DNA of 64,000 nucleotides, taken from an uncultured Acidobacteriota bacterium. GTDB taxonomy: Bacteria > Acidobacteriota > Vicinamibacteria > Vicinamibacterales > SCN-69-37. The position numbers and the translations under genes were made by a program. The stretch spans positions 1,959,207 to 2,023,206 of the forward strand of contig CAVXSP010000001.1 in the NCBI GenBank assembly GCA_963764505.1. Reading direction: 5' to 3'. The notes below the pieces were generated by a model. That model ran no database searches and was not told where the DNA came from. It worked only from the letters and a program-made list of their open reading frames with translations. Positions 1 to 64,000 of the stretch are shown here, one piece after another (the first letter of the stretch is position 1; every line of letters begins with the position of its first letter).

Positions 1-2
1 TC

Positions 3-659
3 GAGCTGCTGGTCGCGGAGAAGATCGTCGGCTGGTTCCAGGGGCGGATGGAGTTCGGTCCCCGCGCGCTGGGCGCGCGCAGCATCCTGGGCGATCCGCG
101 CTCGCCGCGGATGCAGGCCACGATGAACCTGAAGATCAAGTTCCGGGAGAGCTTCCGTCCGTTCGCCCCGTGCGTGCTCGAGTCGGAGGCGCACCGGTGG
201 TTCGGCATCGAGCCCGGGCAATCGAGTCCGTACATGCTGCTGGTCGCACCCGTCCGCGAGGAACGACGCGTGCCGATCGATGCCGGCGCGGCGCGCACCA
301 TGGCGGACGATCCGGATCTGCGCAACCGCGTCAACATTCCGCGGTCGGTGATTCCGGCCGTGACGCACGTGGACTACAGCGCCCGGCTGCAGACCGTCGA
401 CGAGACGCGGAACCCGCGGCTGACCGCGCTGCTCCAGGGCTTTCAGCAGCGCACTGGCTGTCCCGTGCTCGTCAACACCAGCTTCAACGTGCGCGGTGAG
501 CCGATCGTCTGCAGCCCGGAGGACGCCTACCGGTGCCTGCTGGCCACGGAGATGGATGCGCTCGTGCTGGAGGACGTCATCGTGCTCAAGAAGAACGTGT
601 CGGACCGCGTGGATCTCGCCGAGCGCGAGCGGCACCTGGCGCAGTTTCAGTTGGACTGA
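3..659 (+). CDS. Carbamoyltransferase (NodU/CmcH family), C-terminal part; 5' end lies outside the window
   Basis: Frame 3 is open from the window edge. The translation ...GWFQGRMEFGPRALGARSILGDPR...FRPFAPCVL...NTSFNVRGEPIVCSPEDAYRC is the conserved C-terminal half of NodU-type carbamoyltransferases. It is a paralog of 23361..24974. Confidence 0.85.
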   Translation, partial: ELLVAEKIVGWFQGRMEFGPRALGARSILGDPRSPRMQATMNLKIKFRESFRPFAPCVLESEAHRWFGIEPGQSSPYMLLVAPVREERRVPIDAGAARTMADDPDLRNRVNIPRSVIPAVTHVDYSARLQTVDETRNPRLTALLQGFQQRTGCPVLVNTSFNVRGEPIVCSPEDAYRCLLATEMDALVLEDVIVLKKNVSDRVDLAERERHLAQFQLD

Positions 660-670
660 GGAGCTCGAGC

Positions 671-1084
671 ATGCAGTGGGCCGATGTCGTCAAACCGCCG
701 TCGCCGAGGACCCTCCGGCAGTTCGCCGGCCTCTTTCTGATCGTCTTTCTCGCCATGGCGGCGTCGCGCTGGTGGCGCGGCCAGGCGGACGTCTGGGCCG
801 TGGCGCTGGGCGGCCTGGCCGTCGTCGTCGGTGTCGCCGGGCTGATCGCGCCGGCCGTCGTCCGGCCGATCTACACGGGCTGGATGGTCGCCGCGTTCCC
901 GATCGGGTGGACCGTGTCGCGCATCGTCCTCGGGGCGATCTTCTTCTTGGTGCTCACACCCGTGGCGGCGGCGTTCCGGATCGGCGGCCGGGATGCGCTG
1001 AGGCTCCGCCGGCGGAAGCAGACGAGCTACTGGCTCGCCAAACGGCCGGCCGGCGACGCGCGGACCTACTTCCGGCAGTCCTGA
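671..1084 (+). CDS. SxtJ-like small membrane protein (usual partner of carbamoyltransferase genes)
   Basis: ATG at 671, 11 nt after the carbamoyltransferase stop. Encodes 137 aa with 3 hydrophobic segments and a basic tail (RLRRRKQTSYW). The call rests on position and composition recalled from this family. Confidence 0.55.
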   Translation: MQWADVVKPPSPRTLRQFAGLFLIVFLAMAASRWWRGQADVWAVALGGLAVVVGVAGLIAPAVVRPIYTGWMVAAFPIGWTVSRIVLGAIFFLVLTPVAAAFRIGGRDALRLRRRKQTSYWLAKRPAGDARTYFRQS

Positions 1085-1094
1085 CATCGCAGCC

Positions 1095-2207
1095 ATGACG
1101 CCAGGCGTGCAGCGCAGACCAGGGCAGTTCAGCCTCCGGATGAAGCTGACGGCCGCCGCCGCGGCGGCCGTCGTCGGATTCGCGTTGTGCGAGATCGCCG
1201 CGCGGATCGCGTTCCCGGCGCCGCCCGACAGCATGCGCGAGCCGCAGATCCTCTATCTCGCCGATCCGGACGTGGGCTTCCTGCAGGCGCCGAACCAGAA
1301 AGGCTGGATCGACGGCGGGCGGGCGACGGTCAACGCGCTCGGGCTGCGCGGCGATCTGCCGGCGATGCCGAAGCCGGCCGGGTCGATCCGGGTGCTCGCC
1401 ATCGGCGATTCGACGACCTTCGGCTGGGGCGTGAACGACGACGAGACGTATTGCGTTCAGCTCGAGCGACTGCTCGAGCACGCCTACCCGGGCCGCCGGC
1501 TGAGCGTCGTGAATGGGGGCGTCAGCGCCTACGACCTCAGGCACGACGCGGAGCTCCTGCGGCACTTCGCCTCGAAGCTGCAGCCGGACATCGTGCTCGT
1601 CGGCCTGTACTGGAACGATCTGCCGTACGAGGCGTCGCCGCCCGACGGACCTGCGCCGACCGCGCCGGTCGTGGAGAAGCCGTCCCTGGGCGCGCCGGCC
1701 GGATCGTCCAAGCCGTTCCGCATGGGCAATCAGTTCTCCCAGGTGAACCGGATCCTGCGCCGGAGCCGCATGCTGTACATCCTGCGGCAAGCCTGGTCGC
1801 GCGCCGTGGCGCCGACCGCGGCCGCGAGCAACCTCGAGCAGTGGGAGACCGCGGTCCTCGAAGGGCACCACTCGCCCGCGATCGACGCCGGCTGGCGGGA
1901 CATCGGCCGCACGCTCGACGAGATCCGCGCGATGGGGGAAGCGGGTGGCTTCGCCGTGGGCGTCGTGATCATGCCGATCCGTGCCCAGGTCGAGCAGAGC
2001 TACCCGCGCGCGGAGTATCAGACGCGCGTGAGCGCGATGGCCAGATCGCTGGGGATGTTCGTCGTCGACCCCTTGCCGTACTTCGTGCGTCAACCGGATC
2101 ATGCGAGCCTGTTCATCCCGTACGATCGGATGCACTTCTCGCGCCTGGGCAACGCGCAGGTGGCCGAGGCGGCATTCGAGGCGCTCAGGGCACGGGGGGA
2201 ATTTTGA
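1095..2207 (+). CDS. SGNH/GDSL-family hydrolase (probable polysaccharide esterase/acyl-modifying enzyme) with N-terminal membrane anchor
   Basis: Block I motif VLAIGDSTTFGWGV, then NGGVSAY, and a C-terminal DRMHFS (DxxH). Alternative start at MKLTAAAAA (1140). Paralog of 32084..33244. Confidence 0.75.
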   Translation: MTPGVQRRPGQFSLRMKLTAAAAAAVVGFALCEIAARIAFPAPPDSMREPQILYLADPDVGFLQAPNQKGWIDGGRATVNALGLRGDLPAMPKPAGSIRVLAIGDSTTFGWGVNDDETYCVQLERLLEHAYPGRRLSVVNGGVSAYDLRHDAELLRHFASKLQPDIVLVGLYWNDLPYEASPPDGPAPTAPVVEKPSLGAPAGSSKPFRMGNQFSQVNRILRRSRMLYILRQAWSRAVAPTAAASNLEQWETAVLEGHHSPAIDAGWRDIGRTLDEIRAMGEAGGFAVGVVIMPIRAQVEQSYPRAEYQTRVSAMARSLGMFVVDPLPYFVRQPDHASLFIPYDRMHFSRLGNAQVAEAAFEALRARGEF

Positions 2208-2352
2208 GCGCGACAATCTCACGGCGCAGCTCCGACGAGCGGCGACCTCCGTGCCCTTGAACATCGTCGAGGGCGCAGGCTGCGCGACGAATCGCGACGT
2301 CGGTCGGTTCCTCGGTTACGCTCGCAACTCAGAACTCACAACTGAGAACTAG
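2206..2352 (+). pseudogene. Remnant of a four-helix-bundle (23S rRNA intervening-sequence protein family) gene
   Basis: Only about 45 codons (NLTAQLRRAATSVPLNIVEGAGCATNRDVGRFLGYA) resemble the central QLRRAaxSIxxNIAEG block of that family. There is no N-terminus (the upstream frame overlaps the SGNH gene) and the C-terminus is truncated. Confidence 0.4.
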
Positions 2353-2373
2353 AACCTTCTTGGAGCAATCAAC

Positions 2374-2559
2374 ATGGAACAGTTCGAACAGCTCGCGAAG
2401 ACTGAAGGCAAGGGCAGCATCGTCGGCGAGTTCTGGTTCTTCCTGGGCCAGACGAAGAAGTGGTGGCTCCTGCCGATCGTCGCCATTCTGGTGATCTTCG
2501 GCGTGCTGATGCTGCTGTCCGGCACGGCGGCCGCGCCGTTCATCTACACGCTGTTCTGA
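2374..2559 (+). CDS. DUF5989-like small membrane protein (third member of the carbamoyltransferase/SxtJ cassette)
   Basis: Encodes 61 aa, GEFWFFLGQTKKWWLLPIVAILVIFGVLMLL. GGAG lies 8 nt upstream of the ATG. The pattern is typical of the small protein that follows SxtJ-like genes. Confidence 0.6.
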   Translation: MEQFEQLAKTEGKGSIVGEFWFFLGQTKKWWLLPIVAILVIFGVLMLLSGTAAAPFIYTLF

Positions 2560-2580
2560 ACCGGTCCGTCCGGGCGCGGT

Positions 2581-3895
2581 ATGGCCACGGACGGGTCCGG
2601 ACCAGAGGTCGTGCGTCCGTCCGAGATTGCCGTGAGCGGGTTGCTGGTGATCGGCCTGATCCAGGCCGGTCCGGCCGGCGCGGCTCGATTCGTCGCTCAG
2701 GTGCCATGGGCAGCATCCGGGCCGTGGGTCGCGGTCGACACGCACGTCCACACGACGTTCTCGGACGGCGCGAGCACGGTCGAGGACGTCGTCGAGCGCG
2801 CGCGCCAGTTCGGCTGCCAGGGGCTGGCCATCACGGACCATGCGGACAGGGCGCTCGGCGCGGCCACGCCGGAGTACCGGGCCGCCATCGAAGCCGCCCG
2901 CACCGCCCACGCCGGATTTCCGATTCTCGCCGGCCTGGAGTGGAACGTGCCGCCCCGCGGCGGGGACGAGCATGCCACCGTTCTGGTTTCGCCGGGGGCG
3001 GAGAGCTGGGCGACCCTCGCCGAGTTCAAGCGCCGGTTCGACGATTTCGACCTGGCGCCGGGGCGCCAGAAGCCGAACGTCGGCGAGGCGCTGGCGTGGC
3101 TGGCGGCGCAGGGCGGCGACAATGCCCTCGTCATCGACAACCACCCGAGCCGCCGGGATGGCTCCAGCATGGACAACGTGCAAGACATGCTCGGATGGCG
3201 GGCGGTCAACCGGCTGGTCATCGGGTTCGAAGGGGCGCCGGGTCATCAAGGGCACGAGCCCATCGGGTCGTACGATCGAGTGGAGAAGACAGTTGACCGC
3301 TGGGATCCCGCCGTGGCTCGCGTCGGGGACGCGTGGGACACGCTGCTCCAGCGCGGCGTCGACGTGTGGGGCGCCCTGGCGGGGTCGGATTTTCACAGCG
3401 CGGCCGCGGACGATCCGAACAATCGCTGGCCGTGCCAGTTCGCCGAGACGTGGCTGCGCGTGCCGGACGTGACCGAGGGCGGTCTCCTGCGGGCGCTGCG
3501 TGCGGGCACCGCGTTTGCCGAGCACGGACACATCGTCCGAGACGTCGAGTTCACGGTCGACGCGCCTGGGCTTCCGCGGCCGGCCGTCTCGGGCGAAGTC
3601 ATCACGGCGCCCGCGGGGTCGCGGGTCACCACGCGGCTGGAGTTCCGGGTGCCGTTGCGCGACTGGGAAGGCCGGCCCAATCGCGTCGACCAGGTGGAAT
3701 TCGTGGTGATCTCCTCGACCAGATGTCCAGGTCCTGACCGAGGCGGTACACGCGGGCGGGCGGCAGATCGTCTCCAGAGCGCTCGTCGTGCCGCCTGGCG
3801 GACTCGTGGTTCGAGCGAGAGGACGCCGCGTCGTCGAGGACGGTCCCGATCTGATGTTCTACACGAATCCCATCCGCGTGAAAGGCGGGACGTAG
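2581..3895 (+). pseudogene. PHP-domain metal-dependent phosphoesterase, secreted/anchored; frame broken by one indel near 3712-3722
   Basis: Shows VDTHVHTTFSDGAS, ITDH and DNHPSR motifs. The frame-1 product turns Arg/Pro-rich after ...VEFVVISST. Frame 2 continues plausibly (DVQVLTEAVHAGG...DLMFYTNPIRVKGGT*) to the TAG at 3893..3895. Confidence 0.7.
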
Positions 3896-3899
3896 CCGC

Positions 3900-5375
3900 A
3901 TGCGCGATCGAGCCCTGCCCGCCGGCGCGGGGCCGGAGCGGGTGTCGGCGCGCGAAGCCGCCAGGCTCCGGATCTGGTGCGCCTGGCTCGCGCTTGGCGT
4001 CGCGGCCTTTGCGGCCTACATCAGTCTCGTGCCCTTCAACTTCCGCATGCCGCACGACGGCTGGGCGTCGGCGCTGTCCCGGACGCTCGAGACGAGGATC
4101 GGCATTTCCGGCAACTTTCTCGCCAATGGCGTGATGCTGGCGCCGTTCGGCTTCTTCGGCGCCGGCGCGCTCCTGTCAGCGCGGTCCGGGCTGCTGCGCA
4201 AGGCGTTCACCGCCGTGCTGATTCTGCTCGTCTCGTGCGGCATCAGCATCTCGATCGAGGCGCTCCAGGTGTTCGTGCCCGGACGGACGCCCTCGCTCGG
4301 AGACATCACGGCGCAGACGGCCGGCACGATCGCCGGGCTCGCCGCGTGGTTCGTCCTCGGCCGCGATGTCCGGACGTGGTCGGCGAAGCTGGCCTCGGGC
4401 ACGGGGGATGCGCTGCGGTCGATGCTCGCCGCCTACGCCGTCGTGCGGGGGTTCATCCTGCTGCATCCCCTCGACGTGACGGTGGACCTCGGGGCGCTCG
4501 CGGGCCGCTGGCACAGCGGCCGAATCGTGATCAACCCGCTCCATTCGGATGCCTTCCACTGGGATCTCATTCCGTCGGTGCTGTCCGACTTCGTGCTCGC
4601 GGTGCCCATCGGCCTCTTCGCGGCGCTTGCGGGCACGCTGCCGGGGATGCGGCGGCAGGCCGGACCGGCCCTCGCCCTCGGGGCGCTCTATTTCACGTTC
4701 GGCGAGCTCGCGCAGGTGTTGATCCAATCCAGGACCGCCGACACGTTCGACCTCCTCGTGAACCTCTCCGGCATGGCGGTCGGCGTGTGGCTCGTCTCGC
4801 TCATGCTCGACAGGCCGGCCGGGTCGCCGATCCGTTCCAGATCGCTCGTGCCGGTCGCCGGTGTCCTGTGCTGCGCGGGCCTCTACATCGCGTACAACTG
4901 GAGCCCGTACGATTTCTCCGTCAGCCTCAGCGTGTTCCACCATCGGTTCCGTCCGCTCGTGGCGGCGCCCTTTCGCGGTTACTACGAGAATCCTGATTTC
5001 AAGGCGCTGGGCGACGTTCTCGTGAAGACGGCGATGACCGTGCCGATCGGCGTCTTCCTGGAGCGCTGGATCCGCTTCGGGCGCACCCCGTACAGGCGCC
5101 TGCTGATGGCGATTGTCCTCGCCGCCTGCGGCGCCTTCTTCGCCGCCGTGGAGATCGGCCAGGTGTTCATCCCGTCACGCTATCCGGATGACACGGACGT
5201 GCTGCTGGCGATCGGGGGCGTGTGGCTGGGCATCCGAACGGCGCGCCCGTTCGATCGGCCCGCGGTCCCCCCGGCTGCCGGTGATGTGGGTGCCGGCGAT
5301 CGCCGGTCGACTACAGCGGTTTCCGGAATCGCGGAGTGCGCTGCAGGCCCTCACTCGCGAGCCGCGCGCCAGTAA
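3900..5375 (+). CDS. VanZ-family membrane protein with two VanZ-like domains
   Basis: Two copies of the E-x-x-Q-x-F-x-P-x-R...D signature (IEALQVFVPGRTPSLGDI and VEIGQVFIPSRYPDDTDV) sit within a polytopic hydrophobic protein. The last ~20 codons are encoded by the left arm of the 5315..5434 hairpin. Confidence 0.75.
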   Translation: MRDRALPAGAGPERVSAREAARLRIWCAWLALGVAAFAAYISLVPFNFRMPHDGWASALSRTLETRIGISGNFLANGVMLAPFGFFGAGALLSARSGLLRKAFTAVLILLVSCGISISIEALQVFVPGRTPSLGDITAQTAGTIAGLAAWFVLGRDVRTWSAKLASGTGDALRSMLAAYAVVRGFILLHPLDVTVDLGALAGRWHSGRIVINPLHSDAFHWDLIPSVLSDFVLAVPIGLFAALAGTLPGMRRQAGPALALGALYFTFGELAQVLIQSRTADTFDLLVNLSGMAVGVWLVSLMLDRPAGSPIRSRSLVPVAGVLCCAGLYIAYNWSPYDFSVSLSVFHHRFRPLVAAPFRGYYENPDFKALGDVLVKTAMTVPIGVFLERWIRFGRTPYRRLLMAIVLAACGAFFAAVEIGQVFIPSRYPDDTDVLLAIGGVWLGIRTARPFDRPAVPPAAGDVGAGDRRSTTAVSGIAECAAGPHSRAARQ

Positions 5376-5434
5376 ACCGGCGCGCGTGCTCGCGATTCGG
5401 GCCTGCAGCGCACTCCACGATTCCGGAAACCGCT
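5315..5434. repeat. About 120-nt near-perfect hairpin / inverted repeat between convergent genes
   Basis: A 36-bp outer stem (5315..5350 vs 5399..5434) has 1 mismatch. An inner stem of about 16 bp (gcgagccgcgcgcc / ggcgcgcgtgctcgc) has one bulge. No flanking T-tract. Confidence 0.85.
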
Positions 5435-5470
5435 ATGGTCGCGTGCCCTGATTCGGGCAGCGTCTCAACC

Positions 5471-6727
5471 TCAACCGGCCGGCAGGCGTCGGCCCTCGCC
5501 ATTCGGGACGAGCGGCTGACGTGCGGGCGCGGCGGACGGATCCTGCAGGGCATCCTCGAGAATCCGCTGCAGATCGGACAGGCGCGCCTCCCAGGCGAGT
5601 CCCTCCATTCGCGCCCGACCGGCCGCGCGCGCCCGGGTCGACGGCGACGCACGCAGGAGCTCCGACACGGCATCGGCGAACGTCGCCGCCTCGCCGGCGG
5701 CGATGCAGCCGGGACGCGCCTCCGCCGGCAGGCCATCGAGCACGACGGGCGTCGTCACGACCGGCAGGCCGGCGGCGAGCGCCTCGAGCACCTTGTTCTG
5801 CACGCCGCGCGCGATCTGGAGCGGGGCGACGGCGATCGCCGCCTCCCAGAGGAACGGCTGCACGGCGGGAACCTCGCCGACGAGATCGACGGACCGGTCG
5901 CGCGACGCCACCCGCCGGAGGCGGTCGGTCGGCCGCGCGCCGACGATCCGGAACCGGGCGGTCGGAGCCGCGGCGCGCACCTGCGGCCAGACGGCGTCGA
6001 GGAACCAGAGGACGGCGGACTCGTTCGGCGCGTAGTCCAGGACGCCGCAGAACACGACATCCATCGAGGGCGCGGGGAGGCCGGCCGCGGGCCGCCGAAA
6101 CGCGGCGACATCGACGCCGTTCTCGACGACGGCGATCGGCGCGCCGGGCGCGATCCGCTGCAGCGCCTCCCGCTCGCGCTCGTTGACGACGAGCGTCATG
6201 CGGGCGCGTGCCGCGGCTTCGGCCTCGAAGGTCCGCAGCGTCTCGGCCTCGCGCCGGTAGATCCAGCGCCTGGGCGCGGACGCGCGGCGTCCCAGGTCCG
6301 CCCACTTCGCGGAGTCGACGTCGACCATGTCGAGGACGAAGGGCAACGCCGAGAGCGGCGGCTCGAGGGCGAAGCGCGCCATTCCGGAGCAGTAGGCCAG
6401 GACGAGGTCCGGAGGGCTGGCCTCGATCAGGCCGGCGAGCCCGCGGCGGAGCCCGGGCGCGTCGAGGAGCAGGTGAGTGAGCGGACGCCGCGAGAACAGC
6501 CCGGCGGCGGCGCGCCCGAGGTTGGCAGCCGGCGACGTCCGCACCGCGACCGTCCTGGTCGCGAACGGGACGCGGCTCGCCCGTGCCGCCTCGTCCGCGT
6601 CGTGCACCAGCGAACAGAGGGACACGTCGGCGAACCGGGAGAGCGCCTGCATCACGTAGTAGGCGCGGATCCGATCGCCGCGGTTGGGCGCGTAGGGCAG
6701 CCGGTGCGTCAGGAACAGGACGTTCAT
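5471..6727 (-). CDS. GT4 glycosyltransferase resembling the PEP-CTERM/EpsH1-system-associated sugar transferase subgroup
   Basis: The N-terminus MNVLFLTHRLPYAPNRGDRIRAYYV is the characteristic P-N-[KR]-GD-[KR]-IR start of that subgroup. The C-terminal half contains the GT4 E-x7-E region (QNKVLEALAAGLPVV). Confidence 0.8.
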   Translation of the reverse strand: MNVLFLTHRLPYAPNRGDRIRAYYVMQALSRFADVSLCSLVHDADEAARASRVPFATRTVAVRTSPAANLGRAAAGLFSRRPLTHLLLDAPGLRRGLAGLIEASPPDLVLAYCSGMARFALEPPLSALPFVLDMVDVDSAKWADLGRRASAPRRWIYRREAETLRTFEAEAAARARMTLVVNEREREALQRIAPGAPIAVVENGVDVAAFRRPAAGLPAPSMDVVFCGVLDYAPNESAVLWFLDAVWPQVRAAAPTARFRIVGARPTDRLRRVASRDRSVDLVGEVPAVQPFLWEAAIAVAPLQIARGVQNKVLEALAAGLPVVTTPVVLDGLPAEARPGCIAAGEAATFADAVSELLRASPSTRARAAGRARMEGLAWEARLSDLQRILEDALQDPSAAPARQPLVPNGEGRRLPAG

Positions 6728-6731
6728 GCGC

Positions 6732-7349
6732 TCACGAGTCGGCGCCTGCCGCCGGCTGCGCCAGCGTCACGGGCCTGCGGCTGCGGACCACGCGCGCGGG
6801 GATGCCGGCCGCGACGGCGTAGTCCGGGATCGGCCGGGTGACGACCGATCCCGCGCCGATCACGCAGTGCGCGCCGACGTCGGCCATGATGATGGCGGCG
6901 TCGCCGACCCAGGTGCCCTCGCCGATCCGCACGCGCCGCCGGGTTCCCGGTTGATCGCGGATGGGACGATCGAGGTCGTCGATGCCGTGCGTCGACGGAC
7001 CGCTCGGCACGTGCACGCCCGAGGCGAGCAGCACGTCCCGCTCGAGACGAGCCCATCCGATCTGGCATCGCGGTCCGACGTAGACACGTTCGTCAATCCA
7101 GACGCGGGGATCGCTGAAGAGGGCGCCGAACTGCACGCAGGCGGACGGCGCGCAGTGTGCGGCGCGCGAGAGGAACGCGCGGCGCGCATACTGTCCGAGC
7201 AGGCCCGGCACGAGCGCGAGCGCCTGCATCGAGCCCTCGAACGCGCGGATGTCGTCCTGCAGCCGTCGCCGAATCGCGTAGGAGAGCAGCGACGGCGCCA
7301 CCATCGCGAGGGCTGCCCCGCGGAGCGCAGCCTTGAGTCCCTCACGCAC
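6732..7349 (-). CDS. Hexapeptide-repeat (LbH) acyl/acetyltransferase
   Basis: Contains VRIGEGTWVGDAAIIMADVGAHCVIGAGSVVTRPIPDYAVAAGIPARV, a left-handed beta-helix repeat pattern. GTG start. Overlaps the upstream stop by 8 nt. Confidence 0.8.
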   Translation of the reverse strand: MREGLKAALRGAALAMVAPSLLSYAIRRRLQDDIRAFEGSMQALALVPGLLGQYARRAFLSRAAHCAPSACVQFGALFSDPRVWIDERVYVGPRCQIGWARLERDVLLASGVHVPSGPSTHGIDDLDRPIRDQPGTRRRVRIGEGTWVGDAAIIMADVGAHCVIGAGSVVTRPIPDYAVAAGIPARVVRSRRPVTLAQPAAGADS

Positions 7350-8563
7350 GGGCGGTGCTCGACGACGGCGACTCGGCGTCTTCGGTCAGGGTGCGCGGGG
7401 CCGCGCCGCGCGCCGGTCCGGCGTCCCGCCCCGCCAGCTCCTCGTAGATGGCTTCGAGCCGCCGCGTGCGCGCGGCGAACGAGAGGTCGTCTTCGATCCG
7501 CCGTCGCGCTAGGAGCGCCCGCTGGCGCGCCGTCGCGGGCTCGCGCAGCGCGCGCAGCATCGAGGAGGCCAGCGCCTCCACGTCCCCGGCCGGGATCACG
7601 ATCCCGTGCACGTCGGGGAGGGCGAGCTCGCGCGTGCCGCCGACGTCGGTGGCGACCAGGGGCGTTTCCATCGCCATGGCCTCGAGCACGGCGTTGGGCG
7701 TGCCTTCGTAGTCCGACGACTGCACGAACAGATCGAAGGCGTGGTGCAGCTCGACGACGTCGGTCCGATGTCCGAGGAACTGGCAGCGGCCGGCCAGGCC
7801 GAGCCGGGCCGAGAGCGACGCCAGTTCCTCGCGGAGCGCGCCATCGCCGGCAATCGCCAGCCGCGCCCGCGGCTCCTTCGCCGACACGCGGGCGAACGCC
7901 TCGAGCAGCAGATCGAATCGCTTCTGACGCTCCAGGCGCCCGACGCTGCCAATCACGATCTCGCCGGCGGCATACCCGAGCGCACGCCGGCTTCCGGACA
8001 CGCGGTCGGTCCGGCGCCGGAAAGTCGACGGATCGATCGCGTTCAGGAGCACCGTGACGCGCTCGGGCCGGGCGCCGTGCGCTTCGAGGACCCGCTTGAT
8101 GTCGCTCGATACGGCAACGACGCGGGGAAAACGGGCGAGCAGCCGCTTGTCGAACGGATAGTAGAGCCGTCGCTCGCGCCAGCTGTCGCCCGTCCAGCCG
8201 TGGGCGGTCGCGAGCGCGGCCACGCCGGTGCGGCGCGCCAGCAGGAGCGCCAGCAGGTTGGTCTTGTATTCGTGGGCGTGGACGACGTCGATCCGCCGGG
8301 CGCGGACCAGACGGACCAGCGCGTGCCAGATGCCAGGGTCGAAGGACTGGCGCTCGAGAATCTCTTCGGTACTGAATGCCCAGCGCGGCCGCCTGGTCCG
8401 CCGGCCGGAAGGCGTCGTCCCGCCGGTCGCGCAGATAGCAGACCAGGACCTCGATGCGCCCGGGCCCGGCGAGCGCGGCGCCGAGCATGATGGTCTTCTC
8501 CGGCCCGCCGCCCGTGCCGCGGACGCTGCGCAGTTCCAGGACGCGGACGGGAGACGCAGACAT
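7342..8563 (-). pseudogene. GT4 glycosyltransferase, frame broken by one indel near 8375
   Basis: The N-terminus MSASPVRVLELRSVRGTGGGPEKTIMLGAA...ALGIQY is in one frame. The rest (TEEILERQSFDPGIWHALVRLVRARRIDVVHAHEYK...GRLERQKRFDLLLEAF...SDYEGTPNAVLEAMAMETPLVATDVGG) is in another. Confidence 0.8.
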
Positions 8564-8570
8564 GCCCGTG

Positions 8571-9530
8571 TCAGCTCTTGCGCCGCAGCGCGTGACCGAA
8601 AGGGGCCAGGAGCGCGAGCGCGCGCGCGGCGTCGTAGACCGCGCTCACGAGCAGGACCTCGAGCGCGGCTCTGGCCGATTCGGCGCGCCGCCGGCGCAGC
8701 AGCGACGCCGCCCGGATCAGCACCAGGGCGCCGACCAGGGCCAGGCCGGCCGCCGCCACGCGCCACCCGCCGGCCAGCCAGGTGGCCGCGCCGAGCGCGA
8801 CCGCGGCGAGGCCGACCAGGTGCAGCAGCGGAATGGCCACGCTTGGCGCCGAGGCGAGCCGCAGGTCGCGCAAGCTCACGCGCAGGTTGTCGCGGCCGCG
8901 CCAGAGCTCGCCGAAGAACAGCGCCTTCAGCGTGGTCGGGTCGCCGCGGTGCACGCTGCGCAGGCGGTCGGAGGCGACCAGACGTCCGCCGCGCTGCCTG
9001 AGGCGCTGGCAGAAGTCGACGTCCTCGCAGGTATCGAGCGAGGCATCGAACCCGCCGAGCGCGTCGAAGTCCGCCCGCCGCACGATCAGATTCCCGCTGG
9101 GGAGCCAGTCGACGTCGCGGGACCCGGCGGCATGGCGCCTGAATCGATCGTAGGTGCGCTGCACCCAGGTGCCCTCGTCGGGCGCCGAATACGGCGCGCC
9201 GGCGGCCGCCGTGCCGGCGCGCTCGAACAGTGCGAGCGCGGCCGCGACCCATCCGCGATCGATCTCATGATCGGCGTCGATGAAGGCGAGCAGGGATCCG
9301 GCGGCGGCCGCAGCGCCGGCGTTGCGCAGCTCGGCGACGCGTCCGCTCGTCAGGGGGATGACGGCGGCGCCGGCTTCGCGGGCGACCGCCGCCGACTCGT
9401 CGGTCGAGGCGTTGTCGATCACGACGATCTCGTGCCCCGCCGGTCCCGCGCTCTCGCGAATCGCGGCGAGGCAGCGGCGCAGGTGCGCCGCGTCGTTCCG
9501 GACGGGAATGACGAACGAGATCACGGGCAT
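8571..9530 (-). CDS. GT2 glycosyltransferase with C-terminal membrane segments
   Basis: Shows MPVISFVIPVRNDAAHLRRCL...VVIDNASTDES...FIDADH, the GT-A DXD pattern. ATG at 9530 shares 1 nt with the upstream stop. Confidence 0.85.
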   Translation of the reverse strand: MPVISFVIPVRNDAAHLRRCLAAIRESAGPAGHEIVVIDNASTDESAAVAREAGAAVIPLTSGRVAELRNAGAAAAAGSLLAFIDADHEIDRGWVAAALALFERAGTAAAGAPYSAPDEGTWVQRTYDRFRRHAAGSRDVDWLPSGNLIVRRADFDALGGFDASLDTCEDVDFCQRLRQRGGRLVASDRLRSVHRGDPTTLKALFFGELWRGRDNLRVSLRDLRLASAPSVAIPLLHLVGLAAVALGAATWLAGGWRVAAAGLALVGALVLIRAASLLRRRRAESARAALEVLLVSAVYDAARALALLAPFGHALRRKS

Positions 9531-10522
9531 CACCGACCGAGTGTCCAGAGCGGGCGCATGGTCGCCGCGTCGACGTTGAACAGCTGGTACATCGCCGGAA
9601 TCGACGTGAACATCAGGAGCACGAACGCCAGCGTGGCGAACAGCATGTAGATAAAGAAGCCACGCTCCCGGTACAGCTTCTCCGGATGCTGGACCGGACT
9701 GTCCGGCCGCAGGCCGATGCGCAGGTAGTACGCGAACATGCCGGCGCCGATCGGCGTGAACAGGATCAGCTCGACATGGTACCGCACGATGAAGATGCCG
9801 CCGAACAGGGCGCACGCCGTCGCGTAGAAGAAGAGGCTGACGAGCAGCCGCTCCTCCGTGTAGTACGCGAACGACCGCCGGTAGGCGGCGGCCACCCGCT
9901 TGTCGCCGATGTGCCGGTATTCGGCGTACCGCTTCATGGCCATGAAGAAGGCGCCCAGCATCCAGTAGGCGATCGCCAGCGAGAGCGGCGGAACGTGGTC
10001 CGGAATCAGCGCGAACCAGCCGAGCAGGAGCCGGATCGGGTTGTTGATCGACTCGCTCAGCACGTCGAGGTAGGGCCATTCCTTCGTGCGCACGGGCGGC
10101 ACGTTGTAGGCCACGCCCATGATCCAGAGGGCCGCCGCCGAGGCGAGGAACTGGACGTTGATCGTCCCTGCCAGCGCGAAGCCCGCCACCGCCAGCAGCA
10201 GCCACTCGGCGTAGGCGAACGCCGGGCGGATGCGTCCGGACGGCACCGGCCGGTCCCGCTTCTGGGGGTGGAGCCGGTCGCGTGCGCCGTCGAGCAGCTC
10301 GTTCAGGACGTAGTTGCTCGAAGCGACGAGGCACGTCGCCAGGAACGCGAGCGCCAGCGGCCCGGCCGCGCGCCACGCCACCAGCTGCGGCTCGTAGAAG
10401 AGCGCCAGCAGCACGCCGAGCAGCATGAAGGCGTTCTTGAACCAGTGGTCCGCGCGCGCGATCTGGACGTAGGGCCAGAGGCCGGAGCGGCGTTCAGCGG
10501 CGATCGTCGAGGACACGGGCAA
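9530..10522 (-). CDS. UbiA-family prenyltransferase, decaprenyl-phosphate phosphoribosyltransferase-like
   Basis: Shows HWFKN, the Asp-rich motif NYVLNELLDGARD, and 8-9 TM segments. The start is non-ATG (TTG 10522 or GTG 10516). Confidence 0.8.
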   Translation of the reverse strand: MPVSSTIAAERRSGLWPYVQIARADHWFKNAFMLLGVLLALFYEPQLVAWRAAGPLALAFLATCLVASSNYVLNELLDGARDRLHPQKRDRPVPSGRIRPAFAYAEWLLLAVAGFALAGTINVQFLASAAALWIMGVAYNVPPVRTKEWPYLDVLSESINNPIRLLLGWFALIPDHVPPLSLAIAYWMLGAFFMAMKRYAEYRHIGDKRVAAAYRRSFAYYTEERLLVSLFFYATACALFGGIFIVRYHVELILFTPIGAGMFAYYLRIGLRPDSPVQHPEKLYRERGFFIYMLFATLAFVLLMFTSIPAMYQLFNVDAATMRPLWTLGR

Positions 10523-11282
10523 GCCTCATGAAGGAAGAGAGCGGCAGATACGTCGGACCGCGGCGCCGCGACCTGCGGCGGCCGATGATGACGCACGGCA
10601 TGCCGGCGGCGTGGGCGCCGGCCGCATCGACATCGGGACGGTCCCCGATCATCAGCACCTCGCCCGGCACGAGCTGCCAGATGGCGCAGGCGCGCAGAAA
10701 TCCCCGCGGGTTCGGTTTGAGCGCGTTGATGCCGTCGCTCGTCGAGCAGAGCACCGGCGCGAAACGCTCCTGCAGGCCCAGGGCCCGGAGCTTCGCCGGG
10801 GCGGGATAGTCGCTCAACACGCCGGCGGGAACGCCCGCACGCTCCAGCACCGCCAGGACCTCCATCAACCCGCGCGAACGCACGAGCGGGAGGTACTTCA
10901 GCGGCCGCCGGTCCAGCCATTCGGTCGCCAGCGCCTCCACCTCCGGCACCGAGAGGCCCGTCTCCGCGGCGGCAGCCGCCGCCTGGGTGAGCGCCGCGTG
11001 CGGGGCGCCGCTCCCGGATCGGAGCGTCTCCTGCGCCCGGCGGTACGCCGCCAGCGCCCGCCAGCGGCCCGGCGCGGCGAGCACGCCCGCCAGGGGCAGC
11101 GTCAGCAGCTCGAGCCCCATGCACAAGCGCACCGGCGTCTGCCGGTAGAGCGTCCCGTCCAGGTCGAAGAGCACGGCGCGAATGCGCCGCCGCGGATCGA
11201 GCGGGTTGGGCACACTCGGCCGGCCGTCTCGCTCCCCCGCGAACGGCTTCGACGTGACGATGCGCGCGGCGTTCAGGGCCAC
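10494..11282 (-). CDS. HAD-superfamily hydrolase (phosphatase)
   Basis: Motif I is VLFDLDGTL and motif IV is MIGDRPDVDAAGAHAAGM. The 3' end overlaps the UbiA start by 29 nt. Confidence 0.75.
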   Translation of the reverse strand: MALNAARIVTSKPFAGERDGRPSVPNPLDPRRRIRAVLFDLDGTLYRQTPVRLCMGLELLTLPLAGVLAAPGRWRALAAYRRAQETLRSGSGAPHAALTQAAAAAAETGLSVPEVEALATEWLDRRPLKYLPLVRSRGLMEVLAVLERAGVPAGVLSDYPAPAKLRALGLQERFAPVLCSTSDGINALKPNPRGFLRACAIWQLVPGEVLMIGDRPDVDAAGAHAAGMPCVIIGRRRSRRRGPTYLPLSSFMRLARVLDDRR

Positions 11283-11477
11283 GATGGCGTCGGTCTCCAG
11301 AGCCGCCCGTCCGCTCCGGTGAATGGTTGCGGGGGCCAGCTACAAAAGTCCTCCATTCGAGAGACTTCTCTCCCGGGAGGGGCCTCGAACCGGCGGGAAC
11401 AGCCCGATTTCGAGGGTCCGGCTGTCGACAATTCAATCCCCGTTCCCGGCCGCCGCCAGCGAGACCCGTTGCCGGCT

Positions 11478-12764
11478 TCAGCCTGGGACGACCGAGGAAA
11501 TCGCGGCTGAGGGGACCGCAGCGGGGGGAGCAGCCGCGCCGACCGGCGCGCGGTTGAGGAACCGCCGCTCGACGAGGCGGTGGAACGCCGCGCCGAGCAG
11601 GAGCGACACGGTGAGGCAGATCGGCACGGTCACGAACAGCGTCGCGGCGTCCGAGCGAAGCCCCAGCCGCTCGGCCGCGGCCGCGATGGCGCGGACGGGC
11701 GGCTGGTGGACGAGATACAGGCTGTAGCACATCGTCCCGCACGCGGCGAACGGCCGGGCCGCCGGCGATGAGACGATTCGCGCATCCCATCGTTTGAGGA
11801 CGAGAATCAGGGCGGCGAACGCGAACGCCACGCTCCAGTCGCGCATCCCGTGCGCGGCCGTCACGGCGAGCGAGCCGACGAGGAGCACCAGCAGGGCGGC
11901 CGTGCGCCCGGTCGTGCCGTAATTGGTGACGAAGTAGACGAACACGCCCGCCGCGAACATCAGCCACCCGCCGTCGAAGAAGAACCCGGCGACGTTCCAG
12001 CCCTCGATCGGCGCGAGGGCGACGACGGCCAGCGTGACGGCAGTCACCAGCACGGTTCCGCGCAGCAGGTGGCGCGGCGCCAGCAGGAGCAGCCCGATCA
12101 CCGCGTAGAACTGCTCTTCGTAGCAGAGCGTCCACGCTTGTCCGGGGAAGTGCGCGCGCGGTCCGCCGGCCACGTGATAGCGCCACGTCTCCGTCAGCGT
12201 GAGGTTGCCGAACCACTGAGAGGCCGAGTACCACCAGGGGCGCGGGTGCATCCACGGCTCGGTGCTCAGCAGATGCCACGAGCCGAGGTCGAGCAGGGGA
12301 AACCAGAGCGCGGCGAGCACGATGGCCGCCCAGAGCGGAGGGTAGATGCGGCGAAAGCGCCGCACGAAATAGGTGCCGATGCCCGCTCCCTTCAGGCGCG
12401 TGGCGTCGGCCGACGCGGCAATGCAATATCCGCTGATCACGAAGAAGATCGGCACGCCGATGGACAGCAGCCCCATCGTCTCGAGGGTCGCGCGCGTGAG
12501 CGATTCGGGCGCGGTGGGCGTCGTGCTGAGGTGGAACAGGGCAGAGTGGTACAGCACCACGAAGACGCACGCCACGCCGCGCCAGCAGTCGAGCGACACG
12601 TACTTCGGCGCGAGCGGCGTGAGGCCGTCCAACGTCCCGGCGGACCGAATCACCTGGCGAGCCCCTCGGTGGAAAATCCGACCCGGCCGAGACTTTTGGT
12701 CCGGGCGGACCACGCGCGCCACGACAGTTTCCGTGCGATCGCGCGGGTGTGTGGCTTCGTGCAA
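11478..12764 (-). CDS. Acyltransferase family 3 (membrane O-acyltransferase)
   Basis: LDCWRGVACVFVVLYH is followed by about 10 TM segments. The true start may be internal to the ORF. Confidence 0.8.
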   Translation of the reverse strand: MHEATHPRDRTETVVARVVRPDQKSRPGRIFHRGARQVIRSAGTLDGLTPLAPKYVSLDCWRGVACVFVVLYHSALFHLSTTPTAPESLTRATLETMGLLSIGVPIFFVISGYCIAASADATRLKGAGIGTYFVRRFRRIYPPLWAAIVLAALWFPLLDLGSWHLLSTEPWMHPRPWWYSASQWFGNLTLTETWRYHVAGGPRAHFPGQAWTLCYEEQFYAVIGLLLLAPRHLLRGTVLVTAVTLAVVALAPIEGWNVAGFFFDGGWLMFAAGVFVYFVTNYGTTGRTAALLVLLVGSLAVTAAHGMRDWSVAFAFAALILVLKRWDARIVSSPAARPFAACGTMCYSLYLVHQPPVRAIAAAAERLGLRSDAATLFVTVPICLTVSLLLGAAFHRLVERRFLNRAPVGAAAPPAAVPSAAISSVVPG

Positions 12765-12797
12765 ATCCCGTTCCCCTGGCGCGGATTCCGCGTCATG

Positions 12798-14231
12798 TCA
12801 GAGCCCGAGGACCCGCGTGACCGCCGTGCGAATCCGCTCGAGATCGACGAACACCAGTTCGCGCGTCCAGACGCCGAGGAGGACGGCGCCCGTAGCGGCG
12901 GCCCCCCATGCGGCCGGACGGGAGAGCGCCGACCGGATCGGCAGGCGGCGGAGCATCGCCGCCCCGTAGAGCGCCAGGACCGGGATGAGCGGCAGGTGAT
13001 AGCGCGAGTGGCCGAACACGATGCTGTGCGCGGCGGTGATGGCCACCAGGGGCAGGAGCAGCAGGAGGTGCGCGCGCCAGGCCGGCGCCGCGAGCCAGAG
13101 GCCGGCGCCGCCGACGAGCGCGACGGCGGCGTAGCAGGCGGCCATCAGCAGCGACGCGGCGATGGCGAACCACGTGGGGGGCGAGAACATCCCCTTCTCG
13201 ACGCCCGCGATGAACTCCCGATCGAGGCCCCAGAGGTCGGCGAACTTGATCACGGAGCGGCGCAGCGTGGTGCCGGGATGCTCGCGCATGTACACGAGCG
13301 CCTTGTGCTGTGCCCACTTGTCCTTCTGTCCTTCGGTCGGCGGCGACGAGAAGTCCTTGCCGATGCCGTAGACCCAGTTCTTCTCGCCGGTGAGTCCGAC
13401 CGCGTCCCACATGCGGTCGTCGGGCGTGTATTCGTAATTGCCCATGCGCAGATTGATGCCGCCCATCGTGTCCACGACCGTGACCGTGTGCTGCAGGCGG
13501 GTGTTGCGCGCCGCCCAGGGCGCCACGCAGACGAGATAGCCCGCCAGCACGAGCCCCGACCGGAGGAGCCGGGCCCGAAGCGAGCCGGGCAGGATCGCGG
13601 CGAGGAGCGGACAGAGCACGAGCGGAAGCGGCCAGACCACGCTCCGCGTGAGCGTCGCCAGGCCGAGCGCCATCCCGCACAGCACGGCCGCCGCCACCGA
13701 CGAGGTCTGCAGCAGGACGATCGCGAGCAGCAGGAAGCCGACGAGCAGCAGCGTGAACAGCGTCTCGGTGAGAACCGTGAAGTTCGCGTAGACGAGTGAG
13801 GGATACAGCCACACGAACGCCGCCGCCCATCGGGCGGTCCGGGCGTCGAAGACGCGCCGGCCGATCGCGTAGACGGCCAGGCTCGTCAGGGCGGCCAGGA
13901 CGATCTGGATGGCGCGCACCGCCTGCAGGTTGCCGGCGCCCGTGACGTGCCAGATCGACGCCACGAGAAATGGATAGAGGGGCGGCCGGAGTGAGGTGGG
14001 GCGGCCGGGGCCCCACGCGAACCCGTCGCCGGCGACCAGGCTGTTGGCGAGCAGCACGTACTGCTGCTCGTCGGCGATGGTCGCCGGCAGATGGCGCGTG
14101 TCCCACAGGATCACGAGCCGGACGGCCAGCCCGAGCACCATGAGCGCGCCAAAGAGGGAGACACGCCGAGCGAACGGCCGGCTCATGCGGGAAGAGCGTA
14201 CCTTCACCGGTGGCGCGGCGCCAAGCGGCAC
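12798..14231 (-). CDS. GT-C fold glycosyltransferase (ArnT/PMT, family 39/83-like)
   Basis: Shows DEQQYVLLANSLVAGDGFAW...RPPLYPFLVA and many TM helices. Alternative ATG start at 14186 (MSRPFARRV). Confidence 0.75.
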   Translation of the reverse strand: MPLGAAPPVKVRSSRMSRPFARRVSLFGALMVLGLAVRLVILWDTRHLPATIADEQQYVLLANSLVAGDGFAWGPGRPTSLRPPLYPFLVASIWHVTGAGNLQAVRAIQIVLAALTSLAVYAIGRRVFDARTARWAAAFVWLYPSLVYANFTVLTETLFTLLLVGFLLLAIVLLQTSSVAAAVLCGMALGLATLTRSVVWPLPLVLCPLLAAILPGSLRARLLRSGLVLAGYLVCVAPWAARNTRLQHTVTVVDTMGGINLRMGNYEYTPDDRMWDAVGLTGEKNWVYGIGKDFSSPPTEGQKDKWAQHKALVYMREHPGTTLRRSVIKFADLWGLDREFIAGVEKGMFSPPTWFAIAASLLMAACYAAVALVGGAGLWLAAPAWRAHLLLLLPLVAITAAHSIVFGHSRYHLPLIPVLALYGAAMLRRLPIRSALSRPAAWGAAATGAVLLGVWTRELVFVDLERIRTAVTRVLGL

Positions 14232-14262
14232 GCCCGCTCACGCCGGCGACAGGGCCGGCCGG

Positions 14263-16815
14263 TTATCGCTCGGAGGGCACGGGGGGAACCATCGGGGCAT
14301 TCGACGCGACCGGCGGCAGAGCGGGCTCCACCGAAAAGTGGAAGGTCAGCCGAGAGCCTTCCACTTCCTTCCCCTTCTTGGCATCGACACTCCACGTCTC
14401 GATGGTGTGCAGGCCCGGCGTGTTCGGGACCGGGACGTTGCGGACGCTGCGCAAGCTCGGCGGGAAGCTCCGCTGCACGCCACTGTTCTGCGGCGCGCCG
14501 CCGTCGATTCTCCAATACGCTTCTGACGCCACGTCCTCCCGATCGCCCGTCAGGTAGAACGCGAGCGTCATCGTGGCTCGTCCAGCCGGGATTGGCACCA
14601 GAGGGTTCGGCACATTGAGGACGGCGTGAGGCGTGCCGAGCACCTGCGGCGTGTCCGGCTTGAGGACGCCGTTGACGATCAGCGGGTCGTGCTCGATCTC
14701 GTCCTCGCTGTAGACTTCCCCGCCCCAGGCATAGCCACACTTGTCCCAGCTCTCGCCCATCGTCGCGCCACACTCGGGGTTCATGTAGGCCGTGTGGAAC
14801 AGGTCCGTCGCGAAGAGGGCCGGCGTGTCGCGCCGCTGGAGGACGTTCAGGATCCGGTAGTTCTTGCCGGTGCCCCTCCAATTGATCAGGTGCTGCTTCG
14901 CCGTTCCGTCCTGGAAGGTGAACCCGCGCCCGTAGTCCTTCTGCTTGGGCGGAAGGAACTTGTCCGGCCCGAAGATGATCGGCGACGGTTCCGCCGCGTC
15001 ACTCAGGAACCTCACGCCATCCAGCGTGGTCGTCGTCGCGGGCGAGTCCGGGTTGTCGAATCTCAGCGCGAACGAACTCCCCTGGAATGTGGTGTCCTTG
15101 AAGATCCCGGTGTTGATGCTGATGCCGTTGCCCACCGCCGCGGCGCAGTCGAGGAACCTGCTGCCCTCGTCCTCCGCGTACTCGGTGTAGCCCGCGTCCA
15201 CCGTGAGGCAGGTCGAGCGCCCTCTGGAGCCGAGCAGCGTGACGTGCTTCGTCCAGGTGCCGACGTAGCTTCCGGAGTTGACGAGCCACAGTTGTCGGAC
15301 GAAGGCGTGCACGACGATCGAGTCCTCGATGAGGAACTTGCTCATCGACCAGGACTCCAGCCCGTTCTGCCCCCCGATGGAGATGTTGCCCTTGAACGCC
15401 AGCGGGATCGCCTTCGGGTCCATTGGCGCGTCGAGTGGGCGACCCGGCATGGAAGGAATCTGCCCCGTGAGCTGATCCCGGTTGAACAGCGCGAAGCCGA
15501 CCAGGTTGTCCCACGACTGATCATTCACGAAGGTCTGCCGCGGCCCGCGCGCCCAGTAGCCAAAGCCCTCACATCCCGGGCAGCCGACCCCGGTCATCGG
15601 CGTCTCCGAACTGGCCGTGCCGGTGCCGAGCGTGTACGCGACGATGTTGCTGTCGAGCACGTTCCGGACCTCCGGGCCGTCTTCCGTGACGATGCCGGCG
15701 CCCTGGGCACCCACGATGATGGTGCGCCTGACGATCGTGTCGTCGGCGCGGTGGATGGACAGACCCCACTTCGCGCCGTCATGCAGCAGTTCCACGTTCC
15801 CATCGCGGATCCGGGGCCCCGACGTGTTGGAGTTCGTGTGATGGTCGTGGTCGGCGTACCTGGCGATCTGGTTCTGGCCGACATGCGTGATCTTCCCGTT
15901 CGCGTCAGCCGTCGTGCTGTCGACCGGGAACATCCTCGGCTTCCCGCTGGCGTCGGTCTGGACGGCCTGGGTGCGGCCGAGATCGATCATCATGTTGCCG
16001 CGGATGTCCCACAGCGCCGCCTCACCGATGTTGACGGTGTGGCCGCGCACGCCATGCGCGTTCTCGCTCTCGACGATGATGTGGCCGCGCGTGAGGTTCG
16101 CGACGGGGACACGGAGCACCACCGTCCCGTCCGTGGCCTTGGCCGCTTCGTGCTCGAAGTCGAGCGGCTTCGAGAGAGTGAGGCCCGTATTCGTGATGGC
16201 CGCAATCGTGACGGTCGATTCTCGCCGAGAAATCTTGCGGTGGTCGCCGCCGGGCGGGTTGGGGCTGGGCATCGCCATGTCGGGGAACAGCAGCTCGTCG
16301 CCGACGTTCCAGCCAGTCGGGGCCGGTCCGTGGAAGTGCACCTCCGTCGCGCCGGCCGGGAGGTCCCCCTCCACCTCCACGAAGGTCGTCTTCTGCCAGT
16401 CCGCGCCGACACGGTACTGCGTGCCGAGGTTCAGAAGGCCATGGCTCCACTGGTAGGGGTCCGTCCCGTAGTCGAACGCCTCATCGCGAAGCACGATGTC
16501 GACGCGTCCCGTGATCGGGTCCTGCACCGTGCCGCAGTCGAACACGCCGCCGACCATGTTCGTGAGCGTCGTCACCTTGACCGTCGTGTCGCCCGTGCGG
16601 GCGCACTTCAGCGTGCCGCCCGGCTGGATTTCGATGTAATCCCACGTGCCGGAAACCAGTGGCATCACCTGGCCGGACTTGACGACGAGCGTCGCCGGCG
16701 CCTCGACGTAGCGAGGCACGAATTCCCCCATCATCGCAATCCGCTCGGTCTGCTGCGCGTGAGGCGCGGCGACCGCCGCGAGGATGCCGGCCAGAATCAG
16801 GACTCGGAGTCTCAC
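14263..16815 (-). CDS. Secreted right-handed beta-helix protein with an N-terminal G8-like domain (possible glycan-modifying or -degrading enzyme)
   Basis: GTG at 16815 is preceded by GGAGG (16822..16826). Signal peptide is VRLRVLILAGILAAVAAPHA|QQ. Gly-rich beta-strand repeats and WNVGDELLFPD are as in G8 domains. The function is inferred only. Confidence 0.55.
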   Translation of the reverse strand: MRLRVLILAGILAAVAAPHAQQTERIAMMGEFVPRYVEAPATLVVKSGQVMPLVSGTWDYIEIQPGGTLKCARTGDTTVKVTTLTNMVGGVFDCGTVQDPITGRVDIVLRDEAFDYGTDPYQWSHGLLNLGTQYRVGADWQKTTFVEVEGDLPAGATEVHFHGPAPTGWNVGDELLFPDMAMPSPNPPGGDHRKISRRESTVTIAAITNTGLTLSKPLDFEHEAAKATDGTVVLRVPVANLTRGHIIVESENAHGVRGHTVNIGEAALWDIRGNMMIDLGRTQAVQTDASGKPRMFPVDSTTADANGKITHVGQNQIARYADHDHHTNSNTSGPRIRDGNVELLHDGAKWGLSIHRADDTIVRRTIIVGAQGAGIVTEDGPEVRNVLDSNIVAYTLGTGTASSETPMTGVGCPGCEGFGYWARGPRQTFVNDQSWDNLVGFALFNRDQLTGQIPSMPGRPLDAPMDPKAIPLAFKGNISIGGQNGLESWSMSKFLIEDSIVVHAFVRQLWLVNSGSYVGTWTKHVTLLGSRGRSTCLTVDAGYTEYAEDEGSRFLDCAAAVGNGISINTGIFKDTTFQGSSFALRFDNPDSPATTTTLDGVRFLSDAAEPSPIIFGPDKFLPPKQKDYGRGFTFQDGTAKQHLINWRGTGKNYRILNVLQRRDTPALFATDLFHTAYMNPECGATMGESWDKCGYAWGGEVYSEDEIEHDPLIVNGVLKPDTPQVLGTPHAVLNVPNPLVPIPAGRATMTLAFYLTGDREDVASEAYWRIDGGAPQNSGVQRSFPPSLRSVRNVPVPNTPGLHTIETWSVDAKKGKEVEGSRLTFHFSVEPALPPVASNAPMVPPVPSER

Positions 16816-16978
16816 TTCAAACCTCCAGCGCTTGGCAATCAGCGGCCACGGCTTCAGGCCGGCGGGGGAGCCGGCGCTCGAGCGGAGGCTCGGACCAGGA
16901 ACCACGATTGTGCCCCCGGTTGTTCGAGAACTCAAGCCGCTCCGATCGCGCGGAGCACTTTCAGGGAATAATTTCAAC

Positions 16979-18880
16979 ATGTCAGGTCTCTGTGCACTCG
17001 CGCGTTCGCCTCAGGAGCCGGAGCCGCTGGCCGCCGATCTCGAGGCCATGCTTCGGCGCCTGCGTCGCTTCCCGTGGGAACGGGTCGAATCGCATTGTCC
17101 CCGCTCCGGCGGCGCTGGCCTCGGGGCGATCCGTCTGGATTCAATCGCCGCCGATGCGTGCCGGTTCACGCCCGACGGGCGGTCTATTGTCTTCCTCGAC
17201 GGAGAGATCTACGACCTCGAGCGCGAGCGGCGCAGGCTTGCGCAGGCCGGCGTGCGCATCGGCGAGGGGGCGGGCGGCGCGGCCGAGCTCCTGTTCGACG
17301 GCTGGCGCGCGGCGGGCCCGGCGTTCCTCGCGACCGTGAACGGCACGTTCGCCGCGGTGATCTGGGACGACGACCGCCGGGAGCTGCACGCGATCACCGA
17401 CCGGTTCGGGCTTCGGCCCCTGTATGTCTCCCTGGGTCCGGGCAGGTGTGTGGTCTCCTCCGAGATCAAAGGCATCCTCACGGATCGCACGGTCGGCCGC
17501 GAGCGCTCCGACGACGGCGTCGCCGCCTTCTTCGCGTTCGGCTATCTCTTCGGCACCGACACGTTCTTCGCGCGGATTCGCGCGCTTCCCGCCGCGACGT
17601 GCGCGACCTTCCGCCCCGGGGACGGCGAGTACCGCGAGGCGCGGTACTGGACGCCCGCGCCGGCAGAGACCGGGCAGCGCGGCGATTGCAGCGATCTGGC
17701 GCAGGCGCTCGAGACCAGCCTCGCCGCCGCCGTCGAGCGCCGCGCCGCGCCCGGGGAGCGGCTCGGCCTCTCGCTGTCGGGCGGGCTCGACGCCCGCACG
17801 CTGCTCGCGCTCGTGCCGCCGGGCCGCGACCTGCAGACGGTCAGTCTGGGCATCGAAGGCAGCATCGATCATCGCGGCGCCTCCCGGCTGGCGGCGCTCG
17901 CGCAGGCACGGCACCACAACTACGTGCTCGATGACGCGTTCCTCGGCACCTTCGAGCGTCACCTGCGCTCGCTGATCCTCCTGACCGACGGCCACTATCT
18001 CGATCAGGGCATCGTCACGCCGACCCTGCCGTGGTATCGCGAGCTGGGCATCGAGAAACTGCTCCGCGGCCACGGCGGCGAGCTCGTGCACATGCGGAAG
18101 GCGTACGCCTTTTCGCTCGACGCCGAAGCCCCGGCGCTGTCCGAGGCCGACCTCGAAGGCTGGCTGTTCGAGCACCTGACGGCCTACATGCTGGGCGGCG
18201 TGCCGGCCGACCTCTTCGCCATCGACGTGCGGGGCCGCGCGCGCGCCGCGCTGCGGGCGGCCTACCAGCACGCGGCGGAAGGAACCGCCGCGCCCATCGA
18301 CCGCGTGTGGCGGCTGTTCCTGTCGGAGCGCCTCCATCGCGAGACCGCGCTGTCCATGCACCAGTTCAACTGCTATGCGCTGGTCCGTCTGCCGTACCTC
18401 GACAACGACGTCGTCGACGCCCTCCTCGCGATGCCGGCGGCGATGAAGATGGGGGACACGCTCCAGGCAGGCATTCTCCGGCACCGCCGGCCGGAATTCC
18501 TCGGCGTCGTGAACTCGAACACGGGCGCGCCGGTCGGTGCCGGGCCGCTGCGGCGATCGCTGTCGCAGCTCCGGCTGCGCGTGTACGCGAAGCTCGGCGT
18601 GCGCGGCTATCAGCCGTACGAGCGGCTCGGCCTGTGGCTCAGACGCGAGCTGCGCGGCATGGCCGAGTCCGTGCTCGCGAGCGATCGGTTCCTTGCGAGG
18701 GGCGTCTGCCGCCCCGACGCCGTGCGCCGCGTGCTCGCGCAGCATGCCTCCGGCGAGGTCAATCACACGTTCCTCATCATGTCGCTGTTCATCTTCGAGC
18801 TCGGCCAGCAGATGCTCGAGGATCCGGAAGGATTCGCGGCAGACGTGGAACTCTCTTATCGTCCTCCCCCCCGCGTATAG
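16979..18880 (+). CDS. Asparagine synthase (AsnB)-family amidotransferase with Ser in place of the N-terminal catalytic Cys
   Basis: MSGLCAL... aligns with the usual MCGICGI. The synthetase domain PP-loop SLSGGLDART is present. ATG at 16979. Confidence 0.85.
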   Translation: MSGLCALARSPQEPEPLAADLEAMLRRLRRFPWERVESHCPRSGGAGLGAIRLDSIAADACRFTPDGRSIVFLDGEIYDLERERRRLAQAGVRIGEGAGGAAELLFDGWRAAGPAFLATVNGTFAAVIWDDDRRELHAITDRFGLRPLYVSLGPGRCVVSSEIKGILTDRTVGRERSDDGVAAFFAFGYLFGTDTFFARIRALPAATCATFRPGDGEYREARYWTPAPAETGQRGDCSDLAQALETSLAAAVERRAAPGERLGLSLSGGLDARTLLALVPPGRDLQTVSLGIEGSIDHRGASRLAALAQARHHNYVLDDAFLGTFERHLRSLILLTDGHYLDQGIVTPTLPWYRELGIEKLLRGHGGELVHMRKAYAFSLDAEAPALSEADLEGWLFEHLTAYMLGGVPADLFAIDVRGRARAALRAAYQHAAEGTAAPIDRVWRLFLSERLHRETALSMHQFNCYALVRLPYLDNDVVDALLAMPAAMKMGDTLQAGILRHRRPEFLGVVNSNTGAPVGAGPLRRSLSQLRLRVYAKLGVRGYQPYERLGLWLRRELRGMAESVLASDRFLARGVCRPDAVRRVLAQHASGEVNHTFLIMSLFIFELGQQMLEDPEGFAADVELSYRPPPRV

Positions 18881-20550
18881 ATCAGACGGGTGCCGCGCCG
18901 CGTCGTGAGCACCGCGGATGGCGGCTGCCCGACGGAGAGGTCCGTGTTCAGGATGAGCACGTCGAGACGCCCGTCGTGGAACTCGTCGAGCGCCTCCTGT
19001 TCCGCGACGGCCCAGAACCTCGGCCCCGCGTGGTAGAGGACCACGTCGTATCCCGGGTCCGTCCGGACGTCCAGCTCGCGTCGACACCAGTACGCGAAGA
19101 AGCGCTCGTCGCTCAGCACGGCCGACCGCATCGGCTCGGCTGCGGTGTCGGGGATCACGATGCCCTCGACCGCCCACTTGTCTTCGTACGCGTCAGGCGC
19201 GTCGATGCGGGCCAGGCATCGCTGGAGCGTCGCGGCGCTCCTCGGCGGCCGCGCGACGGCCTCGTCGTGCAGCGCGATCCGGCTCCCACGGGGCACGTGC
19301 GCGAGGACCCAGCGCGCGGCGAGGACGTCCACGTCCACTTCGCGCCTCATGCGCTCGGCCGCGAGGTCGTCCGCGAGCGACCAGACGATGGCCGCGGCCA
19401 GCGCGCCGACGGCCACGCGGCGCGCGATGGTGCCGCGCGCGGCGAGCAGCCGCTGCCATCCCGCGCCGGCGAGAAGGGCGACGCCGGGCAGCAGCACGAG
19501 GGCATAGCGGTCCGCGACGATCTGGCTCGACGCGATCGCGAGCAGGCCGGCGAGCGTCGGCGCGAGCACGGGCGCCCAGCGCCGGACGTCGGCTCGTCCC
19601 ATCGACGCCGCGCCCGCCAGGCCCCCGATCCAGCCGGCGACTCCGAGGGCGCCGGTGATCACCAGCAGGGAGCCGAGCCGCGCGGCCGGCGGGGCGCCGG
19701 TGCCAATCTTCGCCAGGACGACGCCGGCGAATTCCTTCATCTGGAGCGTCGGATTCAGCCACAGCCACGGGACGAGCGCGATGACGACGGCCGCGGAGAG
19801 ACCGAGGGCTACGAGCGTCGCCCGCAGCTTCGACGCCGGAGAACCGGCCGTCGACCAGATGCAGAGCACCGGCGCGAGGATCCACAGCCCGAAATGGAAT
19901 TTGCTGGCCGCGGCGAACCCGGCCAGCACGGCCATCGCGCGGATCGATCCGGCGGTCGGTGCCGCCGCCAGGCCGACGATGAGCGTGGCGAACAGCACGC
20001 CGGAGATGTCGGCGAGCACGTAATGCGAATAGGCGATCGCGAGGACGTTCAGGGCGACCACGACCGTGCCGGCGAAGACGCCGGGCTCGGGCAGCCATCG
20101 TCGCAGCGTCCAGACCGTCGCGAGGAGCTGGAGCGTGCCGATCGCGAACGCGAGGAACCGGCCGATCTCGACGAGCAGCGTGCGGTGGAGGTACTGGCGG
20201 CCGATCCAGGTCGTCACCGTCTCGAGCGCGCGCTCGGGGCGTTCGCGCGCCTGCCAGGCGGCGCGGCCGGCCTGGACCGCGAAGGCGTTCGCCGCGGCGA
20301 CGCTGAGCGCGAGGCGCATCGTCGACGCCGGCCAGCCCACTTCACGCGGCGTGATGCCTTCCCAGAGCGCGAGCGCTTCGAGCGGCAGGATGCCCTCGTC
20401 GGGATGATGCGGTCCCCAGGGATCCTGCCAGGTCAGGAACGAGAGGCGCAGCAGAACGCCGGCGATCACGCAGGCCAGTGTCAGCCGCCGCCAGCCCCGA
20501 CCGGCGCGAGCCGGCGCCTCTGACGCGTCGGGGCTCGGTGCGCCTATCAT
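18856..20550 (-). CDS. Polytopic membrane protein, possible GT-C-like glycosyltransferase with soluble C-terminal domain
   Basis: A 564-aa ORF with a coherent hydrophobic N-terminal 370 aa (about 10 TM) and a non-repetitive C-terminal domain. I recognise no specific motif with certainty. Confidence 0.45.
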   Translation of the reverse strand: MIGAPSPDASEAPARAGRGWRRLTLACVIAGVLLRLSFLTWQDPWGPHHPDEGILPLEALALWEGITPREVGWPASTMRLALSVAAANAFAVQAGRAAWQARERPERALETVTTWIGRQYLHRTLLVEIGRFLAFAIGTLQLLATVWTLRRWLPEPGVFAGTVVVALNVLAIAYSHYVLADISGVLFATLIVGLAAAPTAGSIRAMAVLAGFAAASKFHFGLWILAPVLCIWSTAGSPASKLRATLVALGLSAAVVIALVPWLWLNPTLQMKEFAGVVLAKIGTGAPPAARLGSLLVITGALGVAGWIGGLAGAASMGRADVRRWAPVLAPTLAGLLAIASSQIVADRYALVLLPGVALLAGAGWQRLLAARGTIARRVAVGALAAAIVWSLADDLAAERMRREVDVDVLAARWVLAHVPRGSRIALHDEAVARPPRSAATLQRCLARIDAPDAYEDKWAVEGIVIPDTAAEPMRSAVLSDERFFAYWCRRELDVRTDPGYDVVLYHAGPRFWAVAEQEALDEFHDGRLDVLILNTDLSVGQPPSAVLTTRRGTRLIYTRGGGR

Positions 20551-20552
20551 GA

Positions 20553-21380
20553 ATGCGGAATTATAGCCGCCGCATGAAGCTCTCTCTTTACACCTTCGTG
20601 AAGGACGGGCTCTACTACGACTTCCACGTCGTCGCGATGCTCCGTCAGCACCTGCCGCTCGTCGACGAGATCGTCGTCAACGAGGGCTACAGCACCGACG
20701 GCACGTTCGAGGCGATCGAGAGCCTCGATCCGAAGATTCGCGTGCACCGGCACGAGTGGGATCGCTCGGACCCGAACGCGTGGCACCGCCAGTTCAAGAA
20801 CCAGGCGCGCGAGCTGTGCACCGGCGACTGGTGCGTGCTGCTCGATTGCGACGAGTTCATTCCCGAGTGGGAGTTCGCGCGGCTCCGGGCCTTCCTCGAG
20901 CAGACCGATCGCCTGGTCGTGCCGGTCAGGTTCCTGCACTTCTACGGCAACTACCGGGTCGTGCTCGGCCAGCCGCGCCCGACGGTGCCCACGACCGGCC
21001 TGCGGATCCACCGCAACCTGCCGGACATCGAAGTCTGGGGCGACGGCGCGAACGTGCGGCGGCGCAGCGCCTCCGACGATCGATCCGTGGTGTCGGCCGA
21101 GACGTTCGACGTGCACCATTTCGGATCGGTCCGGCACCCGGCGCGGCTCCGTCAGAAGTGGCGCACCCAGGCGCGTCAGCACAACGCCGGCGATCCGCGA
21201 TGGGACAAGACGCCGGGATTCCTGTTCGATCTGTTTCCCCACCGGTGGAGCGATCAGGACTTCATGCAGTACCTGGAGGTCTACGAGGGCCCGTACGTGC
21301 AGGCCGTGCGGGACGACCCGTCGGAATTCGTGCGCGACGACTTCTGGCTCTACGAGCACTTGAAGAAGAACGCCCGGTAG
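20553..21380 (+). CDS. GT2-like (SpsA-type) glycosyltransferase
   Basis: Shows LSLYTFVKDG...VDEIVVNEGYSTDGT...VLLDCDEF (DXD). The alternative start MKLSLY at 20574 is more likely. Confidence 0.65.
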   Translation: MRNYSRRMKLSLYTFVKDGLYYDFHVVAMLRQHLPLVDEIVVNEGYSTDGTFEAIESLDPKIRVHRHEWDRSDPNAWHRQFKNQARELCTGDWCVLLDCDEFIPEWEFARLRAFLEQTDRLVVPVRFLHFYGNYRVVLGQPRPTVPTTGLRIHRNLPDIEVWGDGANVRRRSASDDRSVVSAETFDVHHFGSVRHPARLRQKWRTQARQHNAGDPRWDKTPGFLFDLFPHRWSDQDFMQYLEVYEGPYVQAVRDDPSEFVRDDFWLYEHLKKNAR

Positions 21381-21388
21381 CGTGCGCC

Positions 21389-22565
21389 ATGCCGGAGCTG
21401 GAGCTTCCGTCACACGGCCCTGGCGCGCGCCTGCTGCTCAGCGAATGGTTTCCCCCCGCTGTCGGCGGCAGCGCGGAGCTGCTCGCGAACATCTATTCGC
21501 GCCTGCCGGGCGAGACAGCGGTGCTCACGAGCGCGCGGGCCGGTGATGGCGAAGACGATCCGGGCTGGGCATCGTTGCGACTCCATCGCGTCCGGTTCGA
21601 CGCGCGCCTCGGTGTGCTCGATCCGCGGTCGCTGGCCGCGCACGTGCGGCTGAGCCGCCTGGCCCGCCGCCTGTCCCGCGGCCGATCTCCGATTCACTGC
21701 GGCCGCGCGCTCCCGGAGGGCACGATCGCCTTGATGGCCCAATGGCCGCGCCGCCGCGTCTTCTGCTGGACGCACGGCGAGGAGCTGCCGATCGTCGCCG
21801 GCTCCCGCGAGCTGGCCTGGCTGCTTCGGCGCGTGCATCGCCGCGCGGCTGCGCTGCTCGCCAACAGCCGCAACACGGCGCGCCTGCTGGTCGATCTGGG
21901 CAACGCGCCGGAGAAGGTCCACGTGGTGCATCCGGGCGTCGATGCCGGGCGGTTCACGCCGGCGGCGCGCGACGAATCGCTCCGGCGCACGGCTGCTCGC
22001 CGGCGCCGACGTGCTCCTCCTCTCGGTCGGGCGGCTGCAGGCCCGCAAGGGGCACGACCTCGTGCTCCGGGCGCTCGCACGGCTGGCGCCCGGCGATCCG
22101 CGCGTGCGCTATGTCGTCATCGGAGACGGTCCGGAACGGCAGCGCCTGGAGCAGCTCGCCCGGCAACTGCGCGTCGCGGATCGGGTGGCATGGGCCGGAA
22201 TCGTCGCCACGCACGAGCTGCCCGCCTGCTACGCGTCTGCGGATGTCTTCGTCCATCCCAATCGCGTCGAAGGCGCGGACTTCGAGGGATTCGGGATCGT
22301 GTTTCTCGAGGCGGCCGCCTCGGGACTGGCTGCGATTGGCGGGCGATCGGGCGGCGTGCCCGAGGCGATCGAGGACGGGCGCACCGGTCTGCTGGTCTCG
22401 GGGACCGACGCGGAGGAGCTGGCGCGCGCCATCGTCCGCCTCGCGGGCGATGCCGCGGCGCGCCGCCTCATGGGCGAGGCGGGACGCGCGCGCGCCCTTC
22501 AGGAGTTCTCGTGGGAGCGCGCCGCGCGCCGCGTCGCCGAGATCGAGGAGGAGATTCTGCGCTGA
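21389..22565 (+). pseudogene. GT4 glycosyltransferase, frame broken by one indel near 21989
   Basis: The N-terminal half (...HPGVDAGRFTPAARDESLRR) is in one frame. The C-terminal half (LLAGADVLLLSVGRLQARKGHD...EGFGIVFLEAAASGLAAIGGRSGGVPE) is in another. Confidence 0.8.
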
Positions 22566-22600
22566 CGTGAGTCGCTTCCGTACGGCGCGTGAGTGGCCAA

Positions 22601-22927
22601 TCAGGATCGACCGTGCGCGAGCCCTGCAAGTACGTGGCAGAACTCGAGCAGGTCGTCCAGATCCTGCGATGCAATCGCATGGACCCGCCTGACACCGATC
22701 ACGCCGTCCTGATGCGCCACGAGATTCCGGAATCCCGCCGCGGAGACGAGCCGGCCGGCCAGGTCGTGATCGAGAATGCCGTGCTCCGCGAGCGCGCGAA
22801 AGACGTCGGCATGACTGGCCGGCACGCTCCAGCGTGCGTCGGCGGTGCCAGGAAGCCCCTGGCGAATGCGCGCGACGGCGTCCGTCACGGCGGCAATCTT
22901 CCCGGCCAGGACCGCTTGATCAACCAT
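22601..22927 (-). CDS. hepT: HepT-type HEPN toxin (DUF86)
   Basis: Encodes 108 aa. The Rx4H motif lies in GFRNLVAHQD. It overlaps the upstream MNT gene by 8 nt. Confidence 0.8.
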   Translation of the reverse strand: MVDQAVLAGKIAAVTDAVARIRQGLPGTADARWSVPASHADVFRALAEHGILDHDLAGRLVSAAGFRNLVAHQDGVIGVRRVHAIASQDLDDLLEFCHVLAGLAHGRS

Positions 22928-23330
22928 GCGCCGCTGCGTCGAGCACCGCGCGCGCACAGATCTGCTCGATCGGCCGAAAGTCCAGATACGCCAGAATGGC
23001 TTGCGCTTCGCGGCGAACGAGGGCCGTGTGGTCCGCCTCGAACACCAGTCGGCCATCGCGGAACACCCGATACGCGAGCGCGGGTGGAGCCTCGTCGAGG
23101 AGGACGAGATCGACAGGTCGTCCCGTGGCGCGCTCCAGGTCTGTGATCAGTTCGCCAACGGCTCGACGATCGAGAGTCGTGTGCTCCTCGAGTCCGATGG
23201 CGATGTCCACATCGCTGAACGGCGTACCGTGGTTGGTTGCCGCAGACCCGAAGAGCCGCGCGTAGGCGATGCGCGTATCCGCCGCCAGCACCGTGCGAAT
23301 CGCCTCGTCCATTTCCGGGAACTGTAGCAC
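22920..23330 (-). CDS. mntA: MntA-type minimal nucleotidyltransferase antitoxin
   Basis: Shows the GSx10DxD motif (LFGSAATNHGTPFSDVDIAI). Alternative start MDEAIRT at 23312. Confidence 0.8.
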   Translation of the reverse strand: MLQFPEMDEAIRTVLAADTRIAYARLFGSAATNHGTPFSDVDIAIGLEEHTTLDRRAVGELITDLERATGRPVDLVLLDEAPPALAYRVFRDGRLVFEADHTALVRREAQAILAYLDFRPIEQICARAVLDAAAHG

Positions 23331-23360
23331 GCGCCTGCGCGCGCTCGGCCGTTCCCCGGC

Positions 23361-24974
23361 CTACTTCCGGATGACGAACTGGTCCAGCACCAGCAGGTCC
23401 AGTCCCGTGCCGAAGAAGACGCGGATCGCGTCGCGGGGGCTGCAGACCATCGGCTCCGCGAAGCCGTTGAACGACGTGTTCACGAGGACGGGCAATGCGC
23501 TCGCCTGGCCGAACCGCTCGTGCAGCCGGCGGAAGCGCTCGGTCGCGGCGTCACCCGGACGTTTCGGCACCGTCTGGACGCGCAGGGCCGTCGCCCCTTC
23601 GGGCAGGACGAACCGCAGCGACTCGGCGTCCCGAGGCTGGTACTGGTACTCCATGAAGTGCGACGTCGGCGGACCGGCGAACAGCCGCCCGGCGTCCTCA
23701 AGCGGCACCGAGACGCCGTAGGCGCGGTGGCGCGGCCTGTGCTTGAGGTAGACGTTGAGGTTGTCGAGCACGTAGGGCGACAGCGGACTGGCGAGGATGC
23801 TGCGGTTCCCGAGCGCGCGGTGTCCCCACTCCATCCGGCCCTGGAACCAGCCGACCAGCTGTCCGCGCAGGAGCGCCTCCGCCGTGACCTCGACGATGTC
23901 GCCGTCGTTCAGGTGCTCGTAAGAGAGCTTGCAGTTGTCCAGCGTCTGCTTGATCGTCTCGAGGTCGTAGGCCGGTCCGAGGAACGGCGACAGCACGCCG
24001 CCCGAGGCGCGGCGGGCGCCCGGGAGGCTCAGCGCCGCGCCGATGGCCGTGCCGGCGTTTCCCGGATTCGGAGCGGTCGCGACATCCTCGAAGACGGCGG
24101 CCTGGCTGAGCCGCGTCGTGAAATACGTGTTGTAGAAGAGCCCGCCTCCGAGGCACAGGCGGGCGGCGCCCGTCTGTTCGCGAAGGTCCCGCGCCAGGAG
24201 CACCAGCAGATCGCCGAGGCGCCGCTGAAGCGCGCTCGCGACGGCGGCGCGATGCCGGAGGTCGTGCGCCGGGCGGGCCGCGATCCAGTCCGCGACGACG
24301 GCGCGCCAGCCGGGCGATATCCACACCGCGCCCGCGCGATAACCCAGCACGTCGCGGAGCCGCTCCGCGTCGTCGCCCGTGCCCAGGCGCGCCAGGCCTT
24401 CGAGCTCGTGAGGCTGTTCCGGAGAAAAGCCGAACAGCGCCGCCGCCTCGGCATAAATCCGTGCGAGCCCCGCGTCCGACGCAGGCCACTCGCGCTCGGC
24501 CAGTCCCGTCCCGGTGCCCAGCCAGACGCTGAGCGGTTTGGATTCGCGCCGATCGCAGACGAGGACGACAGCCGACTCGAACGACGACAGTCGGAAGGCC
24601 GTCGTGGCGTGCCCGAAGTGATGGTCGACGTCCACGGTCGACAGCTCGGGTGGCAGCCGCGTGCCGTCCCCCGCCGTGGCGTAGCGGCAGCGTTCCGGCG
24701 TCTCCGCGACGCCGGCGGCACGTAGCGCCGCGCCGAGCGCCTCGACGGGAAGGTGCCCCGGCGCCACGCCGGCCCGGCGCACGCGCGTGATCCGCTCCTG
24801 CTCGCAGAATGCCAGCAGCTCCTGGTCGGCGCACACGGCCACCGCCGCGTTCTGGCGCGCCCCGGCGACTCCGACGACGACGCGGTCGGCCGCAACGCCG
24901 GAGCCCGGAGCTCCAGGCGCAGCAGGCGGGCGCGTGGACGCTCCCGCCTCGGGCGGGCCGAAACCGTGGCGCAT
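23361..24974 (-). CDS. Carbamoyltransferase (NodU/CmcH family), full length
   Basis: Shows HHFGHATTAF, LGGGLFYNTYF, GWFQGRMEWGHRALGNRSI and NTSFNGFAEPMVCSP. ATG at 24974 is preceded by GGAGGA. The longer 948-aa ORF extension is antisense to the GT4 at 25191. Confidence 0.85.
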   Translation of the reverse strand: MRHGFGPPEAGASTRPPAAPGAPGSGVAADRVVVGVAGARQNAAVAVCADQELLAFCEQERITRVRRAGVAPGHLPVEALGAALRAAGVAETPERCRYATAGDGTRLPPELSTVDVDHHFGHATTAFRLSSFESAVVLVCDRRESKPLSVWLGTGTGLAEREWPASDAGLARIYAEAAALFGFSPEQPHELEGLARLGTGDDAERLRDVLGYRAGAVWISPGWRAVVADWIAARPAHDLRHRAAVASALQRRLGDLLVLLARDLREQTGAARLCLGGGLFYNTYFTTRLSQAAVFEDVATAPNPGNAGTAIGAALSLPGARRASGGVLSPFLGPAYDLETIKQTLDNCKLSYEHLNDGDIVEVTAEALLRGQLVGWFQGRMEWGHRALGNRSILASPLSPYVLDNLNVYLKHRPRHRAYGVSVPLEDAGRLFAGPPTSHFMEYQYQPRDAESLRFVLPEGATALRVQTVPKRPGDAATERFRRLHERFGQASALPVLVNTSFNGFAEPMVCSPRDAIRVFFGTGLDLLVLDQFVIRK

Positions 24975-25190
24975 GTCTCCTCCAACTGCCAGGCCGAACT
25001 TCGATGGACAGGCCGTCGGCTTCCAGGCAGACTTTTGACCGGAGCCGGGCGGACCCAGAGCGCCACTGTATCGCAGGATGCAGGGTCTCTCCTGGAGATG
25101 TGCCGCCGGCGCGACCCGTCGGCGTCTGGTGGACGATGATGTGTAGGCGCACGGCGGTCGTTCGCGGGCGTCCGCGGCAGAAAGTGACTC

Positions 25191-26297
25191 GTGAGAATTC
25201 TCTACGTCGGCAGCGCGCGGAACCTGACCAGCCCGGGCGGCATCGAGACATACGGGCGCGAGCTCATCAAGGGCATGGCGGCGCGCGGTCACGAGGTGGC
25301 GTGCCTCGACACATCGCCGGACGACGTGGCCACCGACGGTCGGCTGCAGGACTATTGGCCGGCCGGTTCGTTCCGGCAGCGGTACTATTTCCGGCGCCGG
25401 TTCCCGCACGAGGATTTCCGCTTCCACATGGCGCTCCGGCGTCGCGCGGCGCGGATGACGGCCGCCTTCCGGCCGGATCTCGTGCACGCGCTGCACACCT
25501 ATCCGTTCGGCGCGATCGTCGACAGCCGCGTGCCCGTCGTCGTGACGGCGTACGGGCTCGAAGTCGAGGCGGTCCCTCCCGTCATCGGCTCGATCCTGGC
25601 CGCCAGGACGGTGCACGCGATCTCGGGATTCACGGCCGACTTGATTCGGACGCGGGTTCCGGCCGCGCCGGCGGTCGACGTGCTCGGCTGGGGCATTCGC
25701 ACGCCGGTGCCGCGGCCGCACGGCGCCTGGGACTTCGATCTGATCACCGTCGCGCGGCTCGTCCGCCGCAAGAACGTCGACACGGTCCTGCGAGCTCTCC
25801 AGGGCGCCGATCACGTGCGCTACGCCGTCGTCGGCGACGGGCCGGAGATCGGCGCGCTGAAGGACCTCGCGCGTTCGCTCGGCCTGACACGCGTGTCGTT
25901 CGTCGGCGCGGTGTCGGAGGAGGTCCGCCGCGACCTGCTGTCGCGCAGCCGGGTCTTCGTCATGTGTCCGCGCCGCGACCCCCACGACGTCGAGGGCCTG
26001 GGTCTCGTGTACTTCGAGGCGTTCGAGCACGGGCTGCCGACCGTCGCGTCCAACAGCGGCGGCGTACCGGACGCGGTGGGGGAGGCCGGCATCCTCGTCG
26101 AAGATCCCGAGGACCCGCGGTCGGTCGGCGACGCCGTTCGCCGCGCGCTCGATCCAGAGGTCTACGGCGAGCTCGTGGCCCGCGTGCGCGCGCGCCAGCA
26201 GTCGCATTCATGGGATCGCTTCCTGAACGATTTCGAGTCCCTCTACCGCGCCGCGTGCGGCCGGCCTTCGCCGGGCAACTCGCGCCGTCGGGCGTGA
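25191..26297 (+). CDS. GT4 glycosyltransferase
   Basis: GTG start. Shows MRILYVGS...GGIETY, VARLVRRKNVD and EGLGLVYFEAFEHGLPTVASNSGGVPD. Confidence 0.85.
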   Translation: MRILYVGSARNLTSPGGIETYGRELIKGMAARGHEVACLDTSPDDVATDGRLQDYWPAGSFRQRYYFRRRFPHEDFRFHMALRRRAARMTAAFRPDLVHALHTYPFGAIVDSRVPVVVTAYGLEVEAVPPVIGSILAARTVHAISGFTADLIRTRVPAAPAVDVLGWGIRTPVPRPHGAWDFDLITVARLVRRKNVDTVLRALQGADHVRYAVVGDGPEIGALKDLARSLGLTRVSFVGAVSEEVRRDLLSRSRVFVMCPRRDPHDVEGLGLVYFEAFEHGLPTVASNSGGVPDAVGEAGILVEDPEDPRSVGDAVRRALDPEVYGELVARVRARQQSHSWDRFLNDFESLYRAACGRPSPGNSRRRA

Positions 26298-26330
26298 GTC
26301 AGGCCCCGCCGTCGACGTCTCCCCGGAACG

Positions 26331-27185
26331 CTACCGGCGCTCGAGCAGTTCAATCGTCTTCGGAGAGCTGGGATGACCGGGCGCGAACGGGTTCACGTAG
26401 AGGGCCGGTCGGAACAGCGTCGCGGGATCCGCAGGAACATCCGCGAATCGATGGATGTCCGATTGCTGAACGAAGAACGCGTTGAGCCCGCAGTACGAGC
26501 AGCACACGAGGGCATACCCGGATTCGGAGAGCAGATCGACCCAGCTGGCGAGCGAGACGCCGAACCAGTCGCTGCCGTCCCACCGGTGGTCGGGAGCATA
26601 GGGCATCACGAAGCGGATCGGCGGCGGAAACTTGGCGTTGTACTCCACGACGATTACCCGAGGGGCAAGTCGTTCGAGGGCGCGTCTGGCGATCCAGTAA
26701 TCGTTGCCGTCGACGTCGAGGCTGAACACGTCGCAGCCGACGTCGCCGAGCATCGTATCCAGATTGTCCGTCGTGACGAACGCCTGCCTGAACGTCAGCC
26801 GCTTCCCCGATGGCGTCCAGGCCAGCGGTTCGGCCCCGAGCCACACGCCGGACCAGCCGAGCGCCAGCAGAATGAGGGTGTTGTTCTCGGTGCCGTCGCC
26901 AACTCCAATCTCGACGAAGCGGCCGGCCCGAGAAAGCCCGAGGCGGCGAAGAATCTCGAGGAGAATGCCGTCTTCGTCGAACTGGGAGAAATACTTCGCG
27001 CCGGCGCGCAGCAGCGGATTGGCGTCCGCGTCGGCCGCCTCTCGCCATCGGCGATGCAACTCGTGATCGAATCGCCGGCTGACGACCGGCCACCAGGCCC
27101 GGCGCACCAGATCGTGCAGATACATCGCCCACCGCAGTTCGAGCCGGCCGAGCAGCGACAGGCGCCGACTAGTGCGATCCGGCAT
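26331..27185 (-). CDS. FkbM-like class I SAM-dependent methyltransferase
   Basis: Shows SQFDEDGILLEIL...GRFVEIGVGDGTENNT and SLDVDGNDYW. Confidence 0.65.
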   Translation of the reverse strand: MPDRTSRRLSLLGRLELRWAMYLHDLVRRAWWPVVSRRFDHELHRRWREAADADANPLLRAGAKYFSQFDEDGILLEILRRLGLSRAGRFVEIGVGDGTENNTLILLALGWSGVWLGAEPLAWTPSGKRLTFRQAFVTTDNLDTMLGDVGCDVFSLDVDGNDYWIARRALERLAPRVIVVEYNAKFPPPIRFVMPYAPDHRWDGSDWFGVSLASWVDLLSESGYALVCCSYCGLNAFFVQQSDIHRFADVPADPATLFRPALYVNPFAPGHPSSPKTIELLERR

Positions 27186-28182
27186 TGAGGCCTCGCAGCC
27201 CCGAACGCGTGAGGCAGGCCACGTACGTCTTCACCATCGCGAGGTTCCACGGCGTCAGCCTGAGGGCTTCTCGCATCGCGTGCAGGGCGCCGGCGCGATC
27301 CCCTGCTTCCCAGCAACACGCGTAGCCGAGATGCCAGAAGTACTCGCGGGCGAGGTTCCGGTCCATCGCACGGCGCTCGCGACCCGTGAGCGGAAGCTGG
27401 CGCCTCAGCCGTTCGAGTCCCCGGACCTTCTCCTCGATGATCGTGCGCAGTCGCCGGCGGCCCGCACCCACGGCGGATGCCGAGGAATTGTCTTCGTGCA
27501 TCCGATACGTCACGTGCACGTCCGTGAAGTACGCGAGGCGCACGCCTCGCGCGAGCGCGCGCAGCAGGTACTGCGAGTCCTCGACGACCCGGTAGTCTTC
27601 CCAGAAGCGCTCGCGTTCGAAGACCCGCGTGCGAATGACCGAGTTCTGCAGGCCACAGTAGATCCCGTGGCGGAGGAGGCATTCGATGGCGTTCTCGTCC
27701 TCGATCGACTGCAGCGCGCCATGTCGCGGCCCTCGGAGCGAGAGGAACGCACAGGGCCGGCCCGCGGAGTCGAGAAACGTGCTTCGCCGAACCAGCCCGC
27801 CACCGGCGTCGCGCATCTCGCAGGCGGCGAACACCCAGTCCACCTCTGGCGCGTCGCCGAACGCCGCCACGCAGCGCTCGAGGTGGTGCGGCAGCCAGAG
27901 GTCGTCGCTGTCGAAGAACGCGACGAGCGGCGCCCGCGCCCGATCGAGCCCGGCGTTCCGGGCCGCATACGCCCCACCGTTCTCCTGCCAGCCGTACGAA
28001 ACCGGCTGCGCCACGTCCCGACGCCACGCCTCGACAATTTCCCGGGTGTCGTCCGTACTGCCGTCATCGACGACGACGAGCTCCCAGCTCGAGAACGATT
28101 GGCCCTGAATCGACGCCAGGGCCTCGGGCAGGAAGGACGCCCGGTTGTAGGTCGGCAAGATGATGCTGACGACTGGATCCAT
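27169..28182 (-). CDS. GT2 glycosyltransferase
   Basis: Shows VSIILPTYNRASFL, VVVDDGSTDDT and FFDSDD. Confidence 0.85.
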   Translation of the reverse strand: MDPVVSIILPTYNRASFLPEALASIQGQSFSSWELVVVDDGSTDDTREIVEAWRRDVAQPVSYGWQENGGAYAARNAGLDRARAPLVAFFDSDDLWLPHHLERCVAAFGDAPEVDWVFAACEMRDAGGGLVRRSTFLDSAGRPCAFLSLRGPRHGALQSIEDENAIECLLRHGIYCGLQNSVIRTRVFERERFWEDYRVVEDSQYLLRALARGVRLAYFTDVHVTYRMHEDNSSASAVGAGRRRLRTIIEEKVRGLERLRRQLPLTGRERRAMDRNLAREYFWHLGYACCWEAGDRAGALHAMREALRLTPWNLAMVKTYVACLTRSGLRGLNAGSH

Positions 28183-28404
28183 GTGGCGTGTCGACCAGAC
28201 GGGCGATCGGATGCCCTAGTCTACGGAATCGTGCCTCCCGCAGTAAGCAACTTGCGAGCCGTCGACACATTAGTAGTACCCGATCCAGGCTGACTTTTGT
28301 CATCGGGCGTCCGGGACCGGAGCGGGTCGATGTGGAGCCGAACCCCCCGCGCAGGCGCGCCGTCCGCCACCCGGTTGGCACAGGGGTTGGAACGATCGGC
28401 GGCG

Positions 28405-29556
28405 GTGAAGGCGCGCGTCCATCCGATCACAATTCTGTACCTTGCCTGGGCGCCGTTCTTCAGCGGGGCCGAGCGCGCCCTGCTGATCCTCCTGGATGAG
28501 CTGGACCGCTCGCGTTATCGCCCCATCGTGGCGATTGGCACCCGCGGCGAGCTGGAGCAGCAGCTCGGGGCGCGCGGGATTCCGACCTATTTCGTGCCGA
28601 TCGAGTACGCCGGCTGGCAGGCGCTGCCGCGGTGGCTGCGCAGCGTGAGCCGCCTGGCCGGCCTGGGCGTCAGGGAGGGGGCGGCGCTCGTGCACGCCAA
28701 CGATCTCCCCAGCTTCCAGCCCGGCGGCTACGCGGCGCGGCTGCTCGGCCGGCCGGCGGTCACGCACGTGCGGTTCCCGGACTCCGACGACGGGTTCCGC
28801 TGGTTCCTGAAGCCCTGGTTCCAGCACGCCCTGTTCGTCTCCGCGGATCTGCGGAACGCCGCGATGCGCGAGGCGCCGGGCGTGTTCGACGACCGCAGCG
28901 AGGTCGTCTACGACGGCGTGCGGCTGCCCGATCTGCCCGACGAGGACGGGCGTGCCCGGATCCGGGCCGAGCTGGGGCTCCCGCAGGACAGGCCGGTCGT
29001 CGCGCTCACGGGACAGATTGCCGAGATCAAGGGCCTCTGGGAGTTCCTCGAGGCGGCCGAGATCCTGGCGAGCCGCGGGGTGAGCGCGACCTTCGCGGTG
29101 CTGGGCGAGGACCTGAAGGGGAAAGGCGCGCTGCGGGCGCGCGCCGAGCAGGCGGTGGCCCAGAAGGGGCTGTCGCACGCGGTGCGGTTCCTGGGCTTCC
29201 GGCCGGACGCGCCGCGCATCATTCCCGCCTTCGATCTCGTCGCCGTGCCGTCTCACGTGGAGCCGCTGGGCAATGCGACGCTCGAGGCGATGGCCGCCGG
29301 CCTTCCGGTCATCGGCTCCCGGGTAGGCGGGATCCCGGAGATGGTCGTGGACGGCGAGACGGGCCGGCTCGTGCCGGCGCGCGACGCGCGCGCCCTTGCG
29401 GAGGGCATCGCCGGCCTGCTGCGTGACCCGGAGCGGATGCGCGCCCTCGGCCGGGCGGGGCGCGACCGCGCCCGCGAGCAGTTCAGCGTGGCGGCCCACG
29501 CACGTCGCGTGCAGAGCGTGTACAATCGCCTGCTCGACACGGGACGTCCGCAATGA
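28405..29556 (+). CDS. GT4 glycosyltransferase
   Basis: GTG at 28405 (VKARVHPITILYLAW...). Shows GQIAEIKGLWEF and EPLGNATLEAMAAGLPVIGSRVGGIPE. The ORF is open from 28297 (TTG), but that extension is Arg/Ser-rich. Confidence 0.8.
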   Translation: MKARVHPITILYLAWAPFFSGAERALLILLDELDRSRYRPIVAIGTRGELEQQLGARGIPTYFVPIEYAGWQALPRWLRSVSRLAGLGVREGAALVHANDLPSFQPGGYAARLLGRPAVTHVRFPDSDDGFRWFLKPWFQHALFVSADLRNAAMREAPGVFDDRSEVVYDGVRLPDLPDEDGRARIRAELGLPQDRPVVALTGQIAEIKGLWEFLEAAEILASRGVSATFAVLGEDLKGKGALRARAEQAVAQKGLSHAVRFLGFRPDAPRIIPAFDLVAVPSHVEPLGNATLEAMAAGLPVIGSRVGGIPEMVVDGETGRLVPARDARALAEGIAGLLRDPERMRALGRAGRDRAREQFSVAAHARRVQSVYNRLLDTGRPQ

Positions 29557-30719
29557 CGGTGCTCTATCTCACGAACAATTTCCAGCTGGCGGGGACCGCG
29601 AGGATTCTCACGAGCTGGCTGCGCCTCGGCCGCGCCGAGGGCCTCGGCGGCTGTGTGGCCGTGCAGCGGCCCGGCGAGCTGGCCGAGTGGCTGGATCGCG
29701 AGCGGGTTCCGCGGATCGTGAGCCGGATGCCGTGGCCGAGCCGGGCCTGGCCCGTTCCGGCGTATCGCGAGGCGCGGCGCCTCGCCCGCTGGGCGCGTCG
29801 GCAGGGCGCTGTCCTCGTCCATTGCAACGAGCACGACGTCTACCCGTTCGCCGTGACCGTCGCACGGCTGATGCGGGTGCCCATCGTCTGCCACGTGCGC
29901 TTCAGCGTCGACCGCGAGTTCTGCCAGTGGGCGTTCGGCGGGTGGCGCGCGCCCGATGCGCTGCTGTGGACGACCCGGCAGCAGCGCCAGGACTGCGCGG
30001 ACGCGATCCGGGGGATTGTCGCCCCCGAACGGCAGCATCTGATCCCGCTCGGGCCGGACCCTGCCGCCTTCGACCCGTCGGCGACCCGGCGCGCCGAGAG
30101 CCGTCGTCAGTTCGGGCTGGAGGACTCGGACGTGGTGATCGGCACGGCCACGGCGCTTCGGCCGATCAAGCGGATCGAGCACTTCGTCGAGCTGATCGCG
30201 GCGCTCGCGCGGCGTCACGCCAACGTCGTCGGCCTGATCGCGGGAGCGGAAGTGCCGGGCGAGGAAGCGTACCGGCTGCGGATCGAGCGCGAGATCGCGG
30301 CGACCGGGCTCGGCGCACGGCTCAGATGGGTTGGCCACGTGGAACCGATTGCGCGCCTGCTGCACGGCCTCGATCTCTTCGTCAGCACGAGCGTCTACGA
30401 GACGTTCGGCAACAGCGTCTGCGAGGCGATGTCGTGCGGCCTGCCGGTCGCGGCGTACGTGGGCGGGTCCGTTCACGAGATCATCGGCGAGGCGGGGATC
30501 GTCGTCGCGAACGACGACCTGACCGGTCTCACCGAGGCGGTCGAGCGTCTGGTGCGCGACGACCGCGCGCGCGCGATCTACGGCGAGCTCGGACGCCGCC
30601 GCGCGACCGGCGAGTTCAATCCGGCCGCGAGCTTCCAGCGGCTCCGCGCCGTCTACGCAGGGCTGGTCGGTGCAGACCGCACGCCGCTGTCGCTGAGCGC
30701 GTCCGGGGCCATCCGGTGA
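29553..30719 (+). CDS. GT4 glycosyltransferase
   Basis: ATGA overlap with the upstream stop. Shows ETFGNSVCEAMSCGLPVAAYVGGSVHE. Confidence 0.8.
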   Translation: MTVLYLTNNFQLAGTARILTSWLRLGRAEGLGGCVAVQRPGELAEWLDRERVPRIVSRMPWPSRAWPVPAYREARRLARWARRQGAVLVHCNEHDVYPFAVTVARLMRVPIVCHVRFSVDREFCQWAFGGWRAPDALLWTTRQQRQDCADAIRGIVAPERQHLIPLGPDPAAFDPSATRRAESRRQFGLEDSDVVIGTATALRPIKRIEHFVELIAALARRHANVVGLIAGAEVPGEEAYRLRIEREIAATGLGARLRWVGHVEPIARLLHGLDLFVSTSVYETFGNSVCEAMSCGLPVAAYVGGSVHEIIGEAGIVVANDDLTGLTEAVERLVRDDRARAIYGELGRRRATGEFNPAASFQRLRAVYAGLVGADRTPLSLSASGAIR

Positions 30720-30723
30720 CGAC

Positions 30724-32118
30724 ATGAAGGGACTGATTCTCAGCTACCTCATCACGGCGGTCGGCGCGGTCTCGGCACTCCGGTACCCGCTCATCGGGCT
30801 GCAGGTCTACGTCGGACTCGCGATTCTGCGCCCGCAGGCGATCTTCGGGTTCGCCGGGGACCTCAGCCGCCTGAGTCTGATCGTGGGCGTCGCGGTGCTC
30901 ATCGGCTGGGTGCTCCAGGCGCTCGGCTCGTGGCAGTTCGGCCGCGGTCGCGCGGTCGTCTACGCCTTTCTCGCCTTCGTCGTCTGGTTCACGCTCTCCG
31001 GCGTCTTCGCGCTCGAGCCCTCGGTGTCGTTCGAGTCGCTGTTGGAGCTCTCCAAGCTGGTCCTGCCGTTCCTCGTCGGCGTCACGCTGATGCAGGGCGA
31101 GAAGGACTGGCGGCCGATGCTGTGGACCATCGTGCTCGCGCAGGGGTACGTCGGGTTCGAGATGAACAACGACTACCTCGTCAAGGGCTACAACATGGCC
31201 GCCGACGGCTTCGGCGGCATGGACAACAACTGCTTCGGCGTCAGCCTGGTCACGGTCCTGGGACCGGCTCTGGCGCTCATGATCTCGAGCCGGAACTGGA
31301 CGCAGCGCCTGGTCGCCGGCACCTGCGCCGCACTGATTCTCCACACGACCCTGCTCACTTTCTCGCGCGGCGCCATGGTGGGCCTGATCGCGGTCGCGGT
31401 CACGGCCTTCGTGATGATGCCCAAGCGGCCGAAGTACATCGGCGCGCTCGCCCTGACGATCACCATCGCCATCTCGTTCATGGGCCCGCAGCTGTGGGAT
31501 CGGTACGCGAGCACGTTCGTGCCCGGCGAGGAGCGCGACGGCTCGGCGCAGAGCCGGATCGAGCTCTGGCGCGACTGCCTCGACGTGATCGAACAGTATC
31601 CCGTCTTCGGCGTCGGACCGGCGAACTGGCGCGTCGTCTCCGCGCAGTATGGATGGGCGGCAGGGAAGTCGGCGCACAGCGTCTGGATGGAGACCGCCGC
31701 GGAGGTCGGCGTGCCGGGGTCGCTCGCGCTGATGCTGTTCTTCGGGATCGCCGCGGTCAAGCTCTGGCCGCTCGCCCGCGCCCGCGTAACCGACGCGAAC
31801 CGCAATCAGGTCGTCCTGGCGTCCGGGGTCGTGCTGTCGATCGTCGGCTTCTGCATCTCGGGCCAGTTCGTGTCGGTCCCCGGCCTCGAGGTGCCCTATT
31901 ACGTCGTGATGCTCGGCGCGGCGATGTTGAAGGATCCACTGAAACAGACCGTCGGCGCCGAGGCCGCGAAGGCGCCGGACCGCCCGCCCGGTGCGTCATG
32001 GCTCCGACGCGCCCCGAGGCTGCCGGTGCGCGCGGGCGCCGCACCGGGGCCGCCGCCGCCGCTGCCCGCCATCAATCCCAGGTTCACTGCCCGGAGGCTG
32101 AAGCCGCAGCGCGATTGA
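30724..32118 (+). CDS. O-antigen ligase / Wzy-like polymerase family membrane protein
   Basis: About 10 TM segments. Shows LLTFSRGAMVGL and a large periplasmic loop with SAHSVWMETAAEVGVPG, typical of the Wzy_C/O-antigen ligase domain. Confidence 0.75.
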   Translation: MKGLILSYLITAVGAVSALRYPLIGLQVYVGLAILRPQAIFGFAGDLSRLSLIVGVAVLIGWVLQALGSWQFGRGRAVVYAFLAFVVWFTLSGVFALEPSVSFESLLELSKLVLPFLVGVTLMQGEKDWRPMLWTIVLAQGYVGFEMNNDYLVKGYNMAADGFGGMDNNCFGVSLVTVLGPALALMISSRNWTQRLVAGTCAALILHTTLLTFSRGAMVGLIAVAVTAFVMMPKRPKYIGALALTITIAISFMGPQLWDRYASTFVPGEERDGSAQSRIELWRDCLDVIEQYPVFGVGPANWRVVSAQYGWAAGKSAHSVWMETAAEVGVPGSLALMLFFGIAAVKLWPLARARVTDANRNQVVLASGVVLSIVGFCISGQFVSVPGLEVPYYVVMLGAAMLKDPLKQTVGAEAAKAPDRPPGASWLRRAPRLPVRAGAAPGPPPPLPAINPRFTARRLKPQRD

Positions 32119-33244
32119 CCAGCCGGCTGGCGACGAGATACCGCGTCAGGACCTCGGCGTACAACGCATTGCCGCGGCGGCTGAAGTGGAAATCGTCGGC
32201 CAGGAAGAGCCCGGCCGGATCGGGCGCGGCCCGGAACGCCGCGGTCGCATTGAAGAACGGGATACCGTGCTCGTCCGCGAACCGCTGCAGCTTGCGGAAC
32301 GGCCGGTCGTTCAGGTGCACGGTATGTGCTCCGATCCGATACTGCTCGCGGACCGGCGGAAGGGGCGTCGCATCGGCCGAGACCTGCCAGGGCTGCGGAT
32401 AGGTCGCCAGCACGAGCGGGATGCCGTAGTGCTTCAGCAGGCGGTCGAGGTCGAGAATCGGCGCGAGCGTCTGCGCCACTTCCGCGTCCATCTCCGGCCC
32501 GCCGTCCAGCGCCCAGATGTAGCGGTCCTCGTCGCGGACGAACGGCACGTCCTCGCTCGACGACTCGAACCGCCGCCGAGCGGCGTTGAAATGCCGCGCG
32601 ATCCATTCGAACGACAGCAGGCCGGGCATGCGGCTGGGCCCGTGTCGCAGCGACGGCTCGGTGACGAACAGCGGAACGCCATCCTTCGACGAGACCAGGC
32701 TCCTCGAGTAGTCGAGATGGTCCTGCACGTCCGACATGTCGAAGTTCAGCACGACCAGATCCGGCTCGAAGATCTGCAGGTGATGCTTGTACTGCAGGTA
32801 CTCGAGGAGCGGGCAATAGGAGAGGACGCCGGCGTTGACCACCTCGAGCGACGGCAGGGCGTACGTCGTCCGGAACAGGCGTTCCATCTGCCGCGCGAAC
32901 ACCGCGTCGTCGGCGGACTTGAACCCGAACGTGAACGAGTCGCCGAGCAGCAGGACGCGGGGCGTGCCGGCCGGCTTCGGAATCGCCACCTCCGGCGAGC
33001 GCAGCCCGAAGGAGTTCGTGCGGACCGGGGGGATGTCGTACCCGGGCCTCATCGCGTGGTGCTCGACCCAGCTCCGGATCCCGAGACCGAGGTCCGGGGC
33101 CCGCGCGCCGGACAGCGTGCCCGTGAAGCTGTCGTAGACGATGAAGGCGGTCTCGAGGAGGCCGATCGTCGTGAAGACGAGCGCCACGACGAAGAAGAGC
33201 CTCAGCGCCAGCGGCGCCGCTCGACGAGAAGCCGGTCCGGGCAT
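32084..33244 (-). CDS. SGNH/GDSL-family hydrolase with N-terminal membrane anchor (paralog of 1095..2207)
   Basis: Shows VLLLGDSFTFGF, NAGVLSY and DDFHFS. Convergent with the previous gene, with a 35-nt overlap. Confidence 0.7.
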   Translation of the reverse strand: MPGPASRRAAPLALRLFFVVALVFTTIGLLETAFIVYDSFTGTLSGARAPDLGLGIRSWVEHHAMRPGYDIPPVRTNSFGLRSPEVAIPKPAGTPRVLLLGDSFTFGFKSADDAVFARQMERLFRTTYALPSLEVVNAGVLSYCPLLEYLQYKHHLQIFEPDLVVLNFDMSDVQDHLDYSRSLVSSKDGVPLFVTEPSLRHGPSRMPGLLSFEWIARHFNAARRRFESSSEDVPFVRDEDRYIWALDGGPEMDAEVAQTLAPILDLDRLLKHYGIPLVLATYPQPWQVSADATPLPPVREQYRIGAHTVHLNDRPFRKLQRFADEHGIPFFNATAAFRAAPDPAGLFLADDFHFSRRGNALYAEVLTRYLVASRLVNRAAASASGQ

Positions 33245-33251
33245 CAGGCGG

Positions 33252-34445
33252 CTATTCGCCCAGCGCCGGACGCACGTGCGAGATGCGGAACACCAGGTAT
33301 CGGCTCGCGATGAAGTTGAACGACGTCCCCGCCGCGATGCCGACGACCGCCGCCGCCTGCGGCGGCAGGCCGGTGACGTGGCCGAGCACGAAGAGGGTCG
33401 TCGAGTAGTTGATCAGCGCACCCACCGTCGATGCCGCGACGAAGCCGACGAACTGGCGGACCCAGGACCGTCCTCGCGCCAGCGAAAAGCTGAAGCGGCG
33501 GTTCAGCACGAAATTGAAGCACATCGCCGCGAAAATCGCCACGGCCACCGCGGCACGCGTCCCGACGCCGGCGGAGACCAGCGCCGTGAGGATCGCCAGG
33601 TTCACGACGGTGCCCAGGGCCCCGACCGCGAGGAACTGCGTCAGCTGCGTCCACAGGCCGTACTTGAACACGTACAGCCGGCGGAGATGCTGCACGTAGA
33701 GGAGCTGCTGCTTGAGCGTCAGCTTGCTCCGGCCGAAACGCCGCTCGTCGAAGTGGATCGGCACTTCGACGACGCGCTCGCAGCCGCAGCGCACGATGAG
33801 CTCGAGGCCGATCTTGTAGCCGAGGGGCGCGTAGTCGCGGCCGCGGGCGAACGTCGATCGGCGCAGGGCGAAGAACCCGGCCATCGGATCGCGCACCGCC
33901 GTCAGCGGGCGGGCCAGGATCGTCGCGACCCGGCTGTTGAGCCAGCGAAGGAAGCCCCAGTCGTCCGCCGTCGAGCCGCCGTCGGCATAGCGCGAGCCGA
34001 CCACGAAATCGGCGCCCTCGTCGAGCTTGGCCAGCAGCCTCGGCAGCGCGTCCGGAGGATGGCTGAGGTCGGCGTCCATGCAGACGAGCACCTCGCCGCG
34101 GGCGCGGCGCAGGCCCTCGAGCACGGCCGTGCTGAGGCCGCGCTCGCCCTTGCGCACCACGATCTGCACCCACGCTTCGCGGCGGGCCTGCACGAGCTCG
34201 AGCGAACCGTCCCGGCTGTCGTCGTCGACGATCAGCAGGTCCAAGGGCAGGCAGTGGCTTTCGCGGACGCGCGCCAGCCCGTCGATCAGGTGCGTGAGGT
34301 TCTCGGCCTCGCGGAACGTCGGCACCACGACCGTGATCGTCGGGGCTGCCGACGGCGCGGGCCGCGCGGCGATCGACGCCGGCGTGCGGACGTCCAGCAC
34401 GCTGGCCGGTCTCCGCGAGCCTCCGCGTCCTGGTGCCACAGGCAT
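33252..34445 (-). CDS. Polyprenyl-phosphate sugar synthase (Dpm1-like GT2) fused to a GtrA-like membrane domain
   Basis: Shows VVVPTFREAENL, IVDDDSRDGS and CMDADLSHPP. The C-terminal 130 aa has 4 TM segments and ends FNFIASRYLVF (GtrA signature). ATG at 34445. Confidence 0.85.
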   Translation of the reverse strand: MPVAPGRGGSRRPASVLDVRTPASIAARPAPSAAPTITVVVPTFREAENLTHLIDGLARVRESHCLPLDLLIVDDDSRDGSLELVQARREAWVQIVVRKGERGLSTAVLEGLRRARGEVLVCMDADLSHPPDALPRLLAKLDEGADFVVGSRYADGGSTADDWGFLRWLNSRVATILARPLTAVRDPMAGFFALRRSTFARGRDYAPLGYKIGLELIVRCGCERVVEVPIHFDERRFGRSKLTLKQQLLYVQHLRRLYVFKYGLWTQLTQFLAVGALGTVVNLAILTALVSAGVGTRAAVAVAIFAAMCFNFVLNRRFSFSLARGRSWVRQFVGFVAASTVGALINYSTTLFVLGHVTGLPPQAAAVVGIAAGTSFNFIASRYLVFRISHVRPALGE

Positions 34446-34675
34446 GCCGCGGACTGAGCAAAAGCCTTTCCGGCGCGCTGCAGCCCGGCACGAGCGCGGG
34501 AACTGCGCTACCCGCAAGGACTTGCCGTCGTCCGGCGGCCGGGGCGCCGGCGGATGCCGGCTCGAAGTTCGCCACGGCGACGACTTTTGTTGGCCCGCGG
34601 CCCGCGAAAGGCGCGGCGAGAAAGCGCACATGGCCGCGAGCGCCGAACGAGGTATCCTAGAGCGGCGTTCAGCTC

Positions 34676-36112
34676 GTGGCGATCGAGAAGACCCCTCCTG
34701 GCAATTCGAGCGACCGGCGCGCGTCTCTGGCAGAGCCGTGGGGACGCCGCCTGTGGATTGCGGCCGCCCTGGTCGGGCTCCTCGCCGTCGGTCTCGAGTC
34801 GTACGGCATTGCGACCTGGCCCATGGCCGACGACGAAGTGCCGTCGCTCGTCGAGCTCGGGCTGCTGCACATCGGCGCCGAGCGGTTCTTCTCGGTCCCC
34901 GCCGACCAGGTCTGGAAGCTTCCGAGGGCGACGCCCTTCTGGAACGCCACGCAGCGAATCGCCATCGCCGTGCTCCCGAAAAGCGAGATCAGCTACCGGA
35001 TCCCGAGCGTCGTCTACGGCGTGATCCTGTCGCTGTTCACCTTCGTCGTCGCGGCGCGCTGGCGCGGCCTCTGGTTCGCCGCCGCGCTGGTCATCATGCT
35101 GCTCGGCAGCGAGTTGTTCCTCCTGCTGACGCAGCTCAACCGCTTCTACAGCCTGCCATTGCTGCTGCTCGCGGTGACGTTCGCGCTCATGTGGTGGCCG
35201 AAAGGGCGCACGGGCACGGCCGTCGTCGTCGGCCTCCTGACGGTGATGACCGTGCTGTCGCACAACGTCACGGTCGCGGTGTTCGGGCTGACGTTCGTGG
35301 CCGCCGTCCTTGCGTTCGCGATCGGCTGCGCGCCGTTCCGCGTCGTCGTGCGGAGCGGCGTGGCCGCCGTCATCGGCGCGCTGCTGTACTTCCTGTACCT
35401 GCGCCCGCTCGTCATGGGCTGGCACAGCACGGGCAACCCGACGCCCGTGCTGATCTCCTTCGCCGCCCAGGCCGGCATTCCCGCCCTGGCCCTGGCGCTC
35501 TTCGGAAGCTGGCTGACCATCGTCCGGCCGCGCGAGCAGCGACTGATGCTCTGGTGCGTGCTGATCGGCGTCGGCAGCATGTGCCTCTTCCTGGTCACGC
35601 ACATGACCTGGAGCCCACGATACTTCCTGTTCTTCCTCCCGGCGCTCTGGCTGCTCGCGGCGCACGGCATGGAATTCGTGGCGCGTCGCCTGGGATCGCC
35701 ATCGCTCGGGGCGGCGTGGTACGGCGCGGTGATCGTGCTGCTGCTGCCGGGGATCGCCAGTCATTTCCAGGACGGCTCCCGCCACGACTACCGGCGCGCC
35801 GCGGCCGTCGTCGCAGAGGCGGCCGGCCCGGGCGCGCCGATTCTCAGCGACGACGCCGAGACGATCTCCTACTATCTGCCGGCCGATCTGCGCCCCGGGC
35901 TGGAGGTGCGCACGCGCGTGACCGCCCTGCCGCAGACGGAGTTCTTCATGGTGTGCCGCTCGAACGTCTGGATGCGCCTTCCGGAAGTGCCGAACCGGCG
36001 GGTGGAGCTGCTGGCCGAGATCTATCGCCGGCGTTTCGATGAGTTCTCGCACGTGCTGCGCGTCTATCGCGTCGCGCCGGCGGGACGGGACCATGACGGC
36101 CTGCGACCCTGA
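34676..36112 (+). CDS. GT-C-like (ArnT/PMT_2-type) membrane glycosyltransferase
   Basis: GTG start, divergent from the Dpm1-like gene. About 11 TM segments with an early DDE loop (WPMADDEVPS). The function is inferred from topology and context. Confidence 0.6.
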   Translation: MAIEKTPPGNSSDRRASLAEPWGRRLWIAAALVGLLAVGLESYGIATWPMADDEVPSLVELGLLHIGAERFFSVPADQVWKLPRATPFWNATQRIAIAVLPKSEISYRIPSVVYGVILSLFTFVVAARWRGLWFAAALVIMLLGSELFLLLTQLNRFYSLPLLLLAVTFALMWWPKGRTGTAVVVGLLTVMTVLSHNVTVAVFGLTFVAAVLAFAIGCAPFRVVVRSGVAAVIGALLYFLYLRPLVMGWHSTGNPTPVLISFAAQAGIPALALALFGSWLTIVRPREQRLMLWCVLIGVGSMCLFLVTHMTWSPRYFLFFLPALWLLAAHGMEFVARRLGSPSLGAAWYGAVIVLLLPGIASHFQDGSRHDYRRAAAVVAEAAGPGAPILSDDAETISYYLPADLRPGLEVRTRVTALPQTEFFMVCRSNVWMRLPEVPNRRVELLAEIYRRRFDEFSHVLRVYRVAPAGRDHDGLRP

Positions 36113-36406
36113 CCGTGCCCGGCGTCTGGACCTGGTTGCGCGGACTCGATGAAGTCTGCGCGGGCTCAGACATTCGTCGCGACGGCTGCGCGCGCGGCTC
36201 GGCGAGGGCGCCTGGCCGCGAGTGGGCTCCGGCGACGCGCACGCGGCCCGGTCCTTGCACGTGACTGACCGGCGCGGCGGACCGGATCGACCAGCGTCCG
36301 CGCGCCACCAATCGTGGTTCAGGCCGAGAGTACGGAAGTCATCGACACGCCGCCTCGTGGTGTTCGGGCGGCGGCCTCGCGGGGCGGGCCCGCCGGCCGC
36401 CCCGGC

Positions 36407-37607
36407 ATGAGAGTCCTGCTGTTCACGGAAACGCGGATCTGGGGTGGGCTCGAGGTGCACGCGGTGGCGCTCTCCGGCGTGCTGGCGCAGGAGGGCGTGG
36501 ACGTCACGCTGGCCTGCATCGGCTCGGCCACTTACGAGCTGTATCGCTGCCGGGTGCCGTCCCCGGTGAACGTCGTTCGCGTCGAGCCGCCGGCGCGCCG
36601 CACCGTCGCTGGCTGGAGGCGCTCGCTGCGTCATCTGGAGGCGGACGCGGCCGTGCTGGAGAAAGGCACGCTGGCCACGGGCGGCCTCGCGCTCGACGTC
36701 GCGCTGCGGCTGCGCTATCGGCGCTACGTGACGATCATGCAGCTCGAGCCGGCGCCTCTCCTGCCTCGTTCGAGCACGCGTCATCTCGGCGGGCTGGTTC
36801 CGGGGATCGGCGCGTGGTGGTACCGACAGAAATGGACGGGCATGGCGCGATCGTGGGCGCCGCAGACGACCGTCTGCGTGAGCGATGCGATTGGAATGCG
36901 CCTCGCCGCGGACTACGGCTTCGCACCCCGCAAGCTGGTCACGGTCCACAACGGCGTCGATGTCGCCGTCTTCCGGCCGCAGCCGGAGCTGCGGGCGCCG
37001 ATCCGCCGGCAGTGGGGCGTGCCGGCCGACGCGTTCGTCTTCGGATCGGCGGGGCGGTTGAGCGAGCAGAAGGGGCTCGACGTCGGCATCGAGGCGTTCG
37101 CCCGCGTCGTCGCCGCGCGCCCGGACCTGCCGCTCTTCCTCGTCTGGGCCGGCGAGGGCGCCGAGCGGGCGGCCCTCGAAGACCTCGCGCGTCGTCTGCG
37201 CGTCGACGATCGCGTCCGCTTTCCAGGGTTCGTCGAGCGCCCGGCGGAGTTCTATCAGGGCCTCGACGTGTTCCTGATCCCGAGCCGGTACCGAGGGGCT
37301 GCCGTTCGCCCTGGTGGAGGCGCTGGCTTCTGGATGCCTGGTCGTCGGCACGACGGTCGGCGGCATTCCTGAGGTCGTCAGCCGCGCCGATCTGGGCTCA
37401 CTGGTCGCCCCCGAGAGCCCGGACGCGCTCGCGGCGGCCATGCTCGAGGTCATGACGATGCCCGTGAGCCAGCGCGAGGCGCGGGCGCGCGCCGGACGCG
37501 CCCACGTGGCCGCCGAGTTCGACCTGCGGACGCAGTGCTGTCAGATCCTCCCTCTCCTCTGTCCGCAGAACGCCCCGACCAGGAGCGCGCCCGTCACGGG
37601 CGTGTGA
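36407..37607 (+). pseudogene. GT4 glycosyltransferase, frame broken by a 1-nt insertion at about 37291
   Basis: ...VFLIPSRY is followed out of frame by EGLPFALVEALASGCLVVGTTVGGIPE. Removing one C of taCCgagggg restores the canonical S-x-YEG-x-P motif. Confidence 0.8.
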
Positions 37608-37617
37608 GGCGCGAGGG

Positions 37618-38373
37618 ATGCGGCACCTGGTCAAGCGCTGGCTTCACAGGCTGGGCTACGACGTCTCGACGGTGTCGTACGCGCAGGACTTCATGCCGGG
37701 CCTGCACCTCCGCCGGCTCTTCCAGCAGTTCCGTATCGATTGTGTGGTCGACGTGGGGGCCAACCTCGGGCAGTACCGCGACTTCCTGCGCGACGCGGTC
37801 GGATTCGAGGGCCGGATCGTCTCGTTCGAGCCCGTGCCCGAGCACGTGTCGATCCTCGAGGCGAGAGCCGCGGACGATCCGCGCTGGACGATCGTCGGGC
37901 GCGCCCTCGGCGCCGAGCCGGGGTCGCTCGAGATCAACGTCACGGCGGGCGGGGATCTGTCGAGCTTTCTCGCGCCCCGGGAATCGTCGCCCGCCATGGC
38001 GGTCGAGGCGCGAGTCGCCGTGCCGGTCACGACGCTCGACGAGTCGCTGCCGCTGATCCGGCAGAACTGCGCGCTGTCATCGACCTACGTGAAGATCGAC
38101 ACGCAGGGCTTCGATCTGAACGTGCTGCGCGGCGGCCGTGCGACGCTGACGGAGATCCCCGCGCTGCAGACGGAGATGCCGCTCCTGCCCATCTACCACG
38201 AGATGCCGAGCTTCGTGGAGATGTACGAATACCTCAAGGCGCTCGGCTTCGACTTGAGCGCCGCTTTTCCGGCGAGCCGCGACGGGTTCCTGCGCTCGCG
38301 AGAGCTCGACGGCGTCTTCGTGAACAGCCGCCTGCTGGATCGGCGCGAGCCTCGCGGACCCGGTCGCGCGTGA
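37618..38373 (+). CDS. FkbM-family methyltransferase
   Basis: Shows VVDVGANLGQY, FEP and KIDTQGFDLNVLRG. Confidence 0.8.
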   Translation: MRHLVKRWLHRLGYDVSTVSYAQDFMPGLHLRRLFQQFRIDCVVDVGANLGQYRDFLRDAVGFEGRIVSFEPVPEHVSILEARAADDPRWTIVGRALGAEPGSLEINVTAGGDLSSFLAPRESSPAMAVEARVAVPVTTLDESLPLIRQNCALSSTYVKIDTQGFDLNVLRGGRATLTEIPALQTEMPLLPIYHEMPSFVEMYEYLKALGFDLSAAFPASRDGFLRSRELDGVFVNSRLLDRREPRGPGRA

Positions 38374-38391
38374 CGCTGATCCGTGTCCCGG

Positions 38392-39655
38392 TCAGGCGCT
38401 GGTCGCCTGAACCGGCGACGCGGCCCCGCGGAGAGCGACGGCCGGCGATTCGTCCCGGCGTCGCACGGTGACGGCGAGGTCGGCCACGCCGCCCCACGTT
38501 CTCGTCTCGCTCACGACCAGGTGCGCCGCGGGCGCGAGCCGCGCGAGGTACCGCTGGGTCGGCGGGTGCCCGGCGAGGATTTCGACGTAGTACTGCCCGC
38601 GCGTCAGATTCGCGACGAAGCCGAAGGTGACCGTGAAGACCGCGGGGACGCTCAGGTCGAGTCCGAGGTCCGCCTGCGGGAACTGACCGTCGTACACGAG
38701 CAGCTGGTCGGTCGACCGCAGCACCCGGAAGGCGAACACGACGTCGTCGAGGGGCGCCGCGGACTCGAAGGTGACGCGCAGCTCGAGCCGCGTGCCGGGC
38801 GCGACGACGTCCGCGACTGGCGCGCCGTCGGGCGTGCAGAGCGTCGTGGAGCGGATCCGGAACTCGCCGGGCTGCGATTCGTCGGCCGGGACGAACGCGT
38901 CGCGCACGTAGGCGTCGATCACGTCGCTCGCCGGGCCGAGCGCGAGCGGCTTGCGCCGCAGGTAGAGCGCGCGGTCGCAGAGCTGCGAGACCGCCTGCAG
39001 GTTGTGCGACACGAAGACGATCGTCACGCCCTGCCGCTTGAACTCGCCCATGCGGTGCACGCAGCGCTGCTGGAACGCCATGTCGCCGACGCTCAGGACC
39101 TCGTCGATGATCAGCACGTCCGGGTCGAGGTGCGCCGCGATCGAGAAACCGAGCCGCGCGTTCATGCCCGAGGAGTAGCGCTTGATCTGCGTGTCGATGA
39201 ACCCCGACACGCCGGCGAACTCGACGATCGCGTCGAACTTCCTGGCGACCTCGGCGCGCGTCATCCCCATGATCGCGCCCTGCAGGTAGACGTTCTCCCG
39301 GCCGGTCAGGTCGGGATGGAACCCGGCGGCAATCTCGATGAGCGCGCCCGTGCGCCCGCGCACCTGGCTGCGCCCGCGGTTCGGCCGCAGGATCCGCGTC
39401 AGCAGCTTGAGCGTCGTCGATTTCCCGGCGCCGTTCGGCCCGATGATGCCGAGCGCCTCGCCCGGCGCGACCTCGAACGACACGTCCTCGAGCGCCCAGA
39501 ACTCCTGCTGCTGCAGCTCGCTCGGTCGCCGGCCGGCGCCGGAACAGGCGTCTGGCCATCGCGGGCACGAGATCGCGGAGGCTGTCGTGGCGCTCGCCCG
39601 ACCGGAACTTCTTCCAGACGCCGTCGAAGACGACCCGCGCGGCCGAGGCCTTCAG
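38392..39655 (-). pseudogene. wzt: O-antigen/teichoic-type ABC exporter ATPase (Wzt/TagH-like) with C-terminal glycan-binding-type domain; frame broken near 39520-39535; start unresolved
   Basis: Walker A is GPNGAGKST, the signature is YSSGM, and Walker B is LIIDE. The conserved N-terminal part VVFDGVWKKFRSGERHDSLRDLVPAMARRLFRRR lies in another frame upstream of QQQEFWALEDVSFEV. The junction falls in cggcgccggccggcg. Confidence 0.8.
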
Positions 39656-40452
39656 AGGTTCTCGGCAAAGGTGAACTCCGCCCGATGGAACAGCACCCAG
39701 GCCCAGACCAGCAGGAGCGGGGAGGCGACCGCCGCTACCGCGAACGCGACGGGATCGTGGAACGGGGTGCCGAACAGGGCCGTGCGATAGCCGTCGATGA
39801 TCGGGGTCATCGGGTTGAAGCGAATGATGGTCGCGAGCCGTCCGCCCATGAGCTCGACCGGATAGAGCACCGACGAGACGAACATCCAGACGGTGACGAT
39901 GAGCTCGAGCAGGTACTTGACGTCGCGGTAGAACAGGTTCGCCATCGCGAGCAGCAGTCCCACCGCCGCCGTGAAGCAGACCTGGACCGCGATCACCACC
40001 GGCAGGAAGAGGATCGACGCGGACGGCACGACGCGGTAGTAGGCCATCATTCCGACGAGGATGATCGACGCGACCGCGAAATCGACGAGGCAGACGATGA
40101 TCGCCGAGAAGGGGAAGACCTCCCGCGGGAAGTACACCTTCGTCACCAGACCCGGATTGCCCGTCAGCGACGCGACCGAGAACCTCAGCGACGAGGCGAA
40201 CAGGTTCCAGGCCGACAGGCCGCAGTAGGCGTAGAGGGGGTACGGCACCGGCGTGGCGATCGGCGCCACTCGGGTGAAGATCACCGAGAACACCACAGTG
40301 TTGATGACCGGCATGAAGACGGCCCAGCCGAAGCCCATGACCGTCTGCTTGTAGCGCACGAGGATGTCCCTCGCGGCGAACCGGTAGAGCAGTTCCCGGT
40401 ACTCCGCCTGCTCCCGGAACATCTCGCGGACGTCGTTCCAGAGCGCCGTCAT
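39652..40452 (-). CDS. wzm: ABC-2 type polysaccharide exporter permease (Wzm/TagG-like)
   Basis: Shows ARDILVRYKQTVMGFGWAVFMP and 6 TM segments. ATG at 40452 forms an ATGA overlap with the upstream stop. Confidence 0.85.
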   Translation of the reverse strand: MTALWNDVREMFREQAEYRELLYRFAARDILVRYKQTVMGFGWAVFMPVINTVVFSVIFTRVAPIATPVPYPLYAYCGLSAWNLFASSLRFSVASLTGNPGLVTKVYFPREVFPFSAIIVCLVDFAVASIILVGMMAYYRVVPSASILFLPVVIAVQVCFTAAVGLLLAMANLFYRDVKYLLELIVTVWMFVSSVLYPVELMGGRLATIIRFNPMTPIIDGYRTALFGTPFHDPVAFAVAAVASPLLLVWAWVLFHRAEFTFAENL

Positions 40453-42749
40453 GCGGTCGGCCCCCGCTCGGGCACGAGCCGGGCGCTGCGCGCCCACTCG
40501 AGGGTCAGCGCCATCGCCCGCTCGCGCCCGACGTGCGGCGCGAAGCCGAGCTCGGTCCGGGCCTTCTCAATCGAGACGCGTGCCGCCTCGCCGTAGTAGG
40601 CGATGGGCGCGGCCCCCTGGGCGGCCGGCGGCCGGTAGATGACGGCCGCGTCCGCGCCGAAGCGCCGGAGCAGGGTCTGCTGGAGCCGGGGCGAGGCCTC
40701 CCACATCCGGCGCGGCAGCCGGCCGATGGGGTCGGTGTCGAGGACGCGCCGCACGAACGCCCGAAGCTGCGGCGACGTGGCGATGGTCTTCGCGCCGGCC
40801 ATCCAGCGGCCGAGCCACCCGGGCGGCGCCGGTCGGACGGCGCTCGCATCCTCGGCGGCGAGCACGGGCACGGCCACGCCCGCGGCGCGGGCGAAGTACT
40901 CGTAGAACTCGCGGAGCGAGACCTGCTCCGGATCCGCGATCAGGTACGCCGAGCCGCTCAGCGCGTCCGGCGCGTCGAGGGCGCGCGCGATGGCGTCGAC
41001 GACGTTGTCGACGAAGACCATGTTGGCCGGCACGTCCGGATCGCCCTTGAGCGCGAAGTCGCGGCCGGCCAGCAGCTGAAGCGGCCGGATCGTGAACGTC
41101 TTCGAGAACGGACCGTAGATGCGGACGGGGCGCAGGACGACGGTGGACAGCCCTTGGCGCGCAACGGTCTGCAGCGCCTGCTCGGCCGCGAGCTTGGCCT
41201 GTCCGTAGTCGTCTGCGGCGGGCGGTGCGAGCGGCGCCGCTTCGGTCAGCGCGCCTTCCCCCTCGCGCGCGTGCACGAACAGCGTGCTGATGTGCACGAA
41301 CCGACGGACGCCCGCGCGGCGCGCGGCCTCCGCCACGGTGCGCGTGCCCTCGATGGTGACGCGGCGGGCCGCGTCAGGAGGCCACGACGTGCCGACGGCG
41401 CAGTGCACGACGGCGTCGCAGCCCTCGAGCGCTCTGGCCATCTCGTCCGCCGAGCAGACGTCGCCGACGCGAATCTCCTGCGGCCATCGAGCGAGCCGGG
41501 CCGCGCCGACCGGCGAGCGCACGAGCGCCACCGGGTCCCAGCCGTAGCGGCCCCGCAGCAGCTCGACGGCGCGCCCGCCGAGGAATCCGCCGGCGCCGGT
41601 CACGAGCACCCGCCGCCGTCCCGCGGCGGGCGCGGGAGCGGCGGCGCCAGTGGGCGGCGCGAGGCCTTCCTCGACCCACGGCTCGTCCAGCGGCCGCGCG
41701 TGCTGGTAGCAGTCCTCGATCAGCCCGACCACCGGCAGCACCGAGCGCCCCGACAGCTCCGGGTCCGCGCCGGCGTCAATCGCCCGGAGCCAGTCGTCGA
41801 TCTCGTCGCGGAACGCCTGGTATCCGATGAAGGGCGCCTGGGCGCCGAACTCGGCGGTGAGGCGGAAGGGCGACGGCTCGCGGTCGGCCGACGCGCCGCC
41901 GCGGTGCACGAGGACTTGCGTGAAGTTGGCGCGGAGCAGCTCCAGCGTGGCGTGCTCGCATTCGACCCGGATGCTGTTGCGCAGCTCCCGCGTGCGGCTG
42001 AGCTCGAGGCGGACGGGAATCGTCCGGCCGCCGACGCCGATCGAGAAGCGCGCGACGCAGTCGGTCTCGATTCCGCCGCGCGCGTTGTCCTCGTAGGCGT
42101 GGAGCGTCGGCTGCCCTGGCAGGATGCCGAGCAGCACGTCGATCACGTGCGAGCCGATGTCGATCAGCACGCCGCCGCCCCCGGCCGTCCTGGTCAGGCC
42201 GTCGAGCGAGGCGAGCTGCCAGCCGTACGGGCCTCCCTCCTCGGCGTCGATCGCGATCGGCGCGCCGTACTCGCCGCTCTCGAGCATCGCGCGCAGCAGG
42301 CGCACCGCCGGCAGCATCCGCCGGTAGAGCCCCACGGCCAGCGCGACCCCGCCGGCATCTGCGGCCGCGACCATCGCCTCGGCATCGGCCAGCGAGGTCG
42401 CCATCGGCTTCTCGACGAACACGTGCTTGCGCCGGGAGGCCAGCTCGATGGTGGCCGGCGCATGGTGGGCCGGCGGCGTCGCGAGCACGACCGCGTCGAC
42501 GTCGTCGACGACGGCGGACAGGTCGGTCTCGACGCGCGCGATCTGGTACGCCTCGGCCAGCTCGCGCGCGCGCGCCGCCGTCCGATCCACGAGGGCGACG
42601 ATGCGCAGGCCGTCGTGACCGGCGAGCACCGGCAGCAGGTTCGCCTTCGTCACGGCGCCGCAGCCGACGACCGCCACCGCGAGCGGGCGCGCCTGCGCCG
42701 GTCGGGCGGGAGTCGTCTCGGAGTCGAGGACGGGACCGGGCTTGCGCAT
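40449..42749 (-). CDS. Bifunctional fusion: Gfo/Idh/MocA-family oxidoreductase (N) + NAD-dependent epimerase/dehydratase SDR (C)
   Basis: The N-terminal Rossmann fold is VAVVGCGAVTK with an EKP motif (FVEKPMA). The second Rossmann fold VLVTGAGGFLGGR starts about aa 385, with a YxxxK (YGQAK). It is a single 766-aa uninterrupted ORF. Confidence 0.8.
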   Translation of the reverse strand: MRKPGPVLDSETTPARPAQARPLAVAVVGCGAVTKANLLPVLAGHDGLRIVALVDRTAARARELAEAYQIARVETDLSAVVDDVDAVVLATPPAHHAPATIELASRRKHVFVEKPMATSLADAEAMVAAADAGGVALAVGLYRRMLPAVRLLRAMLESGEYGAPIAIDAEEGGPYGWQLASLDGLTRTAGGGGVLIDIGSHVIDVLLGILPGQPTLHAYEDNARGGIETDCVARFSIGVGGRTIPVRLELSRTRELRNSIRVECEHATLELLRANFTQVLVHRGGASADREPSPFRLTAEFGAQAPFIGYQAFRDEIDDWLRAIDAGADPELSGRSVLPVVGLIEDCYQHARPLDEPWVEEGLAPPTGAAAPAPAAGRRRVLVTGAGGFLGGRAVELLRGRYGWDPVALVRSPVGAARLARWPQEIRVGDVCSADEMARALEGCDAVVHCAVGTSWPPDAARRVTIEGTRTVAEAARRAGVRRFVHISTLFVHAREGEGALTEAAPLAPPAADDYGQAKLAAEQALQTVARQGLSTVVLRPVRIYGPFSKTFTIRPLQLLAGRDFALKGDPDVPANMVFVDNVVDAIARALDAPDALSGSAYLIADPEQVSLREFYEYFARAAGVAVPVLAAEDASAVRPAPPGWLGRWMAGAKTIATSPQLRAFVRRVLDTDPIGRLPRRMWEASPRLQQTLLRRFGADAAVIYRPPAAQGAAPIAYYGEAARVSIEKARTELGFAPHVGRERAMALTLEWARSARLVPERGPTA

Positions 42750-42750
42750 G

Positions 42751-45047
42751 TCAGCTCTTCAGGTCCGCCAGCGCCCGTCGCGCGGCGTCGGCGTTGGCGC
42801 CCGAGTTCTGCAGCGCCAGCGACTTCTGCAGGGCGTCGCGTGCCTTGCCGGTCTCGCTGAGCGCCGCGTAGGCGAGGCCGAGGTGGTAGCTGGTAAGTGG
42901 GATTGCTGCGGCTCCTTCGTTGACCGAGTCGAGCAGCGGGGCCACCGCCTGGGAGAACTGGCCCTTCTTGTAGAACGCCCATCCGAGCGTGTCGTTGATC
43001 TCCGGCCGGTCGGGCAGTCCGGCTTTGGCGGTCTTGGCGAGCTGCAGCGCGACGTCCAGATTGCCGCCCGTATCCATGTAGATCCCCGCCAGGTTGTTGG
43101 CGGCGACGGCGGCACGCGGATCGAGCGGCGAGCGCCTTCTCGTATCGCGCGCGGGCTTCGGGCCTGCTTGTTCTGCTCTGCAAGAGCATGCCGATGATGG
43201 TGTGCGCCGGGACGGACTTCGGCTGCTTTTCGCGACTTCGGTGAACTGCCGGATGGCGTCGTCGACCCGACGCTGCCGGATGTAGAGGCTCGCCGAGCAG
43301 CGAGTACGCCTCGAGGTTGTTCGGCGTCGGCGTCGACGGCCGGCCGCGCGAGCGCTCGGTCGAGGCAGGGATCGCCGAGCGCCGCGTACGACTTGGCCGC
43401 CAGGAGCAGGACGCGCTGCGTTTTTCGGAGACCTCCGAACGGCCTCTTCCAGCTGAGTCTCTGGCGGCGTCGGGCCGCTTGTCCTGATGTCCATCGTCAC
43501 GAGTCCCGCGATCAGCGTCGATCTGGGCCGGATTCTTCTCCAGCGCCTTCTCGAACGCGGCGCGCGCCGCGGCGCGGTTCTTCTTCAAGCAGCTCGAGCT
43601 GGCCGAGCTCGGCCTGCACGGCGAGGCAAGGTCCGGGAGGTACTTGGCCAGCAGCGCGAATGATGGGCTCGGCCTTGCGACGACTCACCGCGCATGAGGT
43701 GGATCCGCGCCAGCAGCAGGTGAGGCGCTCGACGTAGCCGTTGACCTTGAGCACCGCGGCCTTGGCGAACTGTTCGGCCTGGTCCAATGGTTGGCCGCGA
43801 AGTGCAGCTTGGCGAGCTCGAATTCGGCGATGGCCATGCGCGGATTCAGCTTGAGGGCCTGCGTGAAGGCGGCCATCGCCTCCTGCCGCTGGCCGCGCAG
43901 CACGTACATCCGGCCGAGCGCGAACTGCGTCTCTGACGACTGCGGGTTGGTTTCCGCGGCCGACCGGACCGCTGCGAATGCCTCGCTCACCTTTCCGAGT
44001 CCCAGCAGCGTCTGGGCCTTGGCCAGCAGGGCCTCCCAGTTCCTGCGGTTCCTTCGCGAGCACTCATCGATCAACTTCATGGCCGCGGCCGGATCGCCGG
44101 ATCCCAGGCCCATGCCGGCGAGCCGCAGTTTCGCGCTGGTCGCGCCTTTGACGCCGCTGGCGGCGACCGCTTCCAGGATCCGCTGCGCCTCGTCGCGCCG
44201 CTGCAGCGAGATGTAGTAGTCCGCGAGCAGCGAGCTTGCCGGTGCCGTCTGGCAGCGTCTCGGCAAGCGTCTTCAGGTACGGCTCGGCCTCTTTGGGCTG
44301 GCGAGCGCCGATGTAGAACAGCGCCAGCGCGCGGTTCGCGAGGACGTTCTTGGGGTCGAGACTCAGGGCTTCTTTCAGTTGCGCTTCGGCTTCGGAACGC
44401 CGGCCAACGGACCAGAGGTAGTTGACGAGCGCCAGTCGCGCGTCGACGGATTTCGGGTCGGTCGTCCACGGCCTTGCGGAACGCCGCTTCCGCTTCCTGC
44501 CGATCGCCGTGAACCATCTGCATCGCGCCGAGGATCGTGTAGCTCGTCGTCCGGTCGGGCTCCTCTCGAATGGCCGCCTCGACCTCGTCCAGCGCGTCGT
44601 CGAGCTTGTTCAGGCCGGCCAGGGCATTCGCGTGCAGGATCATGCGCTTCGACGTTCTTCGGATCGATCGCGAGCGCCTTCTCCGCGCGGCCGTTGGCGT
44701 CCTCGAACTGTCGCGCCAGGAGCAGCATCTGCGCGGCGCCGACTTGCGCCTCGGCGTCCTTGGGCAGCAGGTCGGCCGCCCGGACCGCTTCGCGATACGC
44801 GTTCGTCAGGTCGCCGACCTCCTGATACGCCTTCGCCAGCTTGCTTCTCGCTTCGCCGAACCGGGCGTCCGCCTGGACCGCATTCCGATACTGGATGACC
44901 GCCTCGGGGTATTTCTTCTGGGCGACGTACGCGTCGCCGCTCTTCACGAATTCGCGCTTGGCGACTTCCGGGTCCTTGCCGCACGCGGCGGCGAGCAGCA
45001 CCGCGGCCAGTGCGGCGCGTGCGGACGATCGTGATCGGTCGAAGCAT
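42751..45047 (-). pseudogene. prsT: PEP-CTERM-system TPR-repeat lipoprotein (PrsT-like), frame broken at least 11 times
   Basis: The lipoprotein signal is reconstructed across one shift (MLRPITIVRTR/AALAAVLLAAAC|GKD). TPR-type segments are spread over all three minus frames, e.g. QYRNAVQADARFGEARSKLAKAY, DPKSVDARLALVNYLWSVGRRSEAEAQLKEAL, LLADYYISLQRRDEAQ and AANNLAGIYMDTGGNLDVALQLAK. Confidence 0.7.
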
Positions 45048-45064
45048 GTCTTCCTCGTTCCTGC

Positions 45065-45712
45065 CTAAGACGGAAGATAACGGTCGAGGTACGGCAACAG
45101 GATCTGGACGAACTGCGCGGGCGTCGTGCTCGGCCTCGTCGACACCCGCCTGCGGGCCGGTGATCGGGACTGACGATGCGCACGAGCGCGGCATCGGAGC
45201 GGTTCAACCGGATCGCGTCGGTCACCATGAAGATCTTGCTCCAGTAGTCGCTCGCCACGATGCGGCCGTGGCTCTGATACCAGTAGAAGACGACCTGCCG
45301 GTCGAGCCCCTTCGACGATGAGCACCTCGTTCACGTGGATCGGATCGGCGCGACCGGGGACGGCGATCGTCGTCTGCGTGGTGCGCACCGGCTGCCAGCC
45401 GGCGCCCGGAAGGCAGTTCATCGGCGAGTGGATCGTGTCGCCCTGCCGCTGGCTCTGGTAGTAGCCGACGTACAGGCCGACGACGTCGTTCGGCGACGCG
45501 ACGTAGTAGCGGTTCAGGTAGTCATCCACGCCCAGCACGGCGAGGACGTCGCTCGTCAGCGGCGCGGCCTCGTGCCCCGACCAGTTGCCAAGCTGATTCG
45601 GGAGATGCGCGAGCGGCTCGCGCAGCGGCACGCGCTCGGGCTGCATCGCGAAGCCGATGTAGGTCGTCGTGGCGACGAAGCACGCACTCAGGAGAAGAAG
45701 GCGTCGGGTCAT
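45065..45712 (-). pseudogene. epsI: EpsI-family exosortase-associated protein, three frame breaks in the last third
   Basis: Shows MTRRLLLLSACFVATTT..., GNWSG..., YLNRYY...GLYVGYYQSQRQGDTIHSPMNCLPGAGW. It then continues in other frames: LDRQVVFYWYQSHGRIVASDYWSKIFMVTDAIRLNRSDAALVRIVSP.../...FVQILLPYLDRYLPS*. One break falls in a C4 run at 45307..45310. Confidence 0.7.
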
Positions 45713-45723
45713 TGGATCAGGGA

Positions 45724-46588
45724 TCAGGCGGCCGCCGTGCTCGTCGCTCCAGCCGCCACGCCGCGCGGGATGAACCGCTGGAGCAGCCGCGCCACGACGA
45801 ACATCATCAGAAACGCGACCATGAACACCAGCCAGCCCGAGAACTCGTGAAAGAAGCCTTCGGCGGCGGCCGGGCCGTAGTAGGGCGCCGCCAGGCCGGT
45901 GCCGGCAACCCGGAAGGCATTGGACGCAATGGCAATCGGGATCGTGGACAGCGCGATCAGCACGCGCACGAACGGCCGCCGATCGATGAAGTACCCGTAG
46001 ACGATGCCGAGCGTCAGCAGCGACACGAGCGACCGGATGCCGCTGCAGGCTTCGGCCACCTCGAGCGTCGTGTTCGCCAGGACGATCACGTTGCCTTCGC
46101 GGAGCACGGGCACGCCCGCCAGCGACAGGGTCGTTTCGCCGACGTTCGAGGCGAGCAGTTGAAGCGGAAACGCGATCTGGTTGAAGAGGATCGCCGGAAT
46201 CGGAATCATCAGGATCAGGAAGGCGAGGGGGAACACCAGAATCCGGAGCGCCCGCCAGCCCGCCACAAAGACGATGGATCCGGCCAGCACCGCCAGGATC
46301 GATGTGCGGGTCAAGAACAGCTCGGCGCCCAGCAGGCCGGCCACCAGCAGGGCCAGACCGAACACGACGATCGCCAGGCCAATCGCGGCGGGTCGGGGCT
46401 GAACTTTGGCCAGCTTGTGCCGGCGCTCCCAGACGAAATAGGCCGCGAGCGGGATGATCAGGAACCCATGCGAGTAGTTGTCGTCATGGGCCCAGTCCTC
46501 CAGCGAGCCGGACCATCACCGGCCCGTAGAGCGCCAGGAAGCTCAGCAGTGCGAGGGCCCATGCCACTCGTCGAAATCCCCACCTCAT
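45724..46588 (-). pseudogene. xrtA: Exosortase (XrtA-like), one frame break near 46500
   Basis: MRWGFRRVAWALALLSFLALYGPVMVRLA is then out of frame with DWAHDDNYSHGFLIIPLAAYFVWERR. Further motifs are EACSGIRSL and IPIAIASNAFRV. It is followed by the EpsI and PrsT-like genes. Confidence 0.75.
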
Positions 46589-46796
46589 CGCGAAGGGCAA
46601 GTAGCAAGGCACTCTCCGCGGCCGCCTCCCGTCGCCCGCGAGGCAGCAAGGAGCCTGTTTGCAGGCACTTGACGGGGATCGCGGCCATGGAACCGGTCAC
46701 CGGGGGGCCAGAAAATCACCAGAAGGGCTGACAAATATTCTCGGCTCCGGGTCCTTTTCGGGGCCTCCTCAGCATCGGGCCAAAGCTCGCGGGGTT

Positions 46797-46812
46797 TGCC
46801 GGAATTCCGGCA
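46797..46812. promoter_or_regulatory. Perfect 16-bp palindrome TGCCGGAATTCCGGCA in the divergent exosortase / acyl-module intergenic region (candidate operator or UAS)
   Basis: Read directly. It lies about 210 bp upstream of the xrtA-like start and about 220 bp upstream of the 47030 sigma-54-like motif. It shares the GGAATTCC core with the palindrome at 51332..51343. Confidence 0.35.
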
Positions 46813-47029
46813 GACAGAATGTCAGCGATCCGAGCCGGCCGAGTCCAACAGTGTGACCGAGTCGAAAAAGGTGAAATTCTCACATGGTCAAAAATGCAGC
46901 GTCAGCCGTGAACTTGAATTGGCGACGATCAATCCGAAGATGGTTCGTGCTCAGCAAGTCCATATCTTATAGGGCAGTTAGTCAGCAGCCATAAGTTTGA
47001 CATCGACGTCAGCATCCCCTGAGCGCACG

Positions 47030-47045
47030 TGGCACAGTCTTTGGG
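47030..47045 (+). promoter_or_regulatory. Weak sigma-54-type promoter candidate (TGGCAC-N5-TTGG)
   Basis: The -24 element TGGCAC is perfect and the GG-to-(G)N spacing is correct. The -12 reads TTGG instead of TTGC. It lies 55 nt upstream of the ATG at 47101. Confidence 0.25.
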
Positions 47046-47100
47046 TAAGCGGCATGCGCGCCAGCCGGGGCCCTCGCCGGAATGGCACGAGGACATCCAA

Positions 47101-47923
47101 ATGTTGAGCTTTCTTGAACGCCAAGCCGCGCTCATCGATCGGCGGCTCGTCCTCTTGGCGCCGAGATCGGCCTATACCGCGCCGTTCTTCAACCTCGAGC
47201 ACAGCTCAGAGCGACATTCGGCGCTGCTCGGCGAGGTTCAGCGACTGCGGGGCGCGATCTACGTCGGTGACGGAGCGGTCCGCGGCGATGACCTTTCTTC
47301 CGATGGCCGCCACGAGACCGCCGAGGACCGCAACAGCTGGCATTTCCTGATGTTGACTCCTGGTGGGAAGGTCAGCTCCTGCGTGTGGTATCTTGCCCAC
47401 GAAGGAGCCAGGCGTGTCGAGGAACTTCGCGTTCGCGCCTGTCCGCTCGGGCGCGATGCGGCGTGGCACGACACCTTCCGTACCGCGGTTGAAGACGAGT
47501 TGACGCGAGCCGGCCGCGACGGCCTCCGATTCGCTGAAGTCGGCGGCTGGGCCGTCTCGAGGCAGTCGCGCTGCACGTCGGAGGGTCTCTTGCTGGCGCT
47601 GGCGGCCTACAGTCTGGGCCGGCTTTTCGGGGGGCCTTGGGCCTGACCACAGCCACGGTGCGGCATTCTTCGTCGGCAATCCTGAGGCGTCTGGGGGGCT
47701 CGTATCTCCAGGCGAATGGCACCGTCGTGCCGCCTTATTACGATCCGCGGTACCAGTGCGAGATGGAGCTGCTCCGCTTCGATTCCCGAAGGCCCAATCC
47801 GAGATTCGCGCACCTCGTCGACCTGCTCAAGGAACGTTTGACCAATGTGCGTGTAGTCACGGCGCATCAGCCGGCGCGCCTTTCGTTTCGGCCATGCCAC
47901 TGGAGCCGCTGTTCGCCGCCTGA
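47101..47923 (+). pseudogene. LuxI/FeeM-like N-acyltransferase (GNAT-fold; cf. exosortase-system-associated acyltransferase), frame broken in a G6 run at 47629..47634; 3' end unresolved
   Basis: Shows LGEVQRLRGAIYVGDGAV...DGRHETAEDRNSWHFLML...LRFAEVGGWAV...LLLALAAYSLGRLFGG. It then continues out of frame as ALGLTTATVRHSSSAILRRLGG...PPYYDPRYQCEMELLRFD. Adding one G restores the frame. GAGGA lies 7 nt before the ATG. Confidence 0.5.
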
Positions 47924-47933
47924 CGGCCGCCCG

Positions 47934-49627
47934 ATGGAACCTGCGAGCCTCGCGTCCGCGATCGACGCCTGGACGGCGGTCCTGGGACCGGAGTTCGTCG
48001 TTCGCGACGCGTCCGTCCTCGAGGCGGCTTCCACGGCGACATTCGCGACGACTTCGCACGTCCAGGCGATTCTCCGGCCCGCCGATCGGGAGCAGGTGCA
48101 GGCCTGCGTGCGCGTGGCCAACCGGTTTCGGATCGCGCTCTATCCGATCAGCACGCGGCAAGAACTGGGGATACGGGTCCCGCGTGCCGGTCCGCGACGG
48201 CGTGCTGCTCGATCTCGGCCGATTGAACCGGATCGTCGACTTCAACGAGGAGCTCGGCGTACGTCACGGTCGAACCCGGTGTCACGCAGCGACAGTTGTT
48301 CAGCTTCCTGCGCGAGCAGCGCTCGCGCCTCTGGATGGACGCGACCGGCGCCAGTCCCGATTGCAGCATCATCGGCAACACGCTCGAGCGCGGATTCGGC
48401 CACACGCCAATGGGCGACCACTGCGGCAACGCCTGCGGCCTGGAGGTCGTGCTCCCGACGGGCGAGTGCATCGAGACGGGATTTGGTCGGTTTCCGGGCT
48501 CGAGGGCGGGCCCGGTGAGTCGATCGGGCGTGGGGCCTTCGCTCGACGGTCTCTTCTCGCAGTCGAATCTTGGCATCGTCACGCGGATGACCGTGTGGCT
48601 CATGCCGGCCCCTGAGCACTTTCAGGCGTTCTTCTTCATGTGCCGCGACGAGGACGGGCTCGCGGCCCTCGTCGACGCGCTGAGGCCGCTGCGGCTGGAC
48701 GGAACGCTACGCAGCGTGATGCATGTGGGCAACGACTACAAGGTCTTGGCGGCGGCAGGGCAGTTCCCATGGGACGACACGCTCGATCAGGTCCGCCGAT
48801 CGGCCGGACGAGATGGCGCAAAGGCGGCAGAAGTTGGGCATCGGCTGCTGGAATGGGTCCGGAGGCTTGTACGGCACGCAGGGCCCAGGTGCGCGAAGCT
48901 CGGCGTCGCGTGCGGCGCGCCCTGGCCGGCAAAGTGGATCGGCTGCAGTTCGTCGACGACAGGCTGCTCGGCGTCATGGCTCGGTTCGCGAAGCCGTTTC
49001 GTGCTCTGACGGGATGGGACGTGAGTCGTATCGTCCGGGTGATCGAACCGGTCTTCAACCTGCTGAAGGGCGTGCCCACCGATGCGCCGATGGCAAGCGC
49101 CTACTGGCGCAAGAGGACCGCTCCTCCGGACGCGCCCGATCCCGATCGCGACCGGTGTGGGCTGCTATGGTGCAGCCCCGTCCTGCCGAAGACCGGCGCC
49201 GACCTCCGGGAGGTGACGGAGCTGGCCGTCCGCGTCGTGCTCGAATACGACTTCGAACCGCAGATTTCAGTCTCGCTGGCGACGGAGCGCAGCATCATCT
49301 GCATCATCACGATTGCCTACGACCGCGATCTTCGCTGGCGAGGACCGGCGTGCGCAGGCATGTTACGAGACGCTCACGCGCGCTCTCCTCGCACGTGGGT
49401 ATCCGCCCTATCGCGTGAATGTCGGCGCCATGTCGCTCGTTGGAGGCGACGGCACCTATGCGGACACCCTCAGGGCCATCAAGTCCGCCCTCGATCCGAA
49501 CGGGATCCTCGCCCCCGGCCGGTACGAGCCTGCACCGGTAGCCAGTCGCCGCCCGCACGCGAGACGTCGCCTGACCCGCCCGATCCCGTTCCCGATGGCG
49601 CGGCCGGCGAGTATCATACGGCCATGA
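47934..49627 (+). pseudogene. FAD-binding (PCMH/FAD_binding_4-type) oxidoreductase, at least 5 frame breaks
   Basis: The pieces are ILRPADREQVQACVRVANRFRIALYPIS / GKNWGYGSRVPVRDGVLLDLGRLNRIVDFNEELG / VTVEPGVTQRQLFSFLRE...GLFSQSNLGIVTRMTVWLMP / ...KLGIGCWNGSGGLYGTQ / ...LRAIKSALDPNGILAPGRY. They are spread over three frames. The stop at 49625..49627 forms an ATGA with the next gene. Confidence 0.7.
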
Positions 49628-50178
49628 ACCAGGCACTCCCAATCGCCGTCGTCCTCGTGCTGAGTCTGGCGCCTCTGGCGAACGCACAGACGGCAGTGGT
49701 GCGACCGGGCGCAACCGTCGCGTACATCAGCGGGCAGCGCATCTCGGCAGAGTCGGTGGCCGGCAGGGAGGCCCAGAGCCGGCTGGCCAGCCTGCGCCAG
49801 CAGAAGACCGCTGATCTGCAGGACAAACGACGCGCGCTCGACGCCACGCGGCAGAAGCTGGTCGGCTCGGCCGAAGGCGAAGAGCGGACGCAACTGGAGC
49901 GCCAGGAGCAGCAGGAGCAGCAGGACCTGGAGCGGGCGGCCCAGCAGGCGCAGGTCGAGCTGCAGAACCTCCAGCGCCAGATTGTCGTGGATCTTCAGCC
50001 GCAGGTGCGGTCCGCCCTGGACGACCTGCTGAAGGGCACCGATGTCCAGGTCGTGTTGCAGTTCGAGACCTCGATCGTCTGGGCGGCCCAGGGCCTCGAC
50101 CTGACCTCGGCCGTGATCGAGCGCATGGACGCGAAGACCGCGGGAAGCGGGAAACCATCCTGCAGACTCCAAGGGTGA
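49624..50178 (+). CDS. OmpH/Skp-like periplasmic chaperone
   Basis: The signal peptide is MNQALPIAVVLVLSLAPLANA|Q. A long Gln/Glu/Arg-rich coiled-coil core is followed by DVQVVLQ...VWAAQGLDLTSAVIERMD. Confidence 0.7.
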   Translation: MNQALPIAVVLVLSLAPLANAQTAVVRPGATVAYISGQRISAESVAGREAQSRLASLRQQKTADLQDKRRALDATRQKLVGSAEGEERTQLERQEQQEQQDLERAAQQAQVELQNLQRQIVVDLQPQVRSALDDLLKGTDVQVVLQFETSIVWAAQGLDLTSAVIERMDAKTAGSGKPSCRLQG

Positions 50179-50181
50179 GCG

Positions 50182-50448
50182 ATGAGCCCGATCAAGGACG
50201 CGCTCCGGGAGTTCATCCTCGCGAACGCGCTGCCCGGCGAGTCGCCGGAGAACCTCCGTGATACGACGCCGCTCCAATCGAGCGGGATCCTCGATTCCCT
50301 CGCTGTCCTGGCACTCGCGACGTTCATCAAGGAGCGCTTTGGGGTCGAGCTGGACGTCTACGAGACCGGCATCGAGCAGTTCGATCGGATCGAGGACATC
50401 GCGGGCCTGATCGCAAGAAAGCACGCCAGCGCGGTAGGTTCGGCGTAG
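50182..50448 (+). CDS. Acyl carrier protein
   Basis: Encodes 88 aa. The phosphopantetheine attachment motif is SGILDSLAVLAL (DSL). Confidence 0.8.
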   Translation: MSPIKDALREFILANALPGESPENLRDTTPLQSSGILDSLAVLALATFIKERFGVELDVYETGIEQFDRIEDIAGLIARKHASAVGSA

Positions 50449-50459
50449 CAGAGAGAGCC

Positions 50460-51286
50460 ATGCCGGCGACACGCCCGATGGACGGCGAGCCACTCGACTA
50501 TGCCGAGCGCTGGCTGCTCGACAGTCTGCGGGTCATCAGGCCCTCATTCGTCGCCTACCAGACATCGGTCGACATGACGGCCGCGTTGAGCCAGCTCGAC
50601 GAGCTGCGCCGCCAGAGGAGTGGCGGCGACGACGACGCACCAGCTCGTGCGGGCGGCGGCCCGGGCGCTGGCGGCCAATCCGGCCATCCACCAGATGATT
50701 GCCGGCAGCCGGCGGTACCGTCCCGAACCGGGTGGACATCGGGCTGTCGATCACCGGGGAGACGTTCGTGGCGCCTGTGCTGGTGATCGAGGGCGCGAAC
50801 GAAAAGAGCCTCGCCGAGCTGGCGGCCGAGACGGCCCGTCGCGTGCCGGAGGTGCGCGAAGCCGACCGGCTCAAGCTGCGGGCATTGAGAAAATGGGGCT
50901 GGCTCGTGCCCTCTGGAGTCCTGCGCCGGGCCATCATGCGGTCCCTGTTCGGGAAGGTCGGGTTCCAGCGCCAGGCCGCCGGCACATTCCAGGTCTCGAC
51001 CGTGCCGGTCGAGTCTGCCGCCACGTCGGTGTTCGTCGCTTCCGGCGTCCTCGTCGGTGGCCTGGTCTCATCTCGCGTCGTGCCGGTTGGCGGCCAGCCG
51101 GCCGTCAGGCCAACCATGACGATCACGCTCTCTGGGGATCATGGAGTCTGGGACGGGCGGGCCGCGTCCCGCCTTCTGGCGGCGGTCAAGGCAGAGCTGG
51201 AGCACCCGGAATTCGAACCTCAGGCGGCGCCGGTGGCCCCGCCAGAACACGGGAAGGTTCCCGCTCTCCCCAAGGGTTATCAATAG
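50460..51286 (+). pseudogene. Stand-alone 2-oxoacid dehydrogenase E2-type (CAT-fold) acyltransferase domain protein, two frame breaks (about 50625 and 50725)
   Basis: Shows ...VDMTAALSQLDELRRQR / AATTTHQLVRAAARALAANPAIHQMI / VDIGLSITGETFVAPVLVIEGANEKSL...ITLSGDHGVWDGRAASRLL. The DHxxxDG catalytic motif is present. There is no lipoyl domain. Confidence 0.7.
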
Positions 51287-51331
51287 TCTTCGTCGCCAAC
51301 GACTTCTCCGGCCCTCACCCCTCGCAACTCT

Positions 51332-51343
51332 CTGGAATTCCAG
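51332..51343. promoter_or_regulatory. Perfect 12-bp palindrome CTGGAATTCCAG just upstream of the sigma-54-type promoter
   Basis: Read directly. It lies 22 bp upstream of the TGG of the -24 element and has the same GGAATTCC core as 46797..46812. Confidence 0.3.
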
Positions 51344-51364
51344 CCTTTCCGGCAAAAGCACTTA

Positions 51365-51380
51365 TGGCCCCGCGTTTGCA
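51365..51380 (+). promoter_or_regulatory. Sigma-54 (-24/-12) promoter candidate for the PEP-CTERM protein gene
   Basis: Reads TGGCCC-cgcgt-TTGCA. GG and GC have the canonical 10-nt separation, and TTGCA matches the consensus TTGCW. It lies 76 nt upstream of the ATG at 51456. Confidence 0.5.
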
Positions 51381-51455
51381 AACCTGTCGGTCCGCGCGGC
51401 TTGTGTGTCCATGGTCGGACACTCAGGAAGCGTCCTTGGGGATGCGGAGGCAGAA

Positions 51456-52426
51456 ATGAAACGTGTTTTCTTCTTGGCAATTGGTTTGGCGGCGGTTCTG
51501 GGGTGGGCGAGGCCCGCTTCGGCGGACCCGATTGCGTTTGATATCAACGGCACGACTGCGGGCGGGGCTACCATGGCAAACAGCTTCGACTGGCTGCCGG
51601 GCAACTCGATGGTGGTTGAAACCCTGGTCGGAGCCCCGGTCACGCTCCTATACCAGGCGAACCTCAACTCTGTGGTGGGTTCCCCGAGCATCCTGAACGA
51701 CACGACGGGTGGTTTCGATTCGATCACTGCCGTCGCGAGCTTCACGGCCATTCAAACCGGCCCGGGCACATTCTCGGTCCTACCTGGCGGGACGTTCGCA
51801 CTCTATGCCGGGACGTCGGCCGCCCCCGATCTGGCTGGCGGCACGGCATTCTCGAACGAAAACCTCATCTTGACGGGAACGGCGACTGGGACTGGCTCCT
51901 TCAGCCAGATCCTCGATTTTGCCGGTACGATCCCTCGAACCCCTGCGCGCTGACCGTCCTCGGTTTCAAGGTCTGTGACTTGGATCAGACGTCCGCTCCG
52001 GCCCCCCCGACCAACGATTGGGCTGGATATTTCACGTTCTTCGGGGGCGGCGGGTTCAGCAACCTCCAGGTACAGGTCCAGACGTGGGATCCGACCTACT
52101 TCACCAATCTTTCGAGTTTCCTGAATCCGATTTTGACCATCACGAGCGGCTCGAACAACGTTCCCTTCTCACAGGTGGATCCGACCGCCCTGTTCTGGAC
52201 TGGCCAGGCTGGTGTGACGAGCATCTGCGGCCCGGGCCAGACGGCCGGCGTGAACTGCATCAATGGCACGGGCAGTAACATCATGGCAGAATCGGACGCC
52301 AGCACGGTGTTCCGAGTCACTGCATCCCCGGTTCCGGAGCCGGCGACATTGACGCTGCTGGGTCTGGGACTCGCCGGCTCGGCAGCGGCACGTCGGCGTC
52401 AGATGCGGAAGGCGAAGAAGCAGTAA
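51456..52426 (+). pseudogene. PEP-CTERM sorting-signal protein (predicted exosortase substrate), one frame break near 51925
   Basis: GGAGG lies 5 nt before the ATG. The signal peptide is MKRVFFLAIGLAAVLGWARPASA|DP. The C-terminus is VPEPATLTLLGLGLAGSAAARRRQMRKAKKQ* (PEP motif + TM + basic tail). The two halves are in different frames (..ILDFAGT / YDPSNPCALTVLGFKVCDLDQ..). Confidence 0.8.
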
Positions 52427-52451
52427 GTTACACCCTCCCCAAGGGCAGCCG

Positions 52452-52483
52452 AAGCGGGGGCCACCAGTGGCCCCCGCTTTTTT
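52452..52483 (+). terminator. Rho-independent terminator after the PEP-CTERM gene
   Basis: An 11-12 bp GC stem (agcgggggcca...tggcccccgct) is followed by TTTTTT. Confidence 0.75.
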
Positions 52484-53697
52484 ATTCCCCGCCCACCGTC
52501 GCGACCATTGCGCCAAAACGCTTGGCGGCATCGTATCGACGGTGCGACGCAGCCAGACGCCGGGCATGTTCGTGGTATCTCGTCGTCCCCAGCATCTTCT
52601 CGACCATCGGCCGCACGCGGGAAACCGTCAAGCCCCTGGCCCGCATCGCCTCTCCCGCCCCGGCCAGGCGTACCGCCTCCATGTTGAGGTGCTGGTCCAT
52701 GTTGTTGCTGACCAGCCCCAGCACGGGTATCCCCGCGGCGAGCGCCTGGTAGACCGATGGACTCCCTCCGTTACAGATCACGAGGCTGGCACGGCCAGCG
52801 GCTTCGATGCCCGGCAGGAAGTCTGCCACGTGTGCGTTGGCAGGAACTCGGTCGAGCTTGACTCTGCCGGCCGTCGCGGCGATGACAGTAATGGGCAGGG
52901 CGGAAAGGGCGTCCAGCGCGACGCCCAGGAAGTCCTCCTCGCCCGAACTGCCCGGTGTGACATAGACGATCGCTCGATCGTCCGGGAGCGCATCCCACCA
53001 GGACGGCTCGGAGACGACGGGCGACCAGAGCACCGCGCCGATGTAATGATGCGTTGAAGGCAGGTCCTCGATGGGCGCCAGGTCGGGAATGTCAGCGTAG
53101 GCGGTGTAGTCGCCGAACGTATACATCGTTCGGATGTCCCAGCCGATTCCCGGCAGCCGGTGCTCCCGCAGCACGGCGTTGAGCGGACGGGTGTGGGCGG
53201 CAAACCCGACAGGTCGAAGCAGCCCGAAGAGCGCCCACGCCAGCCTGGCTCCAACGACACCCGCGAGCGGGTAGTCGTATTCCGGAAACCGGAACGTCTG
53301 CCGCCCGTAGGGGCTCCAGTAGGCATTCGCAACCGCGATGTGCGGAACACCGGCCAGGCGCGCGCTGGCCGCCAGAGAAATGCGAAAGTCTCCAACGAGG
53401 AGGTCGGGACCGACTCGCGCGATGGTGGCGAGATTCCTCCTTGACGTAGCCTCGGAGCGTGTCGATGTCATGCATCGGCAGCCCACGACCGAGTCGCCGG
53501 AGGAAGAGTTCACTCGGCAGTGACCGGATGGGGTGGAAGGTGAACGGAAGGTCGCCGAGCAGCCGGTTGTACCGAGGGTCCCAGGCAGCGTGGACCTCGT
53601 ACGTCTCCGGGTCGAGGGTCCGCGCGAGGACGTTCGCCCGGGCGACGTGAGCCAACGTGACGGCTTCGGCGATGAACAGGATGCGGCGGCGAGCCAT
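52482..53697 (-). pseudogene. GT1 (MGT/UDP-glycosyltransferase-type) glycosyltransferase, one frame break near 53433
   Basis: The N-terminal MARRRILFIAEAVTLAHVARANVLA...RGYVKEE is in one frame. LATIARVGPDLLVGDF...VYVTPGSSG...ICNGGSPSVYQALAAGIPVLG is in another. Confidence 0.7.
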
Positions 53698-53843
53698 GAG
53701 GTCAGATCGGCTTTACGACTGTCTCAGGTCGAGACAGCGACGGCGAAAAAGTCCCACGCCGTGCTGGTTGGGCGTCATTCGACGAAGTTCCGGGGTCGTC
53801 CGTTGTCTGAAGACGGATCATTCTGGCGCCGATAATAGGCCGG

Positions 53844-55070
53844 ATGCGGGTCCAGACCGTTGCCGCCCCCCCTGTCGCTCCGACCGCCTCACGTGAGAGG
53901 AGGCCGGCCGGAGCACCGCCCAGCGTGCCTAAGCTGCACGCGCTGACCGGCATGCGCTTCCTGGCGGCCGCCTACGTCGCCTTCCACCATTTTGCGCTTC
54001 TCAGCGGCGTCTATCCGAAGACGCCGTCGATCAACCTGCTGCTCGGATTGGGCTACATCAGCGTAAACTTTTTCTTCATCCTGTCGGGCTTCGTTCTCGC
54101 GTGGAACTACATCGACGACGCCGGGAGCTTCCGCGTCAGTCGGCGGACCTTCTGGATCGCCCGGTTCGCGAGACTGTATCCAGCCTATGCGTTGGCGCTC
54201 CTGTTTGCGCTTCCGAAGTTTGTCGAGCTCGCAATGCGTGGAGGCGCTCCCGCCGCCGGCTCGCCGGCGCTCGACAACCCCTGGCTGGTCGCCGGAACGG
54301 CCGTGACAACGCCGCTCCTTGTCCAGGATTGGCTTGGGCTCCTCGCTTGGAACGCTGTGGGATGGTCGCTATCCGTCGAAGCGTTCTTCTACTTGACGTT
54401 CCCATATATCGCTCCCCGAATCGGCGGCGTGACAGAACGGCGGCTCGGCGTACTCGCGCTCCTCTGCTGGCTGCTCCCGTTGGGACTCGCTCTTCTTGTG
54501 TTCGGAAGTCAGCCGCACGGAAGCAATGCGGCGTCCTGGTACGAGGTATCGACCTTCACGGAAGGATTCTTCTACGCCTCTCCGCTCGTGCACTGGCCCG
54601 AGTTCGTCCTCGGTGTGATCGTCGGACGAATGTTCAGACGCCGGTACGTGGAAGGCAGGGTATCGAACTGGAAGCCGGCCTGGGACTACGTCGCCGCCGG
54701 TGCGACGGTGCTCCTGCTGGGCCTGTTGAGTGTTCTTCCAGGCCAGATCTTCATTAGTCTCATGCCACCTGTTTTCGCCTGGCTCATCTTCTCAGTGGCC
54801 CACTCGTCTTCGAAGCTGGCTGGGCTCCTTTCCTCTCCCCCGATGATCCTGCTGGGGGACGCAAGCTATTCGGTGTACCTGTTTCACGCAACGGCCATTT
54901 ACGCGCTCCTCGGCACGGCTGCAATCCTCGGCAGCGGCCGGCTCCTGTCGTGGCCGGCCTTCTTCTCGTGTTTCGGTTTGATCGTCCTGTTCACCATCGC
55001 CGTGTACAAGTGGGTCGAACAACCCGCCCGACGCTGGATCCGTCTTCGGCTGTCGCCTGAGACGGTTTGA
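53844..55070 (+). CDS. Acyltransferase family 3 (membrane O-acyltransferase)
   Basis: Shows LTGMRFLAAAYVAFHH and about 10 TM segments, and the ORF is uninterrupted. Confidence 0.8.
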   Translation: MRVQTVAAPPVAPTASRERRPAGAPPSVPKLHALTGMRFLAAAYVAFHHFALLSGVYPKTPSINLLLGLGYISVNFFFILSGFVLAWNYIDDAGSFRVSRRTFWIARFARLYPAYALALLFALPKFVELAMRGGAPAAGSPALDNPWLVAGTAVTTPLLVQDWLGLLAWNAVGWSLSVEAFFYLTFPYIAPRIGGVTERRLGVLALLCWLLPLGLALLVFGSQPHGSNAASWYEVSTFTEGFFYASPLVHWPEFVLGVIVGRMFRRRYVEGRVSNWKPAWDYVAAGATVLLLGLLSVLPGQIFISLMPPVFAWLIFSVAHSSSKLAGLLSSPPMILLGDASYSVYLFHATAIYALLGTAAILGSGRLLSWPAFFSCFGLIVLFTIAVYKWVEQPARRWIRLRLSPETV

Positions 55071-55119
55071 TTTGCGGCGTGGAGGCATGCGAACCCCGAG
55101 TTTCCGCTAGTCTACGCTG

Positions 55120-56901
55120 GTGAGCGATGGTTCCCTGCCCGGTCCGGATGCCGGAATTCGGCGCGAAGGCGCGCCGCGTCGATGCTGGCTCGGGCCCGTC
55201 CTGGCGGCTCTTGCCATCGCGCTCGCGGTCATCGCGCATGTGAATACGCTTGGGCATCCCTTCGTTTGGGACGATGCGCAAGAGGTCCAGGCGAACACGT
55301 CGATCGAGGATCTCTCCCGTCCGCTCACGATCGCCCGTCATTACCCCACACGGCCGGTCGTCAACTTCTCCTATGCGCTGGACTACCGGATCTGGGGTGG
55401 TCGTGACGAGTTTGGATTTCACCTCACCAACCTTGTGCTCCATTTGATCGACGTCGGGTTGCTCTTCGGCTTCACATATGTGGTCGTGAACGACCTCGGA
55501 CGAGCCCGCGGGCGGCCGAACGAGGTCGCTGCGGACGCCACCGCGTTCGGGGCCTCCGCGCTGCTCGCCGTGCATCCCATGATGACGGAGGCCGTCGGCT
55601 ATGTGTCCTCCAGGTCCGAACTGCTCTGCGGCGCGTTCATGCTGGCTGGTCTTCTCTGTTTCAGAGAGTCGTTCGACGCCCAGCTCGCGCGCGCCGGCCA
55701 AACCTCCAATGCGGACCCGCCTGGCTCGCCAGGAACTGCCCGCCGGCCAGGGAGTGGTCAATGGCGTTGGCTGGCCGGCGGATTGCTCTGTTTCGGTCTT
55801 GCTCTCGGGAGCAAGGAAATCGCGGCAATGCTGCCGTTCGTCCTGGTTCTGTACGATGTGCTGCTTCATTCTGACCCTCCGCCGCTGAAGCGTTCGCGAT
55901 TCTGGCGTCTCCACCTGCCGCTCATGACGCTCGTGGCGGTCGGTGGGATTGGACGGGTCTGGGTGTTTCTCGCGATCGAGCACCCGTCGGCAGGACGGGC
56001 GGCGGGCCACGTGGTCCTGGCGCAGGCGCACACCATGGTTCGGTACCTGGCGTTGTTCCTCTTCCCGGCGCAACAGACGATCGTCCCCGTGGTCTCTCCG
56101 ATTCTGTCGCTGAGGGACGCCCGGGTGTTCGAGGGTCTGGCGGGCCTGACGCTCGCCCTCATTGCGGTGATTGTGACAAGAAGACGAGCGCCGCTCGCGT
56201 CGTTCGGCCTGGCGTTCTTCTTCCTCCTGCTCGTCCCGTCGTCCGCGCTGAAGGTGCTCAGCGAGTTTGGACAGATGATGGCCGAGCACCGCACCTATGT
56301 CGCAAGCTTCGGACTCTTCATGGCAGCGGGCACGGGACTCTCCAGTCTCGTGGGCTTCACGGGGCAAACCCGCCCCGGTCGCCGACGCGCGGCGCTTTCG
56401 GCGGCTGCGTTCGCGGCCGTGCTCGTCGCTCCTGACGGCGCTGTCCATCTCGCGCAATCGGGTCTGGGCCGATCCGGTCACCCTGTGGACGGATGCCGTC
56501 GACAAGGCGCCGCAGACGTGGCTCCCGCTACAGGGACTTGCGGAGGCGACCGGCAGGCGGGCGAGTGCCAGGCGGCCATGGAGCCGTACCGGCATGCGAT
56601 CGAGCTCTTGCCAGGGAAGGCGGAATCGTATCTGGGCCTAGCCTGGTGCCTTTTGGAACTGAGGCGTGTCCCGGAGGCCGCCGAGACACTCCGCCTCGGG
56701 ATGACGCGCGCGCCCGACAACGCGCAAATCCCGCTCCAACTGGCCGTCATCGAAGAGCGTTACTTCCGCGACCCGACGGAGGCGTTGCGCCTCTGTCAGG
56801 GGGCCCTGGCACTGGCGCCAGATCTGACAGGACTGGCCCAGGAGTGTGTGCGGACGGAATCAGCAGGCACTCTCGAACTGGACGCCGATAACAGACCATG
56901 A
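55120..56901 (+). pseudogene. Polytopic membrane protein with C-terminal TPR repeats (TMTC/PMT_2-like); internal about 120-nt segment out of frame (compensating indel pair about 56430 / 56550)
   Basis: The ORF stays open. Residues encoded by about 56430..56550 read as low-complexity sequence in frame. The +1 frame there gives LLTALSISRNRVWADPVTLWTDAVDKAPQTWLPLQGLAEA, which is the expected TM-to-TPR linker. GTG start. Confidence 0.6.
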
Positions 56902-56922
56902 CGCCGACACAAGCGGGAAATC

Positions 56923-57689
56923 ATGCCGAAGGATGACGCGTTCTTCCACATCGGCGACGTCTTCGCCAAGGAAGTCAATCGCAACTACCTGTACTTCGTC
57001 TTGGAGCTGAATGTCGCGGCGCTCGATCGGCACCGGGTGGCCGCACGTCAGGCCGGCATCGCGCCGCCGAGTTACACGGCGTTCGCCGTCCATGCGATCG
57101 GCAACGCCCTCCGCGAGCACCCGGATCTCAATTGCATGATTTGCGAGATGCCTTTTTCCAGGGGGTTGAGACCCTGGACGACATCACGGCAACCGTGGCG
57201 GTCGAGCGCGAGGTCGACGGAGTCGACATGGTCTTGGCACTCCCGATTCGTCATGTCGACCAGAAGTCTCTGGCTGAAATTCATGCCGAGCTGAAAGCCA
57301 TGACGGAGAACGAGGTGACGGCGCGGGCCGAGGTCCGTCAGTTGCTCGCCTTGAATACCCTTGCGCGATATTCTCCCCTGCTGGCCGGCCTGGTGACGAA
57401 GTTGCCGCGTCTGTCCAAGGACATGTGGATGAAATATCGGAACGGCTCGTTCGTCGTGACCTCTCCAGGAAAGTACGGCGGCGCTGACGTGATTATTCCG
57501 ACGTGGCCCTGGCCCCTCACGTTCGCGTTCGGTTCAATCAAACCCCGGCCGGTGGTCGAGGACAGTGTGGTCGTGGCCAGAAACACGATGCGAGGGACGC
57601 TCGCCGTCGATCGTCGACTGGCGAACGGCGCACCGCTCGCGAGGTTCGCCGAACGCGTTCGTGTTCTGCTCGAAGGCGAGGGAACCTGA
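56923..57689 (+). pseudogene. Second stand-alone E2-type (CAT-fold) acyltransferase-like protein with a degenerate catalytic motif; frame break in the T5 run 57153..57157
   Basis: Shows ...YTAFAVHAIGNALREHPDLNCMICEMPF / FQGVETLDDITATVAVERE...LALPIRHVDQKSLAEI... The catalytic position reads VDRRLANGAP instead of DHxxxDG. Adding one T restores MPFFQGVE. Confidence 0.65.
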
Positions 57690-57763
57690 CGATCGTCGGA
57701 ATGCACCAGCCGGCTGGTATGATGAGCCGCTCTTCCAGACCGCTCCTGAATGGAGGTCGGACC

Positions 57764-58241
57764 ATGATGCGTAGCGTTCGCAAAGGTGCTGCGACGGCCG
57801 GGCTCGCGGCATTGTGCCTGTTCCTGAACACGCCTGCGGCGCGGGCGCTGCAGCAGACTCTGACGGTCTTCACCGCCTCGGGGTCAATAGTCTCTCAGGA
57901 GTTCTGTTCGCCGACGGAGGTCTGCCAGGTCGCGCTCATTTCAGGGCGGGCTACGCAGTTCGGCGCCTTTGCCGGTGTCTTGTCCGAACGGGTGGACCTC
58001 CAAACCGGTACCTACACCGGGACGGGTAAGTTCACGTTCAGCGGCGGGAGCACGATCAGCACCGAGTACCGAGGGCCAGGTGGTCTCGACGCCGTCCGGG
58101 GCGGCAGTCTTTTCCGAACAGCACCAGATCGTCGGAGGGACAGGCCGGTTTGCGGAGGCAACCGGACAATTGGCAGTGGCCGGTCTGGCGGATGCGACCG
58201 GAAAGGTCTCCGTTATCGGCGTCGGCCGACTCAGTTGGTGA
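57764..58241 (+). pseudogene. Small secreted protein of unknown function, one frame break near 58070
   Basis: GGAGG lies 7 nt before the ATG. The signal peptide is MMRSVRKGAATAGLAALCLFLNTPAARA|LQ. The second half (QVVSTPSGAAVFSEQHQIVGGTGRFAEATGQLAVAG...) is in another frame. Confidence 0.45.
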
Positions 58242-58245
58242 TCCG

Positions 58246-58678
58246 CTAAGACTCGCCGGCGGCGAGCATCTCCCGCATCTCCCGCATCTCCCGCACCTCC
58301 CGCATCTCCGCCTCGAGCAGCGCGGCGTCCTCGATCAGCCGCTCGATCTGCCGGCACTGCCGCGACACGACGACGGAGAACGACACGGACGCGAGGAACA
58401 TGAAAAAGATCTGCACGAGCAGCAGCGCCGCGGGCGGGCAATAAATCCGAGCGCCAAGGCTACGCGATCGAGCAGTCCGCGGGCCATGGAGAAGCCCAGC
58501 AGCGCCAGCGCGCAGAGAATCCAGATGAACAGGTACTCCTCGGTGAGCGCTTCTGGCGCCGGACCAGGTCGAGCACGACCACGAGCAGCGTCGCGCTCAC
58601 GACTGTTAGCGAACGGGCAAATGCGGCCACTGCGGAACGTCTGAAAACCGGCCACGGCAGGTAGGGGCGATCGGACAT
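58246..58678 (-). pseudogene. Small membrane protein with a C-terminal (EMR)n repeat tail, two frame breaks
   Basis: The pieces MSDRPYLPWPVFRRSAVAAFARSLTVVSATLLVVVLDLV / PEALTEEYLFIWILCALALLGFSMARGLLDRVALALGFI / AALLLVQIFFMFLASVSFSVVVSRQCRQIERLIEDAALLEAEMREVREMREMREMLAAGES* lie in three frames. Confidence 0.4.
58267..58311. repeat. 9-bp tandem repeat (catctcccg x3, then cacctcccg and catctccgc)
   Basis: Read directly. On the minus strand it encodes the EMR/EVR repeat tail of the small membrane protein. Confidence 0.9.
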
Positions 58679-58702
58679 CGTTGAGGGTTTCCGCCTTCAA
58701 GG

Positions 58703-59189
58703 ATGTCGATGGCCAATTACCTGCAAATGCCGAAGAAGCAACAAGTTCTCGCCCTCCTCGAGCTCGGCTGGACGTACCGCCGCATTGAAGCGGAGACGGG
58801 CGTTCGGCGTGAGACCGTCAGCCGGTACGACCGCGCGCGCCAATCAAATGCGGCCAAAACGTTCCCCGGCTCGGATCCGTCGCCGCCGACATCGCTCCCA
58901 GCGACGGACCGAGACGGACGACGCAAATGCGGCCAAAGCGTTCGCCGGCTCGCCGTCAAATCCGGCCAAAACGTTCCCCGGCTCGACGACCCCGCCGCGG
59001 TTTGCCGCGGCCGCCTATCGGACAGCGATCACCGAAAAGCTGGACGCCGGCCTGAGCCTGCAGCGCGTCTGGCAAGACCTGGTCGAGGAGTACAGCTACG
59101 GCGCCAGCTACGAATCGGTGAAGCGGTTCGTGCGGACGCTGACGCCGACGCGCCGCGCCGTCGGCGTGTTCCACTGTGCGCCGGCCGAG
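58703..59189 (+). pseudogene. istA: IS21-family transposase IstA, 5' part (HTH region), one frame break about 58880-58920
   Basis: MSMANYLQMPKKQQVLALLELGWTYRRIEAETGVRRETVSRY continues in another frame as ...AAAYRTAITEKLDAGLSLQRVWQDLVEEYSYGASYESVKRFVRTL...VFHCAPAE, and then the RIT end begins. Confidence 0.8.
58845..58985 (+). repeat. Three about 29-bp direct repeats (caaatgcggccaaaacgttccccggctcg and 2 variants) inside istA
   Basis: The copies lie at 58845..58873, 58924..58952 and 58957..58985. Each encodes (S/A)N(A/P)AK(T/A)F(P/A)GS. The first copy is in a different frame from the other two. Confidence 0.8.
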
Positions 59190-59218
59190 ATTATGGTGAG
59201 TCCCCCGTTATGGTGAGT
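59189..59218. repeat. Left terminal inverted repeat of the RIT element
   Basis: gaTTATGGTGAGtcccccgTTATGGTGAGt is the perfect reverse complement of 62646..62675. Confidence 0.9.
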
Positions 59219-59324
59219 TGCGTGGGTCCTCTCGCCTGCCTGCCGGCGTAGCGTCGCCGTGATCCCGACCGGCTCCTTCCCATAATCCCTGCTTCTGAGG
59301 CGTCAGGCCTCGAAGGAGGGAGAC

Positions 59325-60581
59325 ATGTTCGCTGGGTACTATTTCGCCGATCAGGTTCAGCGCTATCGGGCGTCACCACACAAGCCGCGGATCGATCACG
59401 TCGCGCAAGCGCTGGTCGGTCGCCAGTACCTGAAGGAGGTCGTCGAGCAGCATCTGCGGGAGTGGCTGCGGTTCACCGCCGACTGCGATGCGCGTGGCAT
59501 CGCCCTGCCGCAGACTGTTCACGCACGGGAGGTGGAGGAGTATGTGGCACGGCGGCTGCCGCGGGGCAGCGCGAGCCGGCGCCGATTCGTGCGGGCGTCG
59601 GTCCGCATCTTTCTCGAAACGGATGCAGACGGCGTGTTTCGTCGACGAATCGGGACGGCGGTGGCCCCCGCGGTGCCGGTGTGGATCGAGCCCGCCCTTC
59701 AGGCGTACACCGCGTTTCTCCGGGCGCATCGTGGCCTCGCCGCGCGCACGGTGCACAAGCGCGTCTGGCAGTTGGCGCGCATCGCCGACTTCTGGGACCA
59801 CACAGGGCTGGCGACGTTGCCGGAGCTGGGCGTCTCACACATTCAGCAGTTCTTTCTTCAGCTCGCGCATCAGAAGCCTGCGACCCGGCGGACATATGGC
59901 GTCACGCTCAGGAGTTTCTTGCGGTGGGCGTACCAAGAGGGCTGGGTGCCGACGGATCTCCGAGCGGCGGTGATCACCGGTCGCCACATGCGGCAGGCGC
60001 AGGTGCGGGATGTCCTGACGGCCGAAGATGTCGCCCGCGTGGTGGCGGCGGTCGATCGGTCGCGTGCGGTCGGCCGGCGAGACTACGCCGTGCTCTTGCT
60101 CGCGATTCGCTACGGGATGCGCCCGTCGGACATTCGGCAGCTCCGCCTCGACGATGTGCAGTGGCGACGGGGCCTGATCGCGATTCGACAAGCGAAGACC
60201 GGCCGACCGTTGACGCTGCCGTTGCTGCCCGAGATTGCCGACGCGTTGGCGGCCTATCTTCGGGATGGCCGTCCCAAGACGGCGGCGCGCGAGATCTTCG
60301 TCCGCCACCGCGCGCCGTTTGCGCCATTCGTCCCGACCAATAATCTGAGCGCGATTGTGCGCCCGCTGTTCCGCCGGACCGGTCTCGACCAGCGATCCGG
60401 CGGTCGCGGGCTGTACGTGTTTCGGCACACGCTGGCGAGCGGACTGCTCGCGGCCGAGTGTCCGATCAAGTCGATCGCCGATGTGCTCGGCCATCAGTCG
60501 ACGGACACGACGATGGAATACGCGACGATCAATCTGGCCGCGCTCCGCCGCGTGGCGCTGTCGGAAGCGGAGGTGCGCTCG
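59325..60581 (+). CDS. ritA: Tyrosine recombinase, RitA-like (reads through in frame into the next recombinase)
   Basis: AAGGAGGGAGAC precedes the ATG. The N-terminal SAM-like/core-binding region is followed by RRDYAVLLLAIRYGMRPSD, FRHTLASGLL and LGHQSTDTTMEY. There is no stop before the ATG at 60582. Confidence 0.75.
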
Positions 60582-61586
60582 ATGAGCGCGCCCACATCGC
60601 TTTCGGTGCCCACATTCTCGTCGCCGCTGGCGGACGCCCTCTCGCGCTTTCTCGCGTGCAAGCGAGCCGCGGGCTGTCGCTACGACGACGAAGCGCGCGC
60701 CCTGCGGCTCCTCGACCAGTTCCTGACCACGACCCTCACTCCGGAGGACCCGATGATCACGTTGGACGTGGTGCGACGCTATGTCGCGCGCCGAGGCGAG
60801 GAATCGGAGACCACGCGCGCGCACCGACTCAGCCTGATCCGACAGGTCTGCCGCTTCGTCGCCCTCGAGCAACCGCGGACGGCCGTGCCGGCGCCGCGGT
60901 TCTTGGGCATTCATCGCCGCACGTTCGTGGCGCGGGTGATGTCACAGGAGGAGGGCCAGCGATTCCTGGCCGCGTGCGAGCACCTGGTGACGAGACCGTG
61001 GTCTCCGATCCGCGACACGGTCTTGGGCACCGCCCTGGTGCTGCTGTACCTCACCGGCCTGCGGACGGGCGAAGTGCTCGGGCTCACCATTGCGGACGTC
61101 GACCTCGTGAGCGCCGTGCTGCGCGTGCGCGACACCAAGTTCGGCAAGTCTCGTCTCGTTCCCCTGGCGTCCGACGTCGCGGCCCGACTTGACCGCTGCC
61201 GCAGGACGATCGAGCGCCGCCTGGGCTCGCGCAGCCCGGACGCGCCGTTCTTTGCGACGGCGTCCGGCCGCCCGTACTCACACACCGCGCTCTCCGCCGC
61301 ATTCCGCCAAGTGCTCGCGCGCGCCGATATCCCTCGCCACAGCGCCGGCCGTCCACTTCGCCTCCACGATCTCCGTCACGGCTTTGCCGTGCTCAGGCTG
61401 TTGCTGTGGTACCAGCAGGACGCCGATCTCGGGGCTCGGTTGCCGGCCTTGGCGACGTACCTGGGGCACGTGGGCTTGGCCAGCTCCCAACGGTACCTGC
61501 AGCTCACCGCCGACATGGTTGGCGAGATCTCCCGCCGGCACGAGCGCCGGTTCGGATACCTGATCAGCGAGCGAGGGCAGTCATGA
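60582..61586 (+). CDS. ritB: Tyrosine recombinase, RitB-like
   Basis: Shows LYLTGLRTGEVLGL, LHDLRHGFAV and LGHVGLASSQRY. The stop overlaps the next ATG (ATGA at 61583..61586). Confidence 0.8.
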   Translation: MSAPTSLSVPTFSSPLADALSRFLACKRAAGCRYDDEARALRLLDQFLTTTLTPEDPMITLDVVRRYVARRGEESETTRAHRLSLIRQVCRFVALEQPRTAVPAPRFLGIHRRTFVARVMSQEEGQRFLAACEHLVTRPWSPIRDTVLGTALVLLYLTGLRTGEVLGLTIADVDLVSAVLRVRDTKFGKSRLVPLASDVAARLDRCRRTIERRLGSRSPDAPFFATASGRPYSHTALSAAFRQVLARADIPRHSAGRPLRLHDLRHGFAVLRLLLWYQQDADLGARLPALATYLGHVGLASSQRYLQLTADMVGEISRRHERRFGYLISERGQS

Positions 61587-62588
61587 CCGCGCCCGATCTC
61601 GCGAGGCTCGTGACCGCCTTCTTCGTGCGCCACCTCGCCGCGGAGCACAATGCCAGTCCGCACACCACCAAGGCGTATCGAGACGCGCTCAAACTGCTGC
61701 TCCGATTCGCGGCCGCCGCCTGTCACCGACCGATCGCGGCGCTGCAGATCGAGGACTTGACCCCCGATCTGATCCTGCGATTTCTCACGGACCTCGAAAC
61801 AACGCGGCGCAATTCGGTACGGACCCGCAATGCGCGCTTGGCGGCGATTCACAGTTTCTTCCGGTACGTCCTCGACGGCCACCCCGAGTGCGCCCTCGCG
61901 TGTCATCGCGTGCTGGCCATTCCCGTGAAGAAGGCCACGCGTCCGCTGCTCGGCTACCTCACGGAAGCGGAGCTCGCCCATCTGCTCGCGCAGATGGACC
62001 GCACGACGATCGACGGGGAGCGCGACTATGTGCTGCTCGCCCTGCTGTACGACACCGGCGCCCGCATCCAAGAGTTGCTCGACCTGACGCCGAGCGATAT
62101 CCGGCTCGTATCGCCCGCCGTCGCGCGACTCCACGGCAAAGGCCGACGAGAGCGCCTCTGTCCACTGTTGCCGCAGACCGCCCGGCTCGTCAGCCGGTAT
62201 CTCGCCTGCGTGGGTCGTGCCGCTCGATGATCGCGGTCCCTTGTTTCGCAATCGGTACGGGCAGCCGCTGAAGCGCCACGGTGCCCGCTATCTGTTGATG
62301 AAATACCTCGACCGCGCCCGCGCGTCGATGCCCAGTCTCCGCCGATCCGGCATCAGCCCACACACGATCCGACACACCAAGGCCATGCACCTGCTTCAGG
62401 CCGGCATTCCGTTGATCACCATCAAGGATTTTCTCGGTCATGCCGACGTGAAGTCCACGGAGGTGTACGTGCAGATTGATGTCGGCATGAAGCGCGACGC
62501 CCTGGCCCTCGCCGGATCCCCGACGTCGAGCACGCCGAAGGCGCCGCGTCTATCGAAAGACCTCCTGACCTGGTTGGAAGCGCTGTAG
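61583..62588 (+). pseudogene. ritC: Tyrosine recombinase, RitC-like, one frame break near 62215
   Basis: ...LLALLYDTGARIQELLDL...RYLACVGR is then out of frame with LDDRGPLFRNRYGQPL...SPHTIRHTKAMHLLQAG...LGHADVKSTEVY. Confidence 0.8.
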
Positions 62589-62601
62589 GAATTATGTGAA
62601 G

Positions 62602-62641
62602 CACGTCGGGAAGGACACCGCGTCATCCCGACGTGTTTCTT
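62602..62641 (+). terminator. Hairpin + T-rich tract after ritC
   Basis: A perfect 10-bp stem (cacgtcggga / tcccgacgtg) with a 14-nt loop is followed by TTTCTT. Confidence 0.55.
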
Positions 62642-62645
62642 CCGG

Positions 62646-62675
62646 ACTCACCATAACGGGGGACTCACCATAATC
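62646..62675. repeat. Right terminal inverted repeat of the RIT element
   Basis: aCTCACCATAAcgggggaCTCACCATAAtc. It is followed by a further TTATGGTGAG/CTCGCCATAA pair at 62680..62699. Confidence 0.9.
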
Positions 62676-62700
62676 GTCGTTATGGTGAGCTCGCCATAAC

Positions 62701-63794
62701 GATGAGGCCCAGGTCGATTTCTTCAAAGGCGCGCCGACCCTGGAGCCGCGCACGGGGGAATGGCGTCGCCCGTGGGTCTTTCGGATGACGTTGTGCCACT
62801 CGCGGCACGGCTACGAAGAAGCGGTGTGGGATCAGAAGCTCGAGACGTTTCTCCGGCTGCACGAGCGCGCGTTCCGCGACTTCGGGGGCGTCCCGAAGGT
62901 GATTCGCCACGACAATCTCAAAGCCGCCGTCGTCCGCGCGTGCTTCTACGATCCCGACAGTCACGAGGTCTACCTCGCGTTCGCTCGGCACTGGGGCTTC
63001 ACGCCCTTGCCGACGCAACCGCGCCATCCGCAAGAAAACGGGAAGCAGGAGCGGAGCGGGGGCTACGTGAAGGGCAACGCGCTGAAGGGCCGTCGGTTCG
63101 ACAGCCTCGAGGCGCACAATGCCCATCTGCGCCACTGGAATCGGACGGTGGCGCGGCTCCGCATTCACGGCACGACGCGGCGCCAGGTGTGGACGCACTT
63201 CGTCGAGATGGAGCAACGCGTGCTGCAGCCGCTCGCCGCGACCGCGTTTCCGCTCTTCACGGCCGGCGAGCGCACCGTGCACGCCGACGGCCACGTCGAA
63301 GTGGACGGCAGCTTCTATCCCGTCCCCCTGGCTCTGCTCGGGCGAAAAGTCCGCGTGCAGTGGGACACGCACCTGGTCCGCGTGTTTCACGCGGAGGCGC
63401 TCGTGGCGGTCCACAAGAAATCGCCGCCGGCCTGTTCGCGCCGCGTCCCGGCGAGGCCGAGACCTCGACGCGCCAACAGGCGTTTGTCGATCGCTTGCTC
63501 GGGCAGTGCGCGCGCGTCGGTCCGGCCTTGGCGCAATGGGCCGAAGCGGCCCTGGCAGCCCGTGGCGTCCGCGCGCTGCGGTTGATTCAAGGCGTCCTCG
63601 GATTGACGCGGCGGCATCCGCGCGAGCAGGTGCTGCGCGCCATCAGCGAGGCCCAGGCCCGCCAGCATTTCCGCTATCAAACCATTCGTCAGCTCGTCGA
63701 GCGGACGCCGACGCCCGCGGCGCCGGCGCTCGTCCACGACGATCCGGCGATTCGTCCGATGACCCAATACACCCTGGAGGATTTCTTGCGATGA
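62701..63794 (+). pseudogene. istA: IS21-family transposase IstA, 3' part (DDE/rve domain), one frame break in the A3 run 63418..63420
   Basis: Shows DEAQVDFFKG...MTLCHSRHGYEEAVWDQK...VIRHDNLKAAV...PRHPQENGKQER. Then ...AVHKK is out of frame with IAAGLFAPRPGEAE...QYTLEDFLR*. Confidence 0.85.
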
Positions 63795-64000
63795 ATGCTC
63801 AGCTCACCACGCGCTTACGTCACCTTCGGCTGTCCGGCATGGTCGATGCCTTACCCGGGCGCATCGCCCAAGCCGAAGCCGCGCCGTTGCCGCATCTGGA
63901 ATTCTTGGAGTTGCTCGTGGAGGACGAGCTCGGGCGCCGGGCCGATCGGCTGTATGCGCGCCGCCTGAAACAGGCCGGCATCGTCACGGTCACCAGCCTG
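63791..64000 (+). CDS. istB: IS21-family helper ATPase IstB, N-terminal part (continues beyond the window)
   Basis: MNAQLTTRLRHLRLSGMVDALPGRIAQAEAAPLPHLEFLELLVEDELGRRADRLYARRLKQAG is a typical IstB N-terminus. It forms an ATGA overlap with the istA stop. Confidence 0.85.
   Translation, partial: MNAQLTTRLRHLRLSGMVDALPGRIAQAEAAPLPHLEFLELLVEDELGRRADRLYARRLKQAGIVTVTSL

Follow-up and report, generated by a model that had tools for sequence, protein, structure and literature searches.

A putative fee/hyellamide-like cluster with an unannotated acyltransferase family, linked to PEP-CTERM sorting in an uncultured acidobacterium

Introduction

What might five tightly packed genes, facing away from an exosortase A gene in an uncultured soil acidobacterium, make together, and do all five belong to one pathway? 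We examined them within a stretch of 64,000 nucleotides of contig CAVXSP010000001.1, referred to here as the window. A first-pass annotation had read them as a possible acylation pathway that would make an N-acyl small molecule or decorate the polysaccharide or the sorted protein, and held that no product was known for exosortase-linked acyltransferases. A connection between exosortases and N-acyl amino acid synthases has been in print since 2011, however; the exosortase-linked enzymes make long-chain N-acyl amino acids, and in Methylomonas the knockout of an exosortase-type N-acyl amino acid synthase abolishes a polysaccharide phenotype. Our analysis identifies the first two genes as the conserved core of a small lipid or natural-product cluster. 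With roughly even confidence, we read the locus as a cluster resembling fee and hyellamide, in which tyrosine would be N-acylated, the phenol oxidized and the product probably glycosylated, with a link to PEP-CTERM sorting.

Organization and integrity of the locus

The genes and intervals considered here are as follows.

45065..45712, minus strand: EpsI-family protein, downstream of xrtA (tblastn to the EpsI of related locus L007, 39% identity over 226 aa)
45724..46588, minus strand: exosortase A (XrtA), divergent from G1 (TIGR03109, 212.3 bits, cut-off 208; one frameshift near 46510)
46589..47100, no strand: xrtA-G1 divergent intergenic region, 512 bp between coordinates
47101..47923, plus strand: G1, N-acyl amino acid synthase-like acyltransferase, ~274 aa when repaired
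47934..49627, plus strand: G2, VAO/PCMH flavoprotein of the 4-phenol-oxidizing subgroup, ~560 aa when repaired
49624..50178, plus strand: G3, OmpH/Skp-like periplasmic chaperone with signal peptide, frame intact
50182..50448, plus strand: G4, 88-aa phosphopantetheine carrier protein with DSL serine, frame intact
50460..51286, plus strand: G5, stand-alone E2/CAT-fold acyltransferase, 2-oxoacid_dh catalytic domain
51456..52426, plus strand: PEP-CTERM substrate gene (PEP-CTERM motif, 2.2e-08; one frameshift at ~51950)
52482..53697, minus strand: GT1 glycosyltransferase, UDPGT/EryCIII-like, MGT-type (Pfam EryCIII-like_C, Glyco_tran_28_C, UDPGT; frameshifted)
53844..55070, plus strand: Acyl_transf_3 membrane acyltransferase (Pfam, 3.6e-22; frame intact)

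G1 to G5 are co-directional, with intergenic gaps of no more than 10-11 nt and an ATGA overlap between the end of G2 and the start of G3. This agrees with the first-pass annotation, as do the distances of 513 bp from the xrtA-like start (46588) to the start of G1 and 170 bp from the end of G5 to the PEP-CTERM gene. The divergent region presumably holds the promoters of both xrtA and G1, and no Rfam family was found in it. The XrtA of the window is 66% identical to the L007 exosortase, and PF11984 is annotated on the EpsI orthologues. Integrase genes of phage type are found 8 kb downstream.

Nine frameshifts fall within the 4.2 kb of G1 to G5 and break three of the five genes. Two are in G1 (a G-run at ~47634-47640 and a site at ~47865-47895, by three-frame translation), five in G2 (~48160, 48258, 48790, 48890 and 49333, with HSPs against the intact L007 orthologue in six alternating frames) and two in G5 (~50615 and ~50724, with HSPs in three frames). 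The XrtA, TPR, PEP-CTERM and GT1 genes are frameshifted as well. In all of 42.7-53.7 kb there are ~17 frameshifts, and the flanking 53 kb is mostly long unbroken coding segments. The nine frameshifts could mean that this organism no longer has a working pathway. The whole system might even be a decaying remnant with true pseudogenes, its five genes being two or three unrelated modules side by side, as the clustering of frameshifts, the integrase genes and the differing module content between genomes would suggest. Once their frames are corrected, however, G1, G2 and G5 can be aligned over their full length with intact orthologues (52-78% identity per segment), and neither in-frame stops nor deletions interrupt them. 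Indels alone, as seen here, are what errors in a long-read consensus typically leave behind where an island is poorly covered or varies between strains. Decay also sits poorly with the adjacency of G1 and G2, which is kept across orders. The exact five-gene order, moreover, turns up in one further genome, L049, where the proteins are only 40-69% identical, and this favors selection acting on the arrangement. We regard a non-working system as unlikely, and local errors of the assembly as a likelier source of the indels than true decay.

Conservation of the cluster among related loci

To count partner genes, we used 31 acidobacterial loci that are related to this one and have complete flanks. 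The sole fixed pair is G1 and G2: G2 is present in 29 of the 31, and it immediately follows G1 in 40 of the 43 loci with enough downstream sequence. G2 is not indispensable: in locus L043, G1 is accompanied by the carrier protein, the adenylation enzyme and the E2, and G2 is missing. In 16 of the 31 loci a GT1 gene lies no more than 10 kb from G1, and the GT1 of the window is likely a tailoring enzyme of the cluster. The carrier protein (8/31) and the E2 (9/31) usually appear alongside an NRPS-type adenylation enzyme, and both are missing from ~70% of G1-G2 loci; an exosortase lies near in 8/31 and Skp in 1/31. The five genes thus do not travel as the unit that had been proposed. A membrane desaturase and an MFS exporter are other recurrent partners, and tandem G1 paralogues are common, a likeness to N-acyl-tyrosine clusters. 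The Acyl_transf_3 enzyme, for which no orthologue was found in the related loci, may O-acylate a sugar, and its membership of the cluster is uncertain.

The proposed tie to PEP-CTERM sorting holds up. A PEP-CTERM gene is present in 38 of 48 loci, and 28 of these proteins constitute a new family, PEPx; the PEP-CTERM protein of the window lies outside it, with the PEPx profile match confined to the tail. In the window, as in L001, L007, L049 and L050, the cluster and XrtA/EpsI face away from each other, several Vicinamibacterales genomes being among these; in L011 and L043, XrtA/EpsI lies within 10 kb of the cluster. These associations tie the cluster genetically to PEP-CTERM/XrtA sorting.

G2 belongs to a phenol-oxidizing flavoenzyme subgroup

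G2 matches FAD_binding_4 and FAD-oxidase_C, so that the first-pass label of FAD oxidase was right for the family, but the enzyme can be placed more specifically. Searched against PDB with phmmer, the intact L007 orthologue recovered VAD (1e-81), PCMH (2e-78), eugenol oxidase EUGO (1e-63) and VAO (1e-55), with D-lactate dehydrogenase in the next tier at merely 1e-14. The phenolate-binding triad, Tyr91 and Tyr468-Arg469 in VAD numbering, shows no variation across 26 family members, the copy in the window among them. On these sequence comparisons with VAD, PCMH, EUGO and VAO, we assign G2 to the 4-phenol-oxidizing VAO/PCMH subgroup. The histidine that carries covalent FAD is replaced by leucine, and FAD is probably bound non-covalently. 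The Asp/Glu-Leu pair at flavin N5 that is typical of oxidases is also missing, and it is possible that G2 works as a dehydrogenase on another substrate or with another partner. The same 4-phenol subgroup includes FeeG and CndG, which catalyze oxidative decarboxylation of N-acylated tyrosine via a quinone methide (PMC11350588). Our likening of G2 to FeeG and CndG runs through this common subgroup, and its place in the oxidative-decarboxylase clade is putative. A 4-phenol oxidizer suggests a phenolic product of the tyrosine type, like those of the fee, chondrochloren and hyellamide pathways, rather than an undefined acylation of polysaccharide or protein.

G1 has a LuxI/FeeM-type fold in an unannotated family

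Profile searches, which included Autoind_synth and the exosortase-associated family TIGR03694, gave no significant Pfam or NCBIfam match for G1, and none of its 1717 homologues at ~60% identity bears a Pfam domain. The C-terminus of the protein (...QPxFAA) is borne out by the homologue alignment. When 18,950 NCBIfam models were compared with G1 relatives, only TraI-type AHL synthases and TIGR03694 surfaced, all faintly; hhalign gave a probability of 3.9% for G1 against LasI, and no sequence-level homology to any characterized N-acyl amino acid synthase was detectable. The best PDB matches by Foldseek to the AlphaFold2 model (pLDDT 90.3, pTM 0.87) are the AHL synthases BjaI, RpaI, TofI, LasI and EsaI and the N-acyl amino acid synthase FeeM, with E of 4e-6 to 1e-4 and target-normalized TM of 0.6-0.68. 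The model thus places G1, at fold level, in the LuxI/FeeM-type GNAT fold, as first proposed, within an unannotated family. We infer its amine substrate solely from the partner enzyme G2.

These matches raise the possibility that the product is a signal and not a structural lipid. In that case G1, as a LuxI-like synthase dependent on CoA or ACP, would make an autoinducer, either of the aryl-acyl homoserine-lactone type or an N-acyl amino acid; G2 would modify the 4-hydroxyphenyl group (for example 4-hydroxyphenylpropionyl to p-coumaroyl), and the signal would control EPS/exosortase expression. The top structural matches are indeed the CoA-dependent AHL synthases BjaI and RpaI, the latter being the p-coumaroyl-HSL synthase; the faint NCBIfam matches are mostly of the TraI type, and the cluster is divergent from the XrtA operon. 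The Autoind_synth match, however, is never significant, and in six annotated relatives the Pfam tables of neighboring genes contain no LuxR-family domain. The GT1, desaturase and MFS exporter, together with a carrier, adenylation enzyme and E2, fit a decorated lipid better than a diffusible signal, and the tandem G1 paralogues recall N-acyl-tyrosine clusters. We consider a signal quite unlikely.

G3, G4 and G5 as optional partners

The family-level labels given earlier to the remaining genes were also correct. G3 matches Pfam OmpH (2.8e-19, 70.2 bits, cut-off 32.4) and has an orthologue at the same position, at 40% identity, only in L049; it is an occasional periplasmic chaperone. G5 comprises the Pfam 2-oxoacid_dh catalytic domain without a lipoyl or PSBD domain and keeps the motif DHGVWDG, conserved as DH[GA]xWD[GA] in nine orthologues. 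G4 matches PP-binding (22.1 bits, cut-off 20.8), carries the DSL serine, and gives its best NCBIfam match to the ornithine-lipid carrier NF052616, ACP_for_OlsHI (83.7 bits, under the 130-bit cut-off), with faint AmcB and DltC matches as well. It is nearer to aminoacyl/DltC-type and OlsHI-type carriers than to the FAS ACP. In L007, L043, L047 and L050 its orthologues adjoin an NRPS-type A-domain gene, whose product is of the amino-acid rather than the fatty-acid type, with an Asp235-type FDLS motif. Both the adenylation gene and the desaturase known from relatives are absent from the window in a tblastn-type comparison with L007.

The carrier match could indicate an acyloxyacyl membrane aminolipid like ornithine lipid, with G1 as an OlsB-like N-acyltransferase, G5 making the second (O-acyl) transfer, G4 as dedicated ACP, and the phenol oxidase and glycosyltransferase altering the head group. 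The two-acyltransferase layout resembles OlsB/OlsA, and a review of aminolipids analyzes their N-acyltransferases jointly with LasI, EsaI and FeeM (PMC11631085). We find this very unlikely, given that G4 falls below the family cut-off, that G5 is of the CAT/E2 fold and not of the PlsC or alpha/beta-hydrolase types known for aminolipid O-acyltransferases, that most G1-G2 loci do without G4 and G5, and that the adenylation enzyme paired with G4 in relatives is of the amino-acid type.

In line with the original proposal of a decorated polysaccharide or sorted protein, G1, G5 or both would move an acyl group from G4 to an amine or hydroxyl of a sugar or protein, and the Skp-like protein would escort the product through the periplasm. 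The constant proximity of PEP-CTERM genes and frequent proximity of XrtA, the lack of an assigned acceptor for G4 and G5, and the Methylomonas knockout are all consistent with it. To our knowledge, however, every LuxI/FeeM-fold enzyme characterized so far acts on a small amine. Signal peptides are moreover lacking from G1, G2, G4 and G5, which places their action in the cytoplasm; the near-obligate 4-phenol oxidase would be left unexplained, and just 1 of the 31 related loci has Skp. Acylation of the polysaccharide or sorted protein is in our judgment very improbable.

Discussion

The reading we favor is a fee/hyellamide-like pathway built around G1 and G2. Most likely, a thioester (acyl-ACP or acyl-CoA) would donate a fatty acyl group, which G1 would attach to the amino nitrogen of tyrosine or of a closely related 4-hydroxyphenyl amine. 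G2 would bind the phenolate and take a hydride from the benzylic carbon to form a p-quinone methide, which, if derived from N-acyl-tyrosine, should lose CO2 to give an N-acyl-4-hydroxystyrylamine (eneamide), as with FeeG and CndG; alternatively, dehydro- or beta-hydroxy-tyrosine may result. The phenol would then be decorated by the GT1, and perhaps by the Acyl_transf_3 enzyme, in the manner of hyellamide. A thioester-dependent transfer step would be supplied by G4 and G5: in relatives the adjacent adenylation enzyme presumably charges G4, probably with an amino acid, and G5 would hand the G4-borne group on to an acceptor. The data show folds, families, active-site residues and the company that these genes keep, from which we infer substrates, decarboxylation, glycosylation and any role in sorting.

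Known clusters offer parallels. The fee cluster has its own dedicated ACP and acid-activating enzyme, and in the hye cluster an N-acyltransferase is found together with a FeeG homologue, a glycosyltransferase and an acetyltransferase (PMC11959600). The association of exosortases with N-acyl amino acid synthases was already known. The present cluster appears similar to the fee and hyellamide pathways, with an acyltransferase drawn from an unannotated family.

A five-gene set divergent from exosortase A

The first-pass annotation described five tightly packed, co-directional genes beside an exosortase and read them as a possible acylation pathway tied to exosortase sorting. Three-frame translation and tblastn with intact orthologues bear out all five genes and their starts, together with the spacings of 513 bp between xrtA and the acyltransferase gene and 170 bp between the last gene and the PEP-CTERM gene, although three of the five (G1, G2 and G5) are not open reading frames as the sequence stands.

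Genes of the cluster and its immediate neighbours (window positions, strand, assignment)
45724-46515, minus strand: frame-intact part of XrtA, whose start is at 46588 (TIGR03109)
47101-47923, plus strand: G1, LuxI/FeeM-like acyltransferase (three-frame translation, tblastn with intact orthologues)
47934-49627, plus strand: G2, predicted VAO/PCMH flavoprotein (three-frame translation, tblastn with intact orthologues)
49624-50178, plus strand: G3, OmpH/Skp-like protein, in ATGA overlap with G2
50182-50448, plus strand: G4, carrier protein (three-frame translation, tblastn)
50460-51286, plus strand: G5, lipoyl-less E2/CAT-type transferase, beginning 11 nt past G4
from 51456, plus strand: PEP-CTERM gene, downstream of G5
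52482-53697, minus strand: GT1 (UDPGT/EryCIII-like) glycosyltransferase (domain search)
53844-55070, plus strand: Acyl_transf_3 protein (domain search)

XrtA matches TIGR03109 at 212.3 bits against a cut-off of 208 bits over its frame-intact part (45724-46515), and lies upstream of G1 on the minus strand with EpsI and a large TPR protein. Past the TPR gene comes an EPS locus, which encodes a Wzm/Wzt transporter and glycosyltransferases as well as an exosortase-A-type O-antigen-ligase-like protein. Downstream of G5, the PEP-CTERM gene is followed by GT1 on the minus strand, then by genes for the Acyl_transf_3 protein and a TPR protein, and by phage-type integrase domains. The upstream TPR gene also adjoins a 766-aa fusion of a GFO_IDH_MocA oxidoreductase with an NAD-dependent epimerase/dehydratase (40449-42749, minus strand), and a comparable 747-aa fusion protein is found among the EPS genes adjoining G1 in a related locus, L047.

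Frame breaks and base composition

Two frame corrections were needed in G1, five in G2 and two in G5, after which all three align end to end with intact orthologues and contain no in-frame stops. A codon-position HMM run over the window concentrates the breaks in 42.7-53.7 kb (about 17 in 11 kb), where they affect the TPR, EpsI, XrtA, G1, G2, G5, PEP-CTERM and GT1 genes; the other 53 kb consists mostly of uninterrupted coding segments of 1-3.6 kb. One break falls in a G6 run and the rest lie outside long homopolymers. Because the lesions are indels only, with no in-frame stops, a locally poor long-read consensus is favoured over real decay. This suggests that the breaks in 42.7-53.7 kb reflect poor local consensus in a strain-variable island. 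A dead, composite locus is the other reading of so many breaks in so short a stretch, and we consider it unlikely in view of the end-to-end alignments.

The window has a G+C content of about 70% and comes from a contig of 3.9 Mb. The G+C falls from 0.70-0.73 to 0.63-0.68 past about 44 kb (44000-64000), and the HMM calls all of G1 (46505-47947) and the PEP-CTERM gene 'non-coding', which marks their codon usage as atypical for this genome. The drop in G+C and the codon usage may point to DNA acquired horizontally. Some 8 kb downstream of the cluster, a 753-aa ORF (59325-61586) contains two stretches matched by Phage_integrase and an N-terminal SAM-like domain; this may in fact be a tandem pair of integrase genes merged into one ORF call. 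Scanning the full window with Rfam models (at gathering thresholds) and for tRNAs returned no matches; the window carries no tRNA gene.

A probable LuxI/FeeM fold outside the curated families

The window and L007 copies of G1, the latter an intact orthologue, have no match in Pfam at E<=0.01 or in NCBIfam at E<=1, and TIGR03694, the model for the PEP-CTERM/exosortase-associated acyltransferase, gives 0 matches at E<=1 to either. The family profile retrieves 0 PDB sequences even at E<=10. When NCBIfam is searched at E<=10 with 30 G1 homologues, three families come up, each of them faint, namely TIGR03694 and two models of TraI AHL synthases. The TraI-type model NF052393 matches five of the 30 with a best E of 0.011, which is not significant, and TIGR03694 matches three of the 30 at E ~0.07, short of its curated cut-off. 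With no significant Autoind_synth or TraI HMM match, G1 was rejected as a member of the LuxI-type AHL synthase family; it was likewise rejected as a TIGR03694 member on its score, though the genomic PEP-CTERM/exosortase association is present. An hhalign alignment of the G1 profile with LasI was topologically sensible but had a probability of 3.9%, and we did not use it as evidence of homology.

A word-indexed search collected 1717 relatives, none with a domain or name, and the G1 profile (HMMER, 1.84 billion representatives) gathered 810 clusters at 50% identity. Judged from the best 150 of these 810 and from GTDB representative loci, the family is hosted almost only by Acidobacteriota metagenome-assembled genomes. 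Among the same best 150 of 810, nothing bridges G1 to the annotated families of LuxI or of N-acyl amino acid synthases.

The AlphaFold2 model of G1, for which 30 homologues were used, has high confidence (pLDDT 90.3), and its top Foldseek matches are BjaI (5W8A, 3.7e-06) and FeeM (2G0B, 2e-05), with RpaI (6WN0), TofI (3P2H), LasI (1RO5), EsaI and MesI further among the top matches and generic GNATs interleaved. On this model, G1 probably has a LuxI/FeeM-type GNAT fold; since other GNATs come close behind, the LuxI/FeeM sub-fold is probable and not exclusive. Fold matches without family-HMM matches make G1 LuxI/FeeM-like in fold and a member of neither curated family. [quoted passage not shown] The fold matches to LasI and its like can also be read as pointing to a quorum-sensing-type signal as the cluster product; given the AHL-synthase models' faint scores, we hold that reading to be quite unlikely.

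A predicted 4-phenol-oxidising flavoenzyme as partner

G2 was first labelled a 'FAD oxidase', which is right at family level, but its likeness to the 4-phenol-oxidising VAO/PCMH flavoproteins is far more specific. The intact L007 orthologue, 51-86% identical to the window fragments, contains FAD_binding_4 (97.9 bits). In phmmer searches against PDB it matches vanillyl-alcohol dehydrogenase (VAD, 8S7x; 1e-81), p-cresol methylhydroxylase (PCMH; 2e-78), eugenol oxidase (EUGO; 1e-63) and vanillyl-alcohol oxidase (VAO; 1e-55), with the remaining VAO-family enzymes at 1e-14 or weaker. We aligned 26 family members, including the window copy, and numbered residues by VAD. All 26 keep the phenolate-binding Tyr91 and Tyr468-Arg469, which lie in the motifs WGYG (Tyr) and YPPYR (Tyr-Arg). 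At position 387 every sequence has Leu or Ile in place of the flavin-linking His, and where VAD has the N5-contacting Asp150/Pro151 pair they have Gly-Ala/Ser/Thr. G2 would thus have no covalent FAD link, which the oxidases make through a His and the dehydrogenases through a Tyr, and it lacks the N5 residue pair; both features are used to delimit the VAO/PCMH 4-phenol subgroup. As nsVAO is a natural non-covalent member of the 4-phenol group (PMC7617285), the covalent link does not strictly define the subgroup, and on sequence grounds we assign G2 to it. The FeeG/CndG/HyeB clade of oxidative decarboxylases has no PDB entry (PMC11350588).

Recurrence of the acyltransferase-oxidase core

A scan of GTDB representative genomes yielded 44 loci, nearly all in Acidobacteriota metagenome-assembled genomes, from Vicinamibacterales, Bryobacterales/Solibacteraceae and Terriglobia; six encoding-contig look-ups (two already in the set) supplied Pfam gene tables and four further loci. 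The closest relatives of the window genes come from metagenome-assembled genomes of Vicinamibacterales and other Acidobacteriota. Contigs L004, L045, L006 and L015 are titled 'uncultured Bifidobacterium sp.', 'Gemmatimonadaceae' or 'Burkholderiales', probably because the genomes are mis-binned or mislabelled. Two or three tandem or nearby G1 paralogues are present in L009, L017, L021, L024, L027, L030, L035 and L039.

G2 directly follows G1 in 40 of the 43 loci with at least 2 kb downstream (tblastn). Across the 31 unique loci flanked on each side by 5 kb or more (tblastn, 10-kb flanks), G2 occurs in 29 and a GT1 glycosyltransferase in 16; the E2-like G5 is found in 9, the carrier protein G4, a membrane fatty-acid desaturase and an exosortase in 8 each, an NRPS-type adenylation enzyme in 7, EpsI in 6 and the Skp-like G3 in 1. 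The original observation is partly confirmed and its interpretation partly supported. The feature itself is real, and its G1-G2 core turns up again in different acidobacterial orders.

In the window, as in L001, L007, L011, L043, L049 and L050, XrtA/EpsI are found no more than 10 kb from G1. L049 reproduces the window order (G1, G2, OmpH, carrier protein, E2) at 40-69% protein identity and is likewise divergent from XrtA/EpsI. At L043:10001-13546, G1 is followed by a carrier protein, an adenylation enzyme and an E2-like gene, with no G2 within 10 kb, so the carrier module is able to partner G1 without the phenol oxidase.

A co-inherited PEP-CTERM family

By motif scan, a PEP-CTERM ORF is present in 38 of 48 loci, often right after G2, and 28 of these 38 proteins form one homologous family, which we call PEPx. 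Its members are about 250-300 aa long, with four invariant Cys and no Pfam domain other than the sorting tail, and span Vicinamibacterales and Bryobacterales, including loci without an exosortase within 10 kb. The association of the cluster with PEP-CTERM sorting is real.

Examples of PEPx genes
L023:12942-13736
L036:12597-13454
L007:16324-17262
L049:15046-16011

The AlphaFold2 model of PEPx is moderate (pLDDT 78.7); Foldseek found no PDB match with E<0.2, and the weak matches are uninterpretable. The PEP-CTERM neighbour in the window was rejected as a PEPx member, as the match is confined to the sorting tail. Direct acylation of the polysaccharide or of the sorted protein would fit the PEP-CTERM association, and yet appears improbable to us when the oxidase is considered.

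Carrier protein, transferase and adenylation enzyme

G3 matches Pfam OmpH at 70.2 bits against a 32.4-bit cut-off, and its N-terminus, MNQALPIAVVLVLSLAPLANAQ, is a signal peptide. G4 is an 88-aa carrier protein (PP-binding, 22.1 bits against 20.8) with the DSL serine in place (GILDSLAVL). Its best NCBIfam model is NF052616 (ACP_for_OlsHI), which scores 83.7 bits for the window protein and 85.4 bits for that of L007, below the 130-bit cut-off; AmcB and DltC come next. Neither an OlsH (GH3) nor an OlsI homologue turned up in the window or related loci. The ornithine-lipid OlsH/OlsI pathway was rejected on both counts. An acyloxyacyl aminolipid as the product, a reading to which this carrier-protein match lends itself, is very doubtful.

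G5 consists of the catalytic 2-oxoacid_dh domain alone (about 250-275 aa; 36.3 to 68.7 bits against a 23-bit Pfam cut-off in the window and L007), and nine orthologues keep the DHxxxDG His/Asp motif as DH[GA]xWD[GA]. None of the E2 equivalog models reaches 50 bits, while their cut-offs exceed 370, and the lipoyl and subunit-binding domains are absent; by these features, G5 is E2-like and not an E2. The adenylation enzyme of L007 scores 372 bits with the amino-acid adenylation model, above the cut-off of 317, has LgrA, prolyl-carrier ligase and DltA as its best PDB matches and carries an FDLS motif. In relatives, the carrier protein and E2 normally lie either side of this enzyme. The relatives' adenylation gene and desaturase are absent throughout the 64-kb window.

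A proposed N-acyl-tyrosine pathway

The window set maps onto the fee/hyellamide scheme, and we therefore propose an N-acyl-tyrosine-type pathway, for which we infer substrates and products from the observed folds, residues and co-occurrence. G1 would N-acylate tyrosine or a related 4-hydroxyphenyl amine, G2 would perform a benzylic oxidation, most likely decarboxylative, and the product would then be glycosylated by GT1. G4 and G5 may provide an accessory thioester-dependent transfer step, aminoacyl being likelier than fatty acyl. We see an even chance that the cluster encodes an N-acyl-tyrosine pathway of the fee/hyellamide kind that is acidobacterial and exosortase-linked and whose acyltransferase belongs to an unannotated family. 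The phenol oxidase, a near-obligate partner, is explained less well by any of the four alternatives (dead locus, quorum-sensing-type signal, direct acylation, acyloxyacyl aminolipid) than by an N-acyl-tyrosine pathway.

It is conceivable, though highly improbable, that the cluster makes the lipid partner of exosortase A, a glycosylated and possibly aminoacylated tyrosine-derived lipid that receives PEP-CTERM proteins. The adenylation enzyme, carrier protein and E2-like transferase would supply an aminoacyl group with a free amine, and XrtA would join cleaved PEP-CTERM proteins, notably the co-inherited PEPx, to that lipid. Such a reaction would have its parallel in archaeosortase and rhombosortase, whose substrates are attached to amine-bearing lipids.

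The exosortase link of N-acyl amino acid synthases has been recognised since 2011, and the fee, chondrochloren and hyellamide pathways already pair an N-acyl-tyrosine synthase with an oxidative decarboxylase of VAO type. What is new is a second, probable LuxI/FeeM-fold acyltransferase lineage with the same PEP-CTERM association and no detectable similarity to the first, which is invisible to Pfam and NCBIfam and is found almost only in uncultured Acidobacteriota. Also new is that this acyltransferase nearly always travels with a predicted 4-phenol oxidase and usually with one PEP-CTERM protein family, and that some relatives add a mini-NRPS-like trio of adenylation enzyme, carrier protein and E2/CAT-fold transferase. 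If the chemistry is true, it would give a first product-level handle on a widespread soil-acidobacterial lipid, offer a three-gene test system (acyltransferase, oxidase, PEP-CTERM protein) for the relation between N-acyl lipids and exosortases, and allow about 800 'hypothetical' protein clusters to be annotated.

Comparison with known systems

TIGR03694 synthases share with G1 the fold class and the genomic association with PEP-CTERM/exosortase, whereas the G1 family is small (810 clusters) and has a near-obligate phenol-oxidase partner. Craig et al. (2011) are cited for the published connection between exosortases and N-acyl amino acid synthases. The phenotype of a Methylomonas synthase knockout is a literature echo of the PEP-CTERM association, and G1 is unrecognised by TIGR03694.

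The dehydrotyrosine pathways (tyrazolone TyzA-C, stieleriacines, thalassotalic and kyonggic acids) also employ an N-acyl-tyrosine synthase, together with an enzyme that uses O2 to alter the side chain of the tyrosine; they likewise have synthase paralogues in tandem and a fatty-acid desaturase. The stieleriacine cluster contains a PEP-CTERM gene, and its multiple nasY genes resemble the tandem G1 paralogues. Desaturation in these pathways is assigned to a nitroreductase-family (TyzC-like) and a ThiF-like protein (PMC12479983), neither of which was seen at the G1 loci; the partner here is a predicted VAO/PCMH flavoenzyme, which would be a different solution.

In an arrangement like that of DltA/DltC, which serve D-alanylation, the relatives' G4 adjoins a DltA/NRPS-like adenylation enzyme with the FDLS Asp, and G5 would carry out the transfer. 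AlmE/AlmF/AlmG is a stand-alone trio that adds glycine to lipid A. Unlike in both systems, the transferase here is of E2/CAT fold, not MBOAT/LPLAT, and the adenylation gene is absent from the window.

In the hyellamide cluster of Hyella patelloides, an N-acyltransferase and a FeeG homologue are joined by an acetyltransferase and a glycosyltransferase that acts on the phenol (PMC11959600), with window counterparts in G1, G2, GT1 (52482-53697) and the Acyl_transf_3 protein (53844-55070). Its N-acyltransferase HyeC, however, belongs to the SGNH/GDSL family, where G1 is LuxI/FeeM-like in its modelled fold, and its acetyltransferase HyeG is LpxA-like, where the window enzyme is of the Acyl_transf_3 type. 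No exosortase/PEP-CTERM context is reported for hye, and the phylum differs.

The fee cluster, from soil eDNA, has FeeM, a dedicated ACP, an acid-activating enzyme and the flavin oxidase FeeG (Brady, Chao and Clardy 2002; Van Wagoner and Clardy 2006; PMC11959600). FeeG, like CndG of chondrochloren biosynthesis, is a member of the 4-phenol-oxidising VAO/PCMH subgroup; both enzymes decarboxylate N-acylated tyrosine oxidatively by way of a p-quinone methide (PMC11350588, PMC8762209). G2 would be a counterpart of FeeG at the level of this subgroup. G1 departs from fee in that its sequence shows no detectable similarity to synthases of the FeeM or TIGR03694 type, and the G1 loci add an E2/CAT-fold transferase, GT1, a desaturase, a Skp-like protein, a PEP-CTERM partner and adjacency to XrtA. 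The resemblance lies in a probable FeeM-fold N-acyltransferase adjoining a 4-phenol-type VAO/PCMH flavoenzyme and a carrier protein, joined in relatives by an adenylating enzyme, and in a predicted chemistry that would pass from an N-acyl-tyrosine to a quinone methide; both clusters come from uncultured soil bacteria.

Follow-up and report, generated by a model that had tools for sequence, protein, structure and literature searches.

The window, a stretch of 64,000 nucleotides from an uncultured Acidobacteriota bacterium, contains near its right end a recombinase-in-trio (RIT) element of an acidobacterial clade, with the gene order ritA-ritB-ritC, inside the istA gene of an IS21 element. The flanks are the two halves of istA (rve and Mu-transpos_C_2 domains), and the insertion destroys the IstA transposase. 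The IS21 left end (58604..58661, + strand) begins with TGTTAGCGAACGGG and comprises a terminal inverted repeat of about 58 nt. The 5′ part of istA (58709..59190, +) encodes the HTH and linker regions up to ..VFHCAPA, and has a +1 indel at ~58904. The 3′ part (62700..63794, +) continues from ..DEAQVDFF.. via the DDE domain to the C terminus, and has a −1 indel at ~63419. The start of istB (63791..64000, +) overlaps istA by ATGA, gives a partial match to NF038214, and runs off the window end. The locus has the IS21 composition of an IstA DDE transposase, then an IstB helper ATPase, and terminal inverted repeats beginning with TG.

The preliminary description of this DNA anticipated that uninterrupted IS21 copies elsewhere would provide a pair of filled and empty sites. 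The contig L123 is such a copy. It is a complete IS21 of 2650 bp, in which positions 1–58 match 2649–2591 inverted. Its left end, TGTTAGCG.., carries the ~58-nt inverted repeat and begins at the position equivalent to window 58604; the right end of the window IS21 lies beyond the window. The DNA of the 5′ part of istA is 96% identical to L123, and the alignment is free of gaps after removal of 59186–62699. The empty site of L123 reads GCCGGC-CGACGA-AGCGCAG. P0121 (523 aa), an intact homologue with 91% identity to the window IstA after repair, reads CAPADEAQVDFF at the joint and reaches 221 bits for the NCBIfam IS21 transposase NF033546, whose cut-off is 160.

The inserted DNA is 59191–62699, plus one of two 6-bp target copies. 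It consists, in order, of the left inverted repeat (IRL) with two TTATGGTGAG sites, ritA, ritB, ritC, the right inverted repeat (IRR), an inverted target hexamer, and a 20-bp palindrome (PAL). The target hexamer CGACGA is present three times in the window. The left copy T (59186..59190, +) reads CGA-GA in the window, which lacks one base here, and CGACGA in the empty L123 and the syntenic locus L130. The internal inverted copy T′ (62674..62679, +) is TCGTCG, the reverse complement of CGACGA, and the right copy (62700..62705, +) is CGATGA. A direct duplication of the 6-bp target brackets the insert, as is evident from the empty site in L123 and the intact left copy in L130. The preliminary description had instead proposed a 3511-bp element, 59190..62700, bounded by 30-bp inverted repeats alone, with no target-site duplication, whose removal restores a normal IstA. 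In this literal form the proposal is hardly tenable and is already refuted in its details. The inverted repeats are indeed perfect and the proposed deletion is in frame, but it yields ..CAPAE-DEAQVDFF.., one residue more than the intact P0121, and istA holds the two further frameshifts given above. In addition, positions 62676–62699 belong to the insert while lying outside the IRR. The PAL, the third (inverted) hexamer copy, the frameshifts in ritC and istA, the ritA-ritB fusion, and the recurrence of the target had all been missed.

The perfect 30-bp inverted repeat that bounds the trio (59189–59218 and 62646–62675), already seen in the preliminary description, has a chance expectation of about 1e-11 in 6 kb by our own estimate, and the next-best inverted repeats are 70–89% complementary. 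The IRL (59189..59218, +) contains two direct copies of the 10-mer TTATGGTGAG, site A (59191–59200) and site B (59208–59217), 7 nt apart; the IRR (62646..62675, +) contains site B′ (62647–62656) and site A′ (62664–62673). Six occurrences of the 10-mer are present against 0.56 expected, two in each inverted repeat and two forming the palindrome at 62680–62699. Site A to site A′ spans 3483 bp in the window, and repeat-bounded contigs of 3484–3510 bp occur in other samples. Further inside, inverted TTATG-type sites mirror each other about 85 nt from either end, with CTTCCCATAA (59276..59285, − strand) on the left and TTATGTGAAG (62592..62601, +) on the right, directly 3′ of the ritC stop. The left repeat is conserved among relatives. 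The block CTCCTTCCCATAATCCCTGC is conserved at the left ends of the window element, L001, L126, and L130, and the block CATAATTCCTA in all reverse-complemented right ends.

The PAL (62680..62699, no strand assigned) is TTATGGTGAG|CTCGCCATAA with one mismatch; it belongs to the insert, and the empty site lacks it. Its variants often have symmetric halves, as in L130 (TTATGGCGAG|CTCGCCATAA, perfect) and L001 (TTATGGTCAG|CTGACCATAA). Together with A′ and T′, the left half of the PAL forms a 10-6-10 core-like site, CTCACCATAA-TCGTCG-TTATGGTGAG. The spacing between PAL and terminal repeat is 6 nt at junctions read by eye, and the same 6-nt spacing is demanded by the rule that picked the 74 distinct junctions discussed below. 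An identical 20-bp PAL is kept across RIT families with differing terminal repeats, in a survey that was seeded with the exact 20-mer and is biased to elements having it. Solo PALs number 42, and L038, L097, and L126 are double-PAL elements.

PF00589 is matched by all three same-strand coding regions, ritA (59325..60578, +; 418–419 codons), ritB (60582..61586, +; 334 codons), and ritC (61583..62588, +; 334 codons after removal of one extra base at ~62219). BLASTP against the trio of plasmid pHG1 gives one-to-one best hits in order, RitA to RitA (E 5e-54), RitB to RitB (39% identity, E 2e-66), and RitC to RitC (48% identity, E 2e-97), and cross matches between subfamilies are 1e-15 or weaker. 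The best NCBIfam matches of the recombinases are XerC/XerD, under the curated cut-off. The RIT hallmarks are an extra N-terminal (second core-binding) domain in RitA and an extra C-terminal helix in RitC (PMC8138268). At the sequence level, the window RitA has ~120 additional N-terminal residues that align with pHG1 RitA, the RitB insertion, a subfamily-specific feature, is present, and the RitC C-terminal motif ..LLTWLEAL aligns with ..LLEWLHSL of pHG1. The PF00589 trio, the matches to pHG1, these subfamily features, and the terminal inverted repeats support the initial identification as a RIT element, and the BLASTP matches assign its ORFs to RitA, RitB, and RitC.

The overlap of the second and third ORFs by ATGA was correctly described and lies at 61583–61586; short overlaps, of 4–8 bp, characterize RIT trios. 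The claim that three ORFs each carry an R...HxxR...Y signature holds in that three PF00589 regions exist, but not in its details, as ORF 1 and ORF 2 form a single 753-aa frame (59325..61586) and RitA has no HxxR. The catalytic motif is complete in RitB (HDLR) and RitC (HTIR); in the RitA of this clade it is YVFR, with Tyr replacing the first His, and pHG1 RitA has HSLR. Relatives have a separate RitA of 419 aa. An extra base at ~60579 in the window removes the ritA stop of the usual ritA/ritB ATGA overlap, which is kept in L001, L002, and L130 and is shifted by one base in the window, so that ritA runs on into ritB. The ritC gene as sequenced is split by the extra base into 61583..62230 and 62217..62588, with the break between Arg-I and HxxR.

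The comparison set comprises ~140 related loci. The insertion point falls at a codon boundary within the conserved IstA motif G/A-E/D|E-x-Q-V-D. Four codons further downstream is an Asp that we regard as the first catalytic residue of the DDE triad. At least ten divergent IS21 elements are interrupted at the same istA codon position by RITs of the window clade and neighbouring clades, and this position is a recurrent, specific target for them. The interrupted IstA flanks include QVDYGEGPMV, QIDWGAFGS, QVDWGYFGK, QADWAHFG, QVDWMQRT, and QVDFFKGAPT. By our own tally, the rit genes lie on the istA strand in five of these insertions and on the opposite strand in five, and all istA insertions have the PAL on the istA 3′ side, whichever the rit orientation. 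The PAL adjoins ritA in 20 junctions and ritC in 18. Other putative RIT targets include a tyrosine-recombinase motif, L-R|H-S-F-A-T, and a flank translating to ..FMKGYT, presumably from an ArdC-type antirestriction protein.

The 6-bp duplication and the inverted copy are perfect in L002 (CGAGGA), L001 and L131 (both CGAAGA), and L118 (CGAGCA). Outer and inner hexamers are exact reverse complements of each other in 37 of the 74 junctions, and T′-PAL-T is a perfect 32-bp palindrome, target-derived bases included, in 37/74; at least two mismatches between the hexamers occur in 24/74, such as CGGCGG versus CAAGCG in L030. The outer copies of L073, AAGACA and TCGCCA, represent synonymous Arg-His codons of the target motif, which fits what may be expected if one copy had been imported from an earlier homologous target. 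The 3478-bp contig of L022 is circularly permuted and reads IRR-TGGCGC-PAL-TCGTCA-IRL, with two hexamers that are not complementary. This circle could be an assembly artefact, given the unusual 16-nt overlap and the tendency of inverted repeats to confound assembly graphs. The empty site, the independent insertions, and this one permuted contig are comparative signs that the element may be mobile as a unit.

These comparisons support entry through site-specific recombination by tyrosine recombinases, and not through DDE transposition, as was originally suggested, and the mechanism outlined here is deduced from them. Movement would proceed through a circle that closes in an extended palindrome, ...B′ A′ - T′ - PAL - T - A B..., and the predicted active site is a 10-6-10 core in which a 6-bp spacer separates one PAL half from the outermost terminal repeat (CTCACCATAA-N6-TTATGGTGAG). 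The recombinases may cut with a 6-bp stagger in the spacer and in the target hexamer, which would give N-T-[A..A′]-T′-PAL-T-C. The assignment of proteins to sites and the cleavage positions are, like the circle, putative. Since the circle junction is symmetric and either of its mirror-image cores could be used, the genes could face in either direction while the PAL would keep to one fixed side of the target. The spacer may tolerate mismatches and travel from the previous site, by analogy with the coupling sequences of Tn916 and Tn554. The model accommodates all observed hexamer combinations, so the hexamer patterns are no strict test of it. No obvious similarity of the target arms to the 10-mers was found, which counts against the model, and solo PALs and double-PAL elements need extra events, either PAL × PAL recombination or inversion between copies. 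The reading as a whole, an acidobacterial RIT in istA at a recurrent target, moving as a circle through the 10-6-10 core and with indels that are most likely errors, is nevertheless probable.

Movement as a linear or single-stranded form that ends in a hairpin, processed by telomere-resolvase-like chemistry, would explain some of the same features. Each insertion would then generate T′-PAL-T anew, with one joint, a PAL half plus the target hexamer, copied into its inverted complement, and T′-PAL-T would not be borne by a circle. The symmetric PAL variants of L001 and L130 and the frequent 32-bp palindrome are also expected from such hairpin or fold-back copying, and a mobilome study in which RIT DNA was protected from exonuclease, and in which circle junctions were not detectable, put forward hairpin intermediates (PMC5737581). 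However, the junctions with two or more hexamer differences, such as L030, are unexpected if the hexamer is copied at each insertion. The sharing of one 20-bp PAL by RIT families with different terminal repeats fits a carried cis-site, and L022 has a closed IRR-T′-PAL-T-IRL junction with non-complementary hexamers. Fold-back copying is improbable, and the circle is preferred.

Even less probable is common descent, in which one ancient IS21::RIT composite spread vertically or by IS21 transposition in trans and the shared position reflects a single event. The window and L130 do have an identical chromosomal site and nested structure, and Van Houdt et al. noted near-identical Tn::RIT composites at one location in Acidithiobacillus ferrooxidans. 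In contrast, the interrupted IstA proteins are highly divergent and come from different IS21 subgroups, the hexamer co-varies with each host istA sequence, and the rit genes are found in both orientations. RITs with merely 45–67% RitA/RitC identity (L021, L064, and L095) occupy the identical codon position, and the istA of L001 has a second, unrelated RIT elsewhere. A decaying fossil, in which the RitA-RitB fusion, the RitC frameshift, the left hexamer damage, and the PAL mismatch are genuine mutations, is rather unlikely, though less so than the preceding alternatives. Five 1-nt indels occur in the 5.4 kb of IS21 and RIT when compared with intact relatives, and L130 carries an independent ritC frameshift at ~62300. 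Yet 1-nt indels of like kind and density split two ordinary chromosomal genes alongside, each of which is a single, intact ORF in the syntenic L130, and for this reason the fused ritA-ritB and the broken ritC and istA are probably assembly errors. The dN/dS of 0.10–0.21 across ritA, ritB, and ritC (window versus L130) and the perfect inverted repeats also speak against decay. Assembly error is the most likely origin of the single-base indels in the rit genes and istA.

The element belongs to a known class; what is useful is its comparative anatomy. Although RIT elements occur widely, a 2023 review table gives their transposition, target specificity, empty-site formation, and movement as not tested (PMC10214605). 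The present comparison provides an exact filled and empty pair, the 6-bp duplication size, the conserved cis-element PAL, a candidate 10-6-10 crossover site, and a defined, easily cloned target in the istA motif, which opens RIT movement to direct experiments. The PAL and the inverted hexamer give a precise annotation rule for delimiting RIT insertions. At this locus one mobile element specifically disables the transposase of another, and the nested and rearranged copies in L001 and L126 suggest that RITs also drive rearrangement between IS21 copies. It is a tentative generalization, with the balance slightly against it, that RITs are site-specific parasites of mobile elements, with one coding motif per clade, and move via a PAL-centred palindromic circle junction and a 6-bp coupling-sequence crossover. 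If true, it would give RITs their first concrete model of transposition, and would account for orientation-independent insertion, the fixed PAL side, solo PALs, and double-PAL rearrangements.

The RIT archetype is that of Cupriavidus metallidurans CH34, and many copies occur on pHG1 of C. necator H16 (Van Houdt 2009/2012; Ricker 2013). Like known RITs, the window element has three adjacent overlapping tyrosine-recombinase genes, ritA-ritB-ritC, a length of ~3.5 kb, and terminal inverted repeats. It differs from them in its Acidobacteriota rather than Proteobacteria host, its identity of 34–48%, the YxxR instead of HxxR in RitA, its terminal 10-mers identical to the PAL halves, and its target defined as an istA codon position. 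A palindrome overlapping RIT ends has been noted without interpretation (PMC3414803), and the pHG1 copy shares the end architecture of the window element, with AGCGC-AAATGTGCTG|CAGCACATTT-GCGCT adjoining its left end and a repeat of the hexamer at the opposite end. RIT2 of A. ferrooxidans likewise lies within a transposase gene, that of Tn6049-like transposons, as near-identical copies at one genomic location (PMC3414803). Independent insertion could for that reason not be shown there, whereas here one and the same codon position is struck in at least ten divergent IS21 elements.

Tn916/CTnDOT and Tn554/SE/GInt, with 6–7-bp coupling sequences, resemble the proposed behaviour of the window RIT, a 6-bp staggered crossover in which a target match would not be required and the hexamer could be carried from the previous site. 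The three-hexamer patterns, including the synonymous codons of L073, appear to fit such a donor-carried, heterology-tolerant crossover hexamer. Tn554, SE, and GInt also have several recombinase-like proteins per element. In contrast to both groups, the window RIT has no Xis, TnpC, or Tfp homologue, and it has symmetric inverted-repeat ends, an extra palindrome, and insertion in either orientation; the likeness to Tn916 and Tn554 is a functional analogy and not membership. Telomere resolvases (TelN, TelK, and ResT) are tyrosine-recombinase-type enzymes that cut a perfect palindrome with a 6-bp stagger. Neither sequence nor domain evidence links them to the window RIT, and they are considered for the hairpin alternative alone. 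XerC/XerD-dif and IMEX are similar in having simple Xer-like recombinases, and resemble the candidate window core in its two arms of ~10–11 bp and 6-bp spacer; they differ in that the window recombinases are element-encoded, comprise three paralogues, and have a target other than dif.

The segment inserted in the istA gene of the window is a RIT element. PF00589 matches three same-strand tyrosine-recombinase coding regions between the istA halves, and a perfect 30-bp inverted repeat (59189-59218 and 62646-62675) bounds them, as the preliminary description of a flanked recombinase trio had it. Each inverted repeat has two direct copies of TTATGGTGAG, a 10-mer with 6 occurrences in the window versus 0.56 expected. 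Two extra copies of the 10-mer make up a 20-bp palindrome (PAL), TTATGGTGAG|CTCGCCATAA, at 62680-62699, four bases past the right repeat. The proposed grouping with RitA, RitB, and RitC is borne out by comparison with the reference trio of the C. necator H16 plasmid pHG1, in which cross matches are far weaker. The alignment contains the RitA N-terminal extension, the RitB-specific insertion, and the RitC C-terminal motif, which are described subfamily features (PMC8138268). The recombinase signature ascribed to all three proteins is present as HxxR in RitB and RitC, whereas RitA carries YVFR. In the window RitA (59325-60578, around LYVFRH) and in that of the related locus L001, Tyr replaces the first His of the HxxR box; pHG1 RitA has HSLR, in contrast to the YVFR of RitA in the acidobacterial clade. 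NCBIfam holds no RIT-specific model, and the profile search gave only sub-threshold XerC/XerD matches.

The host is an IS21-family insertion sequence, of which the window holds the left four-fifths (58604-64000, by alignment with L123). L123 is a complete, uninterrupted IS21 contig of 2650 bp with an empty site, the kind of copy that had been proposed for a search, and the left end TGTTAGCG... of the window IS21 aligns from its position 1. Its 523-aa IstA, P0121, shares 91% identity with the window IstA after repair. The window istA stops after ..VFHCAPA and picks up again at ..DEAQVDFF.., and istB starts at 63791 and continues past the window end. The inserted segment is foreign to IstA, as had been assumed; a native origin is ruled out by its absence from the 120 intact homologues listed (511-525 aa). 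A 43-nt repeat with three copies inside istA (58844-58998) gives the linker that follows the HTH a repeating peptide, (S)NAAKTFPGS. It is also found in intact P0121 and is therefore native to this IS21 subgroup.

The element is real, and its boundaries need correcting. Deletion of 59190..62700, previously said to rebuild a normal IstA, gives CAPAE-DEAQVDFF, and the intact homologue P0121 reads CAPADEAQVDFF at this joint. Joining 59185 to 62700 gives a gap-free alignment with L123, the empty site of which is GCCGGC-CGACGA-AGCGCAG. In the window, the left joint reads CGA-GA and the right joint CGATGA, and TCGTCG, which is CGACGA exactly reverse-complemented, stands between the right repeat and PAL, contrary to the claim that target-site duplication is not visible. 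The earlier interpretation holds in kind and errs in three details. PAL as a prior part of the target is ruled out for istA, as the L123 empty site lacks it. A 3489-bp deletion between the direct repeats at 59191 and 62680 was discarded because it leaves an in-frame TAA behind.

The comparison covers relatives found through RitA (L001, L002, L126, L130-L135) and an exact search of metagenomes for the PAL 20-mer, which matches at least 120 contigs (L003-L122). Where sources are named, the relatives are MAGs of Acidobacteriota, and the RitA scan of genome contigs found only four loci, all in MAGs, with the window's own genome not among them. In target orientation, all relatives have the common layout N - T - [A B ... 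rit genes ... B' A'] - T' - PAL - T - C, where T is a 6-bp hexamer, T' its reverse complement, N and C the target flanks, and A, B and A', B' the 10-mer sites of the left and right inverted repeats (IRL and IRR). T varies by site, being CGAGGA in L002, CGAAGA in L001 and L131, and CGAGCA in L118. At junctions read by eye, PAL is 6 nt from the outermost terminal repeat, forming a 10-6-10 core-like site such as CTCACCATAA-N6-TTATGGTGAG; the 74 distinct junctions were picked by a rule that demands this spacing, so their count is no independent test of it. The outer and inner hexamers are perfectly complementary in 37 of the 74 and differ at two or more positions in 24, and all kinds of partial match occur among the three hexamers. 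An inner inverted TTATG-type site lies about 85 nt in from each end. The identical PAL adjoins RIT families with differing terminal repeats, including TTATGTGCAT, TTATGTAGAG, TTATGCGGAG, and others.

All examined members of the window's RitA clade interrupt IS21 istA at a single codon position, G/A-E/D|E/Q-x-Q-V/I/A-D, as do the more distant RITs L021, L064, L095, and L118. The host IstA proteins are very diverse (QVDYGEGPMV, QIDWGAFGS, QVDWGYFGK, QADWAHFG, QVDWMQRT, and QVDFFKGAPT), and T co-varies with the local istA sequence. The insertion point is four codons upstream of the Asp in QVD, which, judged by its place against the rve profile, is probably the first catalytic residue of the DDE triad. 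By our own tally, PAL is on the istA 3′ side in every istA insertion, and the rit genes are on the istA strand in five and on the opposite strand in five. Counted over all families, 20 junctions have PAL beside the ritA end and 18 have it beside the ritC end. Likeness of the target arms to the 10-mers was not seen by eye.

Other families have other surroundings. One with terminal repeats TTATGTAGAG..TTATGGTGAG interrupts tyrosine-recombinase genes precisely at the HxxR box, L-R|H-S-F-A-T (L013, L029, L051, L063, L073, L083, L087, L093, L109, and L117). Some adjoin flanks translating to ..DIPFMKGYT (L065 and L079), a motif known from ArdC-type proteins, and further families adjoin ..RRYLIWKIREAEKGR.. 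(L015, L030, L076, L077, L100, and L108) or lie in palindromic units, TGGCCG-PAL-CGGCCA.

A scheme of movement has to explain the direct 6-bp repeat at the outer joints, its inverted inner copy, the fixed side of PAL, and either gene orientation. All of these would follow most simply from a circle whose closure reads ...B' A' - T' - PAL - T - A B..., with PAL in the middle of a long palindrome and the predicted junction ..CTCACCATAA-N6-TTATGGTGAGCTCACCATAA-N6-TTATGGTGAG... The core PALright-T-A would recombine with the target N-T-C through cuts staggered by 6 bp, and use of the mirror-image core A'-T'-PALleft would give the opposite gene orientation with the PAL position unchanged. A metagenome contig of 3478 bp, L022 (LGOV01030416.1), is circularly permuted, its first and last 16 nt being the same, and its junction reads IRR-TGGCGC-PAL-TCGTCA-IRL, as predicted for the circle; it could be an excised RIT circle or an assembly artefact. 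Formation of T'-PAL-T by a hairpin or fold-back is a live rival to the circle. Symmetric PAL variants speak for it, as do mobilome data in which RIT DNA was exonuclease-protected and circle junctions were not detected (PMC5737581). In the comparative model that includes the circle, the anatomy is well supported and we infer the chemistry.

Many short-read contigs of 3484-3510 bp, including L127, L136, and L137, end exactly at the RIT inverted repeats. They are ruled out as circles, since they lack prefix-suffix overlap, and are therefore repeat-bounded unitigs, indicating that these elements are multi-copy in their source genomes with variable flanks.

Nested and rearranged copies also occur. 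L001 has two unrelated RITs with differing terminal repeats (2105-5601 and 5855-9353) in one istA remnant. The insertion points are G-E|E for one and V-L|D-N for the other, and a separate PAL-like pair, TTGTGTGCCC|AGACACATAA, accompanies the latter, with hexamers CCTCGA/TCGAGG. In L126, PAL is on either side of one RIT (5842-9372), and the flanks are the outward-pointing 3′ halves of two different istA genes (EEAQIDWGAF.. and EEGQVDYGGG..), an arrangement suggestive of inversion or exchange involving two IS21::RIT copies. The double-PAL state is also found in L038 and L097, from other families. Another 42 PAL copies have no adjoining RIT inverted repeat (L006, L007, L012, L016, L034, L048, L072, L081, L098, and others). 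Several of these sit between inverted copies of target-like sequence, and L034 has two outward-reading RH(S/A)(Y/F)A.. fragments. Such solo PALs could be remnants of PAL x PAL deletion in a double-PAL element.

Locus L130 (ENA ERZ25039533 contig_50358) is syntenic with the window and has the same chromosomal flank, IS21 junction, and nested RIT. Its identity to the window is 87% in the left part of IS21, 88-91% in the rit genes, and 99.5-100% in the right part of IS21, with the switch near 62712, the PAL/target boundary. Against L123, the left part of the window is 96% and the right part 85% identical. These mosaic values suggest that IS21 copies have undergone gene conversion or RIT-associated exchange with one another. 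Dating of the in-situ insertion through L130 was dropped, as this mosaic does not resolve its age.

The three ORFs first described correspond to three coding regions, of which ritA and ritB are fused and ritC is split in the window. The fusion is a single 753-aa ORF, and ritA homologues are separate proteins in all 120 listed (417-424 aa, mostly 419 aa). In the DNA alignment, an extra base near 60579 abolishes the usual ATGA stop/start overlap of ritA and ritB, and one near 62219 splits ritC. With two more in istA (+1 near 58904, within the 43-nt repeat region, and -1 near 63419) and one near 59188, five 1-nt indels fall in IS21 and the RIT. L130 has the left hexamer CGACGA intact, ritA and ritB separate, and a ritC frameshift at another place, near 62300. 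Two ordinary chromosomal genes at 56923-58238, for a 2-oxoacid-dehydrogenase-like protein of 283 aa and a 158-aa protein, are split in the window by 1-nt indels (near 57171, 57596, and 58153) and are single ORFs in L130. Indels are at least as dense in this flank (3 in 1.7 kb) as in IS21 and the RIT (5 in 5.4 kb), and long-read assembly error is therefore more likely than decay as the source of the frameshifts. The window probably holds about one indel error per kb. The dN/dS values between window and L130 are 0.16 for ritA, 0.21 for ritB, and 0.10 for ritC, so these differences arose under purifying selection.

In the literature searched, which excludes the main RIT survey of Ricker et al. 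2013, we found no report of a recurrent istA target, 6-bp duplication with inverted copy, conserved PAL, or crossover model. Up to 2023, RIT transposition had not been reproduced, and a review table of that year still gave target specificity as not tested (PMC10214605). RITs are a described class, and one within a transposase gene is reported for A. ferrooxidans, where independent insertion could not be demonstrated (PMC3414803); the present element thus belongs to a known kind. An analogous palindrome, flanked by hexamers, occurs in the pHG1 RIT, and Van Houdt et al. mention one of this kind without interpretation (PMC3414803). In L073, the two outer hexamers encode Arg-His of the target motif through synonymous codons, as expected if one copy was imported from a previous homologous target, and such import would resemble the behaviour of coupling sequences in Tn916 and Tn554.
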